From IMG/VR virus record IMGVR_UViG_3300045933_000271, positions 1 through 54,299 of that record: a stretch of DNA of 54,299 nucleotides. One strand, 5' to 3'. The translations under genes and the position numbers were made by a program. This DNA is from a virus (lineage: Duplodnaviria > Caudoviricetes). Positions within the stretch are counted from its first letter, which is position 1, and every line of letters begins with the position of its first letter. Below the pieces are notes generated by a model, which had not been told where the DNA came from, did not search any database, and saw only the letters and a list, made by a program, of their open reading frames with translations. Below, in pieces: positions 1 through 54,299 of the stretch.

Positions 1-13
1 CCCAGCCGCCTCT
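1..13 (+). repeat. Terminal direct repeat / circular overlap (copy 1)
   Basis: CCCAGCCGCCTCT is identical to 54287..54299. Confidence 0.95.
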
Positions 14-21
14 CTCGCCAT
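1..21 (-). CDS. First 7 codons (MAREAAG) of the sigma factor gene, continuing at 54286
   Basis: ATG at 21..19; after merging the overlap the frame runs without stops into the GTG at 54202 and creates an intact CPQC-x12-H-x4-H finger. Confidence 0.85.
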
Positions 22-185
22 GCCCACTCTCTCGCTCCCCGTTTACTGCGCCTACTGTTCCGCCCGACCCATCCCAATTTTTCAGGGGAGGACCCCCCGG
101 ATCCTCCCCACCCCGGTCGCGGCCTCTCACCCTCTCTGCCTGGCCGCTGCTCCTGTCCCTGGGCTACATCCCCCGGGTTGACGAA

Positions 186-1778
186 CTACTTCTTCTTGGC
201 CGCCTTGGCCTCGGCTTCGAACTTCCCGCGGAGGCCCTTCTCGAGGGCCTTCATGTCGATCTTGAGCGCCTTGACGAAGTCAGCCAGTTCCATCCCGTTG
301 TTCCAGTCCTCGCAGCCGATGTCCTGGATGCAGAGCGAGAAGATCGCCACCTTGGCGAGCTCCGGATCGCCCATGTTGATCAGGGCATCGCGGAGCTTCT
401 TGTTCCTGAGGCCCGCGAGCTTGGGGAACTCCGTCTTCTGAAACTCTCGGTTTTCGTAGCCGACGTTCTCGAATTCGTTGGCGACCAGGAAGGCGACGGC
501 GCTGCGAGGGATCTCCCGGACCTTGTTCGAGATCTGGTGCCAGGCCTCGAGCTTGATCTTCTTCTCCAGCTCGGCCTTCGCCTCGGCGCGCGCCCTCTCG
601 TTCTGCTCCTTGAGCTCCTGGGCGGGGCTCTTGGGCTTCTGCGGGCTGGAGTAGCTGTGGTACTTCGGCTTCGGGTTGTGGACGCTGCAGCTGGCGGCCG
701 TGCAGACCTGGACCGACTGGCCGCGGTTCTTGCCGTCCCAGTAGTAGCCGATCCCAAGGTTCTTGCACCGCTTCTTGCCCGGCTCGTGGTACTCGCCCTT
801 GCGCTTCACGCCGGCGCGGCCCTCGATCGCGGCCAGGCGCCAGTTGTACTGCTCCTCGGAGATGACGATGCACTTGGTCTTCTGCGACTTCAGTCCCTTG
901 ATCTGCCGGTCGAGCCAGGTGTTGAACTTCTCCTTGAAGCAGTCCCGATCCGTGCAGGTCGAATCCTTCTGGACGTCGGGGAAGAGCGCGGGCGTGTTGC
1001 CGGTCCGCTTCGGGCACGCCGCACAGGAGCCCGCCTTGGGGACGAGCTTCTCATCCTTCATGTCCCACGGCATCCGGCCGAGATCTCGGTGGATGTCGTC
1101 GTCGATCCAGCGGGCCAGGGCTCGGACGGGGATCAGGGACTGTTCCATCTTGGGCTTGTGACCCCAGTCGTCGCGATCGCCTTCGGCGACGTCGACCTTC
1201 TGGATGCAGTGCTGGAGGGCTTCCTTCTGATCGTCCGGCGTGAGCCGCGCGATCAGGATGGCGTGACCGGCGGTGATCTGGTCGCTCAGGAAGGCCTGCT
1301 GCGCGGTCCCGGTGAGCTCGGTGAGCTTCAGCCGCTGCCAGATGTAGGACACGCTCTTGCCCACCTGGGCCGCGAGAGACTCGACGTTGTGGCGTTTGCG
1401 CTTCAGGAGCGCCTGGTATCCCTCGGCTTCCTCGAGGGGATGAACGTCCGCACGCTGGAGGTTCTCGATCACCTGGGCCTCGAGGGCCTGGTCATCCGAG
1501 AGCTCGCGGATTATGGCCGGGATCTCGTTCAGGCCCGCCTTCTTCGCGGCCCGGTACCGCCGGGCGCCGGCGACCACTTCGAACTTCGCCCCGATGGGCC
1601 GGACGAGGATCGGGACGATGACGCCCTGCTCCTTGACCGAGGCCGCGAGGTCCTCCATCGCCTTCGGATCGAATGTCCGCCGCGGGTTGGTCTTCGACTC
1701 CACCGCCAGGTCGAGAGCAAGGAGCTTGAACTCCTGCTCGACCGCCGCCGTTTCTGTCGCCACCTTCTCCTCCTTCAC
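186..1778 (-). CDS. parB: ParB/RepB/Spo0J family protein with Cys-rich and coiled-coil C-terminus
   Basis: NPRRTFD..LAASVKEQGVIVPILVRP, VVAGARRYRAA (GxRR CTPase box), IENLQRADVHPLEEAEGY, HTH LAAQVGKSVSYI; CAACPKRTG..CTDRDCF resembles long PRTRC-type ParB. Confidence 0.92.
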   Translation of the reverse strand: MKEEKVATETAAVEQEFKLLALDLAVESKTNPRRTFDPKAMEDLAASVKEQGVIVPILVRPIGAKFEVVAGARRYRAAKKAGLNEIPAIIRELSDDQALEAQVIENLQRADVHPLEEAEGYQALLKRKRHNVESLAAQVGKSVSYIWQRLKLTELTGTAQQAFLSDQITAGHAILIARLTPDDQKEALQHCIQKVDVAEGDRDDWGHKPKMEQSLIPVRALARWIDDDIHRDLGRMPWDMKDEKLVPKAGSCAACPKRTGNTPALFPDVQKDSTCTDRDCFKEKFNTWLDRQIKGLKSQKTKCIVISEEQYNWRLAAIEGRAGVKRKGEYHEPGKKRCKNLGIGYYWDGKNRGQSVQVCTAASCSVHNPKPKYHSYSSPQKPKSPAQELKEQNERARAEAKAELEKKIKLEAWHQISNKVREIPRSAVAFLVANEFENVGYENREFQKTEFPKLAGLRNKKLRDALINMGDPELAKVAIFSLCIQDIGCEDWNNGMELADFVKALKIDMKALEKGLRGKFEAEAKAAKKK

Positions 1779-1891
1779 AGGCCGATCACGGCCCGCAATA
1801 TCAGCAGCACGATCGGGAGGCTCACGATGAGCCTCAACGCGATCGCGCCGCCGCTTTCCCGGTCACTCGCATCCCTCTGGGTCACGTCCAC
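1775..1891 (-). CDS. Small single-TM peptide (38 aa, not in ORF track)
   Basis: GAGGAA RBS, GTG start, AIALRLIVSLPIVLLILRAVIGL; its TGA overlaps the parB GTG (GTGA). Confidence 0.55.
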   Translation of the reverse strand: MDVTQRDASDRESGGAIALRLIVSLPIVLLILRAVIGL

Positions 1892-1915
1892 GAGTTCCTC
1901 CTCTCTCTCTGGCCG

Positions 1916-2083
1916 CTACTTCTTCGCCGGCTCGCGCGCGGCCTTCGCCGCCGGGCATTTCGCCTCGTGCCTGGATCCGCAGTTCTTGTTGTTGAAGCCG
2001 TAGGCCTGGTGGACCGGCGCGCTGCAGTAGGGGCATGTCGCGATGCAGCAGTCCCCGCACTCGATGCAGATCTTGATGGGCAT
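1916..2083 (-). CDS. Small Cys-rich zinc-binding protein (55 aa)
   Basis: MPIKICIECGDCCIATCPYC..CGSRHEAKC; GGAGGG RBS; TGATG coupling with the upstream gene. Confidence 0.7.
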   Translation of the reverse strand: MPIKICIECGDCCIATCPYCSAPVHQAYGFNNKNCGSRHEAKCPAAKAAREPAKK

Positions 2084-2451
2084 CAAACCCTCCCTCCTTC
2101 CTGGTGCTGTTGGACCAGCGTCACCAGCTGGTCGCATTGTTCGATGGTGAACTTCCCGATGTGGGCCCCGTCGACGTCGAGGCCCATCGCCTGCTGCATC
2201 CAGCGGTAGGCGTCCGGTCGGCGCATGCGGCCGTCCTTCCAGAGTTCGTCGAAGGCCGCATGCGCGCGGATCCGCGCCTGTTTGGTCCGGCTGTCCGCGG
2301 GGATGCCCAGCGGCTTCCCGTCGGGGTGAGCGCCGTGCGTTCCCTTGCACTCCGGGAACCTAGTGCAGCCGTAGAACTGACCGAACCGGCTTTTCCGGAG
2401 CACCATCGGTGATTTGCACTCGCCGCACAGGACGGGAGCCGCGGCTTCCAT
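2083..2451 (-). CDS. Topoisomerase-type C4 zinc ribbon fused to DUF3268-like domain
   Basis: CGECKSPMVLRKSRFGQFYGCTRFPECKGT followed by GKPLGIPAD..RIRAHAAFDELWK..AYRWM..HIGKFTIEQC; start moved to coupled ATG 2451. Confidence 0.85.
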   Translation of the reverse strand: MEAAAPVLCGECKSPMVLRKSRFGQFYGCTRFPECKGTHGAHPDGKPLGIPADSRTKQARIRAHAAFDELWKDGRMRRPDAYRWMQQAMGLDVDGAHIGKFTIEQCDQLVTLVQQHQEGGRV

Positions 2452-3176
2452 CAAAGCGTCCTCCCGCTCAGCGAAGTCTTCTCCTTCGCCGTCACGCCGT
2501 CGATCCGCATCAGCTTCTTCTGGGCCTGAGCGATCTTGTTGAGGGCGACCTGGCCGGGCTGCAGGTAGGCGAGGACCGCGGGCTCTGAGTCCATCCGGGC
2601 CGCGACCCACTTCACCAGGGCCTTGAGGTCGTAGACCTCGGCGGACCAGGTCGACCTGGTCCCGACGCCGGAGACCTTCGCCACGTCGGACTCGACCGTC
2701 AGGGAGACGGGCGCGACCGGCTCGTTCAGGATCGCCTCGGCGCCTTCCTTGTCGCCGGCGGCCTCCGCCGCGGCCGCTTCATGGAGCTTGCGGTCCTCCT
2801 CGAGCCTCCGAGCTTCCGCGGCCAGGCGCTCAGCTTCCTCGCGCGCTTTGCGGTCTTGCTCGGCCTTGAAGGCGAGGACCTTCCCGTTGATGGTCTCGAG
2901 CGCCTTCTGGATCGGCTCGAGGTACTCCTTCTCGGCCGCGACCATCTCCTTGTGGGCCTTGAAGGCGATCTCCTTGGACCGTTCGAAGGTCGACTTCACG
3001 AGCTTCTCGATCTCCTTCCCGGAGAGGAACTCGTGCTTGGCGACCTCATCCTCCTCGCGCGTGGTGACCTGGAGGGCCATCACGTTCCGGAGGAACGGCC
3101 CGGACCGCTCCTCGATCTCCGCCACGTCGATCGCTGGAATCTCCCTGGGTTTTGTGAATGCCTGCATGGCGCTCAT
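2451..3176 (-). CDS. Conserved phage coiled-coil protein of the recombination module
   Basis: E/A/R-rich coiled coil then STWSAEVYDL..ALNKIAQAQK..IDGV; ATGA coupling at 3176. Confidence 0.75.
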   Translation of the reverse strand: MSAMQAFTKPREIPAIDVAEIEERSGPFLRNVMALQVTTREEDEVAKHEFLSGKEIEKLVKSTFERSKEIAFKAHKEMVAAEKEYLEPIQKALETINGKVLAFKAEQDRKAREEAERLAAEARRLEEDRKLHEAAAAEAAGDKEGAEAILNEPVAPVSLTVESDVAKVSGVGTRSTWSAEVYDLKALVKWVAARMDSEPAVLAYLQPGQVALNKIAQAQKKLMRIDGVTAKEKTSLSGRTL

Positions 3177-3745
3177 CCTTTCTTCCAAGCCGCGACCGCA
3201 ACGGCGGCCTTGGCGACCACAAAATCATTCCGGTCCGTGTAGTGCTGGACCCGGTACTTGCCGTCGGCCTGCAGGTGTATGCCCAGGCGCTCGACGGGAT
3301 CCGGGGAGAAGCAGAGCGCCTCGAGGGCCGACTGGATCGCGTAGAACCGGTAGACCTTGATCGAGGTCTTCCAGTTGATGCAGGCGAGCTTGCCCCGCCA
3401 CTTGGCCAGGGCGTCGACCTTCGTCGCGTAGCCCATCGCCTCGTTGCCCACGGGCATCTCCGTTCCCTGGATGTCGAGGCCGAGCTCGCTCGTGGCCTTC
3501 ATCACCGCCAGGAGGAAGCCCCGCTCCTCGATCGGCAGCAGGTTCTCGGGCGTGTCGACGTTCCGCAGGAACATGTCGATCGCTTCGTGGATCCGGTTTC
3601 CCTTCGAGGGGTCGAGGAGCGGCATCTCCTCGATTTCGTAGAGGCAGCCGACGTTCTTGAGGAGGCCGGTGATCCCGCCCAGGACCCGGCCCGCCGGCGT
3701 GATGTAGGTATGGTCGACGGCGCGGAACGTGACGGCGGTCACCAT
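3173..3745 (-). CDS. PD-(D/E)XK family exonuclease-like protein
   Basis: HTY..GITGLLK, GNRIHEAI, E..GYATKVDAL..INWKTS..YAIQ; motif III reads N-W-K. Confidence 0.8.
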   Translation of the reverse strand: MVTAVTFRAVDHTYITPAGRVLGGITGLLKNVGCLYEIEEMPLLDPSKGNRIHEAIDMFLRNVDTPENLLPIEERGFLLAVMKATSELGLDIQGTEMPVGNEAMGYATKVDALAKWRGKLACINWKTSIKVYRFYAIQSALEALCFSPDPVERLGIHLQADGKYRVQHYTDRNDFVVAKAAVAVAAWKKG

Positions 3746-5388
3746 TGGCCCTCCTTGACCGGCAAGGCCGGGCCCCTGAAGGTGAGCTCCATGATCCGAG
3801 CGACTCGCGGGAACTTGCCTTCGTACTCGAGGACGATCTTCTTCGGTTCGTTGATGCCCTTCGTCTGGATCAGGTCGATGGCCTCGTCGATCGTCGCCGG
3901 TGGGGGCAGGGGAGACCGGACCTTCCACCAAGCCTCGGCCTTGTTGCGGGCGAAGCCCTGATGCTGGAGGCAGATGAACTCGGACACCGGCCACATCGCG
4001 CCGATGTGATAGTCGACCCGGAGCGTGGGCGGCTTGCCTTCCGGGTTGTCTTTCTTCTCGTGCTTGGAGTACTCGATGGTGAAAACCTGCTCGGGCCCGG
4101 AGAGGACGTCCTTGTCGGCCGCCTTGCCGTCGTGCTTGACCTCGCGCGGCGCCCGCTCCTTCTTCTCGAACTTCATGCCGCAGTCCGGGCAGATCTCGCA
4201 GCTGTTGGAGACGACCTCCCGGCATGCGGGACATTCCTTGTAGTCGGGCTCGTCGACCTTGGCCGCGGCGCCGCGGCGCGGTGCGCGGATCCGGTCGATC
4301 GGGCCATGGCGCATCAGGTTCCCGCCGAAATCCAGGATCAGGCAGTCCTTCTTGCCCTCGGCCAGGCGGAAGCCGCGGCCCACCATCTGGTAGAAGAGGC
4401 CGGGGGACATGGTGGGCCGGAGGATGGCCACGCAGTCGACGCCCGGGGCGTCGAAGCCCGTGGTCAGCACGTCGACGTTGACCAGGTACTTGAGGCGCCG
4501 TTCGCGGAAGTCGCGGATCGTCCGGGCCCGCTCCTCGTTGGAAGTCAGGCTCTTATCCCCGAAGATGGTCCGGACCTCGACGCCCTCGACGTCGTTGATG
4601 AACTGGGCGATCTGCTGGGCATGCTCGATGCCGGAGGCGAAGACGAGGACGCTCTTGCGGTCCTCGGTCTTTCCGACGATTTCGGAGCAGGCCAGAATGA
4701 CCTGGTCGACGTCGGCGGTCATCGCCGCCTGCAGCTCGCCGGCCACGAACTCCCCGCCGCGGATGGAGACCTTCGACACGTCGGTCTGCTCGATCGCGGT
4801 CTTGGACTTGAGCGGCGAGAGGTAGCCCGCGACGATCAGCTGCTTGACGCCGATCTCGTAGCAGACCGCGTTCAGGAGGTTCTCGGGCAGGCAGATCACG
4901 CCCGACTGCAGTCGGTAGGGGGTCGCGGTCAGCCCGACCAGGCGGACGTTCGGATTGATCTTCTTCACCGCCTCGAGGAAGGTCCGGTACATCCCTTCGC
5001 CGTCGGGCGGGATCCGGTGGGCCTCGTCGATCGCGATGATGTCCACGTGGCCCAGGGCGTCGGCCTTGTTGTAGATGGACTGGATCCCGGCGACCGTGAT
5101 GGGGTAGCCCAGCTCCCTGGCGCCCAGGCCCGCCGAGTAGATCCCCACGCCGATCTCCGGAGCCATCTTCATGATGTTGCCGGCGGTCTGCTCGAGGAGC
5201 TCCTTCACGTGGGCGACGATGGCCATGCGGCCTTCCCAGCCCACGACGTCCTTCGCCATCTGCGCCAGCACGACGCCCTTGCCTGCGCCGGTCGGGAGGA
5301 CGATGCAGGGGTTGTCCTCGCGCGTGCGCACGTGCTTCCACAGCGCCTCGACGGCGTGCCGCTGGTACTCCCTGAGGATCAGTTCCAT
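3739..5388 (-). CDS. SF2 DEAH helicase (RadD/YejH-like) with zinc finger
   Basis: LREYQ, PTGAGKG, IDEAH, GLTATP, VLTTGFD, QMVGRGFR, CPAC..CEICPDC. Confidence 0.95.
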   Translation of the reverse strand: MELILREYQRHAVEALWKHVRTREDNPCIVLPTGAGKGVVLAQMAKDVVGWEGRMAIVAHVKELLEQTAGNIMKMAPEIGVGIYSAGLGARELGYPITVAGIQSIYNKADALGHVDIIAIDEAHRIPPDGEGMYRTFLEAVKKINPNVRLVGLTATPYRLQSGVICLPENLLNAVCYEIGVKQLIVAGYLSPLKSKTAIEQTDVSKVSIRGGEFVAGELQAAMTADVDQVILACSEIVGKTEDRKSVLVFASGIEHAQQIAQFINDVEGVEVRTIFGDKSLTSNEERARTIRDFRERRLKYLVNVDVLTTGFDAPGVDCVAILRPTMSPGLFYQMVGRGFRLAEGKKDCLILDFGGNLMRHGPIDRIRAPRRGAAAKVDEPDYKECPACREVVSNSCEICPDCGMKFEKKERAPREVKHDGKAADKDVLSGPEQVFTIEYSKHEKKDNPEGKPPTLRVDYHIGAMWPVSEFICLQHQGFARNKAEAWWKVRSPLPPPATIDEAIDLIQTKGINEPKKIVLEYEGKFPRVARIMELTFRGPALPVKEGQW

Positions 5389-5432
5389 CTAGGGGCGCCC
5401 GCCCCGAAGGGAGGGCGCCCGAGGGCGGAACT

Positions 5433-5933
5433 TTACTGAGCCTTCTTCATGCCCCACGGCGAGGCTCCCTTGGCGGGCGCCGCCGTGGTCTTCGGGTCGG
5501 CCTGAGGGCCGGTCTTGGGGCCGGCGTCGGCCGCCGCCGCGCCGTCGCGCGGATAGAAGCCCTTGATGTCGTTGTAGGTCTTGTCGCCGTCTTTCCGCTG
5601 CTCGACGCGGACCACGAGCGGCAGGTTGTGGAGCTCCGTCGTGTCCTTGGGCGTGTGGATCTTCACCGCGCGGCAGATCGAGGAGAGCTGGCCCTTCGCG
5701 ATCTGGACGGCCTTGTCGCTCTTGTTCATCAGGTTGAGGTTCGCCCAGAGGTTGCGGTCCTTGTACGGGCCGGTGATGACCTGGAAGGTCAGCTTGAGGT
5801 ACTTCCCGTCGTTCGCCTTCGTGTCGACCCACTCGCTCTCGGTCATCACGACCTCGTAGCGGGCGGGCGGCAGGGCTTCGAAGTCCTTCGCGGGATCCAC
5901 CTGGGTCGCGTCGAATCCGTCGATGTCGGCCAT
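5433..5933 (-). CDS. DUF669 family OB-fold putative single-stranded DNA-binding protein
   Basis: FDATQVDP..FEALPPARY..YLKLTFQVITGPYKDRNLWANLNL..AVQIAKGQLSSICRAV; flexible tail ending PW. Confidence 0.88.
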   Translation of the reverse strand: MADIDGFDATQVDPAKDFEALPPARYEVVMTESEWVDTKANDGKYLKLTFQVITGPYKDRNLWANLNLMNKSDKAVQIAKGQLSSICRAVKIHTPKDTTELHNLPLVVRVEQRKDGDKTYNDIKGFYPRDGAAAADAGPKTGPQADPKTTAAPAKGASPWGMKKAQ

Positions 5934-5975
5934 GGCTTCAGTCCTTTCGTTTGAAAAAGAAGTAGAGATCGGTCA

Positions 5976-6962
5976 CTAGGCGGGGGTGATCACGGTCGCA
6001 GATTCCCAGCCTTTCATCATCGCGGTCAGGAACACCTCCCAGGCCTTGTCCTTGGGGAAGGGGAGCTCGGAGGGCAGGTTGTAGCGGTTCTTTGCCACCC
6101 AGGCGGGCGAGGCGCCCGTCTTCATGATCCGCTCGCCGCCGTCCGCGCCGATGGGCGCCGCGATTGCGCGCTCCTGGAAGCCCGTGCCCTCCTTCTTCAC
6201 CACCAGGCGCTTCGTGATGAAGAGCGTGGCCGACACCCACTCGCGGACGAGCTCGTCGGCGGCTTCGTGGAGGCGCGGGGAGTAGCGGTCGTAGGCGGGA
6301 TTCTCCGGATCCTCGAACCGCTTGATCTTCGTGTGCGCGAGGAGGATGATCACCATCCCGCGCGCGTGGCAGCGCTCGAGGAGGGCGATCACCTGGCGCC
6401 ACTCGTCGAGGGCGAACTTGTAGCCCTTCTGGAAGCCGCCGCCCACGTCCTCGATGTTGTTCTTCCCGGTCCGCCGGCAGACGTGGTCCCAGATCAGGCG
6501 CTCGAGCCAGTCGAGGGTGTCGATCGCCACCGTTTCGAACTCGTGCTTGTCACTCGCGATCGCCGTCAGGTTGCCGATGAAGGCCTCGTAGCTCTGCGCC
6601 ACCGGGAATCGCGCGCAGCCGATCTCCTCCAGGCCCTTCTCGGTCTGGATCACGATGGGCTTGGGCGCCTGGGCGGCGAAGCTCGACTTGCCCATGCCGT
6701 CCTGGCCGTACATCAGGATCCGGGGCGGCTCGAGCTGCCGGCCGCGCTCGATCGTCCCCAGGACCCCGGCGGGCTTGGGCGCGGCCGCCGGCGCCGGCGC
6801 CGGGTCCGTCTTCTGTGCCGCGTTCCCGACCGTCTTCTCCATGGCCGCGAGGAAGTCGCTCTTGGGCGGAGCGGTCGCCTCCTCCTTCGGCTTCTCCTGG
6901 ACGGGCCCCGAGATCGCGGTGTGGTCCACCGCGGGCTTCGAGGCCTTGGTGCTGGTCGCCAT
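5976..6962 (-). CDS. AAA_24 / Sak4-like phage NTPase (recombinase)
   Basis: YGQDGMGKSS Walker A, IDTLDWLE, LLAH, AKNRY; AAGGAGG RBS before ATG 6962. Confidence 0.9.
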   Translation of the reverse strand: MATSTKASKPAVDHTAISGPVQEKPKEEATAPPKSDFLAAMEKTVGNAAQKTDPAPAPAAAPKPAGVLGTIERGRQLEPPRILMYGQDGMGKSSFAAQAPKPIVIQTEKGLEEIGCARFPVAQSYEAFIGNLTAIASDKHEFETVAIDTLDWLERLIWDHVCRRTGKNNIEDVGGGFQKGYKFALDEWRQVIALLERCHARGMVIILLAHTKIKRFEDPENPAYDRYSPRLHEAADELVREWVSATLFITKRLVVKKEGTGFQERAIAAPIGADGGERIMKTGASPAWVAKNRYNLPSELPFPKDKAWEVFLTAMMKGWESATVITPA

Positions 6963-7093
6963 GGTCGCCTCCTTCACAATGCGCTGCGCGAACTCCGCGC
7001 CGCTCTCTTCACTCATCCCGGCGGCCTGATCCTCTTGCCAACCAGGCCGCCGATCTGAACGCCCTCCCCCAGCAGGAGAGAGGGAATCGTCCG

Positions 7094-7375
7094 TCATGTC
7101 TTCTTCAGCCGCTCCTCGAAGTCGTCGCCGGCGTCGCGCAGCCGGCGATGGAGCTTCGCAGTGCTTTCACCGATCCGTTTTTCCCCGGGAGTGGGCTTCT
7201 GATCCGCCGCTCTCTCCGAAGAATTGGCCCGAGGTTGCGACCGGGCCTCCCGCGAGGGGACGCCACGTCCTCGGGCAGAGGGGGAATTTTTCTTGAGGCT
7301 GTCGCAGACGTCGCACGGCTTCTGCTCGGCCGCGTAGCCGCAGATGGCGAAGTGCGCGTCGTACTTGGAGTTCAT
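7094..7375 (-). CDS. Hypothetical protein
   Basis: ATGA-coupled to upstream gene; H-x3-C..CxxC N-terminus; remainder low complexity. Confidence 0.45.
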   Translation of the reverse strand: MNSKYDAHFAICGYAAEQKPCDVCDSLKKNSPSARGRGVPSREARSQPRANSSERAADQKPTPGEKRIGESTAKLHRRLRDAGDDFEERLKKT

Positions 7376-7677
7376 CTCGCGGCTTCCTCATCACATCCGG
7401 CGGAGTCGAGATGCTGGAAGTCCTTCTCCCATCCCAGCTGCTGGAGCTGCCAGCGGAAGTAGTCGTTCTCGTCGTAGCCCGGAGGGAGCGGGAAGACTTC
7501 GGTCGAGGTTTCCCCCCGCGGCCGAGTTTCGACTTTGCCGACTTCGGCGGTCCGAAAAGATTTCCCGGGATAGTCGTCCTCAGGGTAGGTCCGATCCGGA
7601 TCCTTGAAGACCTCCGGATCCCGGTGGAGGACCACGGCTCCGACCGCGAGGACGAAGAGGAAGCGGAGGAGAATCAT
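7372..7677 (-). CDS. Hypothetical protein with N-terminal membrane anchor or signal
   Basis: MILLRFLFVLAVGAVVL; GGAGG RBS; ATGA coupling. Confidence 0.65.
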   Translation of the reverse strand: MILLRFLFVLAVGAVVLHRDPEVFKDPDRTYPEDDYPGKSFRTAEVGKVETRPRGETSTEVFPLPPGYDENDYFRWQLQQLGWEKDFQHLDSAGCDEEAAR

Positions 7678-7973
7678 GACCTGACCTCCCGCCCCTCGGC
7701 CTTGGCGATCGCGGCCTCGAGTGCTTCCATCGCTGCGCGCGCCTCGTCGTGAGGCGGCTCGAAATAGGCGAGGATGGTCTGAGCGCACACGAGGAGATCC
7801 GGCGCGGCCGAGATGAGCCGGGCGTTCGCCTCGCCGTCGACGTCGGCGACGTGGAGCCTCGGGGAGCCAAAGATTGCGTCGATTGCTTCGGTCTCGACGT
7901 GATGCGTCCAGCAGCAAGCGTCCTTCGGGCGATCGGTGGCTTTCCAGGGACCGGGCGTGAAGCTTCTATCCAC
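7674..7973 (-). CDS. Conserved small phage protein (TPGPW...NARLIxAAPDLL type)
   Basis: FTPGPWK..EANARLISAAPDLL..AAIAKAEG. Confidence 0.8.
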   Translation of the reverse strand: MDRSFTPGPWKATDRPKDACCWTHHVETEAIDAIFGSPRLHVADVDGEANARLISAAPDLLVCAQTILAYFEPPHDEARAAMEALEAAIAKAEGREVRS

Positions 7974-8370
7974 GGTCCACCTCGCTCTCGTCGAAGCGGA
8001 CCTCGTCGCGGTCGTCGTCGCCGTCGGCCTCGTTGGGCTCGCAATCGCAGGGAACCGGCTCAAGGGTCCGCTCCATCCGACAGTGGATGCACTTCTCGTG
8101 GTCGATGTGGTAGGAAGTCGTCGCGTAGGTGATGTGGTCCGTGAGGGGGTTGTGGGCGACAGGCCGCTCGTCTACCTCATGCTCCCGCTCGTCGAGCTCG
8201 AACTCACACTCGACGCTGGACCCGTGCTCGAGAGTGGGGAAGTACTTCGCCTTGCAGGGGCAGCACATCCCATGGGAGATCTGGTCGGGCCCGGCCGGAT
8301 GGCCCTGGTGGATGACTTCCTTGCACCAGGCGCAGAGGATCTGAAGGTCTACCGCCGCTACTTTCGCCAC
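7966..8370 (-). CDS. Cys/His-rich protein, first gene of the leftward early operon
   Basis: GGAGG RBS; CAWC..SHGMCCPC, CIHC..CDC; acidic tail. Confidence 0.7.
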   Translation of the reverse strand: MAKVAAVDLQILCAWCKEVIHQGHPAGPDQISHGMCCPCKAKYFPTLEHGSSVECEFELDEREHEVDERPVAHNPLTDHITYATTSYHIDHEKCIHCRMERTLEPVPCDCEPNEADGDDDRDEVRFDESEVDRG

Positions 8371-8384
8371 CGTCGCCTCCCATG

Positions 8385-8534
8385 GCGACTGGGTGGATTT
8401 CGAGATCCACCCAGTCGCGCGATCAGAACCCGAGGAGCCCCACCCGCCCGGCTACAGGCTTGTCGTGACACGAGCGTTCGCCGGGCGTGGGGGCAGGGAT
8501 CGTCGGGTTCGGATTGTTCATCGCTCGTGTCACG
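8385..8534 (-). ncRNA. Structured leader or small RNA (pseudoknot or two-state switch plus long hairpin)
   Basis: 8464-8476 is the perfect 13-nt complement of 8522-8534; 8426-8452 pairs with 8480-8510; 8385-8418 is a 34-nt near-perfect palindrome; begins at the predicted +1. Strand is inferred. Confidence 0.65.
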
Positions 8535-8539
8535 TTGGG

Positions 8540-8568
8540 ATTATGACGGCGAGGTGTTCAAAAAGCAA
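8540..8568 (-). promoter_or_regulatory. Sigma70-type early leftward promoter
   Basis: TTGCTT-17bp-CATAAT on the minus strand in an AT-rich patch; predicted +1 near 8533. Confidence 0.65.
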
Positions 8569-8619
8569 CAGCAATTCGAAAGTATAGGCGATTATTTTTT
8601 AACTCATTTAGAGGGCCAT

Positions 8620-8808
8620 TTAGAGCCCTTTATTCCGCTTTCGCCGCCTCAGGATACGAACGGCCTTCAATCGCTCGGCGTTCATGGCGGCGATCCGGCA
8701 CTTGTCCGTATCGAACCGCTGCCAGTCTCGGCTGGCCTGATACTTCTTTCCGCACCATTCACACCTCGCCGGTCGAAGGAAGGGCCGCCACTTCCGCCGT
8801 CGTGGCAA
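8620..8808 (-). CDS. Small basic zinc-finger protein divergent from the recombinase
   Basis: CEWCGKKY..QRFDTDKCR; very Arg/Lys rich; own promoter upstream. Confidence 0.6.
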   Translation of the reverse strand: MPRRRKWRPFLRPARCEWCGKKYQASRDWQRFDTDKCRIAAMNAERLKAVRILRRRKRNKGL

Positions 8809-8829
8809 AGCACCCCCTGTCGCACGTGA

Positions 8830-8857
8830 AGTTTACAGTGCCCCCCAGCAGGGTCAA
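8830..8857 (-). promoter_or_regulatory. Sigma70-type promoter for the 62-aa ORF
   Basis: TTGACC-16bp-TAAACT on the minus strand. Confidence 0.5.
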
Positions 8858-9048
8858 AAGTATTCGGTATCGGTTACAATAAATATGAAACGTGAGTATA
8901 GGCATTTTTGTATAAGGGAGACGCAGTAGGGTCTGCGCTGGGTGGGAACGCGACCGGGCCTCCCGCGGGGCTTCAAGTGTGATACTCCGCGGAGGGAGTC
9001 AGAGGCGGCACGGGGAAAAGGATTGTTCGCCGCCGATGGTAGGGACGG

Positions 9049-10116
9049 TTGCGTGCCCGGGTTGTACCGCCAGCGGTCTCGCCCGAGATGGAGCGCTGGC
9101 TCTCCCAGCTCGCCAATCGAGGTCTATCCTCGAACACCATCTACGCCTACCGGAAGCGCCTGGACTGGTTTTTTGACTGGCTCCGCGGCACGGGCATGTC
9201 CTTGCTCGAGTTCACCTCCGACGCGATGGAGCAGTGGAAGTCCGACATGCGTGTCGCCCAGAAGCTCTCGATGCAGACGATCAAGGATCGATCCCTCACC
9301 GTAGCCGGCTTGTACGAATGGCTATGGCAGAAGAAGATCGTCTCCGAGCCCATCCACGTTGAGCCCATCAAGGTCCCCAAAAAGATCCCGAGGTATTTGA
9401 CCGAGGACCAGGTCCTGAAGGTGGTCGAGGTCGCGCGTTCGGTGAAGGCGGAGAAGCCCTTCTACCAGACGCGCGACCTCGCCCTCGTTGAGACCTTCTA
9501 TGCAAGCGGCGGCCGACTCTCCGAGGTTCTCAGCATGGACCTCGCCCGGACGAACCTGGACGCGGCCGAGGCGATCATCTCCGCGAAGGGGCAGAAGGAG
9601 CGGCTCCTGCGCCTGACCCCCGCGGCGGTCCGGGCAATCCGCGCCTGGCTTCAGGAACGGGCGGGGAAGCTCGAGGGCATGAAGAAGTCGGGCGAGGACG
9701 CGCTCTGGATCAGCTACTTCGGAAAGCGGCTTTCGGACTCGGGCGTGTGGCTCATCTTCGAGGGCCTCTGGCGCGTGGCGGGCCTGTCGGCGAAGCTCCA
9801 CCCTCACATGCTGAGACACTCGTTCGCCACCCATCTGCTCGAGCGCGGCGCCGACCTCCGTGAGGTTCAGGAACTGCTCGGGCATGGCGACGTCGGGTCG
9901 ACCCAAATCTATACCCATGTGTCCCAGCCCAGGCTGAGGAAGGTCTACCGGCGATCGCACCCGCGGGCGGTGGACAAACCGGTGGAAGAACCGGGGAAAC
10001 CACGCGCGATCGCCGTCACCGTCCACTTCACGGCCGACGAGATCCAGCGTTGCTGCGAGCTCGCTGAGGCTGCGGGGATCCCGCTCGAGGAATGGCTCCG
10101 GGGAAGGGTGCTTTAA
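9049..10116 (+). CDS. XerC/XerD-like tyrosine recombinase (integrase) with C-terminal RHH-like extension
   Basis: SAM-like N-domain (LSSNTIYAY), [50 protein letters not shown]: R-K-H-R-H-Y catalytic set intact. Confidence 0.95.
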
Positions 10117-10118
10117 GG

Positions 10119-10134
10119 GTGCAGACGTCTGCAC
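10119..10134. promoter_or_regulatory. 16-bp perfect palindrome GTGCAGACGTCTGCAC (candidate parS, copy 1)
   Basis: Perfect palindrome 2 bp after the recombinase stop; near-identical copies at 15096, 44890 and 47793. Confidence 0.7.
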
Positions 10135-10513
10135 GGAATCGTTCGTCGACAATGCCTGCGGTCGAGCGTCCCTTAATAAAGTGCGGTGCAGACACCGGTG
10201 TCCGCGCCGGTGTGGACGCCGGCGCCGGTCGATTCCCCCTATTCCCGTTTCAGACGTCGCGTTATACCGGTTACATGAGCCGGTACAAATCCGCCTGGTC
10301 GGGCAAAAAGATCTTGGACAAGCAGTTCACAGGCTTGACTTCCCCAAATGCTCGAGCGACAGTAAGTTTCGGATGGGTAATCGAGGGGAGAGGGGCGAAC
10401 GGAATCACCCCTGGGATCGCCCACCCGGTTAATAGTCCGGCATTCTTTTTGGACTGCGTCGTCTGCATTTCGAGGCGCGGTCTCGGTGAGCGGATGAAAC
10501 TGGGGGATCGGTA

Positions 10514-10924
10514 GTGCTCAGGATAGGTCAAAGTTATTGGTTCGGCAGGAACATCAGGCACCTCTACTTCATCGTCTCCGATCCGGATCTTAATCCCGAT
10601 GAAGTGGTCGCCGTCAACATGACGACGATCAATCACGGGGAGAAATACGATTCCTCGTGCGTCCTCCATCCCGGCGATCACGTAGCAGTGACGCGCCCGT
10701 CGTACATCAGCTACTGGAGAATGCAGATTTCCAGCAGATTCAAGATCGAAGACGCAATCGCGATCCGTGTCTTCAGTCAAGACAGGGACCTCCGCCATGA
10801 TGTGCTTAGGATGATTCAAGCAGGGCTGATCAAATCCAAGGACTCAAAGCGCCGGGCGAAGGAGATCCTTATCGACCAGGGCGTGACCGCTGTCGAACTC
10901 GACGCGGCGGAAGAGGAGCTCTAG
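10514..10924 (+). CDS. PemK/MazF-like putative toxin
   Basis: HLYFIVSDP..VVAVNMTT..DSSCVLHPGDHVAVTRPSYISY pattern of MazF-fold proteins; adjacent to a Panacea gene. Confidence 0.65.
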   Translation: MLRIGQSYWFGRNIRHLYFIVSDPDLNPDEVVAVNMTTINHGEKYDSSCVLHPGDHVAVTRPSYISYWRMQISSRFKIEDAIAIRVFSQDRDLRHDVLRMIQAGLIKSKDSKRRAKEILIDQGVTAVELDAAEEEL

Positions 10925-11490
10925 GAGTTGAGGACCGAGCCCAGGAAATAGTCCTCGGCAGCTTCTGCTCGGATCCGATCGATTTGCTCCTCGGACTTGC
11001 CGACTTGCCGGAGAATCTCTTCGACCGGGATCTGAAGTCTTGAGCCGTTGGGATTCTTCCACTCGGGCAGGCCATGGGTTAGCTCGACCAGGTCCCACTT
11101 GCTCATCCCTTCGCACGCGTCGCTGACCTCGTCGAGGAGCGCCGTCTCGGACTCGGAGAGGTTTCCGGCGCCAGGATCGTCTTGGAGGGCAACGTCTACC
11201 TCACTGGTCTTCTTGATGAACCTATCCCAGATCCCGGCCCTGGGCGTGAATGCCCCGCCTTCGCCGGTGATGAGGTTGAGCAGATTACTCAGCACGGGGC
11301 CCTTATTCATGGAGACGTAGAGATCCCCGACGATGGGCCGGCCGTTCGCGCGGAAGCTCTCGCGCTCGGCCAGATAGAGGAGCTTCATCAGGGCCAAATA
11401 GGGCAGCGTACCCTGGCGGCGCTTCAACAGCCAAGCAGCCACCTGGGTGGCCTTGGCCTCGTTGAACCGGTACTTGATCTGATCTTTCAT
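10921..11490 (-). CDS. Panacea-domain (DUF4065/SocA-like) antitoxin
   Basis: FNEAKATQVAAWLL..LMKLLYLAERES..GRPIVGDLYVSMNKGPVLS..LVELTHGLPEWK. Confidence 0.88.
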   Translation of the reverse strand: MKDQIKYRFNEAKATQVAAWLLKRRQGTLPYLALMKLLYLAERESFRANGRPIVGDLYVSMNKGPVLSNLLNLITGEGGAFTPRAGIWDRFIKKTSEVDVALQDDPGAGNLSESETALLDEVSDACEGMSKWDLVELTHGLPEWKNPNGSRLQIPVEEILRQVGKSEEQIDRIRAEAAEDYFLGSVLNS

Positions 11491-11575
11491 ACGCTCACCT
11501 GCTCAACTCCGCTGGTGATGCCTGAAAGAGCCCCCCTCGGCTTGGACGTCACGCGGGCTTGAAGCAACCTTCCGA

Positions 11576-11604
11576 AGCGTATCGCTCGAGCCCCGCGAAT
11601 TCAA
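11576..11604 (-). promoter_or_regulatory. Sigma70-type promoter of the Panacea gene
   Basis: TTGAAT-17bp-TACGCT on the minus strand. Confidence 0.55.
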
Positions 11605-11755
11605 GGGCATTTATATGGGGTACACACGATTCCAGCTTTCATCACAATTTAGTCAATAAATCATAATCGTATGGCCGTGTTTGATTTATGGTTATGTTTA
11701 ATCAACTGGGTCGTCTTATCTGTGTAGTAAATGATCTTTAAGAAACAGATGACCC

Positions 11756-11846
11756 GGAGGGTTGACCGAACGGTAAGGAGCCCGGCTTTAGAACCGTGGC
11801 GACCGCCTAGCGGCGGTTTGGGGGTTCGAATCCCCCACCCTCCTCA
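11756..11846 (+). tRNA. Non-canonical class II (long variable arm) tRNA, Ser-like scaffold, 8-nt anticodon loop CUUUAGAA
   Basis: Acceptor GGAGGGT/ACCCTCC 7 bp; D loop with GG; T arm GGGGG-TTCGAAT-CCCCC; variable arm GACCGCC-TAGC-GGCGGTT; anticodon stem CCCGG/CCG(T)GG; discriminator U, no encoded CCA. Confidence 0.85.
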
Positions 11847-11863
11847 ATCCGAATGGAGGATCG

Positions 11864-12073
11864 ATGGGCGACCTGACGTTGGACCAGCTGGCGGCCTTGG
11901 TGGGCGAGGCGATTGGCCTCGAGGACGACTCCCTCCTGAGCGAGATCCGGACGGCGGAGGACCTCGACGAGGCGATCCGGCGGGTGGAGGCGATGGCCGA
12001 GGACGCGGCCGCAGCCCTGGTGGTGTTGAGGAGCGAGAAGAAGCGGGCTCAAGCCCAGAAAGGGAAGAGGTAG
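11864..12073 (+). CDS. Hypothetical protein (69 aa, helical)
   Basis: GGAGG RBS 3' of the tRNA; GC3-rich codons. Confidence 0.75.
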   Translation: MGDLTLDQLAALVGEAIGLEDDSLLSEIRTAEDLDEAIRRVEAMAEDAAAALVVLRSEKKRAQAQKGKR

Positions 12074-12077
12074 ACGA

Positions 12078-12368
12078 ATGGCTAAAAGCGAAGCGGCCAC
12101 GTTCACGCAGCCCGGCCCCTACGAGGTGGAGGAGCACGATGCCGTCCGAGATCTCTGGAGGATCCGGACGGCCCAGGGCCTGATCATCGGCCCCATTTAT
12201 GGCAGGGGGACCGCGGAGCTCATGGCCGCGGCGCCGACGATGCTGGCGGCCTGCAAGCGGTCCCTCGAGCTGATCAAGGACTGCGGTTTCGGCGGCTCCA
12301 ACACCAGGGCCGAGAAGCGCATGGAGAAGTACCTGGCGGACGTGGTCAAGCTGGCTGAAGGTCGGTAG
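12078..12368 (+). CDS. Small phage protein related to the 7674..7973 family
   Basis: FTQPGPYEV..AELMAAAPTMLAAC..VKLAEGR. Confidence 0.75.
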   Translation: MAKSEAATFTQPGPYEVEEHDAVRDLWRIRTAQGLIIGPIYGRGTAELMAAAPTMLAACKRSLELIKDCGFGGSNTRAEKRMEKYLADVVKLAEGR

Positions 12369-12407
12369 AAACGAAAAGGGCCGCGCTGCTAGCGGTCAGC
12401 GCGGCCC
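12369..12407 (-). terminator. Intrinsic terminator for leftward read-through
   Basis: 11-bp stem GGGCCGCGCTG/CAGCGCGGCCC followed on the minus strand by TTTTCGTTT. Confidence 0.7.
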
Positions 12408-12441
12408 GGGTTGCCGAACGGCATTCAGAGGGTAGCTCAAC

Positions 12442-12654
12442 ATGACGAAGATGTCAACCATGGGACGTGGTGGAAAGCGGCCGGGCGCCGGCCGGCCTAA
12501 AAAGGATCCGGAGGATCGGCTCAAGCTCTTCGGCCTCTACCTCACCGACGAGCAGCGCACGCGGTATCAGGACGCCGCCGGCGCCGAAGGCCAGGACCTC
12601 CAGGACTGGATCCGCCGGCATCTCGACGCCGCGGCCGCGCGAATCCTGAAATGA
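12442..12654 (+). CDS. Small DNA-binding protein (GGxRxGAGRP motif plus ribbon-helix-helix-like)
   Basis: GRGGKRPGAGRPK..FGLYLTDEQRTRYQDAAGAEGQDLQDWIRRHL. Confidence 0.8.
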   Translation: MTKMSTMGRGGKRPGAGRPKKDPEDRLKLFGLYLTDEQRTRYQDAAGAEGQDLQDWIRRHLDAAAARILK

Positions 12655-12692
12655 CATTCATGTTGTATAGTCAATGAACTGAGGATGCGAGT

Positions 12693-13613
12693 ATGACCAT
12701 TTTCGTAAGCGCCCTGGTCCTGATGCTGATGGGTCCCCAGGAGCTCTCCCCCGCCGAGAAGAAGAAGCTATTCGAGCTCCGTCTCGCAGTCGAGAAGAGC
12801 CCCGAGGACGCGGCCGCGAACCTCGCCCTGGGGAAGTTCCTCTGCTTCGTCATTGGAAACTGGAACGAGGGGCTACCCATCTTGGCCAAGGGCGGCGACG
12901 ACCAATTCGCCCACACGGCCAGGCGGGATCTCGAACCGAAGGAGAACGCCCTCTTTTCCATCGAGGTCGCCGACATGTGGCTCCTTCTCGAGGGGAAGAA
13001 CCGGCCGATCGCGGCGCGGATCCGGGAGCGGGTGCTGTTCCACTTCGCCGAGGCCTGGCCGAAGATCTCGGATCCCGTCTGGAAGGACAAGACCCGTGAG
13101 CGTCTTCGGACGCTGCAGCAGAAGGGGCCGGAGTCCAAGACTACGGGGCCCGCGCCGGCAAACTGGTCGGCGGTGAATGCCAGTCTCGGCGGGGATCGTC
13201 AGTATGCGCGGACTGGAGCGACGTCGTTAAAGATCGCACCTCCAGACCCGAGTAAGAAGAACTTCCAGGGTGGACTATGCTCAGAGCTCATGCCGTGCGC
13301 GGCCGGGGCGAAGATCAAGTTCTCCGGTTGGGTGATGACCGGCGGTGCGGACGGGATCGACGAGCTCCGGATCAAACTGCGAAACGCGAAGCAGAGTGGC
13401 GGGGAGCAGCTGGCGATCGTTGCGGTAAAGACGTCGCCCGACCTACCCTACTGGGTGAAAGTCGAGGGCGAGACGACGGCTCCAGAAGGGACCAACAACG
13501 TCGAGATCTCCTTCAAGCGCACACCGAACGCCACGGGCTTCGTCTTCCTAGACGACTTCTCCGTGACCGCGGATGGAAAGGAGCTCCTCAAGAACGGGAG
13601 CTTCGAGAAGTAA
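12693..13613 (+). CDS. Secreted moron: helical domain plus CBM4/9-like galactose-binding fold
   Basis: Signal peptide; AAANLALGKFLCFVIGNWNEGLPILAKG; ARTGATSLKI..FSGWV..WVKVEG..VFLDDFSV..LLKNGSFE. Confidence 0.75.
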   Translation: MTIFVSALVLMLMGPQELSPAEKKKLFELRLAVEKSPEDAAANLALGKFLCFVIGNWNEGLPILAKGGDDQFAHTARRDLEPKENALFSIEVADMWLLLEGKNRPIAARIRERVLFHFAEAWPKISDPVWKDKTRERLRTLQQKGPESKTTGPAPANWSAVNASLGGDRQYARTGATSLKIAPPDPSKKNFQGGLCSELMPCAAGAKIKFSGWVMTGGADGIDELRIKLRNAKQSGGEQLAIVAVKTSPDLPYWVKVEGETTAPEGTNNVEISFKRTPNATGFVFLDDFSVTADGKELLKNGSFEK

Positions 13614-14412
13614 ACCGCGCGGCCGCGAGCTCGGCCGCCGCGACGACCGCCTCTGGGGAGACCTCCATCAGGCACGAGGGGCCGAACTTCCCGGGCTTCG
13701 CGCAATGCTCGCCGCATCCAAGGCACCGTTCCACAGTCCCGAGGGCGGTCGTATTCCAGTAGGCGCGGTTCCTGCCCGGGACGGGCCCGAAGATGACGAC
13801 TTGAGGCGTCCCGACGGCGGCCGCGAGATGGAAGAGCCCGGAATCGTTCCCGAGGTAGAGGGTACAGCGCGCGAGGAGCGCGGCCGTCTCCCGAATCGAG
13901 AGCTTCCCAAGGAAAGATCGGTCGCTGGCGATCGTCCCGCCATCAATTCCCGGGCTCGCCGGATGCTTGCCGACCTCGAGGACCCGCCAGCTGGCTGCTC
14001 GAAGGAGCTCGGAGAGCCGGCGGAAACGGCCGAGAGGCCAACGCCTGGCCTCCTTGCCGGCGTAGGAGTCGATCGCGATCGTCCGGGCCCAATTCTTGAT
14101 TCCGAAGTCGAGCCGGCGCTCGCCTTCGGTGAGGAAGATCTCCGGCGTGTCGTCGACGAGCTCGAGATTCAGTTGCTTGGCGAACTTCCTGGGGAGCGAG
14201 GTCTGGTTGTAGTGCAGGCCGTGACAGACCGAGACGACGCGGCCGGAGTCCATCGCCCCGGAGAGGACGTTGGGGTTCCCCTCAAGGATCTCGGGACGTT
14301 GGAATCCGTCGACGAAAATTCGGTCGTTCGGGCTGAGGCGATGAAGCTCGCGAAGGACCGGGGTCATCGCGACCTCGTCGCCGAGACCGCCCCATTCCAT
14401 CCTGACTTTCAC
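13588..14412 (-). CDS. Glycosyltransferase family 9 (heptosyltransferase-like)
   Basis: GGLGDEVAMTPVLREL, RRWP, LGKLSIRETAALL..YLGNDSGLFHLAAAVGTPQVVIFGP, CLMEVSPEAV; GTGA coupling at 14412. Confidence 0.92.
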   Translation of the reverse strand: MKVRMEWGGLGDEVAMTPVLRELHRLSPNDRIFVDGFQRPEILEGNPNVLSGAMDSGRVVSVCHGLHYNQTSLPRKFAKQLNLELVDDTPEIFLTEGERRLDFGIKNWARTIAIDSYAGKEARRWPLGRFRRLSELLRAASWRVLEVGKHPASPGIDGGTIASDRSFLGKLSIRETAALLARCTLYLGNDSGLFHLAAAVGTPQVVIFGPVPGRNRAYWNTTALGTVERCLGCGEHCAKPGKFGPSCLMEVSPEAVVAAAELAAARFTSRSSRS

Positions 14413-15005
14413 GCGCCCACCCACGGCTTGATGTACACGGCCTGGTTCGCGAAGGCGTGAACGATTTCGAGGCGTCGCTCGTCGATCGCCTGTCGTACTC
14501 CCTTGCAAGTGCTCATCTCGTAGTCGTCGAAGACGATCGCCCCTCCCGGAGAGAGACGCGGGAGAACGTGGTCTAGAAAGGCCCGGCAGCTTTCAAGAAG
14601 ATCGCCGTCGAAGTGGGCGAGCGCGAAAGGACCCTCGAGAGGGTGCTGGGCCATGCCCTCGGGGAACGTCATCGGAACGGGGGTCGCGTTGGGGAAGGGA
14701 CCCACGAGAGTCCGGACCCGATCGATCGACGTCCCACCGAAGTCCCCCGCCTTGTGATGATCGACGTCCGGCTTGGCCTTCGCGGGCATCCCGGCGAATG
14801 TGTCCACACCGTAGACGCGGCGCATGGGGCAAGCGGCCGCCAAAAGGTATAGCGACCCGCCTCGGAAGGTACCGAGCTCGAGAACGTCGCCGGGAACGCC
14901 TGCCGTCACCCCGGCCATGAGCCACAAAGCCCGGCAGCGCTTCTCCGTCAGAAGCGTATGGTGTTGGGCGACGGCGTAGGCTTCGCTGAACGTCGGGGAT
15001 TTCAT
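14409..15005 (-). CDS. TylF/MycF/NovP-like SAM-dependent sugar O-methyltransferase
   Basis: VPGDVLELGTFRGGS, GVDTFAGMP, ALAHFDGDL, LSPGGAIVFDDY..CKGVRQAIDE. Confidence 0.9.
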   Translation of the reverse strand: MKSPTFSEAYAVAQHHTLLTEKRCRALWLMAGVTAGVPGDVLELGTFRGGSLYLLAAACPMRRVYGVDTFAGMPAKAKPDVDHHKAGDFGGTSIDRVRTLVGPFPNATPVPMTFPEGMAQHPLEGPFALAHFDGDLLESCRAFLDHVLPRLSPGGAIVFDDYEMSTCKGVRQAIDERRLEIVHAFANQAVYIKPWVGA

Positions 15006-15095
15006 TCGCGCTCCGAGAAAATAAGGGGGGCCAGAGGCGGCGATCCTCTTACCCCCAGGAGTGACCGCGGCGGATACGCGGTCAGTGGCGAATCT

Positions 15096-15111
15096 CTGTA
15101 GACGTCTGCAC
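15096..15111. promoter_or_regulatory. Candidate parS palindrome copy 2 (14/16)
   Basis: CTGTAGACGTCTGCAC at the end of the lipoprotein gene. Confidence 0.6.
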
Positions 15112-15809
15112 TAAGTCGGCGATGCCGAAGGCGCTGCGGGCGCGGCCGCGGGCGGCGCGGCTGGTAGAATTGCTCCCACCGGCACCCCAAGCTTCTCTTG
15201 AGCCTTGCCGAGAACCTTGTCGATGTACGGTCGTAGGTTGGCGTCCTCGTGGGCTGTCTGAAGGGTGTCCCGGAGCTCGGCGACGACGTCGACGTCGCCG
15301 GAGGCCTTCTTCTTCTGCATGAAGGTCTCGACGGCCGAGATCGTCGTATCGAGCGCGGCGAAGACGGGCCCGAAGCCAGGGACAAACCGGCCGAACTTGC
15401 GCGCGATCCCGAGCGCGACCGCTCCTCCTGTCAGGAGAGCCCCACCGAGCATAGACCAAAAACCGACGTCATGGGAGCCGCCCGACTTCTCCCGGGCCTG
15501 TTTCGCGGCCTCGGCGGAGTAGGGCGTCGGCTCCTTTGGAGGACCCCAATTGCGTTGGAGCTGCTCGCCGTTGGCGAGCGCGTCCTCCGTGAGGGCCTCG
15601 ATCTCCTTCAGTGCCATCAAGGCCCGTGCGGGATCGTTCGTCAAGATCCCGGCCAGGACCTCGAGCTTCGCTTTCTGGAGCCTGGCGATCTGGACCGAAT
15701 GGTCGACGACGACCCGGTCCTCCTCTGTGACCGCGCTCATTCCCGAGCACCCGGCGATCGACATCAACAGCAGCGCCCCCACGAGCGCCCATCCCACTTT
15801 CTTCCCCAT
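15111..15809 (-). CDS. Lipoprotein with internal TM helix (spanin-like topology)
   Basis: AAAGGAG RBS; MGKKVGWALVGALLLMSIAG-C lipobox; helical region; hydrophobic FWSMLGGALLTGGAVALGIA. Confidence 0.75.
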   Translation of the reverse strand: MGKKVGWALVGALLLMSIAGCSGMSAVTEEDRVVVDHSVQIARLQKAKLEVLAGILTNDPARALMALKEIEALTEDALANGEQLQRNWGPPKEPTPYSAEAAKQAREKSGGSHDVGFWSMLGGALLTGGAVALGIARKFGRFVPGFGPVFAALDTTISAVETFMQKKKASGDVDVVAELRDTLQTAHEDANLRPYIDKVLGKAQEKLGVPVGAILPAAPPAAAPAAPSASPT

Positions 15810-15823
15810 CCTGCACTCTCCTT

Positions 15824-16234
15824 TCAATTCCTTGGAAGTCTCTCTCCGAGCTTTCTGGTCGTAGACCGCAGGGATTTGATCGAGTTGGCGAGCTCGTCGG
15901 CCTTCCTCAAGGCCGCCCGCAGCTGGTCTGGCTTGAACGGCTTCTGGAGGATCTCAACGACCAGGGCATCCTCCGGAGCCTCGTGTGCGAAGGCCGATAG
16001 GATGATGACCGGAACGTCGTTCCGCTTGCCGACGAGCGACTCGATCACCCGAGTGCCGTGCCCGTTCGGAAGCCGCAGGTCCAGCACGATCGCCGACAAG
16101 TCGATGATGTCCAGATGCATCAGGGCCTCGCGGACCGTTCCGCAGTCCACGATCCCGTAACCGGCATTCGAGAGGATCAGGCAGATCGCATTCCGGGCCC
16201 GGGGATCGTCTTCTACGACGAGCACGCGCTTCAT
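15824..16234 (-). CDS. Single-domain response regulator receiver (CheY-like)
   Basis: RVLVVEDD, IVLDLRLP (phospho-acceptor Asp52), PVIILSA, LQKPF; ATGA-coupled to the upstream gene. Confidence 0.93.
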   Translation of the reverse strand: MKRVLVVEDDPRARNAICLILSNAGYGIVDCGTVREALMHLDIIDLSAIVLDLRLPNGHGTRVIESLVGKRNDVPVIILSAFAHEAPEDALVVEILQKPFKPDQLRAALRKADELANSIKSLRSTTRKLGERLPRN

Positions 16235-16683
16235 GGTTGCCCTCCTGTCTTCTTCATGGCCTCAGCGATCTTCGGGCCAACCAGGAGCAGGTGATAGAGG
16301 CTCCACCAGATCAACCCCATCACCAGCGTTACGATCGACGGGATCGCGGCCTCGAGCGCCTTCTCGGTCCACTTCTTCCGGCGAGATGTCGTCTCTTTCC
16401 TCTGGAGCTGATCCAAGGCGGCTTTCGCCGTCTGCTGTGCGGTGGCTATCTTGGCCTCCAGGAGCTTGAAGGTCTGATCCCCGGTTTGGAGGCGGCCGTC
16501 CACCTGGCGGCGGGCCTCGGCGATCCACTCGAGATCCTTTTCCAGGGCGGCAATCCTCTCCCGGCTCTGGTCGCCATCTTGACCCTGATCCCTCAGAGTC
16601 CGCTGGATCTCTGCCAGGATTCGCTCCACTCCCTGCAACTGGCCGGAGACCTTGATGATTAGATCCTGAAACTGTCCACCCAT
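16231..16683 (-). CDS. Coiled-coil protein with C-terminal TM helix (holin-like position)
   Basis: Heptad-rich body; AAIPSIVTLVMGLIWWSLYHLLLV; follows tail-fibre genes. Confidence 0.65.
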   Translation of the reverse strand: MGGQFQDLIIKVSGQLQGVERILAEIQRTLRDQGQDGDQSRERIAALEKDLEWIAEARRQVDGRLQTGDQTFKLLEAKIATAQQTAKAALDQLQRKETTSRRKKWTEKALEAAIPSIVTLVMGLIWWSLYHLLLVGPKIAEAMKKTGGQP

Positions 16684-16711
16684 CTTCTCTCCAATCCCCC
16701 GGTCGACTTTG

Positions 16712-16999
16712 TTAGTCCTTCTTCGGCTTCTCGCAATTACCCTTGCGCCTGCGCTGGCATTGGTGGCGGTTGGTCGTCACGCCTAGGGAGCCTTCGCAAG
16801 TACTGCAGAAGAGTTCGGGGTGCGCGCTCTGAAGTGCGAGCGTGACCTCCACGCGGAGGGCGACTTCCTTGACGCCGACTACCAGCAGAGGTTCCTCATT
16901 GATCACGAGGCCTTGGCCAACGATGTACGTCACGGGCACGCTCTCGTCCGAAGTCTCGAAAAGCGTCTTCCCTTCCAGAAGCAAAACAAATGGCTTCAT
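16712..16999 (-). CDS. Hypothetical protein with C-terminal CxxC..HxC
   Basis: GAGGG RBS directly after the tail fibre stop. Confidence 0.6.
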   Translation of the reverse strand: MKPFVLLLEGKTLFETSDESVPVTYIVGQGLVINEEPLLVVGVKEVALRVEVTLALQSAHPELFCSTCEGSLGVTTNRHQCQRRRKGNCEKPKKD

Positions 17000-17008
17000 G
17001 TTCCCTCG

Positions 17009-18355
17009 TTAGGTCGTGTAGTAAATCGCCACGGTATTAACCCAGTGAATCGGCGTGCCGCCGCCGACCCGGTAACCCACGTACCGCATAGTCGTGAAGG
17101 ACGAATCCGTGATATCCACAATGGGCATCCACTGACCGCTCTTGCGCAGAAAGGCTATAAGCGTCCCGGTAGAGTCGTCGTAGTACAGCGCCACCCCCAC
17201 TTCCATAGAGGATGAAGAATTTGCCTGAATCCCTGAATGCGTGTCCGATCCCAAGGAAGTGAAGGACCCGGACGCGCGCTTGAAGATCGCCGTCGTTGTA
17301 CCGCTGATGTTCAGCATGTAGGTGCCGTTCGCCACCTCCGAGGCGGTGGGAGTCGTGTCGGCGACGAAGATGCTGAGGTCGCTGGCGCCGTTCGCGACGT
17401 TCATGTAGGTGATGAACAGGATCTTCGTCTTCGCCGAGCCGATGTCCCAGCCCCAGTTGGCGATGGCCGCGGACGCGTACTTCGCTCGGCTGCGGTTGAC
17501 CGTCAGTGAGCCGCCGTTCAGGTTGGAGAAGTCGCGCGCGGGGTACAGGTACAGGTCCTCGTGGAACGTGGTCGCGGGCATCAGGCTGCGGTCCACGAAA
17601 AACTGCTTCTGCAGCAGGACGTCGGCCGCGCTCATGCCGCTGGGGGTGCCACCAACCAGCGTGCCGCCCACACGCTTGGCGTATTCGCCATCCGCGATGG
17701 CGCCGACCACCAGCTGGGTTGGGCCACTCGTCTCGGTGATGGCCACCACCTTGGGCAGCGCGGCCGTGCCGCCCAGGTCGTTGGCCAGCTTCACCTTCCC
17801 CTTGGTAGAGGCGTCCGCGTCGGACACCCAGCCGTCCACCAGGCCGCTGCCGTCCGCGATCACGATCTTGGATGCTGTAGGCGTGGCCGTGGCGTTGGCC
17901 GGGTCCTCGACGACCTTTGTCCCGCCGTTGAGGGAGGCGTAACCGCTGGCCGCGCCCTTTTCGCTGGTCGCCTGCTTCGCAGCCAGGGCGGCCACCAGGC
18001 CGGTGACGTCCGCCTGGGCGATGGGGAGCGTGGCGACGCCGTCCAGCTCCGTGTTGATGGCGTCCAGCTCGGCCTGGAGGCCGCTGACGTCCGAGATGTC
18101 GATCGGCAGGCCGATCGCCTCTCCGCCTCCGGAGTCCATCTGCCACCGACCCCAGCGGCCACGGACCACAGGATCCTGCCAGGTGGGGAGGAGCCAGTTG
18201 ATTCCGTCATCGGGATCCAAGGAGTGGGGCACGAAGAGCCAGCGGTGCCTGGCCGGCAGCTCGATGACCTCGAAATTACGAACGCTCCCTTGCGGGAACG
18301 ATCGAATCTCATCCAGGTTGTAGGCCAAGGAGATTCGGAGCGGTACCGTTAGCAT
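17009..18355 (-). CDS. Tail fibre / receptor-binding protein
   Basis: ISDVSGLQAELD and QADVTGLVAALAAK repeats, KGAASGYASL, DADASTKGKVKLANDLGGTA fibre motifs; beta-rich lectin-like C-terminus. Confidence 0.8.
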   Translation of the reverse strand: MLTVPLRISLAYNLDEIRSFPQGSVRNFEVIELPARHRWLFVPHSLDPDDGINWLLPTWQDPVVRGRWGRWQMDSGGGEAIGLPIDISDVSGLQAELDAINTELDGVATLPIAQADVTGLVAALAAKQATSEKGAASGYASLNGGTKVVEDPANATATPTASKIVIADGSGLVDGWVSDADASTKGKVKLANDLGGTAALPKVVAITETSGPTQLVVGAIADGEYAKRVGGTLVGGTPSGMSAADVLLQKQFFVDRSLMPATTFHEDLYLYPARDFSNLNGGSLTVNRSRAKYASAAIANWGWDIGSAKTKILFITYMNVANGASDLSIFVADTTPTASEVANGTYMLNISGTTTAIFKRASGSFTSLGSDTHSGIQANSSSSMEVGVALYYDDSTGTLIAFLRKSGQWMPIVDITDSSFTTMRYVGYRVGGGTPIHWVNTVAIYYTT

Positions 18356-18364
18356 CGGGCGTTC

Positions 18365-19387
18365 CTAGATCTGCTCCACCGAGTCGTTGTCCTTCGGAAT
18401 CGCCATGCCCAGGAGCGGCCGCACGAAGAGCCCCAACGTGTAGCCCCTGGCGCTGACGACGTGCTCTCCGATGGACACGCGCTCGAGGCGGAAGTCCTCT
18501 ACGTCCGTGACGAACCGGTCGTCGCCGACCGCCCCCTCGTCGATCGTGAAGTAGATGCGGTCCGGGCAGCTGGCCACGTTGATCTCGAGCGTCCCGGTGT
18601 TCCACTTCACCCCGGCGGCCATCAGCTTGAGGACCAGCTTGTTCTTGATCGCGCTCGGAGAATGGAAGCGGCCGGCGCCGGCGCGCGGCACGTCTACGAA
18701 TCCGCCGATCACCTCGACGGCATGGTTGACGCCGATCTCGTTGGCCAGCGGTCCGCCGTGGAGCGGCAGGGACATCTCCGCGACGAGATCCCCCGTCCAC
18801 TGGGTCTCCCAGTCGGAGATCTGCACGACCTGAGCATGCTTCACCATGCTCTGGAAGAGCGAATAGGCCGGGAGGTGGTGCCCCATGCGCTTGAAGTTGG
18901 TCAGGTTGAACCCGTTCCAGGTCATCGAGTAGATGTAGAGGACCTCGGGGGTCGTGTCGTCCTCGAAGAGCTGCGCGGTGCCGCTCGAGGGGATGCCGAC
19001 GTAGATGGTCTTCGGGAGGGCGTTCAGGATCGGCGCAGCGTCCAGCGTGACGTCTCCGGGCTGCTGGACCCTCTGACGTTCCCCGCCCCAAGTTCCCCAC
19101 GCGGCCGAGATGTCGAATTCCACGGAGGGAATGCTGGGCGCCGGCCGGCGGCCGATGACGATCTCGGCGCCGCCCGAGTATGCATCGGTGTCGAGCACGT
19201 AGGAGTGCGTTCCGATGAGGCCGGGCCGGTCGTAGGTATCGAGGATCAGGTCCGCCCCGTCGCCGCTCACCGCCAGCACCTGCTGAGCGAGCGCGTTCAC
19301 GAAGCTCTCGATCGCGGCGAAGTTCGCCTCCACTTTCTCGGGGTAATCGAATCCCCCGTCGGTCATTTCTTCCAGGCTGAGCGGCAT
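18365..19387 (-). CDS. Putative virion (tail tip) protein
   Basis: Short N-terminal coil (KVEANFAAIE) then beta-rich body; position among fibre genes. Confidence 0.65.
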   Translation of the reverse strand: MPLSLEEMTDGGFDYPEKVEANFAAIESFVNALAQQVLAVSGDGADLILDTYDRPGLIGTHSYVLDTDAYSGGAEIVIGRRPAPSIPSVEFDISAAWGTWGGERQRVQQPGDVTLDAAPILNALPKTIYVGIPSSGTAQLFEDDTTPEVLYIYSMTWNGFNLTNFKRMGHHLPAYSLFQSMVKHAQVVQISDWETQWTGDLVAEMSLPLHGGPLANEIGVNHAVEVIGGFVDVPRAGAGRFHSPSAIKNKLVLKLMAAGVKWNTGTLEINVASCPDRIYFTIDEGAVGDDRFVTDVEDFRLERVSIGEHVVSARGYTLGLFVRPLLGMAIPKDNDSVEQI

Positions 19388-19396
19388 GGCGTTCTC

Positions 19397-20047
19397 CTAT
19401 TCCTCGAGTTCAATGGTCGTCTGCTCGTGCCCGCCCCAGGGGAACGACCCCCACGCGCGCGAGCCCCAAGGGATGCGGGCAATCTTGACGTGCCTGGTCG
19501 TGGTTCTCCGAAACGGGGTCGGGGAGAGCATCTCGGGCACGTCTTCCGGATCCACATCAGGCCCGGCGACGATGGCTCCGAAAGCGTCACGAATGGTCAC
19601 CTCTCCCCACGCGAACTGTCCCCACGCCTTCGCTCCCCAGGCCGTTCGCTGGTAGTCCAGGTCCTCGATCCACAGGAGCCCGAGCTCCGCCAGATTGGGC
19701 CGAACTTCCTGGTAGGTGGGATTGAGGATCGAATCCTCGGGCATCTGCGCGCCCGCGGGGACCACCTTCGCCCGGCCGATGACCGTCAGTTTCCCCTGAT
19801 GGTTGCGCTCCAACTCCACAGGCATCCGGACGTCGGTGATGAGTTCGTGGGCGATCGGAGCGATCGGACATGACCGGACGATCTTGGGCTCTCCGGATCT
19901 GGACGGCCCAAGGTAGACATCGACCACCCACTCCTTGCTTCCAGCCTGATCGACGACGGCATAGCGCGGCCCTTCGGCCGTGATGCCGTTCATGGTTTTG
20001 CGATGCTCGTCGAACTCCCGACGGCTGATTTGCGCGGTGTTGCTCAT
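19397..20047 (-). CDS. Putative baseplate/tail protein with WG repeats
   Basis: AWGAKAWGQFAWG and PWGSRAWGSFPWGG; start moved to ATG 20047. Confidence 0.7.
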   Translation of the reverse strand: MSNTAQISRREFDEHRKTMNGITAEGPRYAVVDQAGSKEWVVDVYLGPSRSGEPKIVRSCPIAPIAHELITDVRMPVELERNHQGKLTVIGRAKVVPAGAQMPEDSILNPTYQEVRPNLAELGLLWIEDLDYQRTAWGAKAWGQFAWGEVTIRDAFGAIVAGPDVDPEDVPEMLSPTPFRRTTTRHVKIARIPWGSRAWGSFPWGGHEQTTIELEE

Positions 20048-20067
20048 TCGGCGTTTTCCGTCCTCGG

Positions 20068-20769
20068 TCAGACGTTGATGGCGTTCCACTGGTGCTTGAT
20101 CTTCATGGTCTTCGCGGCGTCCGCCAGGGTGCGGAGCCCGCACACGTGGCAGAGGTTTACGGTGGCCCCGGGGATGTTTCCGGACGTCGCCACCAGGACC
20201 CGGACGCCGTTGATCCACCACTCGATCGTCGTGGCGGTCACGAACCGGATCATCAGCTCGTACTCCGTGTCGATGGCGAACGGGATGCCGGAGTCCACCA
20301 CCGTGCAGGCGCCGGACCCGTCGTTCCGGAGGCACATGATGTTCGTGTCGCCGGCCGACGTGCTGAACCGGAACAGCGCGACGTCGTCCCCGGGGTCGTC
20401 GCTCCCCATGAACGTCCCGCTCCCGAACTCGGCCATCCCCGCCCAGAACCGGACGTTGGCCGCGGAGCTGAACTTGACCCGGCAGCCGTAGCTCGGCCGC
20501 ACGTCGGGCCGGCCCAGGTAGCCGTTGGACAGGAAGGTCGTCTCGGTACCTCCCTGGGCGTTGGTCGTTGCCGCCGTGGTGAAGTCCACCCAGTCGCTGC
20601 CGTCGGCCTCGTGCGCGACACCCGCCGCCGCCCCCAGCAGCACGCTGAAGATGTCCGTGCCGATCACGCAGCGGCTTCCGTTCCGGTACGAGGTGTGGTT
20701 GAAGACGCGCCCCAGCTTCGGCCGCAGGAGGCTGGCGGCGATGATCCCGTCAAAACGTCCTGTGTCCAT
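20068..20769 (-). CDS. Concanavalin/LamG-like beta-sandwich virion protein
   Basis: VRFWAGM..VALFRFSTSAGDTN..VDSGIP..IEWWING; GAGAGG RBS. Confidence 0.65.
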   Translation of the reverse strand: MDTGRFDGIIAASLLRPKLGRVFNHTSYRNGSRCVIGTDIFSVLLGAAAGVAHEADGSDWVDFTTAATTNAQGGTETTFLSNGYLGRPDVRPSYGCRVKFSSAANVRFWAGMAEFGSGTFMGSDDPGDDVALFRFSTSAGDTNIMCLRNDGSGACTVVDSGIPFAIDTEYELMIRFVTATTIEWWINGVRVLVATSGNIPGATVNLCHVCGLRTLADAAKTMKIKHQWNAINV

Positions 20770-20779
20770 TTCCTCTCCT

Positions 20780-22180
20780 CTAGCCCATGTAGGTGGCGCC
20801 GATGCGCGCCGGGACGTCCGCCGTGGCGAAGATGAAGCTGCTGTTCGCCGCGCCGCCGGGCTTCCGGCAGATGATGGAGACGCGCCAGTCCCCGGCCGCC
20901 AGCGTCACGCGCTTGGAGCACCTGATCCCGGCGATCATGCCGAACCCGAACGGTCCCAGGCTGACGAACGTCCCGTAGTAGTCCACGGGCGACCCGCTCG
21001 GGTTGCCGCCGACCATCTGCTGGACCCGGATGCCGATCTGGGCATCGCACTGGGCGATGAAGTTCGGGCCCGCGGTCGCGTCCGCCTCCAGGACCACTTT
21101 CCTGCTGCCGGACAGGGGGAAGTCCAGGCGGGAAGCGGTGAATTCCGACCAGGAGGGGCCGAAGACGAAGTTCCCGCTGGTCACCTCGACCTCAGGCGCC
21201 TCCAGGGTGATCAGACCAGCCTCGATGTCGTCGATCTGGTCTTGAAGGTCTTGGTCCGCTGCGTTCATCTGGCCGACCGTGGCGCCGTGGTCGGCCGCGA
21301 CGCCGTTGGCAAGATTGGTTTGTTTGTTCCCGCCATTGTCGAAGTCGGCGACCATGGGGACCGTGCCGTCGCTCTTGAGGTCGCCGCCGCCCGGAGCATT
21401 CGGGGCCAGCAGGAACATCTCCACGGAGCTCGACTGCGCGATGTACGCGCTGTCGGGCTCGACCGTGCCGTAGACCTTGAGGGAGACGTAGTCGCCCTCG
21501 TCCAGCGGGATGAGGAGCACGTCCGTAATGAACGTGGTATTCTGGCCCTGGGCCTCGAAGAACTGGGGATGGACTCCCTCGCTGGCCTCCGCGCCGTTCT
21601 TCTGCCACTGGATCCCGCAGCCATCGAACCCGACGACCTTGAGCCTGGAGACGAGCAGGTAGTAGCCGTCGGCCGGCGCGACAAACCGGTCCTTGTTGCT
21701 CGCAGTGTCGTGCATGTCGTCCGCGTCGGAGTCGTCGACGTCGGCCTCGAACGTCCTGGGGGATGTGCCGGTCGCAAGATTAGCGCTGTTGTGGGCTCGG
21801 CAGTATTTGTAGGTCCCAAGCGCCCCAAGGCCGGCGGCCACGGCCGCCTCCAGCTGCTGGAGGGTTACCGCGTCGGTCGGGTCAGAGGCGTTACCCAGGC
21901 CCACAACTTTGCTCCCGTCCAGGTTCAGGTCGCCGGTCATGGCCACGGACCCGTCGCGCTTGACGTTCTCGTCTTCCACCGACTCCAGATCGTCGACTCT
22001 CGTACCGATGGAATCGACACTGGCCTGGGAGGCCTTTCCCGACAAACCGGCTTCCAGTCCGCCGATGGCGGTGTCGGTCTTCTCCCAGTTCTCGTTCAGC
22101 GCCTCGGCACCCGGATTGGCGCGCTCCGCCCACTGGCCGAGCCCGATGTTGGGTGTGGTCGAAATCGGATCGTCGGGCAT
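20780..22180 (-). CDS. Tail fibre with adhesin-neck-like motifs and a C1q-like domain
   Basis: LNENWEKTDTAI; DGSVAMTGDLNLDGSKVVGLGNASDPTDAVTLQQL and repeat DGTVPMVADFD..LANGVAADHGATVGQM; RFVAPADGYYL..LDEGDYVSL. Confidence 0.8.
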   Translation of the reverse strand: MPDDPISTTPNIGLGQWAERANPGAEALNENWEKTDTAIGGLEAGLSGKASQASVDSIGTRVDDLESVEDENVKRDGSVAMTGDLNLDGSKVVGLGNASDPTDAVTLQQLEAAVAAGLGALGTYKYCRAHNSANLATGTSPRTFEADVDDSDADDMHDTASNKDRFVAPADGYYLLVSRLKVVGFDGCGIQWQKNGAEASEGVHPQFFEAQGQNTTFITDVLLIPLDEGDYVSLKVYGTVEPDSAYIAQSSSVEMFLLAPNAPGGGDLKSDGTVPMVADFDNGGNKQTNLANGVAADHGATVGQMNAADQDLQDQIDDIEAGLITLEAPEVEVTSGNFVFGPSWSEFTASRLDFPLSGSRKVVLEADATAGPNFIAQCDAQIGIRVQQMVGGNPSGSPVDYYGTFVSLGPFGFGMIAGIRCSKRVTLAAGDWRVSIICRKPGGAANSSFIFATADVPARIGATYMG

Positions 22181-23881
22181 CTAGAGCTCCTCTCCGTAGA
22201 ATGTGCCGTACCCGTGACCGTAGCCAAGGACGGCCTCCACGGCGGCCGCGGTCTTGGGAACGTTCTTGTGGACCATCCAGGTCGTGAGCTTCATGAGCGA
22301 AGGGCTGCCGCGCTGGATGTCCCTGGTGATCCCCGTGATGTAGTGGCGGTGCCCTTCGGCGGTCTCGATCACGTCGTCGACCTCGAGTAGTGGGTCGTCC
22401 AGGATCTCGATCTCGTAGACCTGGTTCTTCACCAGCTCCCGGCGGAGCCGCTCGACGGCCGCCGCTTGCAGCGCGGGCATGGTGCTGATGAAGGCGTTTC
22501 TGAACTCAACCTTGCGGATCCGCTCGGGGAGCAGGCCGGGGAGCTCCGCCAGGACCTGGAGCTCCTGGTAGGCGTTCTCGTAAGGCTTCCCCCAGATCTG
22601 GTACCGCCCGCGGCCGATGAACTGCATGGCCCAGAGGAGGAAAGCCATCGCCACCTGGGAGAGGATGCTCAGGATGCTCCGGAGGATGGCGAGCGTCGTG
22701 GGCGCCCCCTCGTTCACGACGGGAGTGTTTCCGTCCACGCCTGAGTCCATAAGTAGGTCGATCAGGATGATGGCCAGCTGCGTCGCGAGCCAGGTGACGA
22801 AGATGATGACGCGGGCGTTGGCAAGCCAGCGGGTGTCGATCTCCAGGCGCCCGTGGAACTCGTCGATCTGGCCCCACTTGCCGCTCGACCACTTGATCTT
22901 GGTCTTCGTCACCAGGAAGGTCTCGTCGGCGCGCTGCGTCTTGTCTTCGCTGAACCAGTGGCGCTCGTTGTACTCGCGCTCGAAGAAGCCGACCGTGGGC
23001 ATGACCTCGTTCAGCTGCTGGGCCTCCTGAAGCAGCTTCGTCATGTTGTGGCTTTGCCCGATCATGAGGACCGAGTTGCTGACCTCGATCTCGTTGGGGG
23101 TCTTCCGGATGCTTCGGATCGGAAAGTTTCCCTCCGAATAGACCCGCACGGCGGGCTTGTCCAGGTTCAGGTCGACCGCGACCAGGCGCCCGCGGCCGTC
23201 GAACATGGGTTTCTTCCCGGCCGGGAACAGGCAGTGCCACAGCGCCGGCAAGGCATACTCGTCCACGATCTGGTTGGTCTCGTGGAGTGTGAGTACGCCC
23301 AGGGCACCGATCAGGATCTCGCCCTGCGTGAGGCCCATGGGCCCGGTGGCAATCTGGAACACGATCTCGCCCAGGTCCGTGCCGGCGGGCATCTCTTGAG
23401 TCGCCTCCACCGTCAGGCCGAGGAAAGACTCCTCGCGCCCATAGGCGGTGGCGGTCATGTCCTCGGAGCGATCGGCGCGCGATCCAGCGTCGTTTCCGGG
23501 GGATCCCCGGAAGTGACCCGTGAAGACCGGCTCCCATTCGGACTGCCTCACGCGGTCGTCGCCCACGCGGATCTGGACAATCACGCCGTCCTGGATGAAC
23601 CCTTCCCGGAGGTTGACGCCCGGGTTCGGCGCACGGTGGAAGACGATCGACGCGGAAGGCACGCTCGGGTCGTTGCGGTTCTCGTAGCCGACGTTCCAGC
23701 TGAGCGACACTCTTTCGACGAAGGCGGAGAGGTCCACCCACGGTTCGGCGTTCGTACCGTTTGCCACGGCGCTCATCGACGTGCGATGAGGGTTCACGAC
23801 CAGGACCTGGGCCCGCGGCTTCCGGGTCTGAGACCCGGCGATCTCGTTAAGGCGCGTTCCCAGGACGGCGGCGCGGGACAT
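22181..23881 (-). CDS. Baseplate hub / tail-tip protein with a two-helix hydrophobic insert
   Basis: WVDLSAFVERVS, VFTGHF, FDGRGRLV, DDPLLEVDDVI hub-like motifs; hydrophobic hairpin in the C-terminal half. Confidence 0.7.
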   Translation of the reverse strand: MSRAAVLGTRLNEIAGSQTRKPRAQVLVVNPHRTSMSAVANGTNAEPWVDLSAFVERVSLSWNVGYENRNDPSVPSASIVFHRAPNPGVNLREGFIQDGVIVQIRVGDDRVRQSEWEPVFTGHFRGSPGNDAGSRADRSEDMTATAYGREESFLGLTVEATQEMPAGTDLGEIVFQIATGPMGLTQGEILIGALGVLTLHETNQIVDEYALPALWHCLFPAGKKPMFDGRGRLVAVDLNLDKPAVRVYSEGNFPIRSIRKTPNEIEVSNSVLMIGQSHNMTKLLQEAQQLNEVMPTVGFFEREYNERHWFSEDKTQRADETFLVTKTKIKWSSGKWGQIDEFHGRLEIDTRWLANARVIIFVTWLATQLAIILIDLLMDSGVDGNTPVVNEGAPTTLAILRSILSILSQVAMAFLLWAMQFIGRGRYQIWGKPYENAYQELQVLAELPGLLPERIRKVEFRNAFISTMPALQAAAVERLRRELVKNQVYEIEILDDPLLEVDDVIETAEGHRHYITGITRDIQRGSPSLMKLTTWMVHKNVPKTAAAVEAVLGYGHGYGTFYGEEL

Positions 23882-24619
23882 CTACGCGACCCCCTTCCGC
23901 CAGAAAGCCATGGCATCCAGCGGAGCCCACCTGGGCGGTTCCACCGTCTCAACCGCATTGCGGTCCACGTACCGCCACGTGTTCATTCCATGGCGCACGT
24001 AGATGAAGAGGTTGTGATTCCGGACCGCGACGGCCTTCTCGCCGGCCTCGATCAGGGCGTTGAGGAAGACCACCTTCTGCCCGACCGGGAGGGGCGGATG
24101 CTTGGCGCCGTGACGGAGAACGGAGCGGGCGAAGAGGGAAGTGCCGTCGTGGAACGGTCCCTTCCAGCCGCCGATGGCATTCCCGATCCATGCCGAGATC
24201 GGGCCGCGCTTCTGGAACGGCTTAAACTTGGCGAACCGCGCGCCCGGGACGTAGACCACGTAGTCGCGCGGGATCCCGGTGATGGTCGCCCGATCCTCGG
24301 CGAGGGGCTCCAGCTGGCGCACCAGGCGGCTGGGATGGAACCAGTCGTCATCGTCCACGTAACAGAGCGCGCCGCCCTGTGCCTCGGCCAGTGCCCGATT
24401 GTGCTTCGCGCCCATGTCCTGATCGGGTTCGAGGACGATATGCCTGATGTCCCTGGCCTTGGAGAAGTCCAACCTCAACTCCCGCCGGCTTCCGTCGACC
24501 ACGACGAGCTCCTTGCGCTGCCACGTCTGGGCCCGCCACCACCGAACCGCGTTCTCAAGGAACGCCGGCCGGTTGGCAGTCACGCAGAGCCCCGAGACGA
24601 GGAGGTTGCTCATTCTCAT
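23882..24619 (-). CDS. Glycosyltransferase family 2
   Basis: LVSGLCVTANRPAFL..QTWQRKELVVVDGS..GAKHNRALAEAQG..YVDDDDWFHPSRL..YVRHGMNTW. Confidence 0.9.
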   Translation of the reverse strand: MRMSNLLVSGLCVTANRPAFLENAVRWWRAQTWQRKELVVVDGSRRELRLDFSKARDIRHIVLEPDQDMGAKHNRALAEAQGGALCYVDDDDWFHPSRLVRQLEPLAEDRATITGIPRDYVVYVPGARFAKFKPFQKRGPISAWIGNAIGGWKGPFHDGTSLFARSVLRHGAKHPPLPVGQKVVFLNALIEAGEKAVAVRNHNLFIYVRHGMNTWRYVDRNAVETVEPPRWAPLDAMAFWRKGVA

Positions 24620-24620
24620 A

Positions 24621-26024
24621 TCAGTAGGGCGAGCAGACGGGCCCGCCGCCCGTTCCCACGCCGCCAGGTCCGATCGGCATGTGGCTGATCTCCCGGGCTC
24701 CCGGGCCGTACACGCTGACCGGCATGCTCGGCTTGGTGCCGTCGACAAGAACCACGTCGAAGCTCTCGACGTTGTCCGCCTTCAGCTGCGCCACCGAGAG
24801 CGCGATCGTATAGCGGTGCGGATCCCCGTAGGGCTCCTCCACCTCTGGGCTCGACGAGCTCTGGATGAGCGGCAGATAATCCACATCATCCATCTGGACC
24901 TTTCGCGCGCCCGTAAGAGCGGCCGAGGAAGGCGTGGAGGACCAGCGACGGATGCGCATCTTCGGAGATCCGCCCACCGTCGCGCCCCGGATCGTGACGA
25001 AGAGCAGGCTCTGATCGACCGTGTCTTCTGGGCCCGGGACCACCTGGACCATCGGTTCCGACGCGCTCGAGGGAAGACCTTCCGGAGTGGCCTGGCCCGC
25101 TTTTACGAAGAGGTCGACGCACGGCATGATCTCGGGTGCCATACAGACTTCATCCTGATCCACGACGCGGATCAGGATGGGGACGTCCACGAAGTAGAGC
25201 GAGTCCTGCTTCGAGCGGAACCGGGCGGTGAGAGACTTCAGGCCCACCGTGTTCTCGATCTGGATCACGCGGCGGTTCTCGATCGCCACCTGGTTGAGCG
25301 GGTTCACCTGGACGCCCACGCCCTCGGTCCCCGGGGTGGCATCGAAGAACGACACGAAGGCGGCGCCGCCGTAGGCCTTCTTGAAGCCGGCTTCCTCGTC
25401 GTCGCTGCTACGCCGGTGGAGTACTCCGAACTCGTCGCTCCAGCCGACCATGAAGTCCGTGCGGACCTCGAGCCAGTCGCGGGAGTCGTCCACTATCTCC
25501 GCAACGACCTCCACGGGCTCCAAGGTCACCGGGTCGAGCGCCGCCTCGCCGTTCAGGGTGACGACGTCGGCCTCGTGCTCTTGGGCCCAGAATTCGCGCT
25601 CGTATGAGCCGCGGGCTGTCTGAATCCGCACGTAGTTGCGGACCGGGCCGGACTCTGCCGTTCCCGCCACGGTCTGCCCGCTGCCGACCATGAGCTCGAA
25701 TCCATGGATACCGGGTGCCTGGAGGGTCGCCTGGGCCTTGAGGTTCGATCCGGGCTTGCCCGGTCGCTGGAAGAGGAAGATCCCCTTCAGATCGTCTCCC
25801 AGGCCAAGCGGGATGGAGAGCTCCAGACCCAGGCCGGCCAGGATGGGATTGCGCCGGTGCGACCCCGCCCGATTGAGCGTGAGTGCCACCGCGTTGACGA
25901 CCGAGTTTCCGTTCTCGACGGGATCCCGGAGGGCGGGGACCAGGCCTCGAAGGCGAGGATCCTCGGCCCGGTGGACTCGCCGGTGATCGGGGAAGGGGAC
26001 GGAGCCGCGGCCCTGGAACGGCAT
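24621..26024 (-). CDS. Putative minor tail protein
   Basis: 467 aa beta-rich ORF abutting neighbours in the tail operon. Confidence 0.6.
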   Translation of the reverse strand: MPFQGRGSVPFPDHRRVHRAEDPRLRGLVPALRDPVENGNSVVNAVALTLNRAGSHRRNPILAGLGLELSIPLGLGDDLKGIFLFQRPGKPGSNLKAQATLQAPGIHGFELMVGSGQTVAGTAESGPVRNYVRIQTARGSYEREFWAQEHEADVVTLNGEAALDPVTLEPVEVVAEIVDDSRDWLEVRTDFMVGWSDEFGVLHRRSSDDEEAGFKKAYGGAAFVSFFDATPGTEGVGVQVNPLNQVAIENRRVIQIENTVGLKSLTARFRSKQDSLYFVDVPILIRVVDQDEVCMAPEIMPCVDLFVKAGQATPEGLPSSASEPMVQVVPGPEDTVDQSLLFVTIRGATVGGSPKMRIRRWSSTPSSAALTGARKVQMDDVDYLPLIQSSSSPEVEEPYGDPHRYTIALSVAQLKADNVESFDVVLVDGTKPSMPVSVYGPGAREISHMPIGPGGVGTGGGPVCSPY

Positions 26025-26633
26025 CTATGCACCCCCCGCCAGAAGGATCCCCGAGGGCGACTGCACCTCGCGGATCGTCTTGAAGGTCACCGAGAGGGAC
26101 ATGCGCATCATGCCGGGGCGCTTGCCCAGTTCCTCGATCAGGTACTCCCCGTCGGCCTCGCCGCAGTCCACCCGGAGGATCTCGATGTAGTACCGCTTCC
26201 AGGTCCTGTGCCGCGGCTGCCAGCCGATGTAGCGGTCTGGCGGGAGTGGATCCATCCAGAAGCGGTGAAAGTGCCGCTGCATGTCCGTCAGCGTCGACAG
26301 GGTCTCAGCGAGCCAGATCTCCCGGTAGACCACGTCGTCCGAGAACTCGTCGAAGCGGGCCACCGCCGAGCCGTCCAGCGTCTTGGTGACGACGGTGTCC
26401 GCGCGGCGCAGGCCGTCGCTCCCGAGGTTGATGATGCGGTCGGGCGTGCGCGCGTAGACCAGGTCCTCGTGGTAGGGGTGGGTCATGCGAGGACCTCCCC
26501 CGGTGATGGGGTCCCCGTCGACCGCGGCATGGAGGCGACGGTCGTAGCGCGTGGCGGGACGCCACCAGGGAGAGAGCGGATCGAAGACCGCCTCTCCGTA
26601 GTTGGACGCAAGACCGCGCGTCAGCTCGTCCAC
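26025..26633 (-). CDS. Putative distal-tail-like protein
   Basis: Size and position after the tape measure; VVTKTLDGSAV. Confidence 0.5.
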   Translation of the reverse strand: MDELTRGLASNYGEAVFDPLSPWWRPATRYDRRLHAAVDGDPITGGGPRMTHPYHEDLVYARTPDRIINLGSDGLRRADTVVTKTLDGSAVARFDEFSDDVVYREIWLAETLSTLTDMQRHFHRFWMDPLPPDRYIGWQPRHRTWKRYYIEILRVDCGEADGEYLIEELGKRPGMMRMSLSVTFKTIREVQSPSGILLAGGA

Positions 26634-26636
26634 AGG

Positions 26637-27467
26637 TTACGCCTCCTCGTCGACCGTCAGGCCGGGGGTATCCATCACGCCGTCGAGGACGCTGATCAGG
26701 AATTTGCGGTCGTTCTTGCGGATGTCGATGTCGATCGTCACCTTGCGGCGGGACATCTCCCCCTCTTCCAGTTCCTCGCCGTCAGGGATGTCTGGCGTGG
26801 CCGCCTCCGCCAGGGTCTTCGTGGTGAAGGTCCTGGAGCGGTACTCCACCACGTTCCCGACGTCGTCCCGGACGATCTGGTCCTGGATCTGGTTGCCGCC
26901 CAGCTCGCCCAGGGTGCGCTGCAGGCGGAAGTTGGCCTCGAGGAGCATGTCCGCGATCTCGTCCAGGTCCACGAGCTCCCAGGAGATGGTGATCGATTCG
27001 CCGGCGACCAGCTGCAGGTCCCACTCGATCCGCAGAGTGTTGGCGTCCAGGAGGCGAATGGTCACCCCACGGCGCGGCTTGTGCTCGAGGATCTGGACGT
27101 CCAGGTTGATCGTGTCGCCGGCGGCGGGCGGGTTGAACGTCGCGCGGACGACGGTTGCGCTCAGGAAGTCCACGGTCGCGCCACGGTGATCGTCGGTCCG
27201 CTTCTCGCGGATCTGGGTGACGATCTGCGACGCTTCCATGTCCACGGCGTTGAAGGCCGCGGAGTCCTTCGTGCCGCCCACGTCGGCGTCGGTGATCGCG
27301 ATCGCGACGCGCTGGCGGAGGAGGTTCCGCCGGCGATCGCGTAGGGTCACCTTGAGCCACGACGATCCCGGCTTGACCGGCGCGACCAGAGCGAGATCCT
27401 TCGAGGTGCCCACGTCAGCGTCGGTGATGGTCTCGACGCCGCGCTTCGCGATGCTGAGGTCGCTCAT
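26637..27467 (-). CDS. Putative virion protein with internal repeat
   Basis: ITDADVGTSKD / ITDADVGGTKD duplication; AGAGGGG RBS. Confidence 0.7.
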   Translation of the reverse strand: MSDLSIAKRGVETITDADVGTSKDLALVAPVKPGSSWLKVTLRDRRRNLLRQRVAIAITDADVGGTKDSAAFNAVDMEASQIVTQIREKRTDDHRGATVDFLSATVVRATFNPPAAGDTINLDVQILEHKPRRGVTIRLLDANTLRIEWDLQLVAGESITISWELVDLDEIADMLLEANFRLQRTLGELGGNQIQDQIVRDDVGNVVEYRSRTFTTKTLAEAATPDIPDGEELEEGEMSRRKVTIDIDIRKNDRKFLISVLDGVMDTPGLTVDEEA

Positions 27468-27479
27468 GGTTTCCCCTCT

Positions 27480-28958
27480 CTATGCAGTAGGAACTGCCAC
27501 AATCTCGGAGCCGCCGGCGCCCTGGGTCCCGCGGCCGTTGCGCGTGTTCCGCTCGATCCTGGACAGGAACTGGACCGCGATGCGGTTGAGGTCGATGAGC
27601 GGCATGACGCTGCGGGAAATGTCCTCTCCCACGGTCGCGATCGCTACGCTCCCAGGTCCCGCCACGATGCCGCGCATCGCTTGTGAGGACTCGACGATCG
27701 ACTGGACTCCCGTGAAGGACTCCGTGGATATGTTTCCCCGTCGCGACAACAGCGCGCCGCCGATGCCGAGCGCCGCGGTCAGCGCGCCACCGATCAGATC
27801 GCTCCCGCCGGAGATCGCCTTGAAGGCCGCGGCAAGGCCGGTCTGAACCTGCTTCATCGCCTCCGAGATCGCGTTCTCGAACAGCGACTGCCCGGCGTTC
27901 GCCAGGATCTCCATCGGCTTTTCACCGCTAAGGATCCCGCGCTCGATCGCAGAGCCGAACGACGTCGAGAAGGAGTCGGCCAGTCCTTCGAGCCTCTTCT
28001 GGGCGTCCACCTTGCCCTGCGCCGACTTCGTCTTGTCGATTGCCAGCCCGAGCGCCGTCGGGTCGGTATTGGGATCCTTCAGAAGCGCGTCCAACTCCCG
28101 GCGAGCGGCTTGCGCTTCGATCTGAATGGCCTCGAGGGGCGAGATCAGCCCCGCCTGGAGCTGGATCGCCGTTCCCTGGAGAAGCTTGGCATTTTCCTCC
28201 GCGAGCACCGCGCGATCCTTGACCCCTTCGGCGCGAAGAAGGTCCCGCAGCTTCGCGCGGGCGAGTGTGATTGCCTGTTCATCATCCCGAATATTCACGC
28301 CCGCAAGTTCGTCCGATATTTCACCGCGCCCGAGCTTCGTCCGTGTGTCTGCCTGAGCTGACAGCCTCCTACGAATCTCGTCTTCCAGCTCTTGCCGCTG
28401 GCGAGCGATGATGGAAAGATCCCGCTGATTTCCAGTCTGGGTACGACCAATGAATGCGAGGTCCACCCCAAGATCTCGGTGAGCCTGAGCCACCTGGGCC
28501 ATCGCTTGGCCGAACTCTTTCGCAGCCTCAACCCCCTTGGGGGCCGTCTCGATGAATTTGAGGATTCCCGCCGTCAGTCCCGCCACGGCTCCAATCGCGA
28601 TTCCGATCGGGTGCGGGATCGCCAGCGCGATGGCAGCGAATGCCGAAAGCCCCGTCGACGCCGCGGTAACACCCTTACTCTGGCCGTCGCCGGCGAAGGA
28701 CTGGAAGGCCCCCTGCGCGGCAAACATGACTCCGGTGAGGCGAGCGATACGGGCGGTGAGTTGAATTGACTTCTTATCGATCGCAGTGAAGGTGTTGGAA
28801 ATCCGCTGGCCGCTTGTCTGAACGCTTTTGGCCGTGGCGTCCACGCGGGTACCGAAGCTGGTCATCTCCCCCTTGGCCGCCTGGACGTTCTTCTTCAGGT
28901 CCTGATATTGGGCCTTGAGTTCGACCAGGACGGAGCCGGCATTGAATTCACCGGCCAT
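27480..28958 (-). CDS. Tape measure protein (short, 492 aa)
   Basis: AGSVLVELKAQYQDLKKNVQAAK N-terminus; Ala/Gly-rich helical with hydrophobic segments; follows tail chaperones. Confidence 0.85.
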   Translation of the reverse strand: MAGEFNAGSVLVELKAQYQDLKKNVQAAKGEMTSFGTRVDATAKSVQTSGQRISNTFTAIDKKSIQLTARIARLTGVMFAAQGAFQSFAGDGQSKGVTAASTGLSAFAAIALAIPHPIGIAIGAVAGLTAGILKFIETAPKGVEAAKEFGQAMAQVAQAHRDLGVDLAFIGRTQTGNQRDLSIIARQRQELEDEIRRRLSAQADTRTKLGRGEISDELAGVNIRDDEQAITLARAKLRDLLRAEGVKDRAVLAEENAKLLQGTAIQLQAGLISPLEAIQIEAQAARRELDALLKDPNTDPTALGLAIDKTKSAQGKVDAQKRLEGLADSFSTSFGSAIERGILSGEKPMEILANAGQSLFENAISEAMKQVQTGLAAAFKAISGGSDLIGGALTAALGIGGALLSRRGNISTESFTGVQSIVESSQAMRGIVAGPGSVAIATVGEDISRSVMPLIDLNRIAVQFLSRIERNTRNGRGTQGAGGSEIVAVPTA

Positions 28959-29013
28959 GGCGCACCGTGTTCAAAACGGGGTATACTTTCCCTGCGTTCG
29001 AAGGAGAATCCAG

Positions 29014-29397
29014 ATGGCGAAGCTGGGATGGATCGTTGCGGCGCTCGCCGCGCTTCTCGTCACAGGAGCCGCCTACACGTCGGCTCCGGTCGACGACTCC
29101 AAGAAGCTCGACGAGATCAAGGCGCTGCTCGAGGAAAGCAACCGCCTGCAGCGCATAGACGTTCACCCAAGGCGCTACAAGGCTCACGCACTTTACACGC
29201 AGTGCGATTTCGGAAAGACCTGCGATGCCCTGGAGTCCCGAGCCAACAGACACGACTTGGACTTCGACGTTTTGAAGCCGCATCATTCGTTTGTCCCGGA
29301 ATGCATGGACAAGGCTGCCTGCAAAGAGCAGGAGGTCCAATACCAGCGTCGAAACGCGGAATTGGAAGAGTTTCTTAAGAAGTCCAAGGGCAAGTAG
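29014..29397 (+). CDS. Secreted or membrane-anchored moron on the opposite strand
   Basis: TATACT -10 at 28982, AAGGAG RBS, MAKLGWIVAALAALLVTGAA signal, four Cys. Confidence 0.75.
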   Translation: MAKLGWIVAALAALLVTGAAYTSAPVDDSKKLDEIKALLEESNRLQRIDVHPRRYKAHALYTQCDFGKTCDALESRANRHDLDFDVLKPHHSFVPECMDKAACKEQEVQYQRRNAELEEFLKKSKGK

Positions 29398-29402
29398 AGC
29401 TT

Positions 29403-29840
29403 TCACTTCTTCCTCCCGCGGAGGTCCTTCCGCAGTTGGTCGACCGACTGGGCGCTGAGTCCCGGAGCCACCACTTTTCCACCCCTGCGACCGGAGGACA
29501 CGAAGTCGATCTCCTTCTGAAGCGCCCGAGAGTACGATGCCGCGGCTTCGCCCTTGCTGAAGGCTGCGCCGATGGCCGCCAGGGTGACCTGGTGTGCATC
29601 CTGCTTCCGCTTGGCCTCGATCACCGTCGCCTCTCGCAGCATAATTTCCACCATGGACCGGTCCCACACTCCATCGGGATCCGCTAGTTCACTCAGGGTT
29701 GCCAGCCCGGCCGAACACAGCCGCGCCCATGCAACCTCGATCAGGATTTCTTCGCCTGGTCCGGGGTCGTCTGCGGCTCCTCCGTCTTCGGAAGCACCTT
29801 CGACAGCACGAACCTTCCGGCCAGGCTGAACGAGTTTTTT
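29403..29840 (-). CDS. Tail assembly chaperone GT extension (-1 frame)
   Basis: The -1 frame from the slippery site is open through KLVQPGRK..VWDRSMVEIMLRE to the stop at 29403. Confidence 0.8.
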   Translation of the reverse strand, partial: KKLVQPGRKVRAVEGASEDGGAADDPGPGEEILIEVAWARLCSAGLATLSELADPDGVWDRSMVEIMLREATVIEAKRKQDAHQVTLAAIGAAFSKGEAAASYSRALQKEIDFVSSGRRGGKVVAPGLSAQSVDQLRKDLRGRKK

Positions 29841-30199
29841 ATTGGGTCTCCGTGGCGGTTGAGGTCGAAGACCTCGCGGATCAGGGTGTGAGCGTCCTGG
29901 TGATCGATGTCTGGCCCGGCCACATCCTGATCCTTCTCGATCAGCGACATGCGTGCCACGTCGAGCACCCGGTCGCCGCCCTTCTCGAAGAAGTACTGCA
30001 GGGCCGCGTCCATGTCGCCGGCCACGTCGTCGGGAAGTCCCGCCGAGATCTTGTAGAGATGATTGGAGGCCGCCAGCCCCTTCGTATAGCTCCAGCGCCG
30101 GATCTCCACGGTCCTCCCGCAGACCGGGAGCACCACCAGCCGGGATCGTTCGATCCCGGCAGGGAGCTCGCCTGCTCCCTTCGCCACCTCGTCCGCCAT
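29741..30199 (-). CDS. Tail assembly chaperone (gpG analogue)
   Basis: Between major tail and tape measure; contains the slippery heptamer. Confidence 0.85.
   Translation of the reverse strand: MADEVAKGAGELPAGIERSRLVVLPVCGRTVEIRRWSYTKGLAASNHLYKISAGLPDDVAGDMDAALQYFFEKGGDRVLDVARMSLIEKDQDVAGPDIDHQDAHTLIREVFDLNRHGDPIKNSFSLAGRFVLSKVLPKTEEPQTTPDQAKKS
29834..29840 (-). other. Programmed -1 ribosomal frameshift site A AAA AAC
   Basis: CCA ATA AAA AAC TCG; XXXYYYZ heptamer in the correct phase; A-run is atypical for this GC-rich gene. Confidence 0.85.
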
Positions 30200-30231
30200 C
30201 TTCGCCTCCTCCTATCGAATCGCCCTCGCCG

Positions 30232-31257
30232 TTACGCCGTCTCCTTCGCGTAGTCCCCGAACGTCCCGTCCGCGTCGACCGCGATCTCGAGCGTGAGCGA
30301 CACCTTCCGGGTGTCCGACCCGTCGCCCAGGTCGATCGGGCCGTTGTTCTTCAGGAAGCAGCCCTGGAAGGGTCCCTCGATCTCGTCGTCGAACTGGACC
30401 TGGGCTTCGCATTCGATGGTGTCGCCCGGGTACATCTCGAACTTCGAGACGTTGACCTGCTGCTCGAAGAAGATGTGGATCGACGCCACCGTGCCCGGGT
30501 TCTCCAGATCTCCGTCCAGGACCGGGACGACGACGCCGTTTGTGAGATCCTCGACGTAATCGCCGCTTCCGCTGACGAAGATGTCCTCCCCATCGGCGTG
30601 CACGGCCGCCATGGTGCCCAGCTGAGCCCGGGCGAAGGTGACATCGTTCCCGTCGACGGCCGTCACCTTCAGGATCTCGTTCTGAATCTTGAGGAAGAGG
30701 CCGACTTCGAAGGTGATGCCGGGATAGTCCACGACGGCGTCCGTGATCGTGAGCGGGCTCGTGACATTGTTCCAGTCGCCGCCCGCCGTGTTCTCGGTGG
30801 AGTCGGTTTCGAGCGTGTCCTCCACGTAGGTGACATCGGTGCCCAGGGAGACCGAGCGGACGATGACGTTCTTGATCCCCGTCTTCCCCAGGGAGATCGA
30901 CACGCCGCCGCCGGGGTTCTTCACCGTGCGGTCGAACTTCTTATCCTTCGTCGAGGAGGTTGCCGCGCCGAACCCAAAGCCGTGGATCAGCTTGAGGTTG
31001 GCCATGTTGAGCTCGTCGATCACGAACTCGAGGCTGAGCTTTCGCTCCGTGATGATCTCGCGGTCCTTCGCTCGCTGCCCCAGGTAGTTCGAGAAGTGCT
31101 CGAGGGACTGGTTCTCGACGTTGTGTGAGAAGGAGACGATGTTTCCGAGCGTGAGCCAGTCTGCGGCGGCGCTCGATTCCTTGGGCCGGAGCCAGATCTG
31201 CATCTTGGTGGTGGCCCGGTAGTTGTCGCTGTTGTGTGCGCGGGAATTGTCGCTCAT
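30232..31257 (-). CDS. Major tail tube protein with inserted domain
   Basis: WLTLGNIVSFS..LEHFSNYLGQRAKDREII..FVIDELNMANLKL; insert EILKVTAVDGNDVTFARAQLGTMAAVHADG. Confidence 0.85.
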   Translation of the reverse strand: MSDNSRAHNSDNYRATTKMQIWLRPKESSAAADWLTLGNIVSFSHNVENQSLEHFSNYLGQRAKDREIITERKLSLEFVIDELNMANLKLIHGFGFGAATSSTKDKKFDRTVKNPGGGVSISLGKTGIKNVIVRSVSLGTDVTYVEDTLETDSTENTAGGDWNNVTSPLTITDAVVDYPGITFEVGLFLKIQNEILKVTAVDGNDVTFARAQLGTMAAVHADGEDIFVSGSGDYVEDLTNGVVVPVLDGDLENPGTVASIHIFFEQQVNVSKFEMYPGDTIECEAQVQFDDEIEGPFQGCFLKNNGPIDLGDGSDTRKVSLTLEIAVDADGTFGDYAKETA

Positions 31258-31274
31258 GGGATCTCCTCCTCAGT

Positions 31275-31778
31275 TCACGAGAGCGTGGGGGAAGCCAAGA
31301 AATTGAGCTTGCCCGACGCGAACACCGAGGCGTCGGCCAAACGGACGTAGCTGCCGGGGAGCTTGGGAGCGCGGACTGAGATCACGCGGAAGGCCCCGAT
31401 GGACGTGTTGGGCAGGGCCTCGCTGATCCACTCCAGGAGCTCGCCCATGAGGGCGCTTACGGCGTTGTTTTCCTTGGGAAGGCGCATCACGATCTCCCCC
31501 TGGAGGATGTGCTTCCCGCCGTAGCTCGCGGACTGGATCGGGCCGGAGATCGGGTCCCCGTAGATCGCCATCACCGGCTCCCGGCTGGGGTCGAAGGACG
31601 TTCCCGGAATCAGGTCCCGAAGGATGGTGTCGATCTCCGGCATCCAGCCGGCGAAGAGGTGGCGCTTCGTCTTGAGGGGGACATCCTTCAGGTAGGCATC
31701 CGACAGGAATCGGAAGTCCTGCGCGATCCTCTCGCAGAGGCCATCTTCGAACCCGACCAGGCGGATGGCGTCGTTCAC
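31275..31778 (-). CDS. Tail terminator-like protein
   Basis: Size and synteny immediately before the major tail gene. Confidence 0.6.
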   Translation of the reverse strand: MNDAIRLVGFEDGLCERIAQDFRFLSDAYLKDVPLKTKRHLFAGWMPEIDTILRDLIPGTSFDPSREPVMAIYGDPISGPIQSASYGGKHILQGEIVMRLPKENNAVSALMGELLEWISEALPNTSIGAFRVISVRAPKLPGSYVRLADASVFASGKLNFLASPTLS

Positions 31779-32356
31779 TTGGCGCCTCCCGCGCCCAGGA
31801 TCTCGCCCACGCGGCGGGCGATGGTCGGGGCCACGTTCTGCGCCTCATCCTGGACGGTGCCACTGACGAACTGGTTGCCCTCCTGGTGGACGTGCGGGGT
31901 GAGCAGCCAATGGAACTCGCCCGTGTCCTTGTCCGCCAGGAACAGGTAGTGCAGGATCGGGACGAGCTCGAGGTTCGGCTCCTCGCGCGGGCTTGAGAAC
32001 CGCGGGCCCGTCGCCGTCATGATGGGGTCGAGCGGGATGGCGAGCATCTGCGCCTTGACGGGCACGATGTCTCCGCCCTGGTCCCGGATCCTGGCGTACT
32101 CCTTGTTGAAGCCCCACCGGACGTTGATCTCGTCGCCTTTGATCTCCGAAGGCAGCACGATTCCCGAGGCCTGCAGCTCGCCGCTCCGAACGCTGATCTT
32201 CGCCTGAGCCTTCGCAAGCATGTCCTCGGCGATCTCGACCATGGCCCGCTCCGTCGCGGCGATCGCGACCTCGGCTGCTCTGTCGAGCTGATTGTTCACG
32301 CGGTCGATCTGAGCCTTCAGATTCCCCGTGTCGACGGTGATGAACGCCTTAGCCAC
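31775..32356 (-). CDS. HK97 gp10-like tail completion/neck protein
   Basis: AQAKISVRSGELQASG..GFNKEYARIRDQGG..PVKAQMLAIP. Confidence 0.8.
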   Translation of the reverse strand: MAKAFITVDTGNLKAQIDRVNNQLDRAAEVAIAATERAMVEIAEDMLAKAQAKISVRSGELQASGIVLPSEIKGDEINVRWGFNKEYARIRDQGGDIVPVKAQMLAIPLDPIMTATGPRFSSPREEPNLELVPILHYLFLADKDTGEFHWLLTPHVHQEGNQFVSGTVQDEAQNVAPTIARRVGEILGAGGAK

Positions 32357-32729
32357 GGCGGTCCTCCTGGACCGCGATGGCGGTCTTCACCAGGTCCACG
32401 CGGCTTTCGAAGGCGACGCCCCACTGGTCCTTCACGGTCTCGATGCCCACGACTTCGTAGGTGCGATGTCCGGACCTCACGATGATGTCGTCTTTCTCGA
32501 TGGCGGCGAGACCGTCGGGGCTGTAGATGAGCGTTGCGTCCGTCTTGATATCGCGCTGCCGGGCGTCGATCGTGATGCGGCCGCGCTCCTCGATGCGGCA
32601 CATGACGCGCACGGCCGACTCGTCGTCGGAGTGGAGCAGCTGGGCCATCTCCGGGCGGCCGCCGAGATTGAGCGTCCCCTTCTTGGGGCGCCGCACCGTC
32701 ACGGCCTCGTCGTAGTCGAATCCGAACAT
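32349..32729 (-). CDS. Head closure (stopper) protein
   Basis: 126-aa beta-rich, GHRTYEVVGIE; synteny; start moved to ATG 32729. Confidence 0.7.
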   Translation of the reverse strand: MFGFDYDEAVTVRRPKKGTLNLGGRPEMAQLLHSDDESAVRVMCRIEERGRITIDARQRDIKTDATLIYSPDGLAAIEKDDIIVRSGHRTYEVVGIETVKDQWGVAFESRVDLVKTAIAVQEDRRG

Positions 32730-32731
32730 GG

Positions 32732-33253
32732 CTATTCGAAGATCGGGGGGTGGCAGGTTCCGGGACCGTCCACGATGATCGTGTCGTAGGAGTCGATCAC
32801 CCTGTCGAGCTCGCGCCTCGAGCCTCCGGGCAGCATCGACCCTTCCGAGTCGAAGCTGCTCGATTGCCCGAGTTGGGACATGGACGTCACGCCTTCGGCC
32901 TGCATTCGCTTGAGCGCCTGGAAGCGCTGGCCGCCCTGGAGGTAGGCGTCGATCCACTCGCAGACGGCCAGCTTGACGCCGCGGGGGATCTCGCCGGCGG
33001 GGTCCTTTGCCGTGGGCCACGCGAGCGCCTGGGCTGCGACGGCCTTGGGCGGGAGAGGGCGGTAGCGGTCCACCAGGCGCGCCGCCTGGCGCAGGAGCCG
33101 GATCCGGATGGTCTCCCCGGTGGTCTCGCTCGATTCGGGACGGAGCGCGTCCCACTGCTCCGCCGAAAGGAAGCCGTCCATCAACTCGTCGGCTTCCTCG
33201 AGCGTGAGGTAGGAGTTCGCCTCGGGATCGCTGACCACCGCGTTCAAGTCCAT
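32732..33253 (-). CDS. Head-tail adaptor (DnaT-like family)
   Basis: EANSYLTLEEADE..LLRQAARLVD..QALAWP..IPRGVKLAVCE. Confidence 0.85.
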   Translation of the reverse strand: MDLNAVVSDPEANSYLTLEEADELMDGFLSAEQWDALRPESSETTGETIRIRLLRQAARLVDRYRPLPPKAVAAQALAWPTAKDPAGEIPRGVKLAVCEWIDAYLQGGQRFQALKRMQAEGVTSMSQLGQSSSFDSEGSMLPGGSRRELDRVIDSYDTIIVDGPGTCHPPIFE

Positions 33254-33273
33254 CTGTTTCCTCGCCAGGGAAA

Positions 33274-33304
33274 GGGCGGGGAAGGCATCGAACCTTCCCC
33301 GCCC
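33274..33304 (-). terminator. Hairpin after the major capsid gene (terminator or attenuator)
   Basis: 12-bp stem GGGCGGGGAAGG/CCTTCCCCGCCC with a short U tract on the minus strand. Confidence 0.6.
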
Positions 33305-33328
33305 GGAATTACCTCTCTCTCAGGGCCG

Positions 33329-34357
33329 CTACGCGGGGATCACCTGGGCCGTGACGATCGCGCGCGTGACCTTCATCACCGGCAGGCGCCGGTAGCGGCG
33401 GTAGAGCACGATCTTGGGCGGGTTGTCCTCGTGCTTCGACCACGCCCCGGCGCCCTGGACCAGCTGCATCTTGCCGGAGCTGTTCAGCACCGCGACGGTG
33501 CCTCGGGCGAACTCGCCCCAGCTGCGGTCGGCGGCCGGCAGGAACACGACCTTCCCGGCGGGGATGTGGTAGGTCCGGTTGCCCGTCACCGGGTGCTTGT
33601 AGTAGTGCAGGACCTCGACCCACGTCATCCCGTAGAGATTCGGGATCTCTCCGGAGCCCGCCATGCGCTCCGCGGTGGGGGTGCCGTTGATCAGGTCGCG
33701 CGTGGGCTCGTTGCCGAAGAGGGCGGACTTGACGCCGGGGCCCATGAGGGCGATACCCAGCTCTCGGCCCGCTTCCTCCCGGGGAACCTTGCGGATCGCC
33801 TCCACGTCCACGTCGATCTTCGCGGCCCCGTTCGCCCACGAGAGCGGGATGGTGCCGTTGCCGCCGCCGCCGCCGATCTTGAAGTGGTTGGCGGCGTTGA
33901 ACTTGTAGTCGATCGTGTGGAGGAGGTTCTTGATCTTGACGCTGATGCTGCCCTGGATCGCCTGGGAGAGCAGCATCTCGTCCTGGCGCGCGTGGCGCTG
34001 GGACAGGCGGTTCATCTTCTCCGCCACCTTGTTCTCGATCGTCTCCGCGCCGTCGGAGCCCGCGCGGCGGATCTGGATGACCTCTTCGCCGTCGAAGCTG
34101 TCCTCGTCGAAGCTGGTGATCAGCTTCGCCGAGCGGTTGCCGAGGACCTCCTCGTCCATGACGTTGGCCGGGTCGTTGTCGCCCGTGAAGGCGCCCACGT
34201 CCTCGAGCTCCGTCTTCTCATCCCACTGGTAGCTCTTGCCGTCGATGGGCTTCGACGCCAGGATGCCCCGGTTCAGGAGGGGCGTGCCGACGCTCTTGTA
34301 CTTCTGCACGAGTTCCGTCAGGGTCTCCTGCCGGAAGATTTCCATGTCCTTGCTCAT
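33329..34357 (-). CDS. Major capsid protein (lambda gpE-like, HK97 fold)
   Basis: 342 aa; RQDEMLLSQAIQG..IDY..SWAN..YHIPAGKVVF..RRLPV; follows protease and decoration genes. Confidence 0.88.
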   Translation of the reverse strand: MSKDMEIFRQETLTELVQKYKSVGTPLLNRGILASKPIDGKSYQWDEKTELEDVGAFTGDNDPANVMDEEVLGNRSAKLITSFDEDSFDGEEVIQIRRAGSDGAETIENKVAEKMNRLSQRHARQDEMLLSQAIQGSISVKIKNLLHTIDYKFNAANHFKIGGGGGNGTIPLSWANGAAKIDVDVEAIRKVPREEAGRELGIALMGPGVKSALFGNEPTRDLINGTPTAERMAGSGEIPNLYGMTWVEVLHYYKHPVTGNRTYHIPAGKVVFLPAADRSWGEFARGTVAVLNSSGKMQLVQGAGAWSKHEDNPPKIVLYRRYRRLPVMKVTRAIVTAQVIPA

Positions 34358-34428
34358 TGCTCTGTTCTCCTCTTTCTTCCACCTCTACCAGGGCGAGCCC
34401 GACAGGGGCGGCCCCATCCGCTCCGCTT

Positions 34429-34881
34429 CTACACGAAGCGGATGAGCTTGGCCTTTCCCTGCGCCACGCCCTGCCGGGTCGCGTCGGCGCTGTTGTACTC
34501 CAGCTCGCTGTTCTTGACCTGGCCGTGGACGAGGCAGTTGCCCTGGCAGTTCTGCCGGTCGCCGTTCTTGTCCTTCAGGTCGACCCACTCGTCGAGGATC
34601 ACCACGTCGGTGACGTCGTTGTTGACGGGGGCGTCGGCGTGGTCCAGGTCGACGTACATCCCGTCGTTCGCCCCGCCGTTGATGACCTTGACCAGGACGA
34701 GGCCGGGCCGGAGCTTGTGCTCGAAGCCGACGTTGCCCTCGTCGTCCGTGTCCTTGTGGATCCGGACGCCGTCGAAGGACGAGTGCGCCCGATCGCTGTA
34801 CAGGTAGTTGCTCTGGGTCTGCTCGACCGGGTCGCTCACGCCCGGGAGCTGGCTGTGTCCGAGGTGATCGTTGTAGCCCAT
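34429..34881 (-). CDS. Head decoration protein (gpD-like position)
   Basis: LRPGLVLVKV..VVILDEWVDL..LVHGQV. Confidence 0.75.
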   Translation of the reverse strand: MGYNDHLGHSQLPGVSDPVEQTQSNYLYSDRAHSSFDGVRIHKDTDDEGNVGFEHKLRPGLVLVKVINGGANDGMYVDLDHADAPVNNDVTDVVILDEWVDLKDKNGDRQNCQGNCLVHGQVKNSELEYNSADATRQGVAQGKAKLIRFV

Positions 34882-34951
34882 TGCTATGTCCTCCGTGTTC
34901 TATCCAAACCTTCAGGCGCCCGCGGCGACATGCCGCGCGCGCGGGAGCCGT

Positions 34952-36133
34952 CTACCCCTGGTCGTCCTCGCCGCCGGCGACGCGCGCCAGCACCGTCTTG
35001 GCCTTCTCCTGGGCGGCCTTCTTGATCTTCTCCTGCTCGTCGAGCTGCGCCGCCGAGAGCTGCTGCAGCGTCTGGGCGTTCAGCTTGGGAAGGCCTCCGA
35101 TGATCTCCATCACCCGGCCCAGGGCGTTGATGCCCTTCTTCTGGGTCGACTGCCCGTCGGCCGAGAGGCAGAGGGCGGTGACCTCGGATTCGATGGAGGC
35201 CAGCTCCGTGAACGCCGGAACCAGCGCGGGTGGGACGACCATGTCCTTGGCCGCCGCCTCGATCTTGCCCTTCACTTCCTGAAGGCGGGAGAGGACGGCG
35301 GTGCGCTCGGACTTCTCGAGCTTCTCGCGCATCTCCTTCACGTAGGCCGGCTCGTCCGCGGGCGGGGGCGCCGCGAGCTTCACCGCCTTGCCCTCCTTGA
35401 CCTCGAGGCCGTGCTCCTTCAGGCTCGCGGAGAGCTGCTCCGCCTTCGCCTGCTCGGCCTTCACCTGGTCGAGAGCCGTCTTCTGGGCGGCGGTCGCCTT
35501 CTTGGCGGCCTCCTCGATCTGCTCGGGCGTCGCGGTTTCCGGAAGCCCGAGGAGGACGGCGAGTTTCTTGGGATCCATGGATTCCTCCTTCGATTTATTT
35601 CCTCCGGGCACCGTGCCCGCGAGTTCCGTGGGAATCAGGAGGTCGAAACTGTCGACCTCCCGGCTGAGCTTGATGAAGTCCTGCTGCCCGTCGAGCACGG
35701 CGAGCGGCGTCGCGCACACGTGGGTGAACGCCTCGTCGTACTCGCCGCCCTTGGTGTCGCTCACCTTGGGGTCGATGCGCGCCGAGACGGAGCGGATGGA
35801 CCGCTCCTCGATCTTCTTGGCGGCCTCGAGATCGGTCACCTCGACCTCTCCGACCAGGCGGTCGCCGTCGACCCAGAAGCGGTTCCACCAGCCGAGCGTC
35901 TTCTTCGCGTCGAAGTTGTGGCCGTCCTGGAAGGGCACGGCTTTTCGGTCGAGCGTCTGACGATATGCCTCCGTGTTCCGCACGAGGTTGCGGATCCGCT
36001 CGGGCGTGATGTCCACGAGTTGCTTCGTGATGGGGTGGACCCACTTGCCCACCCGGAGCACGTCCTTGACGAATCGCTTCGGGCCCTGCCCGGTGAAGGC
36101 GTCGCCCTGATAGAGCAGCAGTGAATTCTTCAC
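34952..36133 (-). CDS. Mu gpI-like prohead protease/scaffold
   Basis: VLRVGKWVHP..FQDGH..LGWW..IRSVSARI..HVCAT; internal scaffold start MDPKKLAVLLGLPETATPEQI with AAGGAGG RBS. Confidence 0.85.
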   Translation of the reverse strand: MKNSLLLYQGDAFTGQGPKRFVKDVLRVGKWVHPITKQLVDITPERIRNLVRNTEAYRQTLDRKAVPFQDGHNFDAKKTLGWWNRFWVDGDRLVGEVEVTDLEAAKKIEERSIRSVSARIDPKVSDTKGGEYDEAFTHVCATPLAVLDGQQDFIKLSREVDSFDLLIPTELAGTVPGGNKSKEESMDPKKLAVLLGLPETATPEQIEEAAKKATAAQKTALDQVKAEQAKAEQLSASLKEHGLEVKEGKAVKLAAPPPADEPAYVKEMREKLEKSERTAVLSRLQEVKGKIEAAAKDMVVPPALVPAFTELASIESEVTALCLSADGQSTQKKGINALGRVMEIIGGLPKLNAQTLQQLSAAQLDEQEKIKKAAQEKAKTVLARVAGGEDDQG

Positions 36134-37284
36134 GCGGCGACTCCTTTCGACCGCGCCGGCGGGACCATGCCGAAGAGGCGCGGGTTGTACTTGTGGATGG
36201 CGGCGATCCCGCCGGCCTTGACGAGCTCGTGGATGCGCTTCGAGGCCTCCGCGGAGCTCGACCCGAAGAAGCTCTCCGCGGCGAACACGTTGTCGCGTAG
36301 CTCGTCGGTGAAGGGCTGGGACTTGAGCGCCGCCACGTAGGGCAGGGCGACGTGCCGGCAGTGGGGATGCAGGCTCAGCTTCCCGCCGGGCATGGAAGCG
36401 TAGGCCGGGAATCCGAGGTCATCCTCGCCGGCGCCGATGTAGTAGACGTTCCCCGCCACGAGCGAGCAGACGTCGGGCTCGGTCGGCATGGTGGGGCTGA
36501 CCTGGATGTGGTTGACGCCGGACTGCTGCAGGCGCGCGATCGTGGCCACGGTCGCGGCGTCTCGCGTCATGGTCTTCGCCACCAGGTTGGCGTAAGCCCG
36601 CACGTCCATGCGCTTCTTACCGACGGTGATGAACTGGCCCTGGGCGAGCTGCTTGTAGAGCTCGAGGTCCGCCGCGTGGCCGGCGGCGCGGAGTCGCTCA
36701 GCGGCCGCCGGGGGGATCTTCCCGGTGAGGATCGCCTTGGCGATGTCGTTGGACACCTCGCGGCCCGCCTTGCCGCGGATGATGCCGTCCACGATGTGCT
36801 CCCGGATCTCGGCGTCGGTCTGGGCTCGAAGTTGGGTGGTCCGGATGACGAATCCCGACGTCTGGAGGACCTGGCGGTGGACGTCCTCCATCCTGGAGAT
36901 CATGGTCGCGATCAGGATGTTGAGCTGGGAGTTGCTGACCGCCGAGAACGTGCCGCTCACCTGGACGTCCGCGATCCTGGCGGCGGCGGCGTCGGCCAGC
37001 TGGCGTCGGACCTCCTGCGCGGTATCTCTGTCGCCCAGGATGAACGCCTTGGGAAGCTCCCGGCGGATCCAGTCGCGGAGCTGGCTGTCGCGGCGGGGAT
37101 TGATCTGGGCCGCCAGCTCGCGGATCCGGATCAGAGTCTCCCGGGCACGTCCCGCGCCCGCGCGCGAGACGCCGGCGGCCAGCTCCTTGAGAATGCTGTC
37201 GATGATGCGGGCGTAGAGACGCTCCAGCGCCGCGACGTTGCGGTCGCTCGCCAGCAAGACCAGGAGGTCTCTCGAAAGGCCCAT
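36130..37284 (-). CDS. Minor capsid / head morphogenesis protein (SPP1 gp7-like)
   Basis: AYANLVAKT..DVCSLVAGNVY..LHPHCRH. Confidence 0.85.
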   Translation of the reverse strand: MGLSRDLLVLLASDRNVAALERLYARIIDSILKELAAGVSRAGAGRARETLIRIRELAAQINPRRDSQLRDWIRRELPKAFILGDRDTAQEVRRQLADAAAARIADVQVSGTFSAVSNSQLNILIATMISRMEDVHRQVLQTSGFVIRTTQLRAQTDAEIREHIVDGIIRGKAGREVSNDIAKAILTGKIPPAAAERLRAAGHAADLELYKQLAQGQFITVGKKRMDVRAYANLVAKTMTRDAATVATIARLQQSGVNHIQVSPTMPTEPDVCSLVAGNVYYIGAGEDDLGFPAYASMPGGKLSLHPHCRHVALPYVAALKSQPFTDELRDNVFAAESFFGSSSAEASKRIHELVKAGGIAAIHKYNPRLFGMVPPARSKGVAA

Positions 37285-37286
37285 TT

Positions 37287-37994
37287 CTATTTGCTCGCCG
37301 ACACCGACAGCGCCCGGATGATCCCGTCCACAGTGAGCTGCAGGTTGTAGAGGTAACCCGACTGCAGCTTGAAGCTCTTCGAGTAGAGGGAGTCGATGGC
37401 GAGGTTCACCGCGCCGTTGATGTCGAGCAGCGCCGTGACGTCGCCGCCGTATCCGCCGCTCATGCCCGCGACGACGAAGTCCGTGTCGGCGACGGTCTCG
37501 GTGATCGCGACGTTCCCGACGCTTCCGAAAGCATCGTTCTCAAGCGAGATCGTCCCGTCTTCGTTGTCCGTGGCCGTGATGGCGAGCTCGGGCGCGCCGT
37601 TGATGGCCGCGGTGATGAGCGCCGCGATCTCGGCGGCCGTCTCCGTGCCAGCGATCACGACCTGGCGCAGCGTGTCGGTCTCGGTGACCGAATCGTCGTC
37701 GTCGATCTCGAGGGTGACCGGATCGTTGACACCGTCGTCGAGGACGATCTCCTCGCCATCGAGCAGGTCGGCGCCGCCGATGCAGGTGATCGTTCCCGTG
37801 GCCTTCACGCCGGTGAGCGTGGACCCGGGCTTCATCACGAGGTTGACCTTGCCCGCCACCGCCAGGGCGATGTTGATCGTGACCTCCTGGATGCCCTCGT
37901 GGGGGAGCTCGAAGTCCTCCTCCAGGATGTCGGTGTTCGCTCCCGGAGCCGCCTTGTCCACGATCTGCGGCACGACCGTATACGGAGGGGTCAT
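37287..37994 (-). CDS. Putative head decoration/fibre protein
   Basis: Acidic; ATGTIT..LLDGEEIVLDDG..TAAEIAALITAAING..MSGG; ATGA-coupled. Confidence 0.7.
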   Translation of the reverse strand: MTPPYTVVPQIVDKAAPGANTDILEEDFELPHEGIQEVTINIALAVAGKVNLVMKPGSTLTGVKATGTITCIGGADLLDGEEIVLDDGVNDPVTLEIDDDDSVTETDTLRQVVIAGTETAAEIAALITAAINGAPELAITATDNEDGTISLENDAFGSVGNVAITETVADTDFVVAGMSGGYGGDVTALLDINGAVNLAIDSLYSKSFKLQSGYLYNLQLTVDGIIRALSVSASK

Positions 37995-38194
37995 GTGTTC
38001 TCCTTCTCGGAAGGGGCCGGAGCTGCCTTCAGCTTGCCCAGCCAATACCGGCAGTCTTCGATTGCGCCTTCACAGGCCCGGACGTTTCCCTGGGCTTCAC
38101 GGAGCGCCACCTCGGACGCCCCGAGAGCGATCAGCTTCTTGGCCCTCTCCTGTTCCAGGGCCTTGAGACGCAGGGCGATCGCTTCAGCATCCAC
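37991..38194 (-). CDS. Small coiled-coil protein (67 aa)
   Basis: GTG DAEAIALRLKALEQER..EGAIEDCRYWL; fills the gap between neighbours. Confidence 0.7.
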   Translation of the reverse strand: MDAEAIALRLKALEQERAKKLIALGASEVALREAQGNVRACEGAIEDCRYWLGKLKAAPAPSEKENT

Positions 38195-38196
38195 GT

Positions 38197-39030
38197 TTAG
38201 GCGTCTCCGTTCTCGGTCCACTGGGTGTCGCCGGCGCCGGTCTTCCGCCAGTGTTCGCCGTTGGTGCGCAGATAGAGCGAACCCACGGGAGCCTCGATGC
38301 CGTCGCCTGCGGAGGGATCGACCGTACCGCTCATGATGTAGAGGCCGTTGGAGAGGCGGATCTCCGCGATCTCGACGTTCAGCCCCTGCGGGGTTTCGGT
38401 CTCGGTGTCGCTGTAGTGCTCGCTCGGTTCGGCGTACAGGTCGAGGCCGAAGTCGACGCCGCTGCCTTCGTTGTTGTTGAGCACGCGACACGCGAACATG
38501 GCACGCGCGCGCGTGACGGCCGAAGGGTCCGATCCGTCCAGGACCGCGACGACCGCGCCGTCTGCGTCGGTCACGCCGTCCATGATGACGCCCAGGATGC
38601 CACCCGAGGGATAGTCGGTGACCAGGCCCGTGACCGACAGCGCGCCGATGACGCCGCCCAGGTAGTTGCCCTCGCCATCCACGTCGGCGCCGAGCAGGTT
38701 GCCCATGACGCCGGCCAGGAACTTCGGGTCGGTGCCGTCGTCGCTGCCCGCGGCGGCCGCCAGTTCGAGATCTCCCGCGAAGACCTGGAAGGAACCTCCC
38801 CCGGCGTAAGCCGCGACGACGTCCTCTTCGCTCTGGCGGATCCATCGGCCGGGCTGAGTCGTCCGACGGTTGTCCGGCTTCAGCGTACGAAAGTCATCGT
38901 CCGCGTCTTCGCTGGCGGCGTCGTACTCGTACCAGTCCTTGGTATCGCGCACGCGTGCCAGGTCGCCGTCGTTGTGGCCTACGAGGGCCTTGAGCCCAGC
39001 CACGCTGGGGACCGCCTTGATTTCCCCCAT
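38197..39030 (-). CDS. Putative head fibre protein
   Basis: N-terminal SVAGLKAL..YEYDAAS..DDD..PGRW; C-terminal DPSAGDGIEAPVGSLYLRT..WRKTGAGDTQW fibre motif. Confidence 0.7.
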   Translation of the reverse strand: MGEIKAVPSVAGLKALVGHNDGDLARVRDTKDWYEYDAASEDADDDFRTLKPDNRRTTQPGRWIRQSEEDVVAAYAGGGSFQVFAGDLELAAAAGSDDGTDPKFLAGVMGNLLGADVDGEGNYLGGVIGALSVTGLVTDYPSGGILGVIMDGVTDADGAVVAVLDGSDPSAVTRARAMFACRVLNNNEGSGVDFGLDLYAEPSEHYSDTETETPQGLNVEIAEIRLSNGLYIMSGTVDPSAGDGIEAPVGSLYLRTNGEHWRKTGAGDTQWTENGDA

Positions 39031-39106
39031 GGTCTTTCCTCTCGCATTTATGGGCGGGGCCCGCATGGAAGCGAGCCCCGCCCTTGTCGAAAAAGGGGTA
39101 TCGGGT

Positions 39107-39754
39107 TTACTCGGCGCTCCAGACCTCGAAGTGGATCACGTCGCCCTCGGCCACGTTGGTGGCCCCGGCCTTGGTGACCACGATGCGCGTGTCGGAGATC
39201 GTCACCTTGTCCGTGATGTACTGGTGGATTCCGTCGGCGTCCACCACCCGGAAGGACCCCAGGACCGGAGCCGCGAAGGGCGTGGGGATCGTGAGGACCT
39301 CCGCCAGAACGTCGAGGGCCGTGACGATGTAGGCGTCCGCCGCGCGCGCGCGGTTGCCGTCGTTGGAGCCCCCGGCGAGCTTGTCGTCGACCGCGGCGAT
39401 GATGTTGCCCGCGTCGAGCATCGTGTGCTCGAACGCCAGGTTGCCCAGGTCGCCGGCGTCCACGGCTTCGATGCGCAGGGTCTCGGTCTCGACGGGATCG
39501 TCGTAGGCCAGCACTTTCGACGGCATCTGCGCGTTGATGGCGGCCTTCAGGTTGTCGATCGCTTCCTCGGCGTCCGCCCCGATGTCGACCAGGATGTTGC
39601 CGGCCGTCACCGCGGCGTCGTCGTCCCACTCGAAGACCTTGCCGCCGTTCAGGGGATCGCCGATGGTGATGGTCTCTTCGTCGAGCAGGTTGGCGTGATC
39701 GCCGATCCGGACCGCGCCGTAGCTCTTGTTGCCCGCGTCTCTCACTCGGCCCAT
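39107..39754 (-). CDS. Putative head decoration protein, paralogue of 37287..37994
   Basis: LLDEETITIGD..FEWDDD..AIDNLKAAINA..GDLGNLA..LAGG; AAAGGAG RBS. Confidence 0.7.
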   Translation of the reverse strand: MGRVRDAGNKSYGAVRIGDHANLLDEETITIGDPLNGGKVFEWDDDAAVTAGNILVDIGADAEEAIDNLKAAINAQMPSKVLAYDDPVETETLRIEAVDAGDLGNLAFEHTMLDAGNIIAAVDDKLAGGSNDGNRARAADAYIVTALDVLAEVLTIPTPFAAPVLGSFRVVDADGIHQYITDKVTISDTRIVVTKAGATNVAEGDVIHFEVWSAE

Positions 39755-39820
39755 CTGAAGTTCTCCTTTCGGTTGCGTTTCCTCGTGCGCCGCGGGCGAC
39801 AAGCCGCCCGGCCTGCGCGG

Positions 39821-41329
39821 CTATTCCTCGCTCGTGGCTCCGATGCGCGCGAGGTCCTCCTGGACCTGCTTTTCCATCTCGGGGGTGACCTTGACGCCGC
39901 CCTCTCCGCCGGCGATCGCCGCGGCCTTGGCGTCCCGCTCCTCGCGCTCCTGATCCCACTCCTCCTGCGCCTCGTCGAGGGGGCGCAGCTGCATCTCCAG
40001 GTCGTCGGCCATGCCGATCGCGTCGAGGCGCTTCCGGAGGGGAACGGACTCGCCTTCCGCCAGGGTGGCCTCGGCGTCCATGATCTTGAGGAGGACCTCT
40101 TTGTAGAGCTGCTGCTTGCCGGGCGAGAGGCCCCAGGCCTTGATGAAGGTCTTTGACTCCTCGAGGGCACGGCGGCCTTTGTTGAACAGGATCACGCGGT
40201 CGACGACGGGCTGCAGGATCCTGGACACGAACTCGCCGACCCGGGACTGCTGGATCTCGCCCAGGCGGTTCTCGTGGACCTCCGCTCGCGCGCGGGATCC
40301 CTGCGGCTCCGACGTGGCCGACTCGCCCGGGATGAGCCCGCACTTCAGGATCCGGACGCCCTCGGCGTCGATCGCCTGCTGGAACATGTCCCCGCGCTTG
40401 TCGTCGGTGAGGTACTGGATCTCGTTGTGGCGGTTGCCCTTCTCGTCGCGCTTCCCGGAGAGGACCACGTAGGAACGGCTCTTCAGCGCCGCGAGGGCCT
40501 TCCGCATGAGCTCTGTCGCGTCGATGGGCTTGTTGTCCTTGTCCATCGCGGTGCCGTTGGTGGCGTAGCCGATAGGCGTCGGGTGAGCCCGCCCCTCGAA
40601 GTAGGTGTTGCGCAGGAAGATCAGCCCCGACTGGTCGTACCACGGGGTGTAGGCGGAATCGTAGATGCCCAGGCCGGTCAGGCGGCCCCACTCATCCTCG
40701 ACCCGGTGGGTCCACAGGAGGAGCTCGGAGGCGTCCACCGTGACCGACTTCCCATCGGTGCGGTCCTGCGTGACGGACGAGAACTCGTCGGTCTTCTCGT
40801 CCGAGTGGAGCGTGATCGTGCGCGGATCGATGCCCTTCACGCGCTTGATGGACCAGGCCGCCGGCAGCGTGATCGAATCGGTCTGCCCCTTGGCCTTGTC
40901 CTCTAGGTCGAACGAGAAAGGACCGGATTGCCAGATGGGCTGCTGGACCTGGAAGCCGTAGAGCGGAGAGAGCGAAGCCGACCTGGAAAGCTCCGGAAAG
41001 ATCGGTCGGACCATCGCGTCCACGAGAGCGGCGAGCTGCGGATCCCTGCTCTCGATCGTCCACCGCATGTTGACGATTGGCGAGCGGACGAGCGCCGACA
41101 TGAAGTCGACGTCGGGCGAGTAGCGCATCATGATCTTGCGCGTGATGCCGACCGAGTGCGGCTTGAACTCGCCGATGATCTTCGTGACGTAGGGCGGGAA
41201 CTCGTGGCTCCCGTAGTGGGCCTGAAGTTCCATGTCGGATTCAGGCGTTGGACGGTCCCCGTCGGCCGCCAGCTGGATCCGATTGAACATGCTGCCGACC
41301 ATGGACAGGGCGCGGTTGAGGAGCATCAT
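39821..41329 (-). CDS. Portal protein (DUF935 / Mu gp29-like)
   Basis: YGFQVQQPIW, IDPRTI, WGRLTGLGIYDSAYTPWY..YFEGRAHPTPIG, GSRARAEVH; ATGA-coupled to terL. Confidence 0.88.
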   Translation of the reverse strand: MMLLNRALSMVGSMFNRIQLAADGDRPTPESDMELQAHYGSHEFPPYVTKIIGEFKPHSVGITRKIMMRYSPDVDFMSALVRSPIVNMRWTIESRDPQLAALVDAMVRPIFPELSRSASLSPLYGFQVQQPIWQSGPFSFDLEDKAKGQTDSITLPAAWSIKRVKGIDPRTITLHSDEKTDEFSSVTQDRTDGKSVTVDASELLLWTHRVEDEWGRLTGLGIYDSAYTPWYDQSGLIFLRNTYFEGRAHPTPIGYATNGTAMDKDNKPIDATELMRKALAALKSRSYVVLSGKRDEKGNRHNEIQYLTDDKRGDMFQQAIDAEGVRILKCGLIPGESATSEPQGSRARAEVHENRLGEIQQSRVGEFVSRILQPVVDRVILFNKGRRALEESKTFIKAWGLSPGKQQLYKEVLLKIMDAEATLAEGESVPLRKRLDAIGMADDLEMQLRPLDEAQEEWDQEREERDAKAAAIAGGEGGVKVTPEMEKQVQEDLARIGATSEE

Positions 41330-42894
41330 CCGAACACGCTCCCCTGGGGCGTGCCGAAGACCTCGTTGTCCTCGGGGCCGAGCATCTGGTCGGGGTCCAG
41401 GACCTCGGGATCGGGCTGGTCGGCCAGCCAGTTGTAACCCTGGGCGGCTCCGTCGATCATGTCGATGGGCTTCCCGCCGGGGAAGCGGCGGACCTGCTCG
41501 AGGAACTTCTCGTTCCAGTCGGCCTCGAGGAGGAAGACCTTGCCCGCGTGCGCGGCGGAGGCGAGGGGGTCGGCGCGGAGTTGCTTCGAACCTTCGTTGC
41601 CGGCAACGACGATGTGGGTGGAGTGACCGTCGAGCTTCTTCTCGATGGCCTCGGCCTGCGTCTTTCCTCCGGATCCGGGCTCCTGCTCGATGATGACGTC
41701 GATGCTCTTGCCGTCCGTCTTTGCGACCTGCTTGATTTCGGCGTCGCGCTCGCCGCTCGACCACCAATCGGCAACGATGTTCGTGATGTAGTACTCGCGG
41801 TCCTCGCCGATGCCGGTGAAGCCGATCTTGACGCCCGCCGTCTGGGCGGCCGACTTGTTCTTCGTGCCGGCCAGGTCCCAGGAGCGGCAGTAGCGGAGGT
41901 TCGCGGGGACCTGCTTCACGATCTTGAACCACGCGCTCTGGAACTCGCCTCCCTCGCGCGGGTAGGGCTGCTGGAGGTACATCGTGGCGAACCAAAAGGG
42001 GAGGGTGTTCTTCTGGCGCTTCTCCATCGTCGCCAGGCTGAACAGCTGCGGGCAGACGACGTCACCCTTCCTACGAGACCAGCCCAGGTCTTCTTTGCGG
42101 CCGTCGGGATGCTCGATGTGGAAGGCCTCGTCCTTGTCGGCGATCGCGGGCAGGATGAGCTCGGTCCACTTCTCGCCGCTCTCCTTCGCCGTCTGCTGAA
42201 TCCGCGCGACCAGGTCCTTATGGGACCAGCGCGTCATGACGACGATCTTGACGCCGCCTTCCTTGAAGCGGCTGGAGAAGACCGACTGGTACCAGTCGTG
42301 GATCTTCTCCAGGTGAGCTTCGGACGAGGCCTCCTCGGCGTTCTTGATCGGGTCGTCGATAATGCCGATGTCGACTGGCCGGCCGGTAAGCGGTCCGCCT
42401 ACGCCGGTCGTCACCATGCCGCCGCGGCGGAACTCTCCGCTCCTGAGGTCGTGGAGCTCCCAGTCGTCGGCTGCGCGCTTGTCCTGGCGGACTGTGATGC
42501 CGAATACCTCAGGTCCTACGGTTTCCATCAGATCGCGCACCGCGCGGCCCTTGTCGGAGGCGAACGTGGCCTCGTAGGACGATAGGGCGATGCACTTGTC
42601 GGGGAAGTTGCCGCAGATCCAGGCGGGGAAGTACTTCGACCAGAAGTCGCTCTTGCCGATCTGTGGCTGGATGCAGACGAGGAGGTTGAAGCCGACGCCG
42701 GCGAGCAGCGCGCCGGCGATCACCAGCGCGACGCGGTTGAACAGCGCCGTGTGCCTATACAGGACCCATTCCCCCTTACTGGCGAACATGCCGAGGTGTC
42801 CCGGCGTCCACGCTGCCTGACGCGAGTCGTTCAGCGCATCGAGCAAGAAGTTCTCGGCCTGCCTCGTCTGCGAGGAGTTTGCGAGCATTGCCAT
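41326..42894 (-). CDS. terL: Terminase large subunit
   Basis: QPQIGKS Walker A, GVGGPLTGR, IIDDPIK Walker B, VMTRW, YLQQP, SWDLA nuclease motif, IEQEPGSGGK. Confidence 0.95.
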   Translation of the reverse strand: MAMLANSSQTRQAENFLLDALNDSRQAAWTPGHLGMFASKGEWVLYRHTALFNRVALVIAGALLAGVGFNLLVCIQPQIGKSDFWSKYFPAWICGNFPDKCIALSSYEATFASDKGRAVRDLMETVGPEVFGITVRQDKRAADDWELHDLRSGEFRRGGMVTTGVGGPLTGRPVDIGIIDDPIKNAEEASSEAHLEKIHDWYQSVFSSRFKEGGVKIVVMTRWSHKDLVARIQQTAKESGEKWTELILPAIADKDEAFHIEHPDGRKEDLGWSRRKGDVVCPQLFSLATMEKRQKNTLPFWFATMYLQQPYPREGGEFQSAWFKIVKQVPANLRYCRSWDLAGTKNKSAAQTAGVKIGFTGIGEDREYYITNIVADWWSSGERDAEIKQVAKTDGKSIDVIIEQEPGSGGKTQAEAIEKKLDGHSTHIVVAGNEGSKQLRADPLASAAHAGKVFLLEADWNEKFLEQVRRFPGGKPIDMIDGAAQGYNWLADQPDPEVLDPDQMLGPEDNEVFGTPQGSVFG

Positions 42895-43417
42895 AGGATT
42901 CGTTGTGAGCGGCGGCGGTCGCGGCCGCGGTCGCCTGAGGGGTGTTGTTGATCACGATCCCCGCGGCCGCCGGCGTCATGCCGAGATAGGCGTGCTCGCC
43001 GCACCATTTGAGAAGCGAATCGTCCTTGTCGATGATCGACTTCGCGAAGGCGAGCGTGATGAGCAGCTGCTCGGCTTTCAGGTTGCGGATCCGGATCTTG
43101 TACTTCTTGAGCGCTTCCTTGCAGAGCTCGGGGTTGGCGCGGAAGGCCTCGAAGCCGCGGTTGAGCTGGGTGTTTCGGTTGACGATGCCGGGCGGACGGC
43201 CCTTCGGATTGAGCGTCCTGCCGGGCTTCATGCGCCCTTTCTCATCGCGGACGTCGGTGTCGACGACGATCAGGGGCTCGGGAGCTCCGGCCTCGGGCGC
43301 CGGCGAGGCGCTCGCGACCGGGGCCCCCGAGGGGGCCGCTACGGCGGACGGCAGCGACTCGGGTGCGGGATCGGCGTGGCCGTTCCCGTGATGGGTGGAT
43401 CCGTCGCTCGCGTCCAT
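42776..43417 (-). CDS. terS: Terminase small subunit
   Basis: RDEKGRMKPGRTLNPKGRPPG motif; overlaps the terL start. Confidence 0.75.
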   Translation of the reverse strand: MDASDGSTHHGNGHADPAPESLPSAVAAPSGAPVASASPAPEAGAPEPLIVVDTDVRDEKGRMKPGRTLNPKGRPPGIVNRNTQLNRGFEAFRANPELCKEALKKYKIRIRNLKAEQLLITLAFAKSIIDKDDSLLKWCGEHAYLGMTPAAAGIVINNTPQATAAATAAAHNESYGNARKLLADEAGRELLARCAERLASGSVDAGTPRHVRQ

Positions 43418-43470
43418 GTGCCCGGGTTGTACATGGAAATGTGCCTGTCAAGGGGGTGGACGTGCCGGCG

Positions 43471-43500
43471 TGATGCTAGATGATGCGAGATGACGCTAGA
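43471..43500. repeat. Three tandem 10-bp direct repeats upstream of terS
   Basis: TGATGCTAGA TGATGCGAGA TGACGCTAGA; TTGACA on the minus strand at 43452..43447. Confidence 0.8.
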
Positions 43501-43512
43501 ATAGTCGTCGTT

Positions 43513-43926
43513 TTAGCTTTTTTTCGACCCTGTATCCACCGCCTTCAGGGCCGCGCGGCAGATCGCGAGGGGAGCGGTCTCGGATCTTTCAGACCAATAT
43601 GCCGCGCCATCGCTCGGGTTGAGACTCAAGAAACCCGCCGCCCATTGCGCCGGTCGAGGCTTGCCGTCCTTCGTGTTCTTGTGAACCTGATCCAGCGAGA
43701 ACATGAATCTATCAGAGAGCTTCTCGACGACCTCCCAAGCCGCGGCGATGTCGGAGCTTGGGGCCCACATCTTTTCGAACATGAGGGACCGGCGGCGAGC
43801 GCGGACTTTCCCCTCCTGGTCGACCCAATAGATCCCGTTAACCGCGCTTTGCTTCCACCCCATCACCTTCTCGGCGACGAGCGCGTCGAGCTCCGGGCCG
43901 GGCGCCAGCTGGTCGACGTCGATCAT
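43513..43926 (-). CDS. Phage ABA-sandwich domain protein
   Basis: ELDALVAEKVMGW..SSDIAAAWEVVEKL..ETAPLAICRAALKAV. Confidence 0.85.
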   Translation of the reverse strand: MIDVDQLAPGPELDALVAEKVMGWKQSAVNGIYWVDQEGKVRARRRSLMFEKMWAPSSDIAAAWEVVEKLSDRFMFSLDQVHKNTKDGKPRPAQWAAGFLSLNPSDGAAYWSERSETAPLAICRAALKAVDTGSKKS

Positions 43927-44156
43927 TAGCGAGCCTCAAAGTCTTCGCAGTTCTCGGCCGTCTTCATCTTACGCTCAAAGTCGGCCTGAGAATCGCCGCT
44001 GAAATCAAGATCCCAAATACCTTGCTGACATCCCATCGTCGCGTTATCTCCGGGAGTGACGTCGGAGTAGGACGGGGTCGAGCCAGTAAAGTTGAAGAAG
44101 CGACACGACCAGCAGACCATCCCGGGGCGGAGTTGCGCCTTACTATCCGCTGCCAT
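43926..44156 (-). CDS. Small Cys-containing protein
   Basis: CWSCRFF..GC..AENCEDF; TAATG coupling. Confidence 0.7.
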   Translation of the reverse strand: MAADSKAQLRPGMVCWSCRFFNFTGSTPSYSDVTPGDNATMGCQQGIWDLDFSGDSQADFERKMKTAENCEDFEAR

Positions 44157-44162
44157 AAGCCC

Positions 44163-44402
44163 TCACGCGAAATAGAGCGTCTTGAGGATAACGATCTTCC
44201 CTCGAGGAAGAAAGACCGGCGAGCGGTCTGCAGAACCCCAGTGGGGCAGGACGATACGACGCTCCCTACACCAACGCTGCAGCGTCGCCTTGCTGACACC
44301 GACCTCGAAGGCCAGCGTCTTCCACGAGATTACGGCCTCCTCGCGTCTCACCTTGACGACGTCGAAGTCCAGCAGCTGATCCATCATCCCTCTTTCTCCC
44401 AT
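44163..44402 (-). CDS. Small (winged) HTH DNA-binding protein
   Basis: SWKTLAFEVGVSKATLQRW. Confidence 0.7.
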   Translation of the reverse strand: MGERGMMDQLLDFDVVKVRREEAVISWKTLAFEVGVSKATLQRWCRERRIVLPHWGSADRSPVFLPRGKIVILKTLYFA

Positions 44403-44430
44403 CTCAACTGTCCCCCTACGTCCTCGCTTC

Positions 44431-44895
44431 TTACTCCCCCGCGTTCGCCCACACTGTGGCCATCGCTTCCAGCTCGTTGAGAATGACATCGGGCATCGTC
44501 AGCGTCTCTCGCTTCGCATCCACGAACTCCTTGAGCTGCAGCGCCAGGTCGGCCCTTGTGAAGTCGATCGTCACAGCAGTCCACCTGGCGCTGCAGTCCA
44601 GGCAAGCTCCGCGCTCAGGCCTGCCGGCGCATCGGCAACTGTCGGCTGCGCGCGCCAGATTGCGGTACGCTTCATGAAGATCCCGGCCACGGACCGACTT
44701 CACCTGATCCAGAGATAGATGCGTGGGCAGGGATACGGTCCGAAGCTTGCAGTCGCAGTCGAATTGGCTCCCCGGTGGAGCGATGAAAGTATCGTGAAAG
44801 CCGCACTGCGGACAGTAGACCTGGCTCCGATCGCTTCTCATGAATCCTCCGCGGTGTTCTACCGCTTGAGGAATCGTAGCTCGAGTCATGTGCAT
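44431..44895 (-). CDS. Cys-rich hypothetical protein
   Basis: CPQC..CDC..CRC..CLDC. Confidence 0.55.
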   Translation of the reverse strand: MHMTRATIPQAVEHRGGFMRSDRSQVYCPQCGFHDTFIAPPGSQFDCDCKLRTVSLPTHLSLDQVKSVRGRDLHEAYRNLARAADSCRCAGRPERGACLDCSARWTAVTIDFTRADLALQLKEFVDAKRETLTMPDVILNELEAMATVWANAGE

Positions 44896-44905
44896 ACGTC
44901 TGCAC
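44890..44905. promoter_or_regulatory. Candidate parS palindrome copy 3 (15/16)
   Basis: GTGCATACGTCTGCAC at a gene boundary. Confidence 0.65.
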
Positions 44906-45091
44906 TCACCTCAAATGCGATCCATGCTTCGTCAGGTACCAGGAGAGCACCGCCATGCCGGCGATCACGAGCGCGATCAGGAGCGACAGGCCCAGGATCG
45001 TCCGCCACCGCTCCTGCCGGCGGATCGCCTCGGGGATGTCTTCCAGGAAGGCCTCGTCGTCGCCGTCGTCGGGTTTCCATTCGGGGCTCAT
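44906..45091 (-). CDS. Small single-TM protein
   Basis: ILGLSLLIALVIAGMAVLSWYL; ATGA-coupled. Confidence 0.7.
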   Translation of the reverse strand: MSPEWKPDDGDDEAFLEDIPEAIRRQERWRTILGLSLLIALVIAGMAVLSWYLTKHGSHLR

Positions 45092-45315
45092 GGGATCCTC
45101 GTCAGCTTTCCGGTTTCCAGATCTCTCCGAAAGAGCGGCTTCGTGCCGCCGTGCTCCATTGCCAGATGCGCGACGATCTTGGCCTCAACTTCCTCGATGG
45201 TCGTGATTGGGGATTGCCAGAAGCAGAGGTAGCAGCCGACCGAGTCGTGGTCGTTCCAGCCATAGGCGTCCGGATCCGTAGCGCGGCCCTCTTCCCATTC
45301 CTGTCGTGTCTTCAT
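45088..45315 (-). CDS. Small protein with C2H2-like zinc motif
   Basis: CYLC..AHLAMEH; ATGA-coupled. Confidence 0.7.
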   Translation of the reverse strand: MKTRQEWEEGRATDPDAYGWNDHDSVGCYLCFWQSPITTIEEVEAKIVAHLAMEHGGTKPLFRRDLETGKLTRIP

Positions 45316-45689
45316 CGAAAGCCCTCTCCGCGCGCTGGCGGGAAGAGGTCGTCGAGGGCGTCAGGCTTACACATGGGGATGGGCTTAGCCTGGCCGGTCG
45401 CCTCGAGCCAGGCTTGATGACGTAGTTCCTTCTGGTGGCGCTCGTGATTCCGCTCGGCGGTCAGATCCTCCACGCGCTTCCGCAGGTTGTCGATCTCGAC
45501 GTTGGCCGAGAAGAGAGCATCGCCCAGACCCTGGACGCCCATGCCCTCAAGCTCAGCAACTTCGGCGGCCGCGCGCAGCCGACGCACCTCGGCGACCAGG
45601 CGCATCCCCCAGTCGCGATCGCTCTGCCACGACGAAAGGCCGTTCTGGATCTCGTCGAGCTCCAAGTCGGTGATCGGCTTCGTCTCCAT
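45312..45689 (-). CDS. Hypothetical coiled-coil phage protein
   Basis: ITDLELDEI..LVAEVRRLR; coupled to neighbours. Confidence 0.7.
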   Translation of the reverse strand: METKPITDLELDEIQNGLSSWQSDRDWGMRLVAEVRRLRAAAEVAELEGMGVQGLGDALFSANVEIDNLRKRVEDLTAERNHERHQKELRHQAWLEATGQAKPIPMCKPDALDDLFPPARGEGFR

Positions 45690-46201
45690 CAGGCCGTCAC
45701 CTTCCGGTCCGGATCCAGCTTGCCGAGCTCGGCGTCGAGTTGCTTGCGGAGCTGCTCGAGGCTGGTGTCGAGCTTGGAGATCTCCAGGTCCCGGACGTTG
45801 AGCTCGCCGGCGCGCTCCTGGCCGAGATCTTCGAAGGCTCCTGCGATCGCCGCCAGGTCCTCGCGCGCCTTGGCCTCGACGGCCTCGAGGCGGGCATCCC
45901 GATCCTTGGCCGCCTGGCGAAGCTCGTTCTCGATCTCCACGCTGCGGCGCAGCTTCACGGCGACGAGGGTCGCACGCAGCTCGCGCCGCTGATGGATAGC
46001 CTCGATGAGCTTTTGCGACCGCAGGACCTGCTCGGGGAGCATCGGCTTCTCGGGCTCCTTCTTCGGCTTCTCGAGCTTCTTGGTCTCGACGTCGGCCTGC
46101 GCGACGGTCTTGAGCACTTCCCCGGGGGCCGCCGCCATGGGATGCTCAATCGTGTTCATCAGCAAGTCCGCCACCTGTTCCACGCGATCGCTCATGCCCA
46201 T
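45689..46201 (-). CDS. Coiled-coil protein
   Basis: AGGAGAG RBS; heptad-rich. Confidence 0.75.
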   Translation of the reverse strand: MGMSDRVEQVADLLMNTIEHPMAAAPGEVLKTVAQADVETKKLEKPKKEPEKPMLPEQVLRSQKLIEAIHQRRELRATLVAVKLRRSVEIENELRQAAKDRDARLEAVEAKAREDLAAIAGAFEDLGQERAGELNVRDLEISKLDTSLEQLRKQLDAELGKLDPDRKVTA

Positions 46202-46219
46202 CTCTCCTAAAACAATGTC

Positions 46220-46342
46220 CTACTTGAACTCGTCGCACCCGCACTTCTGGCAGCCCACGAGCGGCAGGTGGTACATCACCGAATGCCCGCAGTTGTCGCA
46301 GTCGCCGATCAGCCACTTCCACAACTTGCCAAGCGTCTTCAT
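46220..46342 (-). CDS. 40-aa zinc-binding peptide
   Basis: CDNCGH..H..CQKCGC; GAGGAG RBS; ATGA-coupled. Confidence 0.65.
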   Translation of the reverse strand: MKTLGKLWKWLIGDCDNCGHSVMYHLPLVGCQKCGCDEFK

Positions 46343-46665
46343 GGCCGTCTCCTCACTCGATTCACCCGATGCACCACGACCGTCACGCGCATGTCGTCGT
46401 ACGGCTCCACCCAACCCTTGCCCCTGCAGCGCCAGCAGCTGGACGGGCAGTGGTCCCACTCGACGCCGCTCCACTCCGGGCAGACCTGGAAGAGCTCCGG
46501 CTCGCACCAGCAGTCCAGGTTGTCGACCTGGTGCTCGGCGGGCGGCCGGTAGTAGCGCTGCTCCTGGGGCTCGGGCTGTGAACGGCGGCGTGCGAGGGAC
46601 CGGATCATGAGAGCCACGATGGCCGCGAGCAGGAGGAGCTGGACTGCCGCGAGGTAGTGATTCAT
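46339..46665 (-). CDS. Membrane-anchored Cys/His-rich protein
   Basis: N-terminal TM; H..DCWCEP..CWRCRGKG..VVVH. Confidence 0.7.
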   Translation of the reverse strand: MNHYLAAVQLLLLAAIVALMIRSLARRRSQPEPQEQRYYRPPAEHQVDNLDCWCEPELFQVCPEWSGVEWDHCPSSCWRCRGKGWVEPYDDMRVTVVVHRVNRVRRRP

Positions 46666-46668
46666 GGG

Positions 46669-46869
46669 TCAGAAGGGGAGCACCACTCCCGTCTTGCCGC
46701 TCGCCGTCGCGATCTTCTCGATGCACTCGCGCGAGCACGCATCCTGCGGACCGTCTTCGTCCTGGCGCTGGAACCAGGAGCTCGGCTTGAACCAGCCGGC
46801 TCCGCCGTTCCGGACGTACTCCGCGGACGCGCGCTTTCCGCAACCGTCGCAGATGAATTCGCAGGCCAT
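46669..46869 (-). CDS. Small zinc-binding protein (66 aa)
   Basis: FICDGCGK..KPSSWF..DACSREC; AAAGGAG RBS. Confidence 0.7.
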   Translation of the reverse strand: MACEFICDGCGKRASAEYVRNGGAGWFKPSSWFQRQDEDGPQDACSRECIEKIATASGKTGVVLPF

Positions 46870-46892
46870 GTCATGTGCTCCTTTCGGTTGAA

Positions 46893-47129
46893 TTACGAAA
46901 CCTTCGCCCGCTTCTCCCACTCCTCCAAGATGCGGGCGAACAGGCCACAGGACACCTGCTCGAACTCCGCGATAGTCATGCCCGGAGGCACCCACCTGAA
47001 GAGGAACTCGTTGCAGGCCACCTTGCAGTTCTCCTTGTTAGCCCGCTCGACGGCATCGAGAGTCGCCTCCTCCGTGCCGGTCGATGTGAAGAGCGGAATC
47101 GCCTCCGCTCGCTCCTTGGTGCTGTTCAT
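46893..47129 (-). CDS. Hypothetical protein
   Basis: AAAGGAG RBS; 78 aa. Confidence 0.65.
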   Translation of the reverse strand: MNSTKERAEAIPLFTSTGTEEATLDAVERANKENCKVACNEFLFRWVPPGMTIAEFEQVSCGLFARILEEWEKRAKVS

Positions 47130-47164
47130 TCGCTTTCTCCTTTGCGTTCAATCCTCGTTACCAA

Positions 47165-47249
47165 ATCCCATCCCAGTTCGGGCCGGGCTCCGGTCTCTGT
47201 TGCGGGAGAGAATGGAACAGCGTGCCCGGCCCGACAGCTGGGGTGGGGT
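47165..47249. other. Long intergenic hairpin (possible small RNA or processing site)
   Basis: 11-bp perfect stem 47178-47188/47224-47234 plus a 12-bp outer stem with G-U pairs on the plus strand. Confidence 0.5.
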
Positions 47250-47265
47250 ATTAGGGCGTTGGGAA

Positions 47266-49044
47266 TCAAGCGTCTCTCCCTTCCGCGAACAGCCACGCGG
47301 CCGCGCGGGCCCGCCCCTTGCCGGTGATTTCGAGCATCCCCGCGGTCTTGAGGGTGCTCATGTTCTTCTCGAAGCCGCTCGAGGTGACCGTCGTGCCGGA
47401 CCTGGCTGCAATCTCCTCGCGCGAGAGGTCGTGAGGGTAAACCTGGATCAGGTTGTTCAGGATGCAGCTCTGCGGCGTCGAGATCGCCGCGGTGCACTTC
47501 TGGATGAGCAGCTCGTGGGTCGGCGCCGGCTGATCACCGACTTCGCCACGCCCGGGCGAGAGGATCCGGAGCATGCCGGGCCCGCCCGTCTCGAGGTAGC
47601 CGCCGGTCTTGAGCGTCGAGACGTTCTTCTCGAAGCCGCTGGACTTGTGGGTCGTATCGGCAAGTGGCGCGATCCACGTGCGCGGCACCTCGCTGAAGCC
47701 CAGGGCCTCGAACATGGCCAGGGCCTGGAGGATCCGGAGCTGGGGACGGGAGACGGTGGTGTCGCGGGTCTCCTGGTCCTTCGGCGCCAGGAGTGCAGAC
47801 GTCTGCAGTTGGTGGATCGCCTCGACCGGCTGGGGCTGAGGCTTTGCCCGGATGCCTGCCGACGGCATCGGCGTCAAGACCGGCTCGGGCCGGCGGGCCC
47901 GCTGCTCGATCTTCTTCACCTGATCCTGGAGCAGATCGGAGAAGCCGCGCAGCGTGATCGCGACGTTGTTGCACTTGCCGGCGGCCATCACGGCGTTCGC
48001 CATGGCCTTCTCCAGGCGGACCAGCTGCGCGGGCGGGATCACCGGGACCTCGACCCGAACGGGTTTCGAGGGGGCCGGGAGGGGAGTGGGGACCTCCTTC
48101 GGCCTGGAGGCGAGTTGGGCCTTGAGGGAGCGGATCTCGGTGCGCATCGCGATCTCCGTCATCAGCTTCTCCTCGGCCTCCTTGGGCAGGTCCGCCAGCT
48201 TGGGCAGCAGGGCCCGGATCTTCTCCGGCGCCGGCGGCGGAGTGTCCGAGATCTCGGAGCCGACTTCCGGGTGCGTGGTTTGGACGGGCCCGACCGAGAG
48301 CAGGATCCGGTCGTTCGCGATCGCCGGGCCCATGGCGTAGAACTCGCCGGGCTCGCGCTTCTTGATCTCGACCCGGAACTCGTCCCGCTCGTCGCGCGAG
48401 ACGCTGAGGACCTCGACGGCCCGGTCGATGTCCACGCCCTCGCGCGTCATGCCGACCAGGCGGTTGAGCAATTCGGCCGTCACCGTCTTCGAGATCTTGG
48501 CCAGGCGCTGGGTGAAGGGGACGAGGCAGATCCCGCGCTTCCGGCCGCGCGTCGCGGCATCCTGCACGGCGCCGAAGGCCTCGCTCTCGCCCATCCCCTT
48601 CTCGGGACAGAAGACGTGCGCCTCGTCCAGCATGACGACGAGCGGGCGCCACAGGCTCTTGGGCAGGTTCATCAGGGCCTCGAGGAACGCCCGGACCCAC
48701 GCGTGGCGCGTGGGCGGCTTCAGGTCGTAGAGGTCGAAGACCGCGGAGGCCTGGAGCTCCCGGAGCTTGTGGGCCACGAGCGGCGCCGTCCGCGGATCCG
48801 CCGGCGTCTCGCCGCCCTTGCCGACCAGTACGAAGCCATACTTTTCGCGCAGCGTGGCGAACTCACCCTCGGGGTCGATGATCCAGACGGGTACCTTCCC
48901 GAAGAGCTGCTCGGCCAGGCGCCGCAGGAGCCAGGACTTGCCGCCGCCGGAGTTCGCCGTCACCAGCGCGCGCGAGCGCAACAGCACCGCCAGGTCGAGG
49001 TGGACCGGGTGCCGGCCGGTCCGCCCGATCTCGATTTTCGCCAC
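47266..49044 (-). CDS. HerA/FtsK-superfamily (DUF87-like) ATPase with tandem C-terminal wHTH repeats
   Basis: ANSGGGKS Walker A, IIDPEGEF, MLDEAH Walker B, RGRKRG, TQR; repeats SSGFEKNVSTLKTGGYLE / SSGFEKNMSTLKTAGMLE; AAGGAGGT RBS before GTG 49044. Confidence 0.88.
   Translation of the reverse strand: MAKIEIGRTGRHPVHLDLAVLLRSRALVTANSGGGKSWLLRRLAEQLFGKVPVWIIDPEGEFATLREKYGFVLVGKGGETPADPRTAPLVAHKLRELQASAVFDLYDLKPPTRHAWVRAFLEALMNLPKSLWRPLVVMLDEAHVFCPEKGMGESEAFGAVQDAATRGRKRGICLVPFTQRLAKISKTVTAELLNRLVGMTREGVDIDRAVEVLSVSRDERDEFRVEIKKREPGEFYAMGPAIANDRILLSVGPVQTTHPEVGSEISDTPPPAPEKIRALLPKLADLPKEAEEKLMTEIAMRTEIRSLKAQLASRPKEVPTPLPAPSKPVRVEVPVIPPAQLVRLEKAMANAVMAAGKCNNVAITLRGFSDLLQDQVKKIEQRARRPEPVLTPMPSAGIRAKPQPQPVEAIHQLQTSALLAPKDQETRDTTVSRPQLRILQALAMFEALGFSEVPRTWIAPLADTTHKSSGFEKNVSTLKTGGYLETGGPGMLRILSPGRGEVGDQPAPTHELLIQKCTAAISTPQSCILNNLIQVYPHDLSREEIAARSGTTVTSSGFEKNMSTLKTAGMLEITGKGRARAAAWLFAEGRDA
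47793..47808. promoter_or_regulatory. Candidate parS palindrome copy 4 (15/16), intragenic
   Basis: GTGCAGACGTCTGCAG within the linker (LQTSAL) of the HerA-like gene. Confidence 0.6.
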
Positions 49045-49140
49045 CGCCGAACCTCCTTCCGGGCCTGATTTGGCCCTGTTCATGCAAGCCGCCGTAGTCA
49101 TCACAAAAAATGTCAAACTCAGAATTCCCGTCACATCAGG

Positions 49141-49259
49141 TCGTCTCATTTTTCGCCTCGTATCTCGTCCCATCCCTTCCCTATTCCTAAAGGGATGGGA
49201 CGTGAGACGGTCTCTTGTTCCAAGGTCCAAGTCACAAGAGACGAGTTCTTGAGACGAGT
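49141..49259. promoter_or_regulatory. Putative replication origin
   Basis: Lower-GC gap after the helicase; 13-bp inverted repeat 49166-49178/49190-49202; GAGACG repeated in both orientations. Confidence 0.65.
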
Positions 49260-50749
49260 CATTTCTCACCAGAAACCGCCATATTCAGCCGGTAGAACGT
49301 GGCGTTCCCACGGACTACGGCTGAGATGGCCAGGGATTCCTGAAGGGCCTTGAGATGCCTGTAAACTTGGGCTCTGGAAAGCCCCTGATCGTCCATGACG
49401 GCGACAATCTGCTTGCCTGGGACTTCGCCGCCACCGATCGCCGCGGAGGCCTCTTGGAGGGCCTTGAGGACCCCTTCCGACCCGCCGCCGCGCTTCTTCT
49501 TGTTCGACTCCTGCTCGCGGATCTCCCAGCGGACCGACTCGTCAGGCTGGCGGATGTACTCGATCTCCCACTTCGCCCGGTAGTCGAACTTCGAGGTGAT
49601 GGACACGGGCGTAACGTCGCTGTCGCCGCGGTCGCCCCAGTCGATGATGGAGACCGGAGCGGCGCCGATCGCAGTCGACCCGCGGCCACGCTCCGACATC
49701 GAAACGCCTTCGCCGTTCTTCCTCCGATGGTGCACGTACAGGATCGCGCAGCGGCAGTTGCGGGCGATGCGCTGGAGGACCTGCATCACCAGCTTGATCT
49801 CGGAGGCCTTATCCTCGTCGACGCCGTGGGCGTGGCTGATGGTGTCCAGGACGACCAGGTCGTACCGCTCGGCACTGATCTTGTCCTCAAGCGCCCGGGC
49901 GTGCTCGGCCACGTTCATGAGGAGGAGCGGCATCTCGGTGACGTGCATGTTGGGCGGGATGCCGTTCGAGCCGAGGCCTCGCGCGTAGGAGAGGATCCGC
50001 TTCGAGATCAGGGGAAGCATGTCCTCCCAGGTGATGTAGAAAACCTTCTGCGGCTTGCTCTGGAGGAGTGCGCCCGTGGGCCAGGTCCCGATGCTGGTGG
50101 CGACGCCGAGGAAGAGCGTGAAGCTCGATTTGCCCCCCTTGGGCGGACCGTGGATCTGGGTGAGGTAGCCGCGGGGGACGATCGGGTCGACCACGTACTC
50201 GAGGGGCGTCTCCGCCGCCCTGAGGAGCTGCTCGCCGTGAACCACCTGGGAACCCGTGATCTCCTCCCAGGTCTTCTTCTTCGCGGTCTGGACGATGTCC
50301 GTGGCTTCGACGGAGGCGAGGGCCAGCTCCTCGAGCTCGCCGTTCAGGTCCTCACCCTTGACGACCAGGTCGTTGATCTGCCGGATGAGCCGGAGCGCCT
50401 TCCGCCGGCTGGCCAGGCGCACCACGCCTTTCGCGTAGCTCTCCACATGGTCGGGATTGGGGAGCTCCTGGAGCAGATCCATGAGCGCCTGGGCGCCGCC
50501 GACCTCGGCCAGCTTGCCCGTGGCGGCGAGCTCGCCGTGGAGCATGGGCAGATCGCACTGGGCCGTGCGGCCCAGAACCGTCTCGAGCGCGGCCAGGATC
50601 GTCCGGTGCTGGGGAATGACGAACGGCTCCCAGCCGCGGGTGATCTCCTTCGAGATCTTGAACCGCTCCGCCTGGCGCTCGTCGGCCCAGATCAGGGAAC
50701 CGACGAGCCCCTTCTCCTGGACTACGGCAGGGTCCTGTTGGTCTGCCAC
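49259..50749 (-). CDS. Replicative helicase: DnaB N-terminal domain + AAA_25/RepA domain + wHTH
   Basis: EKGLVGSLI..HRTIL..LAEVGG; HGPPKGGKSS, VVLDTI, YVHHRRK, RGRGSTAI; LSRAQVYRHL. Confidence 0.88.
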   Translation of the reverse strand: MADQQDPAVVQEKGLVGSLIWADERQAERFKISKEITRGWEPFVIPQHRTILAALETVLGRTAQCDLPMLHGELAATGKLAEVGGAQALMDLLQELPNPDHVESYAKGVVRLASRRKALRLIRQINDLVVKGEDLNGELEELALASVEATDIVQTAKKKTWEEITGSQVVHGEQLLRAAETPLEYVVDPIVPRGYLTQIHGPPKGGKSSFTLFLGVATSIGTWPTGALLQSKPQKVFYITWEDMLPLISKRILSYARGLGSNGIPPNMHVTEMPLLLMNVAEHARALEDKISAERYDLVVLDTISHAHGVDEDKASEIKLVMQVLQRIARNCRCAILYVHHRRKNGEGVSMSERGRGSTAIGAAPVSIIDWGDRGDSDVTPVSITSKFDYRAKWEIEYIRQPDESVRWEIREQESNKKKRGGGSEGVLKALQEASAAIGGGEVPGKQIVAVMDDQGLSRAQVYRHLKALQESLAISAVVRGNATFYRLNMAVSGEK

Positions 50750-50792
50750 GTTGCCTCTCTCTCCATCCGATCTCTCTCTTCCGTCTTCTCTC

Positions 50793-51266
50793 TCAACTCG
50801 TGTGCGCGTGATAGATCGCCATGCCGGCCGCGTCTGCCGCGTCGAGCGGCGGATCGAAGTCGAGGTCGAGGATCCGCTTCACGGCGTTGGCGACCTCGAT
50901 CTTGTGGGCGTTGCCCTTGCCCGTGATGCGCTTCCAGGTCTGCGGGGAGTACTCGTGGAACTGGAGCTCGGCGCCGCCGACCAGCGCCAGGCAGATCGCC
51001 CGGACGCCGGCGATCGCGAGCGTCGCCATGTGGTTCTTGTTCACGAACGGCCGCTCGACGACGCATTCCGCGTTCTTCTCGCGGGCCTGCTCGAGGATGG
51101 GGATCAGCTCGCCCATCACCTGGGCCAGGCGCCGGTGGAGCGGGCCCTCCCGCATCACGATCGTGCCCATCGCCTGGGCTCGGTAGAGCCCAGGACGACG
51201 GACGTCGATCAGCGCGTAGCCGGCGAACTGGGTGCCGGGGTCGAGACCGAGGACGAAGCGGGACAT
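50793..51266 (-). CDS. ruvC: Holliday junction resolvase RuvC
   Basis: VLGLDPGT, VVERPF, YSPQTWKRITGKGNAHK, DAADA. Confidence 0.93.
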   Translation of the reverse strand: MSRFVLGLDPGTQFAGYALIDVRRPGLYRAQAMGTIVMREGPLHRRLAQVMGELIPILEQAREKNAECVVERPFVNKNHMATLAIAGVRAICLALVGGAELQFHEYSPQTWKRITGKGNAHKIEVANAVKRILDLDFDPPLDAADAAGMAIYHAHTS

Positions 51267-51613
51267 TACTCGGCCGCCTCGCCGGCGTCGCCTTCCTCGG
51301 CCTGGACCTGGTCCTCGTCGGTGACGCGGACCCGCTTCACCTTCCGCTTCCCCTCGGTGCGGCGGAAGATCGTGTTGCCCAGGCGGTACTCGGGGATCTT
51401 GTGCTTCTCCATGAGGGTCAGGAGGCCGTCGTGGAGCTTGACCTCTTCCTTCGTCATCTCCATCCGCTCCTTGACCTTCGCGTCCCACTTGTTGGCCGCG
51501 TCCTCGACCTCCTGGACCTTCTTGATCGGGCCGCCCGCCTTGCCCTTGGTCAGGCCGGGAAGTCTCGACTGCTTGAGCTTCCGCAGGCCTTCGCCTTTTT
51601 TCTCTTCCGCCAC
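51266..51613 (-). CDS. Charged hypothetical phage protein
   Basis: AAAGGAGG RBS before GTG 51613; TAATG coupling to ruvC. Confidence 0.7.
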   Translation of the reverse strand: MAEEKKGEGLRKLKQSRLPGLTKGKAGGPIKKVQEVEDAANKWDAKVKERMEMTKEEVKLHDGLLTLMEKHKIPEYRLGNTIFRRTEGKRKVKRVRVTDEDQVQAEEGDAGEAAE

Positions 51614-51626
51614 TGAAATCCTCCTT

Positions 51627-51863
51627 TCAATCGAACTTGGTTCTGCAGGCGGGACAATACGCACGCCTGCTCGTTTCCCTGGATGCACCGACCTTCACCT
51701 TCTGGTCGCCCTGGCCCACGACGCGCGCGGGCAGCAGCTCCGTCTTGTCGATGGAGATCCACCGCTCCGGAGGCGAGGGAAGGAGCTCGGCCGCGCGCGG
51801 GCCGGTCTGCATCTCGACCAGGCCGCAGCCGTCGCACTTCCATTCCCTCGCCGGCGTCATCAT
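51627..51863 (-). CDS. Small zinc-ribbon protein
   Basis: CDGCG..YCPAC; ATGA-coupled. Confidence 0.7.
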   Translation of the reverse strand: MMTPAREWKCDGCGLVEMQTGPRAAELLPSPPERWISIDKTELLPARVVGQGDQKVKVGASRETSRRAYCPACRTKFD

Positions 51864-52168
51864 GCTTCCTTCTGCACGGTCCCCGGCCGCATGCTGGTCT
51901 TACCCTGGACTGCCGCCCACCAGTTACAGGCCGCGGCCGCGACCGTGATGATCCGGTGGAGCTTCTTCTCCCGGTTGCCGCCCGGGTTGTGGAGCGCCTT
52001 GCCGGCGAGGTAGCCGATCAGCCAGAACCAGTCGGCGCAGGTCTTGCCGGCGTCTCCCTTCTCGGCCCAGCGGTCGCGCTGATACGCGGCCTCCTTCTTC
52101 ACGGCCTCGAAGAAGTCCTCGATCTCGGGCGTCCCGAGCTCCTTCCTGCATGGTTCGCAGAGGTTCAT
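51860..52168 (-). CDS. Conserved helical phage protein
   Basis: EAAYQRDRW..DWFWLIGYLAGKAL..ITVAAAACNW. Confidence 0.75.
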   Translation of the reverse strand: MNLCEPCRKELGTPEIEDFFEAVKKEAAYQRDRWAEKGDAGKTCADWFWLIGYLAGKALHNPGGNREKKLHRIITVAAAACNWWAAVQGKTSMRPGTVQKEA

Positions 52169-52171
52169 GCC

Positions 52172-52477
52172 CTAGCCCTCCGCTCCGTTGTCGGCCACAT
52201 GATGGTGCTCGTACTTCTCGAGGATCTTCCGGGCGTCGTCGAACATCGCCGGCGTGAACCCCAGCGCGTGGGCGATGTAAGCCAGCACGTTCGCCCGGTT
52301 GTGCCAGCAGGCCTCGCCGGCGGGAGACCTGGCGCAGCCCTTGTCCTCATGCTGGCCCGCCGCCTCGAAAGCCCAGCGCTTGGTCATCTGGATGGCAACG
52401 TGCTCGCGCGCCCCCGGGTCCACGTCCTCGAGGAGCTCCGGGATCCGCTTGAGCTGTGTGTTGCAGTCATCGCACAT
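52172..52477 (-). CDS. Hypothetical protein
   Basis: MCDDC start, TGATG coupling, GGAGG RBS. Confidence 0.7.
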   Translation of the reverse strand: MCDDCNTQLKRIPELLEDVDPGAREHVAIQMTKRWAFEAAGQHEDKGCARSPAGEACWHNRANVLAYIAHALGFTPAMFDDARKILEKYEHHHVADNGAEG

Positions 52478-52818
52478 CAGACGGCCTCCTTCGTCGGCGC
52501 CGCCGGTGCCACGACCTGGCTCTCGTCGCTCTTGGCCTTGGCCTCCTCCTCGCGGAGCTTGGAGAGCAGCTCGTGGGCCGCGATCGTGGTCACGCCCTTG
52601 GGCGCCTTCTCCCACCAGGCGAGCGCGAGCATCTCCGAGAGCGGGAGCTCGAGGTGCCGGCAGAGCAGGGGGATGATCTTCGGCGACGGCGCGTTCACCT
52701 TGCCGTTCTCGATGCCCGAGATGTATCCCTTGTGGGACTTCACCGCCTTCGCGGCTCTCTCCAGGGTCCAGCCTTTCGCTTTGCGCGCGTCCTTGACGCG
52801 CTGTCCGAACGTCAGCAT
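52477..52818 (-). CDS. XRE-family HTH regulator (no S24 peptidase domain)
   Basis: FGQRVKDARKAKGWTLERAAKAVKSHKGYISGIENGK. Confidence 0.9.
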   Translation of the reverse strand: MLTFGQRVKDARKAKGWTLERAAKAVKSHKGYISGIENGKVNAPSPKIIPLLCRHLELPLSEMLALAWWEKAPKGVTTIAAHELLSKLREEEAKAKSDESQVVAPAAPTKEAV

Positions 52819-52858
52819 GTTTGGGTCTCCTTAGATTCAGTTCTGGATCCGTTTGCTC

Positions 52859-54299
52859 TTAGGGAAGGTCAGGGTCTTCCTCGACGCTGCCGTCGTTATC
52901 CCGGCGCGGGCGCCTCGAAGGCTTCCCCCCCCCCTCGTCCTTCGCCTTCTCGATGGCGGCGATCGCGCGGTCGATCTCCCCCAGCTCGGGGATCTGGGCG
53001 AGCAGCTCGCTGCGCCTGGCCGTCAGCGCGTTGAGCGCGATGTCGAAGCCCCTGGCCGCGCCGTTCGAATGCTGCTTCACCGCCAGCCTGGCCCGTCGCG
53101 CGGCCGCGGGGCCCTTGGGCTTGCGGCCGCGCCTGGGCTTCGCCTGGCCCGGGTGCTCATGCCGCCGATGAGCCCCGAGCGCCTGCGGGTTCTTGAATTC
53201 CATCCCCGGGCACTTCTCGCACTTGAGATCCGCCACGATCGCCTCCTTCGCCACATCCGCCACCACATCGGCCTCCACCGCGGCGACAGGCGCCGAGCCG
53301 TCGCAGAGCGCGATGGAGCCGTTCCGTCCTTCTCGTTTGCCGTTGGGAGTGAATTGCATTCCGAACCTCCCCGCCCGGGTCGCGCCGGCGAGGAGCGTGC
53401 CGTGGACGTGGTGCCGCCTCTTGAGGATGGCCAACGCCTTGTGCTCGACCTGCCGGACCCGTTGACGGCTGACACCGATTTCCTGGCCGACCTCGTCGAG
53501 GGTGCGGGGCACCTTGCCGTCGAGACCGTAGCGACGAACGAGAATCAGCTTCTCACGATTGCTCAGCCCGATGAGGATGCCAGCGAGCTCCTCCTTCGCG
53601 AGGACCTGGTCGGGCTCCTCCGGAGCTGCCAGAAGGCTCGCGATCGTATTGTCGCCGTCGCTGCTCGCGGCCACCTGGTCCATGCTGACCGTCCGCGCGG
53701 ACGACCTGGCCAGGACCAGGTCGAGGGTTCCTCGACCGATCTTGAGCTCCTTCTCGATGTCCTCCGGTTGCCAGCCGTCGAGCAGAAGCTTCCGGGCCTT
53801 GCTGATGTTCGCGCGCACGCCCTCGGGAACCGCGACCACGTGGGCCTGGTGCGAGTACCGCATGAGGAATTGCCGGATCCACCAGATGGCGTAGGTGGAG
53901 AACCTGAAGCCTTTCGACGGGTCGAAGAGCTCGGCCGCTCGGATCAGGCCCAGGTTGCCTTCCTGGATCAGGTCCATCTCGCGCGAGCGGTTGTGGGCGC
54001 GACGCTTCCGGACGAGGGATACGACCAGCCGAAGATTACTCTCGACGAGGAGCTTCTTGGCGTCGTCTGCCCTGGGTCCGTCGGCCTGGATCAGCCTCCC
54101 GAGTGCGACCTCTGCCTCGTGCGTCAGGAGACTACGCCCGGCCGATTCCTGACAGTACGCCTCGATCTGGTCGCGGCTCTTGCCGATCGGCTCACCGCTC
54201 ACCCGAGCATGCCGGTCCAGAAGATGGATGCCAAGCCTCTCGATGGAGCCGGTGTCTTCCTTGCACTGAGGGCAGAGAATCCGCCGCCCAGCCGCCTCT
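52859..54299 (-). CDS. Phage sigma-70 family factor flanked by two C2H2 zinc fingers (starts at position 21 across the junction, about 482 aa)
   Basis: Region 1.2 LLTHEAEVAL; region 2 NLRLVV, DLIQEGNLGLIRA, FDPSKGFRFSTYAIWWIRQ; region 4 RTLDEVGQEIGVSRQRVRQVE; fingers CPQC..H..H and CEKC..H..H. Confidence 0.92.
   Translation of the reverse strand, partial: EAAGRRILCPQCKEDTGSIERLGIHLLDRHARVSGEPIGKSRDQIEAYCQESAGRSLLTHEAEVALGRLIQADGPRADDAKKLLVESNLRLVVSLVRKRRAHNRSREMDLIQEGNLGLIRAAELFDPSKGFRFSTYAIWWIRQFLMRYSHQAHVVAVPEGVRANISKARKLLLDGWQPEDIEKELKIGRGTLDLVLARSSARTVSMDQVAASSDGDNTIASLLAAPEEPDQVLAKEELAGILIGLSNREKLILVRRYGLDGKVPRTLDEVGQEIGVSRQRVRQVEHKALAILKRRHHVHGTLLAGATRAGRFGMQFTPNGKREGRNGSIALCDGSAPVAAVEADVVADVAKEAIVADLKCEKCPGMEFKNPQALGAHRRHEHPGQAKPRRGRKPKGPAAARRARLAVKQHSNGAARGFDIALNALTARRSELLAQIPELGEIDRAIAAIEKAKDEGGGKPSRRPRRDNDGSVEEDPDLP
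54287..54299 (+). repeat. Terminal direct repeat / circular overlap (copy 2)
   Basis: Identical to 1..13. Confidence 0.95.

Follow-up and report, generated by a model that had tools for sequence, protein, structure and literature searches.

A probable and previously undescribed leader RNA with 5′-end-to-loop complementarity at the head of the early operon of a temperate soil phage

The window analysed here, that is, the whole stretch of DNA under study, is a complete virus record (IMGVR_UViG_3300045933_000271) of 54,299 bp with a G+C content of ~65%. To judge from its genes, the source is a temperate tailed phage from soil, since an integrase is encoded together with terminase, portal, head and tail genes. 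Nearly all of the genes share one orientation, including the late genes past the record ends, where the leftward genes specify a sigma factor, a primase/helicase, terminase, portal, head and tail proteins. When the whole window was compared with Rfam 15, the sole match at gathering threshold was a tRNA at 11756-11844. The element described below is situated in a 680-bp gap that separates the first early gene from the divergent integrase, with the following genes around it.

186 to 8063, minus strand: remaining early operon (phrog_1273 protein, 93-aa ORF, Sak4-like annealase, DUF669 SSB-like protein, helicase, exonuclease and ParB-like protein)
7966 to 8370, minus strand: first operon gene, a 134-aa Cys/His-rich protein with a GTG start at 8370
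8620 to 8808, minus strand: ORF62, a small basic Cys-containing protein (62 aa) upstream of the leader promoter
9049 to 10116, plus strand: tyrosine integrase, divergent from the early operon

The 134-aa product of the first gene had no family match in Pfam, PHROG or NCBIfam, and ORF62 displayed weak similarity to zinc-finger-like proteins. No CI-like repressor was detected by Pfam, PHROGs or NCBIfam near the leader or elsewhere in the phage, in agreement with the first-pass annotation, in which the lack of an adjacent one had been pointed out. Between ORF62 and the first gene, the features listed below were located, the first two and the last being read from the sequence.

8569 to 8612, minus strand: AT-rich stretch upstream of the -35, a putative UP element
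8540 to 8568, minus strand: candidate early promoter TTGCTT-17-CATAAT, with the -35 at 8568-8563 and the -10 at 8545-8540
8522 to 8534, minus strand: segment A (CGUGACACGAGCG), the predicted 5′-terminal 13 nt of the transcript and the perfect complement of 8464-8476
8511 to 8521, minus strand: linker L1 (11 nt), which joins A to the long stem
8480 to 8510, minus strand: 5′ arm of the long interrupted stem B (MFE and centroid folds, RNAalifold, pair count)
8464 to 8476, minus strand: segment A′ (CGCUCGUGUCACG) in the apical loop of B (repeat finder, fold)
8426 to 8452, minus strand: 3′ arm of the long interrupted stem B (fold, RNAalifold, pair count)
8385 to 8418, minus strand: hairpin C, with a perfect 14-bp stem, a 6-nt loop and no U tail (fold, repeat finder)
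8372 to 8389, minus strand: Shine-Dalgarno (SD) mini-hairpin formed by GUCGCC (8389-8384), AUGGGA and GGCGAC (8377-8372)

The complementarity claimed earlier between 8522-8534 and 8464-8476 was recovered by the repeat finder at 100% over 13 nt (duplex energy of -26.4 kcal/mol), and its target was seen, both in the fold and by the repeat finder, in the loop of the interrupted stem 8426-8452/8480-8510, as had been proposed. The hairpin at 8385-8418 was likewise confirmed, with its 14-bp stem ending 4 nt before GGAGG (8380-8376), which is followed by the GTG start at 8370. Its 3′ flank (CAUGGGAGG) presents no U run of the kind needed by an intrinsic-terminator attenuator; terminator-like sites numbered zero in 8200-9200, and none of the intrinsic type was predicted for the minus strand within the early operon (1-8400). 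The 5′ arm of the SD mini-hairpin overlaps the base of hairpin C. The A motif was found to be unique in the 54,299-bp record, and near the site no other copy was present even at up to three mismatches. None of 1000 dinucleotide shuffles of 8371-8568 contained a perfect inverted repeat of at least 13 nt, compared with repeats of 14 and 13 nt in the real sequence.

Relatives of the leader were obtained through the first gene and through the RNA motif. Six homologues of the first-gene protein (66-72% identity) were found, and upstream DNA was compared for two of them, L001 and L002, which are the two metagenome loci returned by the first-gene alignment search. L001 was thus found via the protein, independently of the RNA motif, and displayed the order integrase, ORF62, leader, first gene, phrog_1273 and Sak4, its integrase being 36% and its ORF62 77% identical to those of the window. 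In L002, the other of the two homologue loci with upstream DNA, the first gene directly follows a tRNA gene and no leader is present, an observation that counts against reading the element as a leader RNA. A search of IMG/VR with the pattern CGTGACAC-N40-70-GTGTCACGAC returned 22 loci, two of which (L008 and L022) were accepted, with 18 of their conserved nucleotides being fixed by the search pattern itself. The other 20 were coding regions, GTGACA-type iteron-like repeats or one long perfect palindrome.

In L001, a 15-nt perfect A/A′ pair was found, with the loop partner 59 nt downstream, together with a long interrupted GC-rich stem around the A′ loop, a very long hairpin and then a small hairpin at GGGAGG. 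The A/A′ pair of L008 comprises 14 nt and so exceeds the demands of the search pattern by 6 nt; stem B is present too, as are the SD hairpin AGCCGCCU-UGGG-AGGCGGCU and a long hairpin C. The L008 element precedes an unrelated 110-aa first gene and adjoins a divergent integrase that is 31% identical to that of the window (35% by tblastn) and, like the L001 integrase, in the equivalent position. In L022, a promoter-like AT-rich region is immediately followed by a 12-nt A/A′ pair, which exceeds the pattern by 4 nt. A′ is again displayed in a hairpin loop, the hairpin being unrelated in sequence to stem B of the others, so that L022 keeps only the 5′-end/loop pairing; its neighbour is a divergent CI-type (HTH + S24) repressor. 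Linker L1 is as long in L001 as in the window (11 nt) and slightly longer in L008 (about 12-14 nt), and the start-to-start distances from A to A′ are 58, 59, 57 and 70 nt in the window, L001, L008 and L022, respectively.

The crossed arrangement of a 5′-end/loop helix and a long stem, as described by the first-pass annotation, was found to be kept in the relatives by compensatory changes. The window and L001 agree in the initial 8 nt of A (CGTGACAC) and in the GTGTCACGAC of A′, and they also have GUGUCACGAC of A′ in common; the distal 5-6 positions of the A/A′ helix differ (GAGCG/CGCTC versus ACGCGC/GCGCGT) with all pairs kept. Over the 13, 15, 14 and 12 nt of the window, L001, L008 and L022, respectively, the A/A′ helices are perfectly Watson-Crick paired with no G:U. 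Stem B was predicted by RNAalifold from three sequences with 33 pairs, 9 of which were compensatory. In the three-sequence alignment (window, L001 and L008), the crossed structure of A/A′ and B was paired in 91.7% of 108 cells (97.4%, 91.2% and 75.0% for the individual helices), falling to 31.7-50% when the partner columns were slid by 1-3 positions, and 10 pairs (2 + 8) were changed on both sides. Neither this pairing nor this covariation was reached by any of 500 shuffles, a result that is indicative and not a significance test, as it derives from three related sequences. The A/A′ helix is understated in these counts, because MAFFT misplaces a 2-nt repeat in segment A of L008. Equivalents of the SD hairpin are also present, as GCCGCC...GGCGGC in L001, and a U:A pair in the window is replaced by C:G in L001 and L008. 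The position of hairpin C is occupied in L001 and L008 by much longer imperfect hairpins of unrelated sequence.

The promoter-like TTGCTT-17-CATAAT proposed in the first-pass annotation is present on the minus strand at 8568-8540. It matches the sigma-70 consensus at 8 of 12 positions, which is below the scan threshold, and the sigma specificity of the host may differ; the consensus scan did not return it because the -35 matches at only 3 of 6 positions. At the same position and spacing, TTGCAA-17-CATACT is found in L001 and TTGACA-17-CATCCT in L008, both of them better matches to the consensus than the window site, and in both an A/T-rich stretch likewise precedes the -35. The gap between the -10 and segment A is 5-6 nt in the window, L001 and L008, the position of the element relative to the promoter is fixed within 1 nt, and the A/A′ complementarity ends at the transcript start predicted from the promoter in all three close members. 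A leaderless upstream ORF beginning at the GUG in A was considered for the same three loci and rejected as coding. From this GUG, the window, L001 and L008 can be read through 36, 53 and 46 codons, respectively, before a stop is reached, and in L022 the frame continues into a 103-aa HTH-like ORF. For the three close loci it was regarded as non-coding because another frame is open for longer (57, 75 and 57 codons), because its GC3 is 0.75-0.78, against 0.86-0.95 in real genes, and because the frame at A′ differs in L001.

Regarding the strand, the first-pass annotation had noted a slightly better fold of the plus strand and had left open an antisense RNA. The former holds for the window, where the plus strand folds with -92.1 kcal/mol (z = -5.65) and the minus strand with -86.4 kcal/mol (z = -5.2), 0 of 200 shuffles being as good in either case; it does not hold across the relatives, as the more stable fold is that of the sense strand in two of them (L001 and L008), whereas in L022, as in the window, it is that of the antisense strand. 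Fold energy and G:U counts therefore do not settle the strand. The transcript was assigned to the gene-sense strand because the promoter with its 17-nt spacing is kept in three members and no promoter-like site was found on the plus strand at the leader by the consensus scan, which leaves an antisense plus-strand RNA without promoter support. That the family has three to four members only, and that fold energy does not consistently favour the sense strand, count against the leader-RNA reading.

The H-type order of A, B 5′ arm, A′ and B 3′ arm is present in the window, L001 and L008. The folding tools employed exclude pseudoknots, and the crossed structure was judged by the sum of energies. With A and A′ kept single-stranded, the window leader still folds with -77.8 kcal/mol, which, together with the -26.4 kcal/mol of the A/A′ duplex, would place the crossed structure ahead of the nested MFE (-86.7 kcal/mol) unless the pseudoknot penalty exceeds about 17 kcal/mol. 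By geometric reasoning, an 11-nt linker across a stem of roughly 25 bp may leave the full pseudoknot strained. Alternatively, A/A′ and the base of B may form in turn, as in a switch, or the pairing may take place between two molecules.

Further searches were carried out with several queries. The 24-nt stretch of the window had no match in IMG/VR, and the A-independent pattern CCCAC..GTGTCACGAC..GGTGGG returned three loci, consisting of the L008 record again and two unrelated ones. As single queries, the first-gene protein and Sak4 found no loci. Besides L001 and L002, the first-gene alignment search gave two weak genome and three weak viral loci, none with the element; the ORF62 alignment search gave one distant locus without leader, and the first gene of L008 found only itself. 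Among GenBank phages there was no DNA match and no first-gene match, and the matches to Sak4 had at most 41% identity. A covariance model run over 31 sources (220,552 bases) revealed no further copy, the strong matches being the three training sequences, whose reverse strands scored 30-34 bits because of the symmetry of the hairpins. Since these searches added no members, the family is taken to comprise three clear members (window, L001 and L008) and one partial member (L022). Each of the three whole records, i.e., those of the window, L008 and L022 phages, carries one copy of the element.

The carriers were found to have very little else in common. When all stop-to-stop frames were compared by tblastn (E ≤ 1e-3), the integrase (35%) was the only protein shared by the window and the L008 phage; at the same threshold, a Sak4-like protein (27%) was the only one shared by the window and the L022 phage, and none was shared by the L008 and L022 phages. 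No protein is thus common to the three, implying that the element acts alone or via host components; this counts against an operator for a phage repressor and fits a cis-acting RNA.

The element is very likely a functional leader RNA. The opposite notion, that it is a GC-rich palindromic filler or a selfish palindromic insertion behind a promoter, could draw on the complete divergence of hairpin C in sequence and length among the members, on the leaderless first-gene homologue in L002 and on the strong folding of high-GC intergenic DNA in general. It is nevertheless highly improbable, because phages with hardly any genes in common have retained A/A′ and B by compensatory changes, none of the 1000 shuffles attained the observed repeat lengths and the position relative to the promoter is fixed within 1 nt.

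The lack of G:U in A/A′ and the near-palindromic core GTGACAC would also suit paired DNA sites, an observation that runs counter to the leader-RNA reading. Accordingly, A and A′ may be considered as inverted copies of a site for a host or phage repressor, with the RNA pairing as a by-product. One copy overlaps the +1, which is the classical position of an operator, and the other lies 57-70 bp downstream; CGTG(A/T)CAC(G), the conserved core, comes close to a palindrome, the copies match perfectly without differences of the G:U type, and of the spacings (58, 59, 57 and 70 bp) the last is larger by about one helical turn. A candidate protein would be ORF62, which is encoded beside the element in the window and L001. 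However, tblastn found no ORF62 in the L008 and L022 records, no other protein is common to the phages, and the parts of the site that differ lie on one side of the core and change together, so that a phage-specific protein would be needed. In addition, A′ is always found in an RNA-type hairpin loop with G:U pairs, bulges and compensatory changes, even in L022, the complementarity ends at the predicted transcript start, and the three whole records contain no further instance of the motif. Such a DNA-level element is therefore considered quite improbable.

When 8300-9100 was searched against Rfam 15 at E ≤ 10, five noise matches of at most 14.9 bits were obtained, and L001, L008 and L022 at E ≤ 1 gave hairpin noise far under the gathering scores. 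Self-cleaving ribozymes (hammerhead, HDV-like, twister and others) were absent among the matches up to E = 10 for the window and E = 1 for the relatives. The Infernal/Rfam-type scan that had been recommended thus yielded no family for the leader, phage antisense and immunity RNAs included, and the element is outside every described RNA family held in Rfam 15. In searches of the literature on leader RNAs and pseudoknots of temperate phages and prophages, no description of such an element was found, and the element is probably a previously undescribed regulatory RNA.

The P1/P7 C4 antisense RNAs are immunity RNAs derived from leaders, and the first-pass annotation had likened the present element to the C4 RNA of P1 and to the CI RNA of P4. 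According to the available part of PMC4825925, P4 CI RNA is processed from an untranslated leader and pairs with seqA and seqC, which flank it, thereby causing termination and stopping expression of the replication genes. Applied to the present locus, hairpin B would be excised as a stable small RNA whose A′ loop pairs with A of nascent transcripts, silencing the early operon in lysogens in place of a protein repressor. As far as that account goes, the two resemble each other in being located in the untranslated leader of the replication operon of a temperate element and in having a hairpin on which the complement of another leader segment of the same transcript is exposed (PMC4825925). The loop-displayed A′ is a perfect complement of the upstream segment, uninterrupted Watson-Crick pairing over 12-15 nt is in keeping with an antisense pair, pairing between two molecules escapes the intramolecular steric strain, and the window, which has no CI-type repressor, resembles P4 CI and C4 in being without an adjacent protein repressor.

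The differences weigh more heavily. Instead of the two flanking targets described for P4 CI in the available part of its source, the leader has a single one at its extreme 5′ end, and the best downstream duplex of the A′ loop, sought within 1.5 kb as an equivalent of the seqC target, did not surpass the median obtained with 200 shuffled probes in any of the four phages. Unlike C4 and P4 CI, the leader has neither an Rfam match beyond hairpin noise (E ≤ 10 for the window, E ≤ 1 for the relatives) nor a predicted terminator, there being no terminator-like site between A′ and the gene, and no tRNA-like processing signal was seen. Inclusion of the element in the P4 CI/C4 family was accordingly not upheld. 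Furthermore, the relative of the element in L022 coexists with the adjoining CI-type repressor, which argues against immunity as a general role. An immunity RNA acting in trans therefore has a low probability, similar to that of the DNA-level element.

Another leader RNA of temperate phages is put of HK022. In the part of PMC9378689 that was available, putL lies just downstream of PL and is folded from nucleotide 3 of the transcript; put measures ~70 nt, consists of two stem-loops and a small triplex, occurs twice per genome and needs no dedicated protein. A leader of this type would bind its own host RNA polymerase and render it resistant to pausing and termination along the early unit, perhaps over the whole leftward transcription unit, with no phage protein required. 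Like putL as described there (PMC9378689), the present element is a cis-encoded structured RNA that is predicted to begin no later than the third nucleotide of an early temperate-phage transcript, and independence from phage proteins is consistent with the cassette occurring in phages without a common protein. The element heads units of at least 8 kb, and co-orientation extends to nearly all genes of the window and to 41 of the 51 genes of the L022 phage.

On the other hand, neither the sequence nor the architecture resembles put, as far as the latter is described in that source: the two adjacent stem-loops of ~70 nt were not encountered here, although the location near the transcript start was, and the core of about 110 nt consists of a 5′-end/loop helix of 12-15 bp crossed with one long hairpin. 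The element is found once per genome and not twice, and no minus-strand intrinsic terminator is predicted in 1-8400 that would have to be read through. The phage moreover encodes its own sigma factor for later genes, and the late genes and the early unit of L008 are convergent. Processive antitermination by the leader is consequently regarded as unlikely. A broader proposal, in which a self-contained cassette of promoter, 5′-end/loop pseudoknot and processing hairpin moves between otherwise unrelated temperate soil phages and acts without any phage protein, as either a structurally new class of put-like antiterminator that reprogrammes the host RNA polymerase or an RNA-only immunity switch in tailed phages devoid of a CI repressor, is also rather unlikely, though it retains some chance.

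The E. coli ompA 5′ hairpin, the T4 gene 32 5′ pseudoknot, the lambda N leader and the T7 early RNase III sites are examples of 5′ stabilisers and RNase III-processed leaders. The present leader is similar to these in the paired extreme 5′ end, the long hairpin before the first early RBS and the SD in or near a small hairpin. Unlike in simple 5′ stabilisers, its 5′ end pairs with a distant hairpin loop and not within a plain terminal hairpin, and the A/A′ helix is partly conserved in sequence (CGUGACAC/GUGUCACGAC).

The reading that we tentatively prefer, at somewhat less than an even chance, is that of a leader acting in cis and post-transcriptionally, in which the 5′ end is capped by pairing, hairpin C is processed and translation of the first gene is gated. 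The element would then be a non-coding structured 5′ RNA of about 165 nt (minus strand, ~8534 to 8371) at the head of the early replication/recombination operon. Transcription would start at segment A, or 1-2 nt from it, by means of TTGCTT-17-CATAAT; A and A′ would pair over 13 bp, with A′ displayed in the loop of hairpin B, which is GC-rich and roughly 25 bp long, and the 5′ end would be buried in a pseudoknot or in a conformer alternating with the base of B, followed by hairpin C and the small SD hairpin. The paired 5′ end may protect the transcript from 5′-end-dependent decay, the double-stranded hairpin C may serve as an RNase III-type processing site, and the overlap between hairpin C and the SD hairpin may tune the translation level of the first gene, all of this without a phage-specific protein.

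To our knowledge, very few regulatory RNAs that work without a protein head the early operons of phages, namely HK022 put and the P4/P1 immunity RNAs, all of them from enterobacterial phages. The element described here, from uncultured soil phages of high G+C content, is a candidate with no structural relation to those and a small module conserved across phages that have hardly any genes in common, which implies action through the host machinery or on its own. Were antitermination or RNA-based immunity true, both classes would be extended beyond enterobacteria by a compact and portable control element; as a 5′ stabiliser or processing leader, it would still be a clean new Rfam motif with long-range 5′-end/loop pairing.

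In one soil RNA run, contigs identical to 7211-7358, 7778-7940 and 8794-8944 were found, leaving the leader uncovered; these contigs reveal neither strand nor transcript ends and are not informative on transcription of the leader. Parts of the window are contained in 12 soil sequencing runs, four of which were compared; the DNA contigs among them that span the leader were identical to the window, so that they offered no variants. Upstream of the leader, ORF62 has a promoter-like site of its own, TTGACC-16-TAAACT, at 8857-8830.

The region between the structured leader of the leftward early operon and the divergent tyrosine integrase gene was found to hold a small open reading frame and short repeats at two sites:

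8620–8808, minus strand: ORF62, 62 aa, with a promoter at 8830–8857
8576–8590 and 8854–8905: copies of a short direct repeat around AGTATAGGC, with a T-rich run after it

The promoter of ORF62 was the best sigma-70 match of the region. The encoded protein is very basic and carries a CxxC...C pattern, and only weak, zinc-finger-like similarity was found against PDB chains (E 7e-4). The copy in L001, a syntenic metagenomic relative that has the leader, presents 77% identity, and a distant relative of 100 aa is encoded by the locus L030. The position of ORF62 is the one in which a repressor gene would be expected. The repeat at 8576–8590 adjoins the leader promoter, and the copy at 8854–8905 lies in the integrase-side promoter region, which is kept in L001; these repeats may be promoter or operator pieces in common.

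A first gene was also noted at each of two other loci. In L002 (positions 1–520), a metagenomic locus, the homologue of the window's first gene is immediately preceded by a tRNA gene in reverse orientation and a recombinase-like C-terminal end, and no structured leader was found ahead of the homologue within these positions. The C-terminal fragment, judged by eye only, reads like a large serine recombinase, and L002 is a relative with a different integration module. The second locus, L022, belongs to a phage that keeps only the pairing of the transcript 5' end (segment A) with the hairpin loop (A'), and has the following first gene:

L022 972–1283, minus strand: HTH-like first gene, 103 aa

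Since the sole in-frame start of this gene is a GUG within segment A, where the transcript is predicted to start, it may be translated from a leaderless mRNA, with the start codon buried in the A/A' helix.

Beyond the integrase, the window presented the following features:

10514–10924, plus strand: phrog_19071 gene
10921–11490, minus strand: SocA/Panacea antitoxin-domain gene
11756–11845, plus strand: tRNA-like gene of about 90 nt (Rfam tRNA match, 37.4 bits)
12378–12407, minus strand: terminator-like hairpin of 11 pairs (10 of the 11 G:C), then a T run

The first two genes are convergent, have the integrase on one side and the tRNA-like gene on the other, and together (10514–11490) form a candidate toxin-antitoxin or defence moron. 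The tRNA-like gene has a long variable arm, and no anticodon could be named by ARAGORN, which reported 'ttag' and thus an anticodon loop of 8 nt; the gene may represent an unusual phage tRNA or a piece of the attachment site. The hairpin, directly beyond the small rightward genes, was the strongest terminator-like one of the region.

A further gene lies near the right end of the record:

52859–54202, minus strand: sigma-70-family factor encoded by the phage, containing regions 2 and 4 (phrog_351)

The later genes are probably driven by this factor. The record ends (1–13 and 54287–54299) form an exact direct repeat of 13 nt, compatible with a circular assembly of the record, so the leftward early genes may continue into the sigma factor, primase, terminase and structural genes. 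Contigs identical to 7211–7358, 7778–7940 and 8794–8944, in the early region, were found in one soil metatranscriptome run, which hints at in situ transcription of the phage or prophage, or else at DNA in the library.

What the first reader, a model, noticed from the sequence alone, without database searches (positions are those of the whole stretch)
11756..11846. tRNA with an 8-nt anticodon loop, bulged stem and mismatched identity elements
Seen: perfect acceptor, T and 7-bp variable stems, but the anticodon arm is (G)CCCGG-CUUUAGAA-CCG(U)GG(C). The GGA acceptor start and long arm are Ser-like, yet the discriminator is U and CCA is not encoded. The loop could present UUA (ochre suppressor), UAG (Leu CUA) or 4-base UUAG (+1 frameshift at CUAA). 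It heads a small operon next to a putative RNase toxin. Inference: recoding tRNA, decoy against anticodon nucleases, RNase P-processed leader, or tRNA-derived attP. Intact other arms argue against simple decay.
Basis: partly seen in the sequence, partly recalled or inferred. Interest (0 to 1): 0.8.

Follow-up and report, generated by a model that had tools for sequence, protein, structure and literature searches.

The report
Phage serine tRNA, eight-base anticodon loop
A temperate soil phage carries a well-preserved serine-type tRNA gene with one extra base in its anticodon loop, so it could misread a rare leucine codon, shift the reading frame or read stop codons; which of these it does is untested.

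Summary
ARAGORN calls a tRNA at 11756-11845 with a four-base anticodon UUAG. Rfam's tRNA model scores 37.4 bits. The minimum-energy fold is a 7/5 cloverleaf with the 8-nt loop CUUUAGAA. Contigs from two other soil runs carry the identical sequence, so the T-run is not an assembly error.

The body is tRNA-Ser. The D arm matches bacterial tRNA-Ser(CGA). The odd U73 recurs in all 6 ordinary tRNA-Ser genes of two phage tRNA arrays.

A search that left the anticodon free found one homologue, L024. It has the same loop, five substitutions that all lie in stems, two compensatory pairs, and an encoded CCA. So this is a selected RNA gene, not a decaying copy or an attP scar.

What it decodes is open. 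The phage has no CUA(A/G) +1 site and no stop inside a conserved gene. Its own CUA codons lie at conserved Leu positions.

Best guess (0.38): a seryl-tRNA that pairs with the rare CUA codon, either as a quadruplet or as a triplet like yeast mitochondrial tRNA-Thr1. Rivals are a UAA/UAG suppressor and a non-translational tRNA-like RNA. No RNase toxin was found next to it in the window.

The parts
11680..11755 (+). Conserved AT-rich upstream block (promoter- or operator-like), with the inverted repeat TTGATT(11681-11686)/AATCAA(11700-11705) and the invariant CGTCTTATCTGTGTAGTAAA
   Evidence: It is part of the 169-nt block that is 88.8% identical between the window (11680-11848) and L024. The sigma-70 consensus scan found no promoter, so a promoter role is inferred from position alone.
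11756..11844 (+). Class II, tRNA-Ser-derived tRNA gene. Acceptor 11756-11762/11837-11843; D arm 11765-11779; anticodon arm 11780-11800; variable arm 11801-11818; T arm 11820-11836; discriminator U 11844
   Evidence: ARAGORN, Rfam at 37.4 bits, minimum-energy cloverleaf, identical contigs in two other runs, homologue with compensatory changes.
11786..11793 (+). 8-nt anticodon loop CUUUAGAA. It can be read as C32-U33-[UUAG]-A37-A38, as UUA plus an extra 3' base, or as an extra U plus UAG
   Evidence: All 8 bases are identical in L024, while the closing pair changes from G-C to A-U.
11797..11797 (+). Bulged U42, or a C28.U42 mismatch, in the anticodon stem; conserved in L024
11845..11863 (+). 3' trailer (CAA in place of CCA) that carries the ribosome-binding site GGAGG (11855-11859) of the next ORF
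   Evidence: Read from the sequence. L024 has CCA at this place.
11864..12368 (+). Variable cargo: a 69-aa ORF (11864-12073) and a 96-aa ORF (12078-12368). L024 has one unrelated 98-aa ORF with a signal-peptide-like start in this position
   Evidence: No Pfam, NCBIfam or PADLOC family. The 96-aa protein resembles PF27050 Phage_P22_Y8K6 clusters (score 0.91, a lead only).
12378..12407 (.). G+C-rich hairpin that closes the cargo; conserved in L024
   Evidence: The T-run lies on the minus-strand side only.
12408..12422 (+). Same-sense partial copy of the tRNA's 5' part (tRNA positions 4-18, one gap). In L024 it is an exact 15-mer of positions 6-20 followed by AGGAG
   Evidence: 0 of 500 shuffles reach the L024 score, and 17 of 500 reach the window score. 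Meaning unknown.
12442..12654 (+). Conserved 70-aa gene, weakly ribbon-helix-helix-like, that follows the cassette in both phages
   Evidence: 76% nucleotide identity to L024. RHH_7 at 18 bits is below the cut-off of 27.
10921..11490 (-). Divergent neighbour: SocA/Panacea antitoxin-type domain protein
   Evidence: PF13274, E 6.5e-24.
9049..10116 (+). Tyrosine integrase (XerD-like), 1.6 kb upstream of the tRNA
   Evidence: PF00589, E 1.8e-39. XerD 1a0p, E 2.6e-39.

Best explanation
This is a functional, phage-borne derivative of tRNA-Ser. It has its own conserved upstream region and is probably transcribed as the leader of a small, exchangeable cargo cassette. RNase P and 3' trimming with CCA addition would then cut out the tRNA (inferred). 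SerRS ignores the anticodon, so the RNA is most likely still charged with serine (inferred).

The anticodon CGA of its ancestor has been replaced by UUAG within the kept flanks C32-U33 and A37-A38. The loop therefore offers UAG, with a further U on its 5' side, to the rare leucine codon CUA.

The most likely action is pairing with CUA(A/G) on the ribosome and delivery of Ser. This could happen with a +1 shift, as in quadruplet-decoding tRNAs. It could also happen in frame, as in yeast mitochondrial tRNA-Thr1, whose 8-nt loop is UUUUAGGU.

The phage itself has no programmed site for this and uses CUA as Leu. The effect would therefore fall on rare-codon-rich genes of the host or of competitors, or be a low-level regulatory mistranslation (inferred).
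For: Shown:
- tRNA calls and fold.
- Sequence reproduced in two other runs.
- Homologue L024, found with a pattern that fixed only the D loop and the T loop. It has the same ttag loop.
- The two tRNAs differ at 5 of 89 positions. All 5 are in stems. Two pairs are compensatory (30-39 G-C to A-U; 47-62 A-U to C-G) and none of the 33 unpaired positions changed. The chance of 2 or more compensatory pairs from 5 random substitutions is 1.6e-4.
- The tRNA diverges less (5.6%) than the downstream gene (24%).

Ser body:
- 20 of the 26 loci matched by the same pattern carry an ordinary tRNA-Ser at the match.
- The 19-nt D-arm word occurs in reference genomes in only 3 tRNA-Ser(CGA) genes plus 1 chance hit.
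- G1-C72, G2-C71, A3-U70 and a long variable arm are present (sequence).
- U73 occurs in 6 of 6 tRNA-Ser genes of the phage arrays L045 and L065. One of them shares the acceptor and T arms with this tRNA.

Loop:
- C-U-NNNN-A-A is the wild-type Ser(CGA) loop with only the anticodon replaced.
- Ser scaffolds decode quadruplets and stay Ser-specific, and A37 is preferred (PMC9094753, passages).
- An 8-nt loop with UAG reads CUN triplets in yeast mitochondria (PMC3113583, passages and section 15).
- Soil bacteria hold Ser-type tRNAs (G73 or U73) with anticodons for CUA, UUA, AGA, AGG and UAA near toxin-antitoxin genes (PMC5389517, abstract and sections 14 and 16).
Against: - No expression, charging or decoding data exist.
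- Only two sequences are known.
- The phage has no use for it that I could find. None of the 26 CTAA or 34 CTAG occurrences, and none of the 18 CTA sites with a coding-like upstream frame, is followed by a coding-like +1 frame.
- 3 of 3 CTA codons checked against solved homologues sit at conserved Leu. Ser insertion or frameshifting there would harm the phage's own proteins, including 6 in-frame CTA-A/G sites.
- The depletion of purines after CTA (6 of 27, against 63% overall) looks like avoidance. It is confounded by a genome-wide, frame-independent lack of CTAG, observed/expected 0.32.
- U73 and the stem mismatch may lower serylation or ribosome use. Some allo-tRNAs of the same flavour were charged but not used in translation (PMC5389517, section 16).
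Confidence: 0.38

Rival explanations
1. Ochre-type nonsense suppressor. The loop is read as C32-U33-[UUA]-G37 with an extra A on the 3' side. The seryl-tRNA then reads UAA, and UAG by wobble, giving read-through products.
For: - ARAGORN's own label is 'Stop|Leu'.
- (9/3) allo-tRNAs include a UAA-reading anticodon (PMC5389517, section 14).
- The phage uses many TAG and TAA stops for a 65% G+C genome: TAG 23, TAA 14 and TGA 27 of 64 genes.
- The next gene lies in the same frame after 10 of 17 TAG stops, against 2 of 11 TAA and 0 of 21 TGA stops. Read-through would therefore make whole-protein fusions.
Against: - A phage with a UAR suppressor should avoid UAR stops, not favour them.
- The frame pattern is post hoc. 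Overall 12 of 49 pairs share a frame, fewer than the one third expected by chance. 15 of the 21 TGA pairs overlap the next gene and so cannot be in frame.
- Gene ends look ordinary, with TAG directly followed by ATG three times and ribosome-binding sites present.
- No conserved domain is split by a stop. The major capsid protein covers profile positions 3-328 of 329, and the terminase and helicase are whole.
- G37 after A36 is not the bacterial pattern for tRNAs that read U-starting codons (recalled knowledge).
Confidence: 0.12
2. Non-translational tRNA-like RNA. It could be a decoy or sponge for a host or rival factor that recognises tRNA-Ser, such as a nuclease or a 3'-end-modifying toxin. 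It could be a donor for a non-ribosomal reaction. It could also simply be a processing and stability module at the 5' end of the cargo mRNA. The enlarged loop would keep it out of normal decoding.
For: - It sits in a hot spot of toxin-antitoxin-type and accessory genes: Panacea in the window, and a weak Gp49-like ORF in L024.
- The tRNA with its upstream block is the conserved unit, while the cargo after it is swapped.
- The next ORF's ribosome-binding site starts 11 nt after the discriminator.
- Related irregular Ser-type tRNAs near toxin-antitoxin systems were inactive in translation (PMC5389517, section 16).
- No decoding target was found in the phage.
Against: - All eight loop bases and the loop-closing pair are kept. 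A mere RNase P handle would not need that.
- The T stem and the tertiary-contact bases are those of working tRNA-Ser.
- No tRNA-directed toxin or defence gene was identified nearby.
- Nothing here tests binding to any partner.
Confidence: 0.27
3. Relic without present function: a decaying copy of a captured tRNA-Ser, or the scar of integration or excision at a tRNA (an attP-related sequence).
For: - An integrase lies 1.6 kb upstream.
- A partial same-sense copy of the tRNA's D-arm region lies just behind the cargo in both phages. This points to past recombination at this tRNA.
- The window copy has lost its encoded CCA.
Against: - Two compensatory pairs and no loop change.
- It is a full cloverleaf including the 5' half, which an attP does not need.
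- No host tRNA with this 3' half turned up. The 19-nt T-arm/acceptor word gave 3 IMG/VR loci: a phage tRNA-Ser(UGA), another phage tRNA-array locus and a coding-region chance match.
- A more usual attP place exists: the AT-rich non-coding stretch at about 8540-8930 just upstream of the integrase.
Confidence: 0.07

Closest known systems
Engineered quadruplet-decoding seryl tRNAs (qtRNA-Ser on E. coli tRNA-Ser scaffolds) and classical +1 frameshift suppressors (sufD, SufB2, SufJ)
   Same: - tRNA-Ser body whose synthetase ignores the anticodon.
- 8-nt loop with U33 before and A37 after a four-base anticodon.
- qtRNA-Ser stays Ser-specific (PMC9094753, passages).
   Different: - Those are laboratory mutants or designs. 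This one is natural, phage-borne and conserved in a second phage.
- Its codon would be CUAA or CUAG.
- No decoding has been shown, and no target site exists in the phage.
- The early tRNA-Ser library work (Magliery and colleagues, 2001) is recalled, not seen.
Yeast mitochondrial tRNA-Thr1(UAG)
   Same: Natural tRNA with an 8-nt loop that holds U-U-UAG: UUUUAGGU against CUUUAGAA here. It reads CUN codons and gives them another amino acid (PMC3113583).
   Different: - In yeast the CUN box is truly reassigned and tRNA-Leu(UAG) is lost. Here 3 of 3 CTA codons checked are conserved Leu.
- The yeast tRNA derives from tRNA-His and is charged with Thr. Its enlarged loop is itself a synthetase identity element.
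allo-tRNAs and other irregular Ser-type tRNAs of soil Acidobacteria and phages (Mukai et al. 2017, PMC5389517)
   Same: - Long variable arm, G73 or U73, and non-Ser anticodons aimed at rare codons (CUA, UUA, AGA, AGG) or UAA.
- Soil metagenomes.
- Neighbourhood of toxin-antitoxin genes.
- Doubt whether they translate at all.
   Different: - allo-tRNAs are defined by an 8/4 or 9/3 acceptor/T branch. This one is 7/5.
- An 8-nt anticodon loop is not mentioned in that paper's main text: a term search found 'anticodon loop' 0 times.
- Its supplementary figures were not seen.
Phage-borne tRNA-Ser genes with U73 (arrays in L065 and L045)
   Same: - Same acceptor stem GGAGGGU/ACCCUCC.
- Same U73, and the same T arm in L065 Ser(UGA).
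- Class II body.
   Different: Those have 7-nt loops with the four normal Ser anticodons (GGA, CGA, UGA, GCU). They sit in large tRNA arrays.
Suppressor tRNAs of stop-codon-recoded phages
   Same: A phage-encoded tRNA that could read a stop codon.
   Different: - Those phages have in-frame stops throughout their late genes, and their tRNAs have 7-nt loops with CUA or UCA anticodons (recalled, not read here).
- This phage is read whole by the standard code.

Membership tests
tRNA (Rfam RF00005) | Covariance-model score at or above the gathering score | tested here: met
   37.4 bits against 29; model positions 1-71 of 71.
tRNA (Rfam RF00005) | Cloverleaf with a 7-bp acceptor stem, a 5-bp T stem and the GGUUCGAAUCC T loop | tested here: met
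   Minimum-energy fold and the sequence.
tRNA (Rfam RF00005) | 7-nt anticodon loop | tested here: not met
   8 nt, CUUUAGAA. The same loop is in L024 and in contigs of two other runs.
Bacterial/phage tRNA-Ser (class II) | Long variable arm and a Ser-type D arm | tested here: met
   The variable stem has 7 bp. The D arm ACC-GAACGGUAA-GGA is identical to that of tRNA-Ser(CGA) in L023, L036, L037 and three reference genomes.
Bacterial/phage tRNA-Ser (class II) | Acceptor pairs G1-C72, G2-C71, A3-U70 | tested here: met
   Read from the sequence. That these are SerRS identity elements is recalled knowledge.
Bacterial/phage tRNA-Ser (class II) | Discriminator G73 | tested here: not met
   It is U73 in both copies. 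However, 6 of 6 tRNA-Ser genes in the phage arrays L045 and L065 also have U73, and PMC5389517 treats G73 or U73 as Ser-type.
Bacterial/phage tRNA-Ser (class II) | Serine anticodon (NGA or GCU) | tested here: not met
   The loop holds UUAG.
Bacterial/phage tRNA-Ser (class II) | Charged by SerRS | not testable with these tools
   Needs an aminoacylation assay.
+1 frameshift / quadruplet-decoding tRNA | Anticodon loop enlarged by one base, with a 4-base anticodon between U33 and a purine at 37 | tested here: met
   C-U-[UUAG]-A-A.
+1 frameshift / quadruplet-decoding tRNA | Cognate quadruplet sites where a +1 shift gives a coding frame | tested here: not met
   None of the 26 CTAA occurrences, 34 CTAG occurrences or 18 coding-context CTA sites qualifies. 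Only the phage was tested, not its host.
+1 frameshift / quadruplet-decoding tRNA | Shifts the reading frame on the ribosome | not testable with these tools
   Needs reporter assays.
Nonsense suppressor tRNA | Anticodon complementary to a stop codon at positions 34-36 | tested here: inconclusive
   UUA is present only if the extra base is counted on the 3' side. ARAGORN labels it 'Stop|Leu'.
Nonsense suppressor tRNA | In-frame stops in genes that need read-through | tested here: not met
   Conserved genes are whole under table 11. Gene ends have start codons and ribosome-binding sites.
allo-tRNA (Mukai et al. 2017) | 12-bp acceptor branch arranged 8/4 or 9/3 | tested here: not met
   The arrangement is 7/5. 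U8 would face C and cannot extend the acceptor stem (and the sequence).
allo-tRNA (Mukai et al. 2017) | Ser-type body with a non-Ser anticodon, from soil, near toxin-antitoxin genes | tested here: met
   The paper's sections 14 and 16 are.
Yeast mitochondrial tRNA-Thr1-type CUN reassignment | 8-nt loop with UAG preceded by extra U | tested here: met
   CUUUAGAA against UUUUAGGU.
Yeast mitochondrial tRNA-Thr1-type CUN reassignment | CUN codons no longer stand at Leu positions | tested here: not met
   3 of 3 CTA codons checked align with Leu in KdpE and 3a0r (response regulator codon 79) and in XerD (integrase codons 26 and 92).
Phage attP at a tRNA | Only the 3' part of a host tRNA, identical to the host gene | tested here: not met
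   The cloverleaf is full, including the 5' half. No tRNA with the same 3' half was found apart from a phage tRNA-Ser(UGA). Reference genomes were scanned with the D-arm word only, so the test against host tRNAs is incomplete.

The most novel reading that the evidence does not exclude
A natural quadruplet decoder. This temperate soil phage would keep a seryl-tRNA with the four-base anticodon UUAG that reads CUAA/CUAG. It would shift ribosomes into the +1 frame at the rarest leucine codon of a high-G+C host. The phage would use it as a translational weapon or switch against rare-codon-rich foreign genes, such as defence islands or rival prophages, while its own genes largely avoid CUA followed by a purine.
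Probability: 0.15. Interest if true: 0.9.

Novelty: new variant of a known kind. Interest (0 to 1): 0.62.

Why it matters
tRNAs with an extra anticodon-loop base are known mainly as laboratory frameshift suppressors, as designed tools for four-base codons, and from one mitochondrial lineage. A paper I read in passages expects natural quadruplet tRNAs to be very rare (PMC9094753).

Here such a loop is kept by selection in two diverged soil phages, on a serine scaffold. That scaffold is the one body whose synthetase does not read the anticodon.

If the tRNA is charged and used, it would be a natural case of frame-shifting or codon-reassigning decoding carried by a virus. It would also be a ready-made part for genetic-code expansion. 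If it is not used in translation, it adds to the little-understood class of irregular Ser-type tRNAs that sit beside toxin-antitoxin genes in soil bacteria.

Either way it gives a short, concrete RNA on which the open question of what irregular tRNAs do can be tested directly.

Tried and rejected
Searches for more homologues
- blastn of the tRNA against 50,697 phage records found nothing.
- The exact 19-mer of the anticodon arm in IMG/VR gave 0 hits.
- The loop plus T-loop pattern in IMG/VR gave 18 loci. 7 held tRNAs, all with 3-base anticodons, and none was related.
- The D-loop..T-loop pattern in IMG/VR gave 2 loci, both the L045-type tRNA array.
- Relatives of neighbouring proteins: Panacea 0, integrase 0, the 96-aa ORF 1 locus, the 70-aa ORF 7 loci. 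None of those 8 loci has a tRNA.
- RF00005 over five related virus records found only two ordinary class I tRNAs and one sub-threshold hit.

Host
- The terminase's best phage relatives are at most 33% identical, and the capsid protein has no match.
- The sigma factor against plasmids was uninformative.
- The D-arm word points to Bipolaricaulota/Acetothermia tRNA-Ser(CGA). The phage comes from soil runs, so I do not name a host.

Codon-context test
- CTA is followed by a purine in 6 of 27 cases, against 39 of 55 for other NTA codons (Fisher p = 4e-5).
- I rejected this as evidence. CTAG is depleted about 3-fold in every frame, and CTAA (0.60) is not clearly frame-specific.

Same-frame neighbours after TAG
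- Weak and post hoc.

Recoding of TAG or TAA
- Rejected.

RNA evidence
- No RNA holder is listed for this stretch. The runs laid were DNA contigs only, so nothing can be said about expression.

Other
- The Rfam sX4 hit (24.4 bits against 70) is a chance or T-arm match.
- The second ARAGORN call, 41392-41475 with a 2-base anticodon, lies inside the terminase/portal coding region and has no Rfam support.
- Protein structure, complex prediction and the large homology searches were not used, because no protein claim here depends on them.
- Literature searches found no paper in the held library that describes a phage tRNA with an 8-nt anticodon loop. Subscription papers and the supplements of PMC5389517 were not seen.
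Full report
**What the window is.** The genome held for this window is the window itself, one virus record of 54,299 bases with about 65% G+C. Pfam and PHROG scans of 66 ORFs chosen by codon-position G+C show a temperate, siphovirus-like phage. It has a tyrosine integrase (9049-10116, +), ParB, a helicase, a Sak4-like annealing protein and an SSB. It also has a large terminase, a portal, a major capsid protein, a major tail protein, a DnaB-like helicase, RuvC, an HTH repressor-like protein and a sigma-70 factor. Nearly all genes are on the minus strand. The known phages nearest by terminase are at most 33% identical, and the capsid protein has no match among 50,697 phage records. Public runs that hold the stretch are soil metagenomes.

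- ARAGORN reports a tRNA at 11756-11845 (+) of undetermined type with a four-base anticodon ttag. It is labelled 'Stop|Leu'.
- Rfam's tRNA model is the only family over threshold in the window, at 37.4 bits against 29.
- The minimum-energy fold is a cloverleaf. It has a 7-bp acceptor stem, a 5-bp T stem with the canonical GGUUCGAAUCC loop, a 7-bp variable stem and the 8-nt anticodon loop CUUUAGAA (11786-11793).
- The anticodon stem has either a bulged U (11797) or a C.U mismatch.
- The discriminator is U (11844), followed by CAA rather than CCA.
- Contigs assembled from two other runs of other samples and studies cover the gene with no difference and no gap: X2 with 799 nt and X4 with 284 nt. 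The extra T is therefore not an assembly error of this record.

**It is a serine tRNA by descent.** I scanned the metagenome collection with a pattern that fixes only the D loop and the T loop and leaves the acceptor, anticodon and variable arms free. Of the 26 loci found:
- 20 carry an ordinary tRNA-Ser at the match;
- one carries a Ser-like body with a CCU anticodon (L030);
- one carries an 87-nt 'Asn' tRNA;
- three carry no tRNA call;
- one, L024, carries a tRNA with the same ttag call.

The first 27 bases of the phage tRNA differ at one position from tRNA-Ser(CGA) genes such as L036. The 19-nt D-arm word occurs among 185,579 reference species in only three Bipolaricaulota/Acetothermia tRNA-Ser(CGA) genes and one chance site. 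Against those genes the loop reads C-U-[CGA]-A-A turned into C-U-[UUAG]-A-A, so only the anticodon has changed.

Two phage tRNA arrays found in passing hold six tRNA-Ser genes with normal anticodons: L045 has GCU and CGA, and L065 has GGA, CGA, UGA and GCU. All six have U73. L065's Ser(UGA) shares the acceptor stem and T arm of our tRNA. Mukai et al. likewise treat a long variable arm with G73 or U73 as the serine signature (PMC5389517, passage).

**It is under selection.** L024 is a 1,233-nt soil-type metagenome contig. It aligns with the window over 11680-11848 (88.8% identity) and again over 12369-12609 (76%). The stretch between, and the gene upstream, are unrelated.
- Within the 89-nt tRNA there are five differences, and all five lie in stems.
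- G30-C39, the pair that closes the 8-nt loop, has become A-U.
- A47-U62 in the variable stem has become C-G.
- The fifth change opens the last pair of the variable stem.
- None of the 33 unpaired positions changed, and all eight loop bases are the same.
- In two million simulations of five random substitutions, two or more compensatory pairs arose with frequency 1.6e-4.
- L024 also encodes U73-CCA.

A decaying pseudogene or an attP scar would not behave so.

**Setting.** The tRNA stands in an accessory-gene region downstream of the integrase.
- Upstream and divergent lies a SocA/Panacea-domain gene.
- In L024 that place is taken by an ORF with a sub-threshold Gp49/HigB-like match.
- A conserved AT-rich block (11680-11755) precedes the tRNA. 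The simple sigma-70 scan finds no promoter in it.
- The ribosome-binding site of a 69-aa ORF starts 11 nt after the discriminator. A 96-aa ORF and a G+C-rich hairpin (12378-12407) follow.
- L024 has one different 98-aa ORF in that place, then the same hairpin.
- The 69-aa and 96-aa cargo proteins and the other neighbours scanned match no Pfam, NCBIfam or PADLOC family at threshold. The 96-aa protein resembles clusters of the P22 Y8K6 family, which is a lead only.
- I found no RNase toxin in the window.

**An unexplained detail.** Directly behind the hairpin both phages carry a same-sense partial copy of the tRNA's 5' part. In L024 it is an exact 15-mer of positions 6-20 followed by AGGAG, and 0 of 500 shuffles reach its score. 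In the window it has one gap, and 17 of 500 shuffles reach the score. The swapped cargo is therefore bracketed by the tRNA and a fragment of it. This hints at cassette exchange or an old recombination event.

**Does the phage need a recoding tRNA? I found no sign of it.**
- Under the standard code the conserved genes are whole. The capsid protein covers profile positions 3-328 of 329, and the terminase match covers residues 52-502 of 522.
- Stops of 64 called genes are TGA 27, TAG 23 and TAA 14.
- Gene ends have ordinary starts and ribosome-binding sites, and TAG is directly followed by ATG three times.
- After TAG the next gene is in the same frame in 10 of 17 pairs, after TAA in 2 of 11, and after TGA in 0 of 21. 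Overall only 12 of 49 pairs share a frame, and 15 of the TGA pairs overlap the next gene. I record this as a weak, post-hoc pattern.
- For quadruplet reading, none of the 26 CTAA or 34 CTAG occurrences on both strands, and none of 18 CTA sites with a coding-like upstream frame, is followed by a +1 frame with coding-like composition.
- CTA is rare, 27 of 16,301 codons. About two thirds of the CTA codons lie in the accessory region from 9 to 17 kb.
- Three of three CTA codons that I could place on solved homologues are conserved Leu: response-regulator codon 79 and integrase codons 26 and 92. The phage therefore means Leu by CUA.
- CTA is followed by a purine in only 6 of 27 cases, against 63% for all codons and 39 of 55 for other NTA codons. 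That would fit avoidance of CUA-A/G. However, CTAG is about 3-fold depleted in every frame, and CTAA (0.60) is not clearly frame-specific. I do not count this as support.

**How it most likely works.**
- Shown: a conserved, structurally selected, Ser-derived tRNA gene with an 8-nt loop that holds UUAG, carried by a temperate soil phage at the head of an exchangeable cassette.
- Inferred: it is transcribed from the conserved upstream block and cut out by RNase P and 3' trimming with CCA addition. SerRS charges it, since SerRS does not read the anticodon and phage tRNA-Ser genes commonly have U73.
- On the ribosome the loop can offer UAG to the rare codon CUA. It keeps exactly the C32-U33 and A37-A38 flanks of its Ser(CGA) ancestor, and A37 is the base preferred in designed quadruplet tRNAs (PMC9094753, passages).
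- An almost identical natural loop, UUUUAGGU, reads CUN triplets in yeast mitochondria (PMC3113583, section 15).
- I therefore put CUA-directed decoding first at 0.38, with or without a +1 shift. Next come a non-translational role as a tRNA-like decoy, donor or processing module (0.27), a UAA/UAG suppressor (0.12) and a relic (0.07).
- The target of any decoding would be outside the phage's own core genes.

**Comparison and novelty.**
- It works most like engineered qtRNA-Ser or like tRNA-Thr1, but it is a member of neither.
- It shares body type, habitat, rare-codon or stop anticodons and toxin-antitoxin neighbourhood with the allo-tRNAs. It fails their defining 8/4 or 9/3 branch (PMC5389517).
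- It is not the suppressor of a recoded phage.
- My four literature searches found no description of a phage tRNA with an 8-nt anticodon loop in the held library. The supplements of PMC5389517, which show further irregular 7/5 tRNAs, were not seen and might hold relatives.
- I rate it a new variant of a known kind. It is of real interest to people who study decoding, but it rests on only two sequences and has no functional data.

Noticed in passing
window 12408-12422; L024 1021-1043: A same-sense partial copy of the tRNA's 5' part (D-arm region) lies directly behind the hairpin that closes the variable cargo, in both phages. The motif CTAGC(G/A)G occurs in both the variable-arm loop and the hairpin loop, and the G/A difference between the two phages is the same in both elements.
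   Followed up: partly
L030 279-369 (-): A 91-nt tRNA with a tRNA-Ser body (long variable arm, the same D loop, G73-CCA) but the anticodon CCU (Arg AGG), on a 1.3-kb metagenome contig. This is another Ser-type tRNA aimed at a rare codon.
   Followed up: no
L065 1107-2326 (-); L045 1491-1685 (+): A 114-kb phage contig carries all four tRNA-Ser isoacceptors (GGA, CGA, UGA, GCU), each with U73. A 26-kb phage contig carries two more (GCU, CGA) with U73-CCA. A whole U73 serine set on phages may itself deserve a look, for example as a set that escapes a host factor that reads G73.
   Followed up: partly
whole window (64 called genes): Stop use is unusual for 65% G+C: TGA 27, TAG 23, TAA 14. After TAG the next gene is in the same frame in 10 of 17 pairs, and TAG is directly followed by ATG at 22181, 23882 and 26025. 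After TGA this happens in 0 of 21 pairs.
   Followed up: partly
whole window, both strands: CTAG is strongly depleted: 34 seen against 106 expected from a second-order model. None is found in codon phase 1. CTAA/TTAG is at 0.60 of expectation.
   Followed up: yes
window 41392-41475 (+): A second ARAGORN call with a two-base anticodon lies inside the terminase/portal coding region and has no Rfam support. It is taken as a false positive.
   Followed up: partly
window 39821-41995 (-) and 41326-42894 (-): The longest portal ORF overlaps the terminase gene by 670 nt. The Mu-type portal match starts only at residue 304, so the true start is probably near 41325.
   Followed up: no
window 8540-8930: An AT-rich non-coding stretch just upstream of the integrase contains the repeated word GTATAGGC (8582-8589 and 8897-8904) and two CTCTAAATG-like repeats on the minus strand. 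It is a more usual place for attP than the tRNA.
   Followed up: no
L020 682-768 (-): An 87-nt tRNA called Asn(GUU) has a long variable arm and sits inside a ten-tRNA array on an 8-kb metagenome contig. A class II body with an Asn anticodon is irregular.
   Followed up: no
L024 2-310 (-): The gene divergent from the homologous tRNA is a 103-aa ORF with a weak Gp49/HigB-like match, 16.8 bits, below the cut-off. The slot beside this tRNA holds toxin-antitoxin-type genes in both phages.
   Followed up: partly

Follow-up and report, generated by a model that had tools for sequence, protein, structure and literature searches.

The window analysed here is the whole of IMGVR_UViG_3300045933_000271, a complete linear record of a soil phage, 54,299 bp long (CheckV 100%, about 65% G+C). 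Pfam and PHROG scans of 60 ORFs revealed a temperate siphovirus-like layout, with terminase, portal, capsid, tail and fibre genes and an integrase (Table 1), as well as replication genes, RuvC, ParB and a sigma-70-type factor. The late genes lie on the minus strand and continue past the last fibre gene through a 95-aa ORF, a gene for a coiled-coil membrane protein (hereafter the partner), a stand-alone receiver gene and a gene for a lipoprotein; after a gap of 105 nt come a TylF-like methyltransferase and a GT9 glycosyltransferase on the same strand. The receiver cassette runs in the direction of the late operon and is packed against it, with gaps of 9 and 28 nt, and it sits between the tail fibres and the integrase. 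No second cluster of membrane-protein genes was seen elsewhere in the window. A promoter and terminator scan was uninformative, with no sigma-70-like promoter match in 12600-17200. In one soil metatranscriptome run 5% of the sampled words of the window were present; the RNA contigs contained two exact pieces, 14474-14662 and 14869-15111 (in the methyltransferase gene and its preceding spacer), and four partial matches of 25-38 nt. None of these pieces lay on the receiver cassette, and the contigs, being few and shallow, speak neither for expression nor for silence.

Table 1. Coordinates of the features of the window that are discussed in the text
Feature	Position	Strand	Basis or detail
Terminase large subunit	41326-42894		Pfam/PHROG scans
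Portal	about 39821-41122		Pfam/PHROG scans
Major capsid protein	33329-34357		Pfam/PHROG scans
Tail and fibre genes	down to 17009		last fibre gene 17009-18355; Pfam/PHROG scans
Conserved partner gene, 150 aa, coiled coil and C-terminal membrane helix	16231..16683	-	hydropathy, alignment; XhlA-like architecture
Partner family motif W.AEARRQVDGRLQTGDQTF, residues 53-72	16468..16527	-	best conserved family stretch
Partner predicted membrane helix, about residues 113-135	16279..16347	-	hydropathy
Translational-coupling junction	16231..16245	-	GGAGGG 16240-16245, 5-nt spacer, ATGA
Stand-alone receiver (REC) gene, 136 aa	15824..16234	-	Pfam, PHROG, AF2, Foldseek
D52 codon (GAC), predicted phospho-acceptor Asp	16079..16081	-	invariant in 31/31 family sequences
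Spacer from receiver stop to lipoprotein ATG, 14 nt, with AAGGAG	15810..15823	-	sequence
Downstream gene, 232 aa, lipoprotein and membrane helix	15111..15809	-	lipobox IAGC, Cys21
Integrase	9049-10116		Pfam/PHROG scans

The receiver gene encodes a true receiver with an intact phospho-acceptor pocket. Its product matched Pfam Response_reg (PF00072) over profile positions 1-111 of 111 (E 3.1e-16, 59.9 bits against a cut-off of 30.2) and PHROG 731 (E 8e-17), and a six-frame search of the record with Response_reg returned the same single place, the receiver ORF. The catalytic set claimed in the original prediction is present residue for residue: the sequence reads E8, D9 and D10 (codons at 16205-16213), D52, S80 and the pair K98-P99. 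The best match of the family profile was the PhoB receiver (E 9.3e-18), with which the pocket aligns at PhoB E9, D10 and D53. An AF2 model (pLDDT 84.4) displayed the alternating strand-helix layout of a receiver, with five strands (residues 3-7, 27-31, 46-52, 76-80 and 92-97), and Foldseek against the PDB gave 500 of 500 counted matches at E <= 0.001; among the matches listed, nearly all are receiver domains, with TM scores of up to 0.84. The modelled alpha4 is degenerate, with a three-residue remnant (residues 83-85), and the family profile has a four-residue deletion relative to PhoB at this position. The modelled alpha5 is a single long helix of 31 residues (102-132), and the top TM scores were for structures of receivers with a long alpha5 linker (HupR 0.84, DctD 0.82, NtrC1 0.81). 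An aromatic switch residue on strand 5 is common in receivers without being defining; here the position, three before K98, is aliphatic (I95 in the window; I, V or A across the family). Because of this aliphatic residue and the nearly absent alpha4, the output mechanism of the receiver is not the textbook one.

A word-indexed search of 5.8 billion proteins placed the receiver in a compact and rare clade that comprises some 30 receiver-only proteins. The search yielded 127 matches at E <= 1e-5 among 592 candidates: besides the window's own protein, 28 matches ranged from 2e-66 to 6.5e-21 and one stood at 1.4e-13, with generic regulators beginning at 7.8e-9. The top 30 matches are 100-169 aa long and carry the receiver domain with at most an overlapping FleQ receiver model. 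In a maximum-likelihood tree, 29 family rows fell on one side of a branch from the 44 nearest regulators with support of 97/83 (the regulators being the first 135 residues of P0031-P0074; the truncated P0029, the L002 row and P0075-P0120 were excluded). A single-sequence scan of viral contigs with the receiver gave no match, and the species-representative genomes contained one generic receiver (38% identity, from a Spirochaetota MAG) and no visible prophage copy of the clade. One clade member is assigned by NCBI to a Planctomycetota MAG; this is the only host hint, and the hosts of the phage group are probably diderm Planctomycetota.

Conservation was read from an alignment of 31 family sequences (A4), which range from 34 to 82% identity to the window's receiver. 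E8, D52, the stretch L55-P56-N57-G58-H59-G60 (LPNGHG), R71, D73 and P75 are invariant, conservation is at least 90% at D9, D10, K98 and P99, and position 80 is occupied by S or T throughout; three of the 31 sequences have Gly in place of D9, and these keep D10. The pocket is thus under selection, and the receiver looks phosphorylatable. The strongest family-specific conservation maps to alpha2 (ALMHLD), the strand3-alpha3 loop, the alpha3-strand4 turn (KR.DVPV) and the C-terminal IKS.R.STRRL, while alpha1 is variable, and some members bear a Cys-rich insertion just before the conserved Lys-Pro. Such an insertion, together with the degenerate alpha4 and the missing aromatic switch residue, would be in keeping with a receiver fold that has become a constitutive structural subunit of a membrane complex, in which phosphorylation plays no regulatory part. 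However, the acidic pair, D52, S/T80 and K98 are kept clade-wide over this range of divergence, which is hard to explain without phospho-chemistry, and we regard a purely structural role as highly improbable.

We then turned to the neighbours of the receiver. Related loci were collected from three scans, with the lipoprotein, with the receiver alignment (viral and metagenome contigs) and with an alignment of the partner (A5). Counting each contig once and L024/L025 as one, this gave 11 distinct loci: the window, L002, L018, L019, L020, L021, L022, L023, L024, L026 and L034. The count excludes five weak partial metagenome matches (L028-L032, of 15 loci). In all 11, the gene directly upstream of the clade receiver is a homologue of the partner gene; that of L026 is cut by the contig end, and that of L021 was recognised by alignment rather than by tblastn. 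Non-conserved synteny, which the original prediction had named as grounds for its own refutation, was therefore not seen, and in every locus with enough upstream sequence the module directly follows the tail fibres.

The two genes are also joined at the level of translation. Partner stop and receiver start overlap in 10 of the 11 loci, through ATGA (five loci), GTGA (two), TTGA (one) or TAATG (two), the remaining locus having a 4-nt spacer. In the window the partner's TGA (16231-16233) overlaps the receiver's ATG (16232-16234), which confirms the predicted ATGA coupling to the upstream gene. The GGAGGG Shine-Dalgarno of this junction also codes for the partner's conserved C-terminal Gly-Gly, and across loci the Gly-Gly codons fall within a purine-rich, Shine-Dalgarno-like stretch before the receiver start, so this end of the partner may be doubly constrained. 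Pairwise identities of receivers and of partners are correlated (r 0.53, Mantel p about 0.002; 10 loci, the truncated L026 being excluded), a correlated divergence that is co-inheritance and not proof of contact; adjacency and coupling likewise follow from plain co-inheritance. Three further receiver/partner pairs from contigs of equal length, and a pair with consecutive NCBI accessions, suggest that more adjacent pairs exist beyond the 11 loci.

The gene on the other side of the receiver is of four types, and hence is not its fixed partner. A 232-aa lipoprotein with a membrane helix follows the receiver in three of the 11 loci (window, L002 and L018) and occurs in two receiver-less relatives too; in L002 and L018 the operon ends at this gene. 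In five loci (L020, L021, L022, L024 and L026) the receiver is followed by a protein of 101-109 aa with two hydrophobic helices and a basic tail, after which L020 and L024 have a small lipoprotein of 82 aa, and L020, L022 and L024 have, further along, a 117-aa helical protein and a glycosyltransferase. In L034 the place after the receiver is taken by a multi-helix protein of 220 aa that has an internal lipobox, and in L023 by a soluble 133-aa protein; L019, whose contig ends after the receiver, is outside the tally. Since the upstream family is fixed and the downstream gene varies, the upstream protein is the receiver's conserved partner. Receiver and partner very probably constitute one functional unit, and the predicted close coupling of the receiver to genes for membrane proteins was borne out, at the point where the late operon ends.

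Using HATPase_c and HisKA, we searched all six frames of the 54-kb record and found neither at E <= 0.1; the same searches matched in 14 of 14 and 12 of 14 control genomes, respectively, so the claim that the genome lacks a kinase held up. HATPase_c was likewise missing from all five phage records of the group described below. With the pocket retained throughout the clade and no kinase encoded by the phage, the phosphate on D52 probably comes from a host donor. The original prediction had also raised the idea of a phosphate sink, in which the receiver would act as a decoy that drains or blocks two-component signalling of the host during infection and would have nothing to do with its neighbours. 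An intact pocket without a phage kinase is what such a decoy would have, and phage proteins that interfere with host two-component systems have been published (PMC10714779). A sink nevertheless leaves unexplained the obligatory pairing, in 11 of 11 loci and with overlapping translation, with one rare family of membrane proteins. Furthermore, the strongest conservation of the family lies on alpha2, alpha3 and the C-terminal helix and not on alpha1, the usual kinase-docking helix of receivers. We consider the decoy very unlikely.

The partner family is rare. A profile search of 1.84 billion representatives found 49 matches at E <= 0.001 (35 at <= 1e-10), as compared to only two proteins in a word-based search with the partner protein. 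Most of the members listed are 115-174 aa long and consist of an N-terminal coiled coil and the family motif (W.GEERR.V..RL.TGD(H/Q)TF), followed by a basic stretch, a single hydrophobic helix and a short tail. Lysine and arginine residues are more numerous N-terminal of the membrane helix, and under the positive-inside rule the large N-terminal domain (roughly 110 residues) would therefore be cytoplasmic and reachable by the receiver. Searches for significant Pfam, PHROG or PDB-profile families gave only coiled-coil noise. A phosphotransfer role of the Hpt or DHp kind was rejected as unlikely for the partner, because its only conserved histidine position (TGD-H-TF) varies: 29 of 52 partner sequences have H there, 10 (the window's among them) have Q and 13 have some other residue. 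There was also no HisKA or Hpt match for partner members among the matches listed (25 of 33 Pfam families).

What the partner does resemble is XhlA, with which it shares an N-terminal coiled coil, a single C-terminal membrane helix and a place in a post-tail cassette. The resemblance is one of architecture: Pfam XhlA (PF10779) gave no match to the window's protein and was above cut-off in none of 11 members, one of which matched below threshold (E 0.0011). An Atlas feature search with the partner put an XhlA-family cluster in second place (0.92, 179 of 256 features shared), with PF10779 on 43% of that cluster's members, and is to be read as a lead only. With respect to holin criteria, the partner is small and has one membrane helix, and no endolysin was detected beside it or elsewhere in the window.

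Look-alikes of the two-helix downstream protein are viral clusters of about 100 aa, two of which have the Phage_holin_5 family on 11-13% of their members, again a lead only. The 232-aa family is small (8 proteins found), the lipobox Gly-Cys is unchanged in all 11 sequences, and the window's member had no significant Pfam, PHROG or PDB-profile family match. Its AF2 model is all-helical and poor (pLDDT 59.7), and with that low confidence it comprises a helical periplasmic part, a mid-protein membrane helix (about 117-139) and a cytoplasmic tail of roughly 90 aa. The u-spanin gp11 of phage T1 has an N-terminal lipoprotein anchor and an inner-membrane helix. The 232-aa protein likewise has a lipobox Cys and a membrane helix, but it differs from gp11 in its helical periplasmic part and in the residues, about 90 and cytoplasmic, that come after the helix.

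Recognised lysis genes were then sought across the window and its relatives. Pfam and PHROGs found no holin, endolysin or spanin family in the scanned window ORFs, the unannotated ORFs contained no endolysin at Pfam E <= 0.05 or PHROGs E <= 0.1, and six-frame searches of this phage and four relatives for Phage_lysozyme, Amidase_2, SLT and Peptidase_M15_4 gave 0 of 5 for each. As these four common endolysin families are absent, the lysis cassette of the original prediction is one without a recognised enzyme; its holin and spanin were named from architecture, and no lysis family detected in the window backs those names. The lytic enzyme of this phage group, if there is one, is unrecognised.

Comparison of the five related phage records (the window and four relatives; four rated complete, two with terminal repeats) showed that the receiver is present in three records and, by six-frame search, absent from two complete relatives. 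The partner profile is strong in the same three (E 1e-35 to 3e-49); one of the receiver-less relatives has no partner match and the other only a weak C-terminal one (15.7 bits, E 3.3e-4). At the equivalent position both encode a coiled-coil membrane protein of 107-109 aa that lacks the motif and shows no detectable homology to the partner (hhalign probability 5%), and in both the lipoprotein gene follows directly. The receiver had been thought to occupy the slot where an endolysin usually sits. This idea is not supported: two relatives keep the pair of membrane protein and lipoprotein with nothing between, no endolysin was detected in the group, and it is the upstream family that is fixed.

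We tentatively propose that the receiver is a phosphorylation-switched regulator of the tail-anchored, XhlA-like membrane protein and that it controls a membrane-acting late function, most likely the timing of lysis; we hold this to be quite possible. The receiver would be the soluble, phosphorylation-switchable subunit of a two-gene phage module, whose fixed partner would be anchored in the membrane by its tail with the coiled-coil domain facing the cytoplasm. Coupled translation at the end of the late (tail-fibre) operon would produce both together, beside small envelope proteins. The phosphate on D52 could come from a host histidine kinase or from a small donor, for example acetyl phosphate, and the phosphorylation state of this residue would alter binding of the receiver to the partner through the alpha2/alpha3 face and the long alpha5. 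Altered binding would determine the timing of the partner's action on the membrane, or whether it acts there at all, most likely as an XhlA-like holin or holin accessory, and lysis timing would thereby be tied to host physiology. Here we infer four things: that receiver and partner bind, where the phosphate comes from, how the partner lies in the membrane, and that the module has a role in lysis. The arrangement suggests a phage that controls a membrane step, possibly lysis, according to the phosphorylation state of its host.

Several leads point to a lysis-like role: the post-fibre position, the tight packing in the late operon, the succession of small envelope proteins, the XhlA- and holin-like architectures and the lack of another membrane-gene cluster. 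Against it, no lysis family was detected and the likeness to XhlA is below every curated threshold; in addition, the interval between tail fibres and integrase also collects accessory (moron) genes, and in the window a methyltransferase and a glycosyltransferase follow. The pair could accordingly be an accessory module active in the lysogen or at an early stage of infection, as a membrane-anchored signalling or exclusion device or as a regulator of envelope or glycan modification. Its site beside the integrase would suit such a module, as would the lack of a detected lytic enzyme and the two complete relatives that do without the receiver. Glycosyltransferases lie after the cassette in two lineages (GT9 with the TylF-like methyltransferase in the window; GT1/GT4-like in L020, L022 and L024), and in Myxococcus the single-domain regulator EpsW is reported to activate a membrane glycosyltransferase (PMC12802240). 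Yet the genes are co-directional and closely packed with the late operon, the region lacks a sigma-70-like promoter match of its own, and divergent phages share the post-fibre position but not the glycosyltransferases, the operons of L002 and L018 stopping short of any. Moreover, the receiver-less relatives keep a coiled-coil membrane protein and a lipoprotein at this place, which looks like non-orthologous replacement in an essential function. We judge the accessory module unlikely, and continue with regulation of a late membrane function as the preferred reading.

A narrower form of that reading, which we consider rather doubtful, is that the receiver, charged by host kinases or acetyl phosphate, restrains the XhlA-like protein and releases it as the phosphorylation potential changes, in uncultivated siphoviruses of what are probably Planctomycetota. 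If this were true, lysis timing would be a direct read-out of host physiology, and the receiver would embody a post-translational antiholin principle derived from two-component signalling; to our knowledge, none has been described for any phage. Lysis timing is known to depend on holin accumulation, antiholins and membrane potential, and small proteins such as T4 RI and lambda S107 set it by acting on the holin. None of these, nor T1 gp11, is known to use a receiver domain or phosphorylation.

CheY, DivK, CpdR and Spo0F are single-domain response regulators that act by protein-protein contact. Like them, the phage protein is receiver-only, with an intact Asp pocket and no output domain; it differs from them in having no cognate kinase, in forming its own clade, in being coupled to a tail-anchored membrane protein, and in its nearly absent alpha4, its 31-residue alpha5 and the lack of an aromatic switch. 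In the Bacillus subtilis prophage PBSX, xhlA codes for a membrane protein that is predicted to cooperate with the holin XhlB, and every one of the three genes of the XhlA-XhlB-XlyA cassette was needed (PMC5589764). There too a cytoplasmic coiled coil with a C-terminal membrane helix heads a post-tail cassette, and the two-helix, holin-like protein of five of our loci follows in the same way. In contrast to PBSX, the partner has no significant sequence match to XhlA, the two membrane-protein genes are separated by a receiver, neither an amidase nor any other endolysin was found, and the host is probably diderm (Planctomycetota). A link of two-component phosphorylation to holin-like membrane proteins exists in staphylococci, where LytSR controls the holin-/antiholin-like LrgAB/CidAB and acetyl phosphate can replace the kinase (PMC4830213). 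LytR, however, binds DNA and acts on transcription, whereas the phage receiver has neither a DNA-binding domain nor a kinase, and its control would be post-translational.

Contact-acting receiver-only regulators, XhlA-type accessories, transcriptional two-component control of holin-like genes and phage receiver domains are thus already known; what is new is a phage receiver clade with a fixed and equally rare upstream family of membrane proteins. A search of literature that lacked most subscription journals turned up no earlier account of a receiver-only phage gene that is coupled to a membrane-protein gene or lies within a lysis cassette. Phage receiver domains have mostly been unexplained passengers. 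Here a defined partner, a switch residue (D52) and receiver-less relatives that serve as natural controls make it testable whether host phosphorylation decides an envelope action, and the flagging of a group of complete phage genomes with no detected endolysin makes their mode of exit a question in its own right.

Receivers in other phage records do not belong to this clade, the listed matches reaching at most 34% identity. The divergent cREC domains of jumbo phages have been linked to NAD/ADP-ribose systems and are described as never part of two-component signalling (PMC7824862). Other phage receivers fall in PHROG 731 and PHROG 5982. In INPHARED, 44 records matched the receiver at <35% identity, some of them being bacterial contigs. 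Ten other IMG/VR loci (L008-L017) matched it at <= 34% identity; eight of the ten have an ORF over the match, of which four are full-length regulators or longer and three are receiver-only.

At the junction between the coiled-coil membrane protein gene and the stand-alone CheY-like receiver that it precedes, the conserved C-terminal Gly-Gly codons of the membrane protein lie inside a purine-rich, GGAGG-like stretch immediately 5' of the receiver start (window 16240-16245). The equivalent junctions of the related loci that carry a clade receiver (L002, L018-L026 and L034) likewise hold these codons within a GGAGG-like purine-rich stretch. Given this overlap, conservation of the C-terminal end may be partly owed to a ribosome-binding site, and not to the protein itself.

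Some clade receivers, namely P0013, P0015 and P0017-P0019 from the protein search and L019:576-1073 from a related locus, contain an insertion of 14-35 residues directly ahead of the conserved Lys-Pro. Two Cys-x-x-Cys pairs are found in this insertion in four of these receivers (P0017-P0019 and L019), which gives it a zinc ribbon-like appearance. The coiled-coil and receiver theme was seen again, here in a single chain, on a 90-kb viral contig (L013): its 240-aa protein (4647-5369), of a different family from the clade, joins a receiver domain to a coiled-coil-like segment at the N-terminus.

Pfam and PHROGs searches across the whole record detected no endolysin in the window phage, and six-frame searches revealed none of four common endolysin families in this phage or in four relatives (G001-G004), two of which have terminal repeats. 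The two small single-helix membrane proteins listed below are alternative holin candidates.

Additional features of the window
Feature	Position	Strand	Remark
SocA/Panacea-domain antitoxin-like protein	10921-11490	-	Pfam E 6.5e-24; close to integrase
PHROG 19071 protein, 136 aa, function not known	10514-10924	+	adjoins SocA/Panacea-domain gene
Secreted protein, weak CBM_4_9-like C-terminal half	12693-13613	+	convergent to cassette, adjoins integrase
GT9 heptosyltransferase-like gene	13588-14508	-	after cassette
TylF-like O-methyltransferase gene	14409-15005	-	after cassette
GT2 glycosyltransferase gene	23882-24616	-	within tail-gene block
160-aa ORF with signal-anchor-like helix	28915-29397	+	opposite strand inside tail module
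Single-helix membrane protein, 61 aa	44906-45091	-	early or middle region
Single-helix membrane protein, 108 aa, Cys-rich	46339-46665	-	early or middle region
Sigma-70-family factor, 447 aa, regions 2 and 4	52859-54202	-	PHROG 351 at 2e-58

The GT2, TylF-like and GT9 genes may serve in modification of virion or host glycans; both L002 and L018 are without the latter two. Exact contig pieces in one soil metatranscriptome run were confined to window 14474-14662 and 14869-15111, a region made up of methyltransferase gene sequence and the spacer preceding that gene, and one piece terminates at the stop codon of the lipoprotein gene. The contigs of this run are shallow, and separate transcription of the methyltransferase is therefore hinted at, at most.

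Near the integrase, the SocA/Panacea-domain and PHROG 19071 proteins may form a toxin-antitoxin pair. The CBM_4_9-like secreted protein is conserved at ~50% identity in three phages (the window phage, L002 7212-8168 and L018 3144-4061), all of which share its integrase-adjoining position, convergent to the cassette. Elsewhere, the 160-aa ORF has the tape-measure-like gene on one side and tail genes on the other.

Follow-up and report, generated by a model that had tools for sequence, protein, structure and literature searches.

In a temperate siphovirus-like soil phage we identified a gene for a predicted sigma-70 factor with a C2H2-type zinc finger at each end, and the relatives of this protein change the picture of how it should be read: it appears to be a small phage finger protein with a sigma core built in, rather than a sigma factor that acquired fingers. 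The window, i.e. the whole stretch of DNA that was analysed, is the complete virus record of 54,299 bases (a 54.3-kb phage). As the best overall explanation, to which we give a probability of about 0.5, we propose that a sigma embedded in a finger protein in this way would touch the DNA at one more place, upstream of the -35 element. Promoter finding is thought to be the task of sigma regions 2, 3 and 4, and the ECF sigmas, in which added domains are regulatory, are the only well-known case of such additions. The protein, called finger-sigma in the following, would be a natural case of a housekeeping-type sigma with an add-on module for binding nucleic acids or a partner.

The finger-sigma gene crosses the junction of the record ends

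The printed minus-strand frame (52859..54298) comprises 479 aa and stays open up to the end of the window. The original prediction had placed its start codon across the junction, and this is borne out by an identical 13-nt overlap at both record ends, CCCAGCCGCCTCT (positions 1-13 equal 54287-54299). Joining the ends on this overlap supplies an in-frame ATG (window 21-19), which adds Met-Ala-Arg, i.e. three codons, to the printed frame and results in an intact minus-strand gene of 482 codons (Table 1). The next stop codon is located 7 codons upstream of this ATG, a purine-rich stretch lies just before it, and two full-length relatives start alike with MAR and MAK.

A GTG start codon is also present at 54202 in the same frame, and it could be argued that translation really begins at this GTG and the N-terminal finger is an untranslated read-through where the contig ends, or that the architecture is an assembly chimera. 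The frame does leave the record end and the record is classified as linear in IMG/VR. Nevertheless, we regard such an artefact as extremely improbable. Besides the in-frame ATG, the N-terminus and the order of the parts are shared by two relatives from independent contigs (53 kb and 12-33 kb), and contigs of other soil samples (X2 records 12 and 16, X3 records 18 and 24) span the gene with 0-1 differences and extend beyond the window end. A start at 54202 is rejected because the N-finger is as conserved between the two lineages (64% identity) as the sigma regions (61% for regions 1.2-2 and 59% for region 4), with 14% for the finger-adjacent linker.

Table 1. Coordinates of finger-sigma, its parts and the adjoining genes in the window.
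Feature	Position	Strand	Basis or remark
Finger-sigma gene, main part	52859..54299	-	Residues 4-482 and stop TAA (52861-52859); Pfam, NCBIfam and PHROG sigma matches
Finger-sigma gene, 5' part across the junction	1..21	-	ATG 21-19; 13-nt overlap, in-frame ATG
N-terminal C2H2 finger, C-x2-C-x12-H-x4-H (CPQC)	54209..54274	-	Residues C9-H30 of P0001; pattern scan
Sigma regions 1.2 and 2	53849..54178	-	Residues 41-150; Sigma70_r2 at 53858-54049; RpoS alignment from residue 41
Diverged sigma region 3 and region 3.2 linker	53594..53848	-	Residues 151-235; RpoS alignment
Sigma region 4	53420..53569	-	Pfam Sigma70_r4, residues 244-293
Flexible linker, region 4 to C-terminal module	53237..53410	-	Residues 297-354; pLDDT <50 at 301-346; 21% identity between lineages
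C-terminal C2H2 finger, QALGAH helix (CEKC...HRRHEH)	53153..53221	-	Residues C360-H382
Basic disordered linker	53060..53152	-	KPRRGRKPK at 53114-53140; low pLDDT at residues 391-412
Two-helix hairpin	52931..53059	-	Residues 414-456; conserved hydrophobic face, P-E-L turn
C-terminal tail motif DGSVEEDPDLP	52862..52894	-	Acidic; 10-G run before the motif at 52925-52934
ParB-like gene, immediately upstream	186..1778	-	530 aa; ParB_N and HTH_ParB (Pfam, PHROGs)
XRE-type HTH gene, downstream of finger-sigma at a distance of 40 nt	52477..52818	-	Pfam HTH_3, E 2e-11; context only

The core is of the RpoD/RpoS type

Between the fingers the protein is a predicted member of the sigma-70 family, with a core (regions 1.2 to 4.2) of RpoD/RpoS type. 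Both Pfam domains score well above their cut-offs (Sigma70_r2 at residues 84-147, E 3.3e-17, 62.5 bits, cut-off 24; Sigma70_r4, E 1.5e-12, 47.3 bits, cut-off 24.1), and so does TIGR02937 (88 bits vs a cut-off of 42.9). The top NCBIfam models are RpoD/RpoS types, the match to PHROG 351 has an E-value of 1.7e-58, and RpoS of P. aeruginosa (PDB 7vf9_F) aligns continuously with residues 41-294 (E 1.3e-39). The best Foldseek matches of the model are sigmaS and sigmaA within RNAP complexes. Region 1.2 gives a weak Pfam match (E 0.11) and is modelled by AF2 as helices at 41-72. Sigma70_r3 was undetected in the window protein, with a weak match in the relative P0003 only; the about 95 residues between Sigma70_r2 and Sigma70_r4 hold region-3-like helices, of which AF2 places three within 159-200, followed by a low-confidence stretch at 202-231. 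An ECF (group 4) sigma is ruled out by this domain content, as region 1.2 and region-3-like helices are present and not regions 2 and 4 only.

Finger-sigma shares regions 1.2, 2, 3 and 4 with RpoS and RpoD, and in its motifs of region 2 and of region 4.2 it comes near the consensus of the bacterial RpoD matches. It differs from them in that region 1.1 is missing and region 3.2 is shorter in the alignment. RpoD/RpoS-like as the core seems to be, it belongs to no named equivalog, as judged from scores far under the cut-offs (Sig70-cyanoRpoD 163 vs 384.5 bits; rpoS_proteo 156.6 vs 378.7 bits). A sigma-70 core in a much longer multi-domain protein is also found in MzaA of the MZA anti-phage system, and the MzaA model matches finger-sigma with 142 bits in NCBIfam (equivalog cut-off 800) and with an E-value of 3.3e-29 in PADLOC. 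However, the core alone aligns, and the extension of MzaA is N-terminal and unrelated. All in all, the sigma core very probably binds the RNA polymerase core enzyme of the host and guides it to promoters of the phage.

Two predicted C2H2 fingers of the classical type

The original prediction of a sigma-70 protein that has C2H2-type fingers at both termini is supported by the pattern scan and the AF2 folds together with the Pfam sigma domains. Both fingers fit the classical pattern (C-x2-4-C-x12-13-H-x2-5-H with conserved hydrophobic positions), and the six-frame translation of the whole window contains exactly two matches, both in the finger-sigma gene; in 100 triplet-block shuffles the mean was 0.09 matches per genome with a maximum of 2. 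In the N-finger the four ligands are invariant in 3/3 full-length sequences, and AF2 predicts a strand-strand-helix fold (helix 19-33; mean pLDDT of 71-89 in blocks of 10 residues). The model of the C-finger has strands at 358-359 and 367-368 and a helix at 371-381 with a pLDDT of about 92. The C-finger matches Pfam zf-C2H2_4 below the cut-off (E 0.003, 18.5 bits vs 27), and its homologues exceed the cut-offs of the Pfam C2H2 models (P0125, 27.7 vs 27; an ORF of L003, 29.1 vs 25; P0132, 67 vs 25). The N-finger has no Pfam match in the window protein, with its counterpart in P0125 reaching 21.4 vs a cut-off of 25. From pattern and model, both fingers are predicted to be of the classical C2H2 type and to bind zinc.

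The nearest solved sequences to both fingers are eukaryotic fingers, which align in register with weak E-values; among the closest to the N-finger is that of EEA1 (E 0.45, non-significant). In the search that gave the RpoS alignment, no solved chain extended over the N-finger or over the last 180 residues of the protein. A search of the BFVD with the C-terminal model yielded nothing at E<=0.001, with local matches of 22-30 residues on C2H2-type viral proteins only, and the best score in the ESM Atlas (0.89, a small zf-C2H2 cluster) lies under the bar of 0.9 and is taken as a lead only.

The helix of the C-finger carries the motif QALGAH, which occurs in 11/24 family sequences, and 16/24 conform to Q[AG]xGAH. 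This motif is close to the QALGGH of the plant Q-type C2H2 proteins (ZPT/EPF family), which likewise have single or widely spaced fingers (PMC10604892, PMC11585113, in excerpts). In the plant proteins QALGGH is part of the DNA-contacting surface (PMC3268024, in excerpt), and it is described as plant-specific in an excerpt of PMC11585113. One residue of the motif differs, and convergence is as likely as homology. A literature search returned no paper with the word 'QALGAH'. In the bacterial world, Ros/MucR proteins use a prokaryotic C2H2-type zinc finger for DNA binding, according to excerpts of PMC9779718 and PMC7710501. Unlike Ros/MucR, the fingers described here have ligands spaced in the classical, eukaryote-like manner and are modelled as a short strand-strand-helix unit. 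Membership in the Ros/MucR family was rejected, with no Pfam match at E<=1 in finger-sigma or at E<=0.05 in 17 relatives.

The finger modules belong to a stand-alone phage protein family

In keeping with the original prediction that the architecture is uncommon, it proved very rare in our searches, in which protein databases gave the clusters of two relatives and the GenBank phage sigmas came without fingers. Finger-sigma shares the phage-borne sigma-70 core with the PHROG 351 sigmas, such as rpoD of Microcystis phage MaAM05 and the sigma factor of Vibrio phage VAP7. In contrast to finger-sigma, none of the 214 matches to the core among 50,697 GenBank phage records shows finger modules; none covers >=80% of the protein (0/214), and the matches end at about residue 296. 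With the whole finger-sigma protein no related loci were found in viral contigs, and a literature search brought up no publication describing a sigma factor that bears C2H2 fingers. In a tree built from the sigma-core columns, 5 finger-sigmas are located on one side of a 100/100 branch.

The C-terminal 183 aa, on the other hand, lead to a different kind of protein. They have 15 matches among 1.84 billion representatives, 13 of which are small proteins of 97-255 aa. With phmmer, P0122 is the closest (E 1.1e-21, 54% identity), followed by P0123-P0125 (E 1e-12 to 4e-10); within the window the profile of the C-module occurs in a single copy (E 8.8e-50). Especially informative is P0125, a protein of 216 aa that has the two finger modules but lacks a sigma domain and is collinear with both ends of finger-sigma (E 3e-4 and 4e-16). 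It is encoded by phage G001, whose genome is 92% complete and has no Sigma70_r2. A locus search with a smaller module alignment (A3) gave one viral and two metagenome loci, and none in species genomes, and P0127 had no match in viral contigs. Both finger modules are assigned, on sequence grounds, to a small and still unnamed family of stand-alone phage proteins (P0122-P0135 and relatives), in which a C2H2 finger, a basic linker and a two-helix hairpin follow one another in the order seen in finger-sigma.

The gene of P0125 is located just downstream of a ParB-like gene, the product of which is 42% identical to the ParB-like protein of the window. Since a stand-alone protein with both fingers takes the corresponding place behind an orthologous ParB-like gene, the sigma core lies within a small phage zinc-finger protein, with a C2H2 finger as its N-terminal half and the QALGAH finger, the basic linker and the hairpin as its C-terminal half. 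The finger modules are accordingly a pre-existing stand-alone phage family tied to a ParB-like gene, and a small uncharacterised C2H2 family of phages is exposed, with a QALGAH motif close to the plant QALGGH and a recurrent link to ParB-like genes.

A role in RNA binding might also be considered, in which the fingers would bind, for instance, the nascent transcript or an mRNA leader, like some small zinc-ribbon proteins. In one source P0125, P0133 and P0139 are indeed named 'predicted RNA-binding Zn-ribbon protein involved in translation (DUF1610 family)'. These names are automatic, however. The corresponding Pfam model, HVO_2753_ZBP, reaches 15.8-17.5 bits (cut-off 33.2) and is outscored on these proteins by C2H2 models, which makes this role very improbable in our view.

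A recurrent ParB-like neighbour

A ParB-like gene adjoins the finger-module gene in 3/3 readable loci of the close subfamily, i.e. in the window, in G001 and in the metagenome contig L004, where both genes overlap by 4 nt. The ParB-like proteins of the three loci are 42% to 29% identical, and therefore the pairing has outlived much divergence. It is conceivable that the finger-hairpin module is a partner of the ParB-like protein and that the fused sigma is recruited or controlled by DNA-bound ParB, as the conserved hydrophobic face of the hairpin needs a partner. Such an arrangement resembles that on some plasmids, where a regulator of the ParB family is paired with a small protein that binds DNA. 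Nevertheless, the adjacency may merely reflect a conserved gene order in the early region, and ParB_N is absent from the records of 3 remoter multi-finger relatives (86%, 31% and 41% complete). Therefore, we consider docking to ParB improbable. Slightly less probable still is a more far-reaching version, in which the module would be a dedicated ParB partner that targets the sigma to a partition-type clamp, so that RNAP is brought to phage DNA loaded with ParB, or is licensed there. In this version, promoter recognition would be physically coupled to ParB and would not depend on promoter sequence alone. The predicted RNA fold of the region between the ParB-like and the sigma gene was no better than that of shuffled sequences (z -0.92).

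Linkers, hairpin and C-terminal tail

The AF2 model contains disordered tethers at 33-39 and 301-346, and the linker between the sigma core and the C-module comprises roughly 60 residues. With a pTM of 0.38 the full-length model is uninformative about the placement of the modules relative to the core. Downstream of the C-finger the original prediction had proposed an AT-hook-like motif and a coiled coil, and neither was retained. The core of an AT-hook is G-R-P with basic flanks, and the stretch reads RGRKP here; it has no match to Pfam AT_hook at E<=1 and is poorly conserved in its details (among 12 relatives the commonest residue reaches 3/9 at both arginine positions and 3/12 at the glycine), with the basic character as such being kept. 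Instead of a long coiled coil, AF2 predicts a two-helix hairpin (helices 414-435 and 437-456, pLDDT about 90). A comparison of the C-terminal model with 48,161 chains using VIA-align resulted in a best Z of 4.4, which covers the hairpin only and reflects a common helical arrangement. The tail motif DGSV-x-E-x-PDLP is present in 4/24 family sequences, at differing positions.

A possible DNA contact upstream of the -35 element

Region 4.2 has its C-terminus at the edge of the -35 element, on the upstream side. With the sigma core bound to the host core RNA polymerase and directing it to phage promoters, the C-finger and its basic flank would hang from the end of region 4 on the flexible tether of roughly 60 residues. 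In this position they may touch the DNA that immediately precedes the -35 element, or else the operator of the ancestral finger protein. Such a contact would add a third determinant of promoter selectivity or anchoring to a sigma with housekeeping-like parts for reading the -10 and -35 elements. The N-finger would occupy the place of region 1.1 in primary sigmas, and the hairpin might serve as a surface for oligomerisation or partner docking. We regard the contact of the tethered C-finger and its flank with either of these DNA targets as a tentative part of the model, with somewhat less than even odds. If the C-finger does read DNA, this would be a compact route to a private promoter set for a generic sigma, with relevance for the mechanism of transcription and for the design of orthogonal sigma factors.

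Observations on DNA reading point in both directions. The QALGAH-type helix recurs in the family, a basic flank lies beside the finger, and another phage protein, L007, combines a finger of this type with an HTH_23 domain in one chain. Conventionally, the base-reading helix positions of C2H2 fingers are -1, +3 and +6. In the C-finger these are N/S, A and A, i.e. small residues, which better suit contacts with the backbone or with proteins, and C2H2 fingers are also able to bind proteins. Furthermore, promoter and k-mer scans of the window yielded no DNA target.

The fingers and the hairpin could also be a regulatory extension, which folds on and off regions 2 and 4 or responds to zinc, redox state or a partner, and would thereby act as a sigma switch. 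Sigmas with added terminal domains, some of them metal-binding, are described in excerpts of PMC8999054 and PMC5826349, and examples among the ECF sigmas are CorE/CorE2, ECF41 and ECF42 as well as ECF52 with its zinc-finger domain. According to the excerpt of PMC8999054, at least 26 ECF groups have members with N- or C-terminal extensions that are predicted to be regulatory, which act by conformational change, protein interaction or proteolysis, and CorE/CorE2 carry a Cys-rich metal-sensing C-terminal extension. In addition to this precedent, the modelled disordered tethers would permit a fold-back, and Cys2His2 sites seem chemically fit for sensing. However, the same modules stand alone in phages that have no sigma and therefore have a function of their own. 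Moreover, ECF sigmas belong to group 4 with regions 2 and 4 only, whereas finger-sigma has an RpoD/RpoS-like core that includes regions 1.2 and 3. In contrast to the ECF extensions, C2H2 fingers are present at both ends and are also known as a stand-alone family. Anti-sigma zinc-finger models had no Pfam match in finger-sigma at E<=1. Taken together, a regulatory extension seems rather unlikely, and we prefer the embedded sigma with an extra contact upstream of the -35 element.

Promoter scans and phage context

Sites resembling the sigma-70 consensus promoter occur 5 times in the window, compared with about 4.9 expected from shuffles, and the same scan gave no site upstream of the finger-sigma gene. 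Families of direct repeats in the window turned out to be codon-bias noise, and the consensus, repeat and k-mer scans provided no candidate promoter or finger-binding motif in the window. The repeated 12-14-mers include one palindrome pair only, and the enriched intergenic k-mers are mainly purine-rich GAGAG runs, which resemble ribosome-binding sites.

As a clue to the host, the large terminase was searched in species genomes and gave no match there. ARAGORN made two abnormal tRNA-like calls in the window and nothing else. Among GenBank phages the best match of the terminase is 33% identical.

Gene Start and Record Ends

The minus-strand frame of the finger-sigma, a sigma-70-family protein with one C2H2 finger near each end (N-finger and C-finger), stays open to the record end (479 aa). 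An exact 13-nt direct repeat is present at both ends, and joining them on this overlap adds three codons up to an in-frame ATG, giving a gene of 482 codons; upstream of the ATG lie a purine-rich stretch and, seven codons further up, a stop codon. The original prediction that the start codon lies across the junction was therefore correct, and both full-length relatives, which are independent, start alike (MAR.., MAK..). P0002 is 89% identical to the window protein and encoded on a 53-kb contig, and P0003 is 44% identical (contigs of its cluster members up to 33 kb). Identity to P0003 amounts to 64% in the N-finger, 14% in the linker behind it, 61% in regions 1.2-2, 34% in region 3 and 59% in region 4, which argues that the N-finger is translated and under selection and that the GTG at 54202, considered as an alternative start, is not the real one.

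Contigs from other soil samples partly cover the gene with 0-1 differences, and two of them (230 and 330 nt), from two other samples, extend past the last base of the window. The terminal repeat, shorter than IMG/VR requires for a circular call, is consistent with ends joined in a circle or concatemer; as the terminase gene lies 11 kb from the record ends, we consider a filled-in cohesive end less likely. Soil-run contig depth increases 10- to 100-fold over sigma region 2, with many loose ends, which we rejected as a phage property since sigma genes of other organisms map there at 85% likeness.

Sigma Core, Fingers and Tail

Pfam places Sigma70_r2 at residues 84-147 and Sigma70_r4 at residues 244-293, both well over threshold, and the protein matches PHROG 351 (phage sigma factor, E 1.7e-58). 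The top NCBIfam models are RpoD/RpoS types, all far under the equivalog cut-offs, and the generic sigma-70 model passes. The top sequence match among solved structures is P. aeruginosa RpoS (residues 41-294, E 1.3e-39), and Foldseek relates the modelled core to sigmaS and sigmaA in RNAP initiation complexes; this core is confident in the full-length AlphaFold model (mean pLDDT 73, pTM 0.38). These matches identify regions 1.2, 2, a diverged 3 and 4, without region 1.1. An assignment as ECF sigma was rejected, as regions 1.2 and 3 are present besides 2 and 4. Aligned with bacterial RpoD matches, the protein stays near their consensus in the motifs of regions 2 and 4.2 and has a shorter loop in region 3.2.

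In a six-frame translation of the whole phage the classical C2H2 pattern occurs at only two places, both in the finger-sigma gene, against an expectation of 0.09 hits per shuffled genome. The four ligands of the N-finger (residues 9-30) are invariant in all three full-length sequences. For the C-finger (residues 360-382) the model has a strand-strand-helix fold (pLDDT about 92); the Pfam score of this finger is 18.5 versus a cut-off of 27, and homologous fingers in relatives exceed C2H2 cut-offs. The closest solved sequences to both fingers are eukaryotic C2H2 fingers, in register and with weak E-values (0.028, 0.085). Among 24 family sequences, the C-finger helix has QALGAH in 11 and Q[AG]xGAH in 16. 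In plant Q-type fingers the motif is QALGGH, described as part of the surface that contacts DNA (PMC3268024, excerpt) and as plant-specific (PMC11585113, excerpt).

The basic stretch behind the C-finger, thought to be AT-hook-like, has no AT-hook match in Pfam and is conserved in charge only. The supposed coiled coil is indeed helical, but instead of a long coiled coil the model contains a two-helix hairpin (residues 414-456, pLDDT about 90), whose hydrophobic face and P-E-L turn are both conserved; a fold search returned no specific structural analogue (best Z 4.4). The protein ends in DGSV-x-E-x-PDLP, found in 4 of the 24 family sequences, at the C-terminus in the window and inside the basic linker of P0003 and of the stand-alone proteins P0126 and P0128, behavior that would be typical of a movable short docking peptide. 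A 10-G run in the coding frame, unchanged in length in contigs of the soil runs X1 and X2, encodes GGG between hairpin and tail. P0002 and the stand-alone P0122 terminate exactly at this GGG, which argues that the tail with its docking-like motif is an add-on.

Rarity and Origin of the Finger-Sigma

A full-length search yielded 6,621 proteins at E<=0.001 among 8,000 scored, and among the best 120 of them coverage exceeds 66% of the protein in P0002 and P0003 alone, all others matching just the sigma core. The C-terminal 183 residues gave 15 matches in 1.84 billion representatives; 13 of these are small (97-255 aa), one is the sigma fusion P0002, and a protein of 929 aa matches weakly. With a profile from the alignment of this C-module (C-finger, basic linker and hairpin), searched against candidates pre-selected by shared words, P0002 was the only hit among proteins of 411-2000 aa, and the size range of 53-410 aa yielded 10 hits, all small proteins. 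In GenBank phages, 214 of 50,697 records match the protein, ending near residue 296, and none of the 214 over at least 80% of its length. In a tree of sigma-core columns five finger-sigmas make up one side of a 100/100 branch, which fits a single origin, with long branches. A literature search for a C2H2-fingered sigma found no paper. The finger-sigma is a real and rare variant of phage sigma factors that is apparently undescribed.

The small proteins have finger, basic linker and hairpin in common, many with other zinc ribbons in front. One of them, P0125 (216 aa, both fingers, no sigma), is collinear with both ends of the finger-sigma, aligning to residues 1-57 through its N-finger (E 3e-4) and to residues 351-458 through its C-module (E 4e-16). 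It is encoded in G001, a 42.9-kb, 92%-complete IMG/VR phage with no Sigma70_r2 found anywhere, directly downstream of a ParB-like gene whose product is 42% identical to the window ParB over 441 residues. On the circularized window, too, the finger-sigma gene directly follows ParB. Collinearity and the shared slot mark the finger-sigma as a P0125-like protein with the sigma core in place of the middle zinc ribbon. The comparisons establish how the protein is built, that this build is conserved and that it originated in the stand-alone finger family.

In the metagenome contig L004 the last 4 nt of a finger-module gene are also the first 4 nt of a ParB-like gene; another contig, L003, starts right at its finger-module gene and hence offers no upstream context. 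The repeated adjacency of both gene types is the one argument for a main alternative, in which the C-module would be a ParB-docking adaptor. The window ParB-like protein has a long Cys-rich extension, is encoded by an integrase-bearing phage, and no ParA-like gene was seen beside it; its role may be in regulation and not in partition. The 164-nt ParB-sigma spacer contains an 11-bp G+C-rich hairpin followed by an A-rich, not U-rich, stretch; the fold of the entire spacer is no better than that of shuffled versions.

More remote relatives in soil phages are multi-finger proteins or, in L007, an HTH_23-plus-finger protein, all sharing one finger type (CPECGxxF...LGxHRR); neither ParB_N nor Sigma70_r2 was found in these incomplete records. 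Phage regulatory proteins appear to make repeated use of classical-looking C2H2 fingers as a module.

Possible Mode of Action

Judging from its family, the core probably binds host core RNAP and directs transcription of phage genes. As region 4.2 of a sigma ends at the upstream edge of the -35 element, the C-finger and its basic flank, on a tether of about 60 residues, could contact the DNA further upstream and so increase affinity or selectivity. By similar geometry and analogy, the N-finger might take the place of region 1.1 and the hairpin would require a hydrophobic partner, be it a second copy or a different protein. Several points count against DNA reading: searches of the window returned neither a target motif nor an enrichment of promoters, the helix residues with which a finger usually reads bases are small here, and C2H2 fingers can bind proteins too. 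The other main alternative is an extension with a regulatory role, like those of many ECF sigmas (PMC8999054, excerpt); the occurrence of the C-module as a stand-alone protein speaks against it.

The Phage and Its Record

The record represents a complete virus of 54,299 bases (IMG/VR class linear, CheckV completeness estimate 100%, 64.9% G+C) with nearly all coding on the minus strand. PHROG and Pfam scans over 58 called genes also revealed a helicase, SSB, a Sak4-like annealase, a DnaB-like helicase and tail genes; these matches and those to integrase, terminase and capsid identify a temperate, siphovirus-like phage. No close isolate was found, the top GenBank phage terminase match being only 33% identical, and searches of species genomes yielded no prophage relative; several soil metagenomes contain near-identical DNA.

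Coordinates of features in the window and in related soil phage records
Feature	Record	Position	Strand	Basis
Finger-sigma frame	window	52859-54298	-	
Finger-sigma ATG	window	21-19	-	
Terminal repeat	window	1-13 = 54287-54299		
Depth rise	window	53834-53995		soil-run contigs
10-G run	window	52925-52934	-	
DGSV-x-E-x-PDLP	window	52862-52894	-	
Spacer hairpin	window	85-109	-	
ParB-like protein (ParB_N + HTH_ParB)	window	186-1778	-	PHROG/Pfam
Tyrosine integrase	window	9049-10116	+	PHROG/Pfam
E-type major capsid protein	window	33329-34357	-	PHROG/Pfam
Large terminase	window	41326-42894	-	PHROG/Pfam
Host-like accessory genes (family 9 glycosyltransferase; receiver domain)	window	13588-14508; 15824-16234	-	
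Panacea (SocA-like antitoxin) domain protein	window	10921-11490	-	
Small PHROG 19071 gene	window	10514-10924	+	
Palindrome	window	10119-10134; 47793-47807		
tRNA-like calls	window	11756-11845; 41392-41475		ARAGORN
Small CxxC frames	window	2083-2610; 51627-51863; 51860-52168	-	
HTH_23-plus-finger protein (L007) and multi-C2H2-finger proteins	L007; L006; L008	4449-5348; 4941-5801; 4986-5660		

Two accessory genes are host-like, a stand-alone response-regulator receiver domain and a family 9 glycosyltransferase (heptosyltransferase type), the latter hinting at a Gram-negative host. Near the integrase, the Panacea protein gene adjoins the convergent PHROG 19071 gene, and the two may form a toxin-antitoxin pair or one for counter-defence. 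Two copies of a 14-16-nt palindrome with the core GCAGACGTCTGC are present, one directly after the integrase gene; it may be an operator or recombination-related site. Two ARAGORN calls with abnormal anticodon loops, one within the terminase gene, are probably false positives. Small open frames carry CxxC pairs, one of them topoisomerase-zinc-ribbon-like, and zinc-ribbon proteins are abundant in the early region of this phage.
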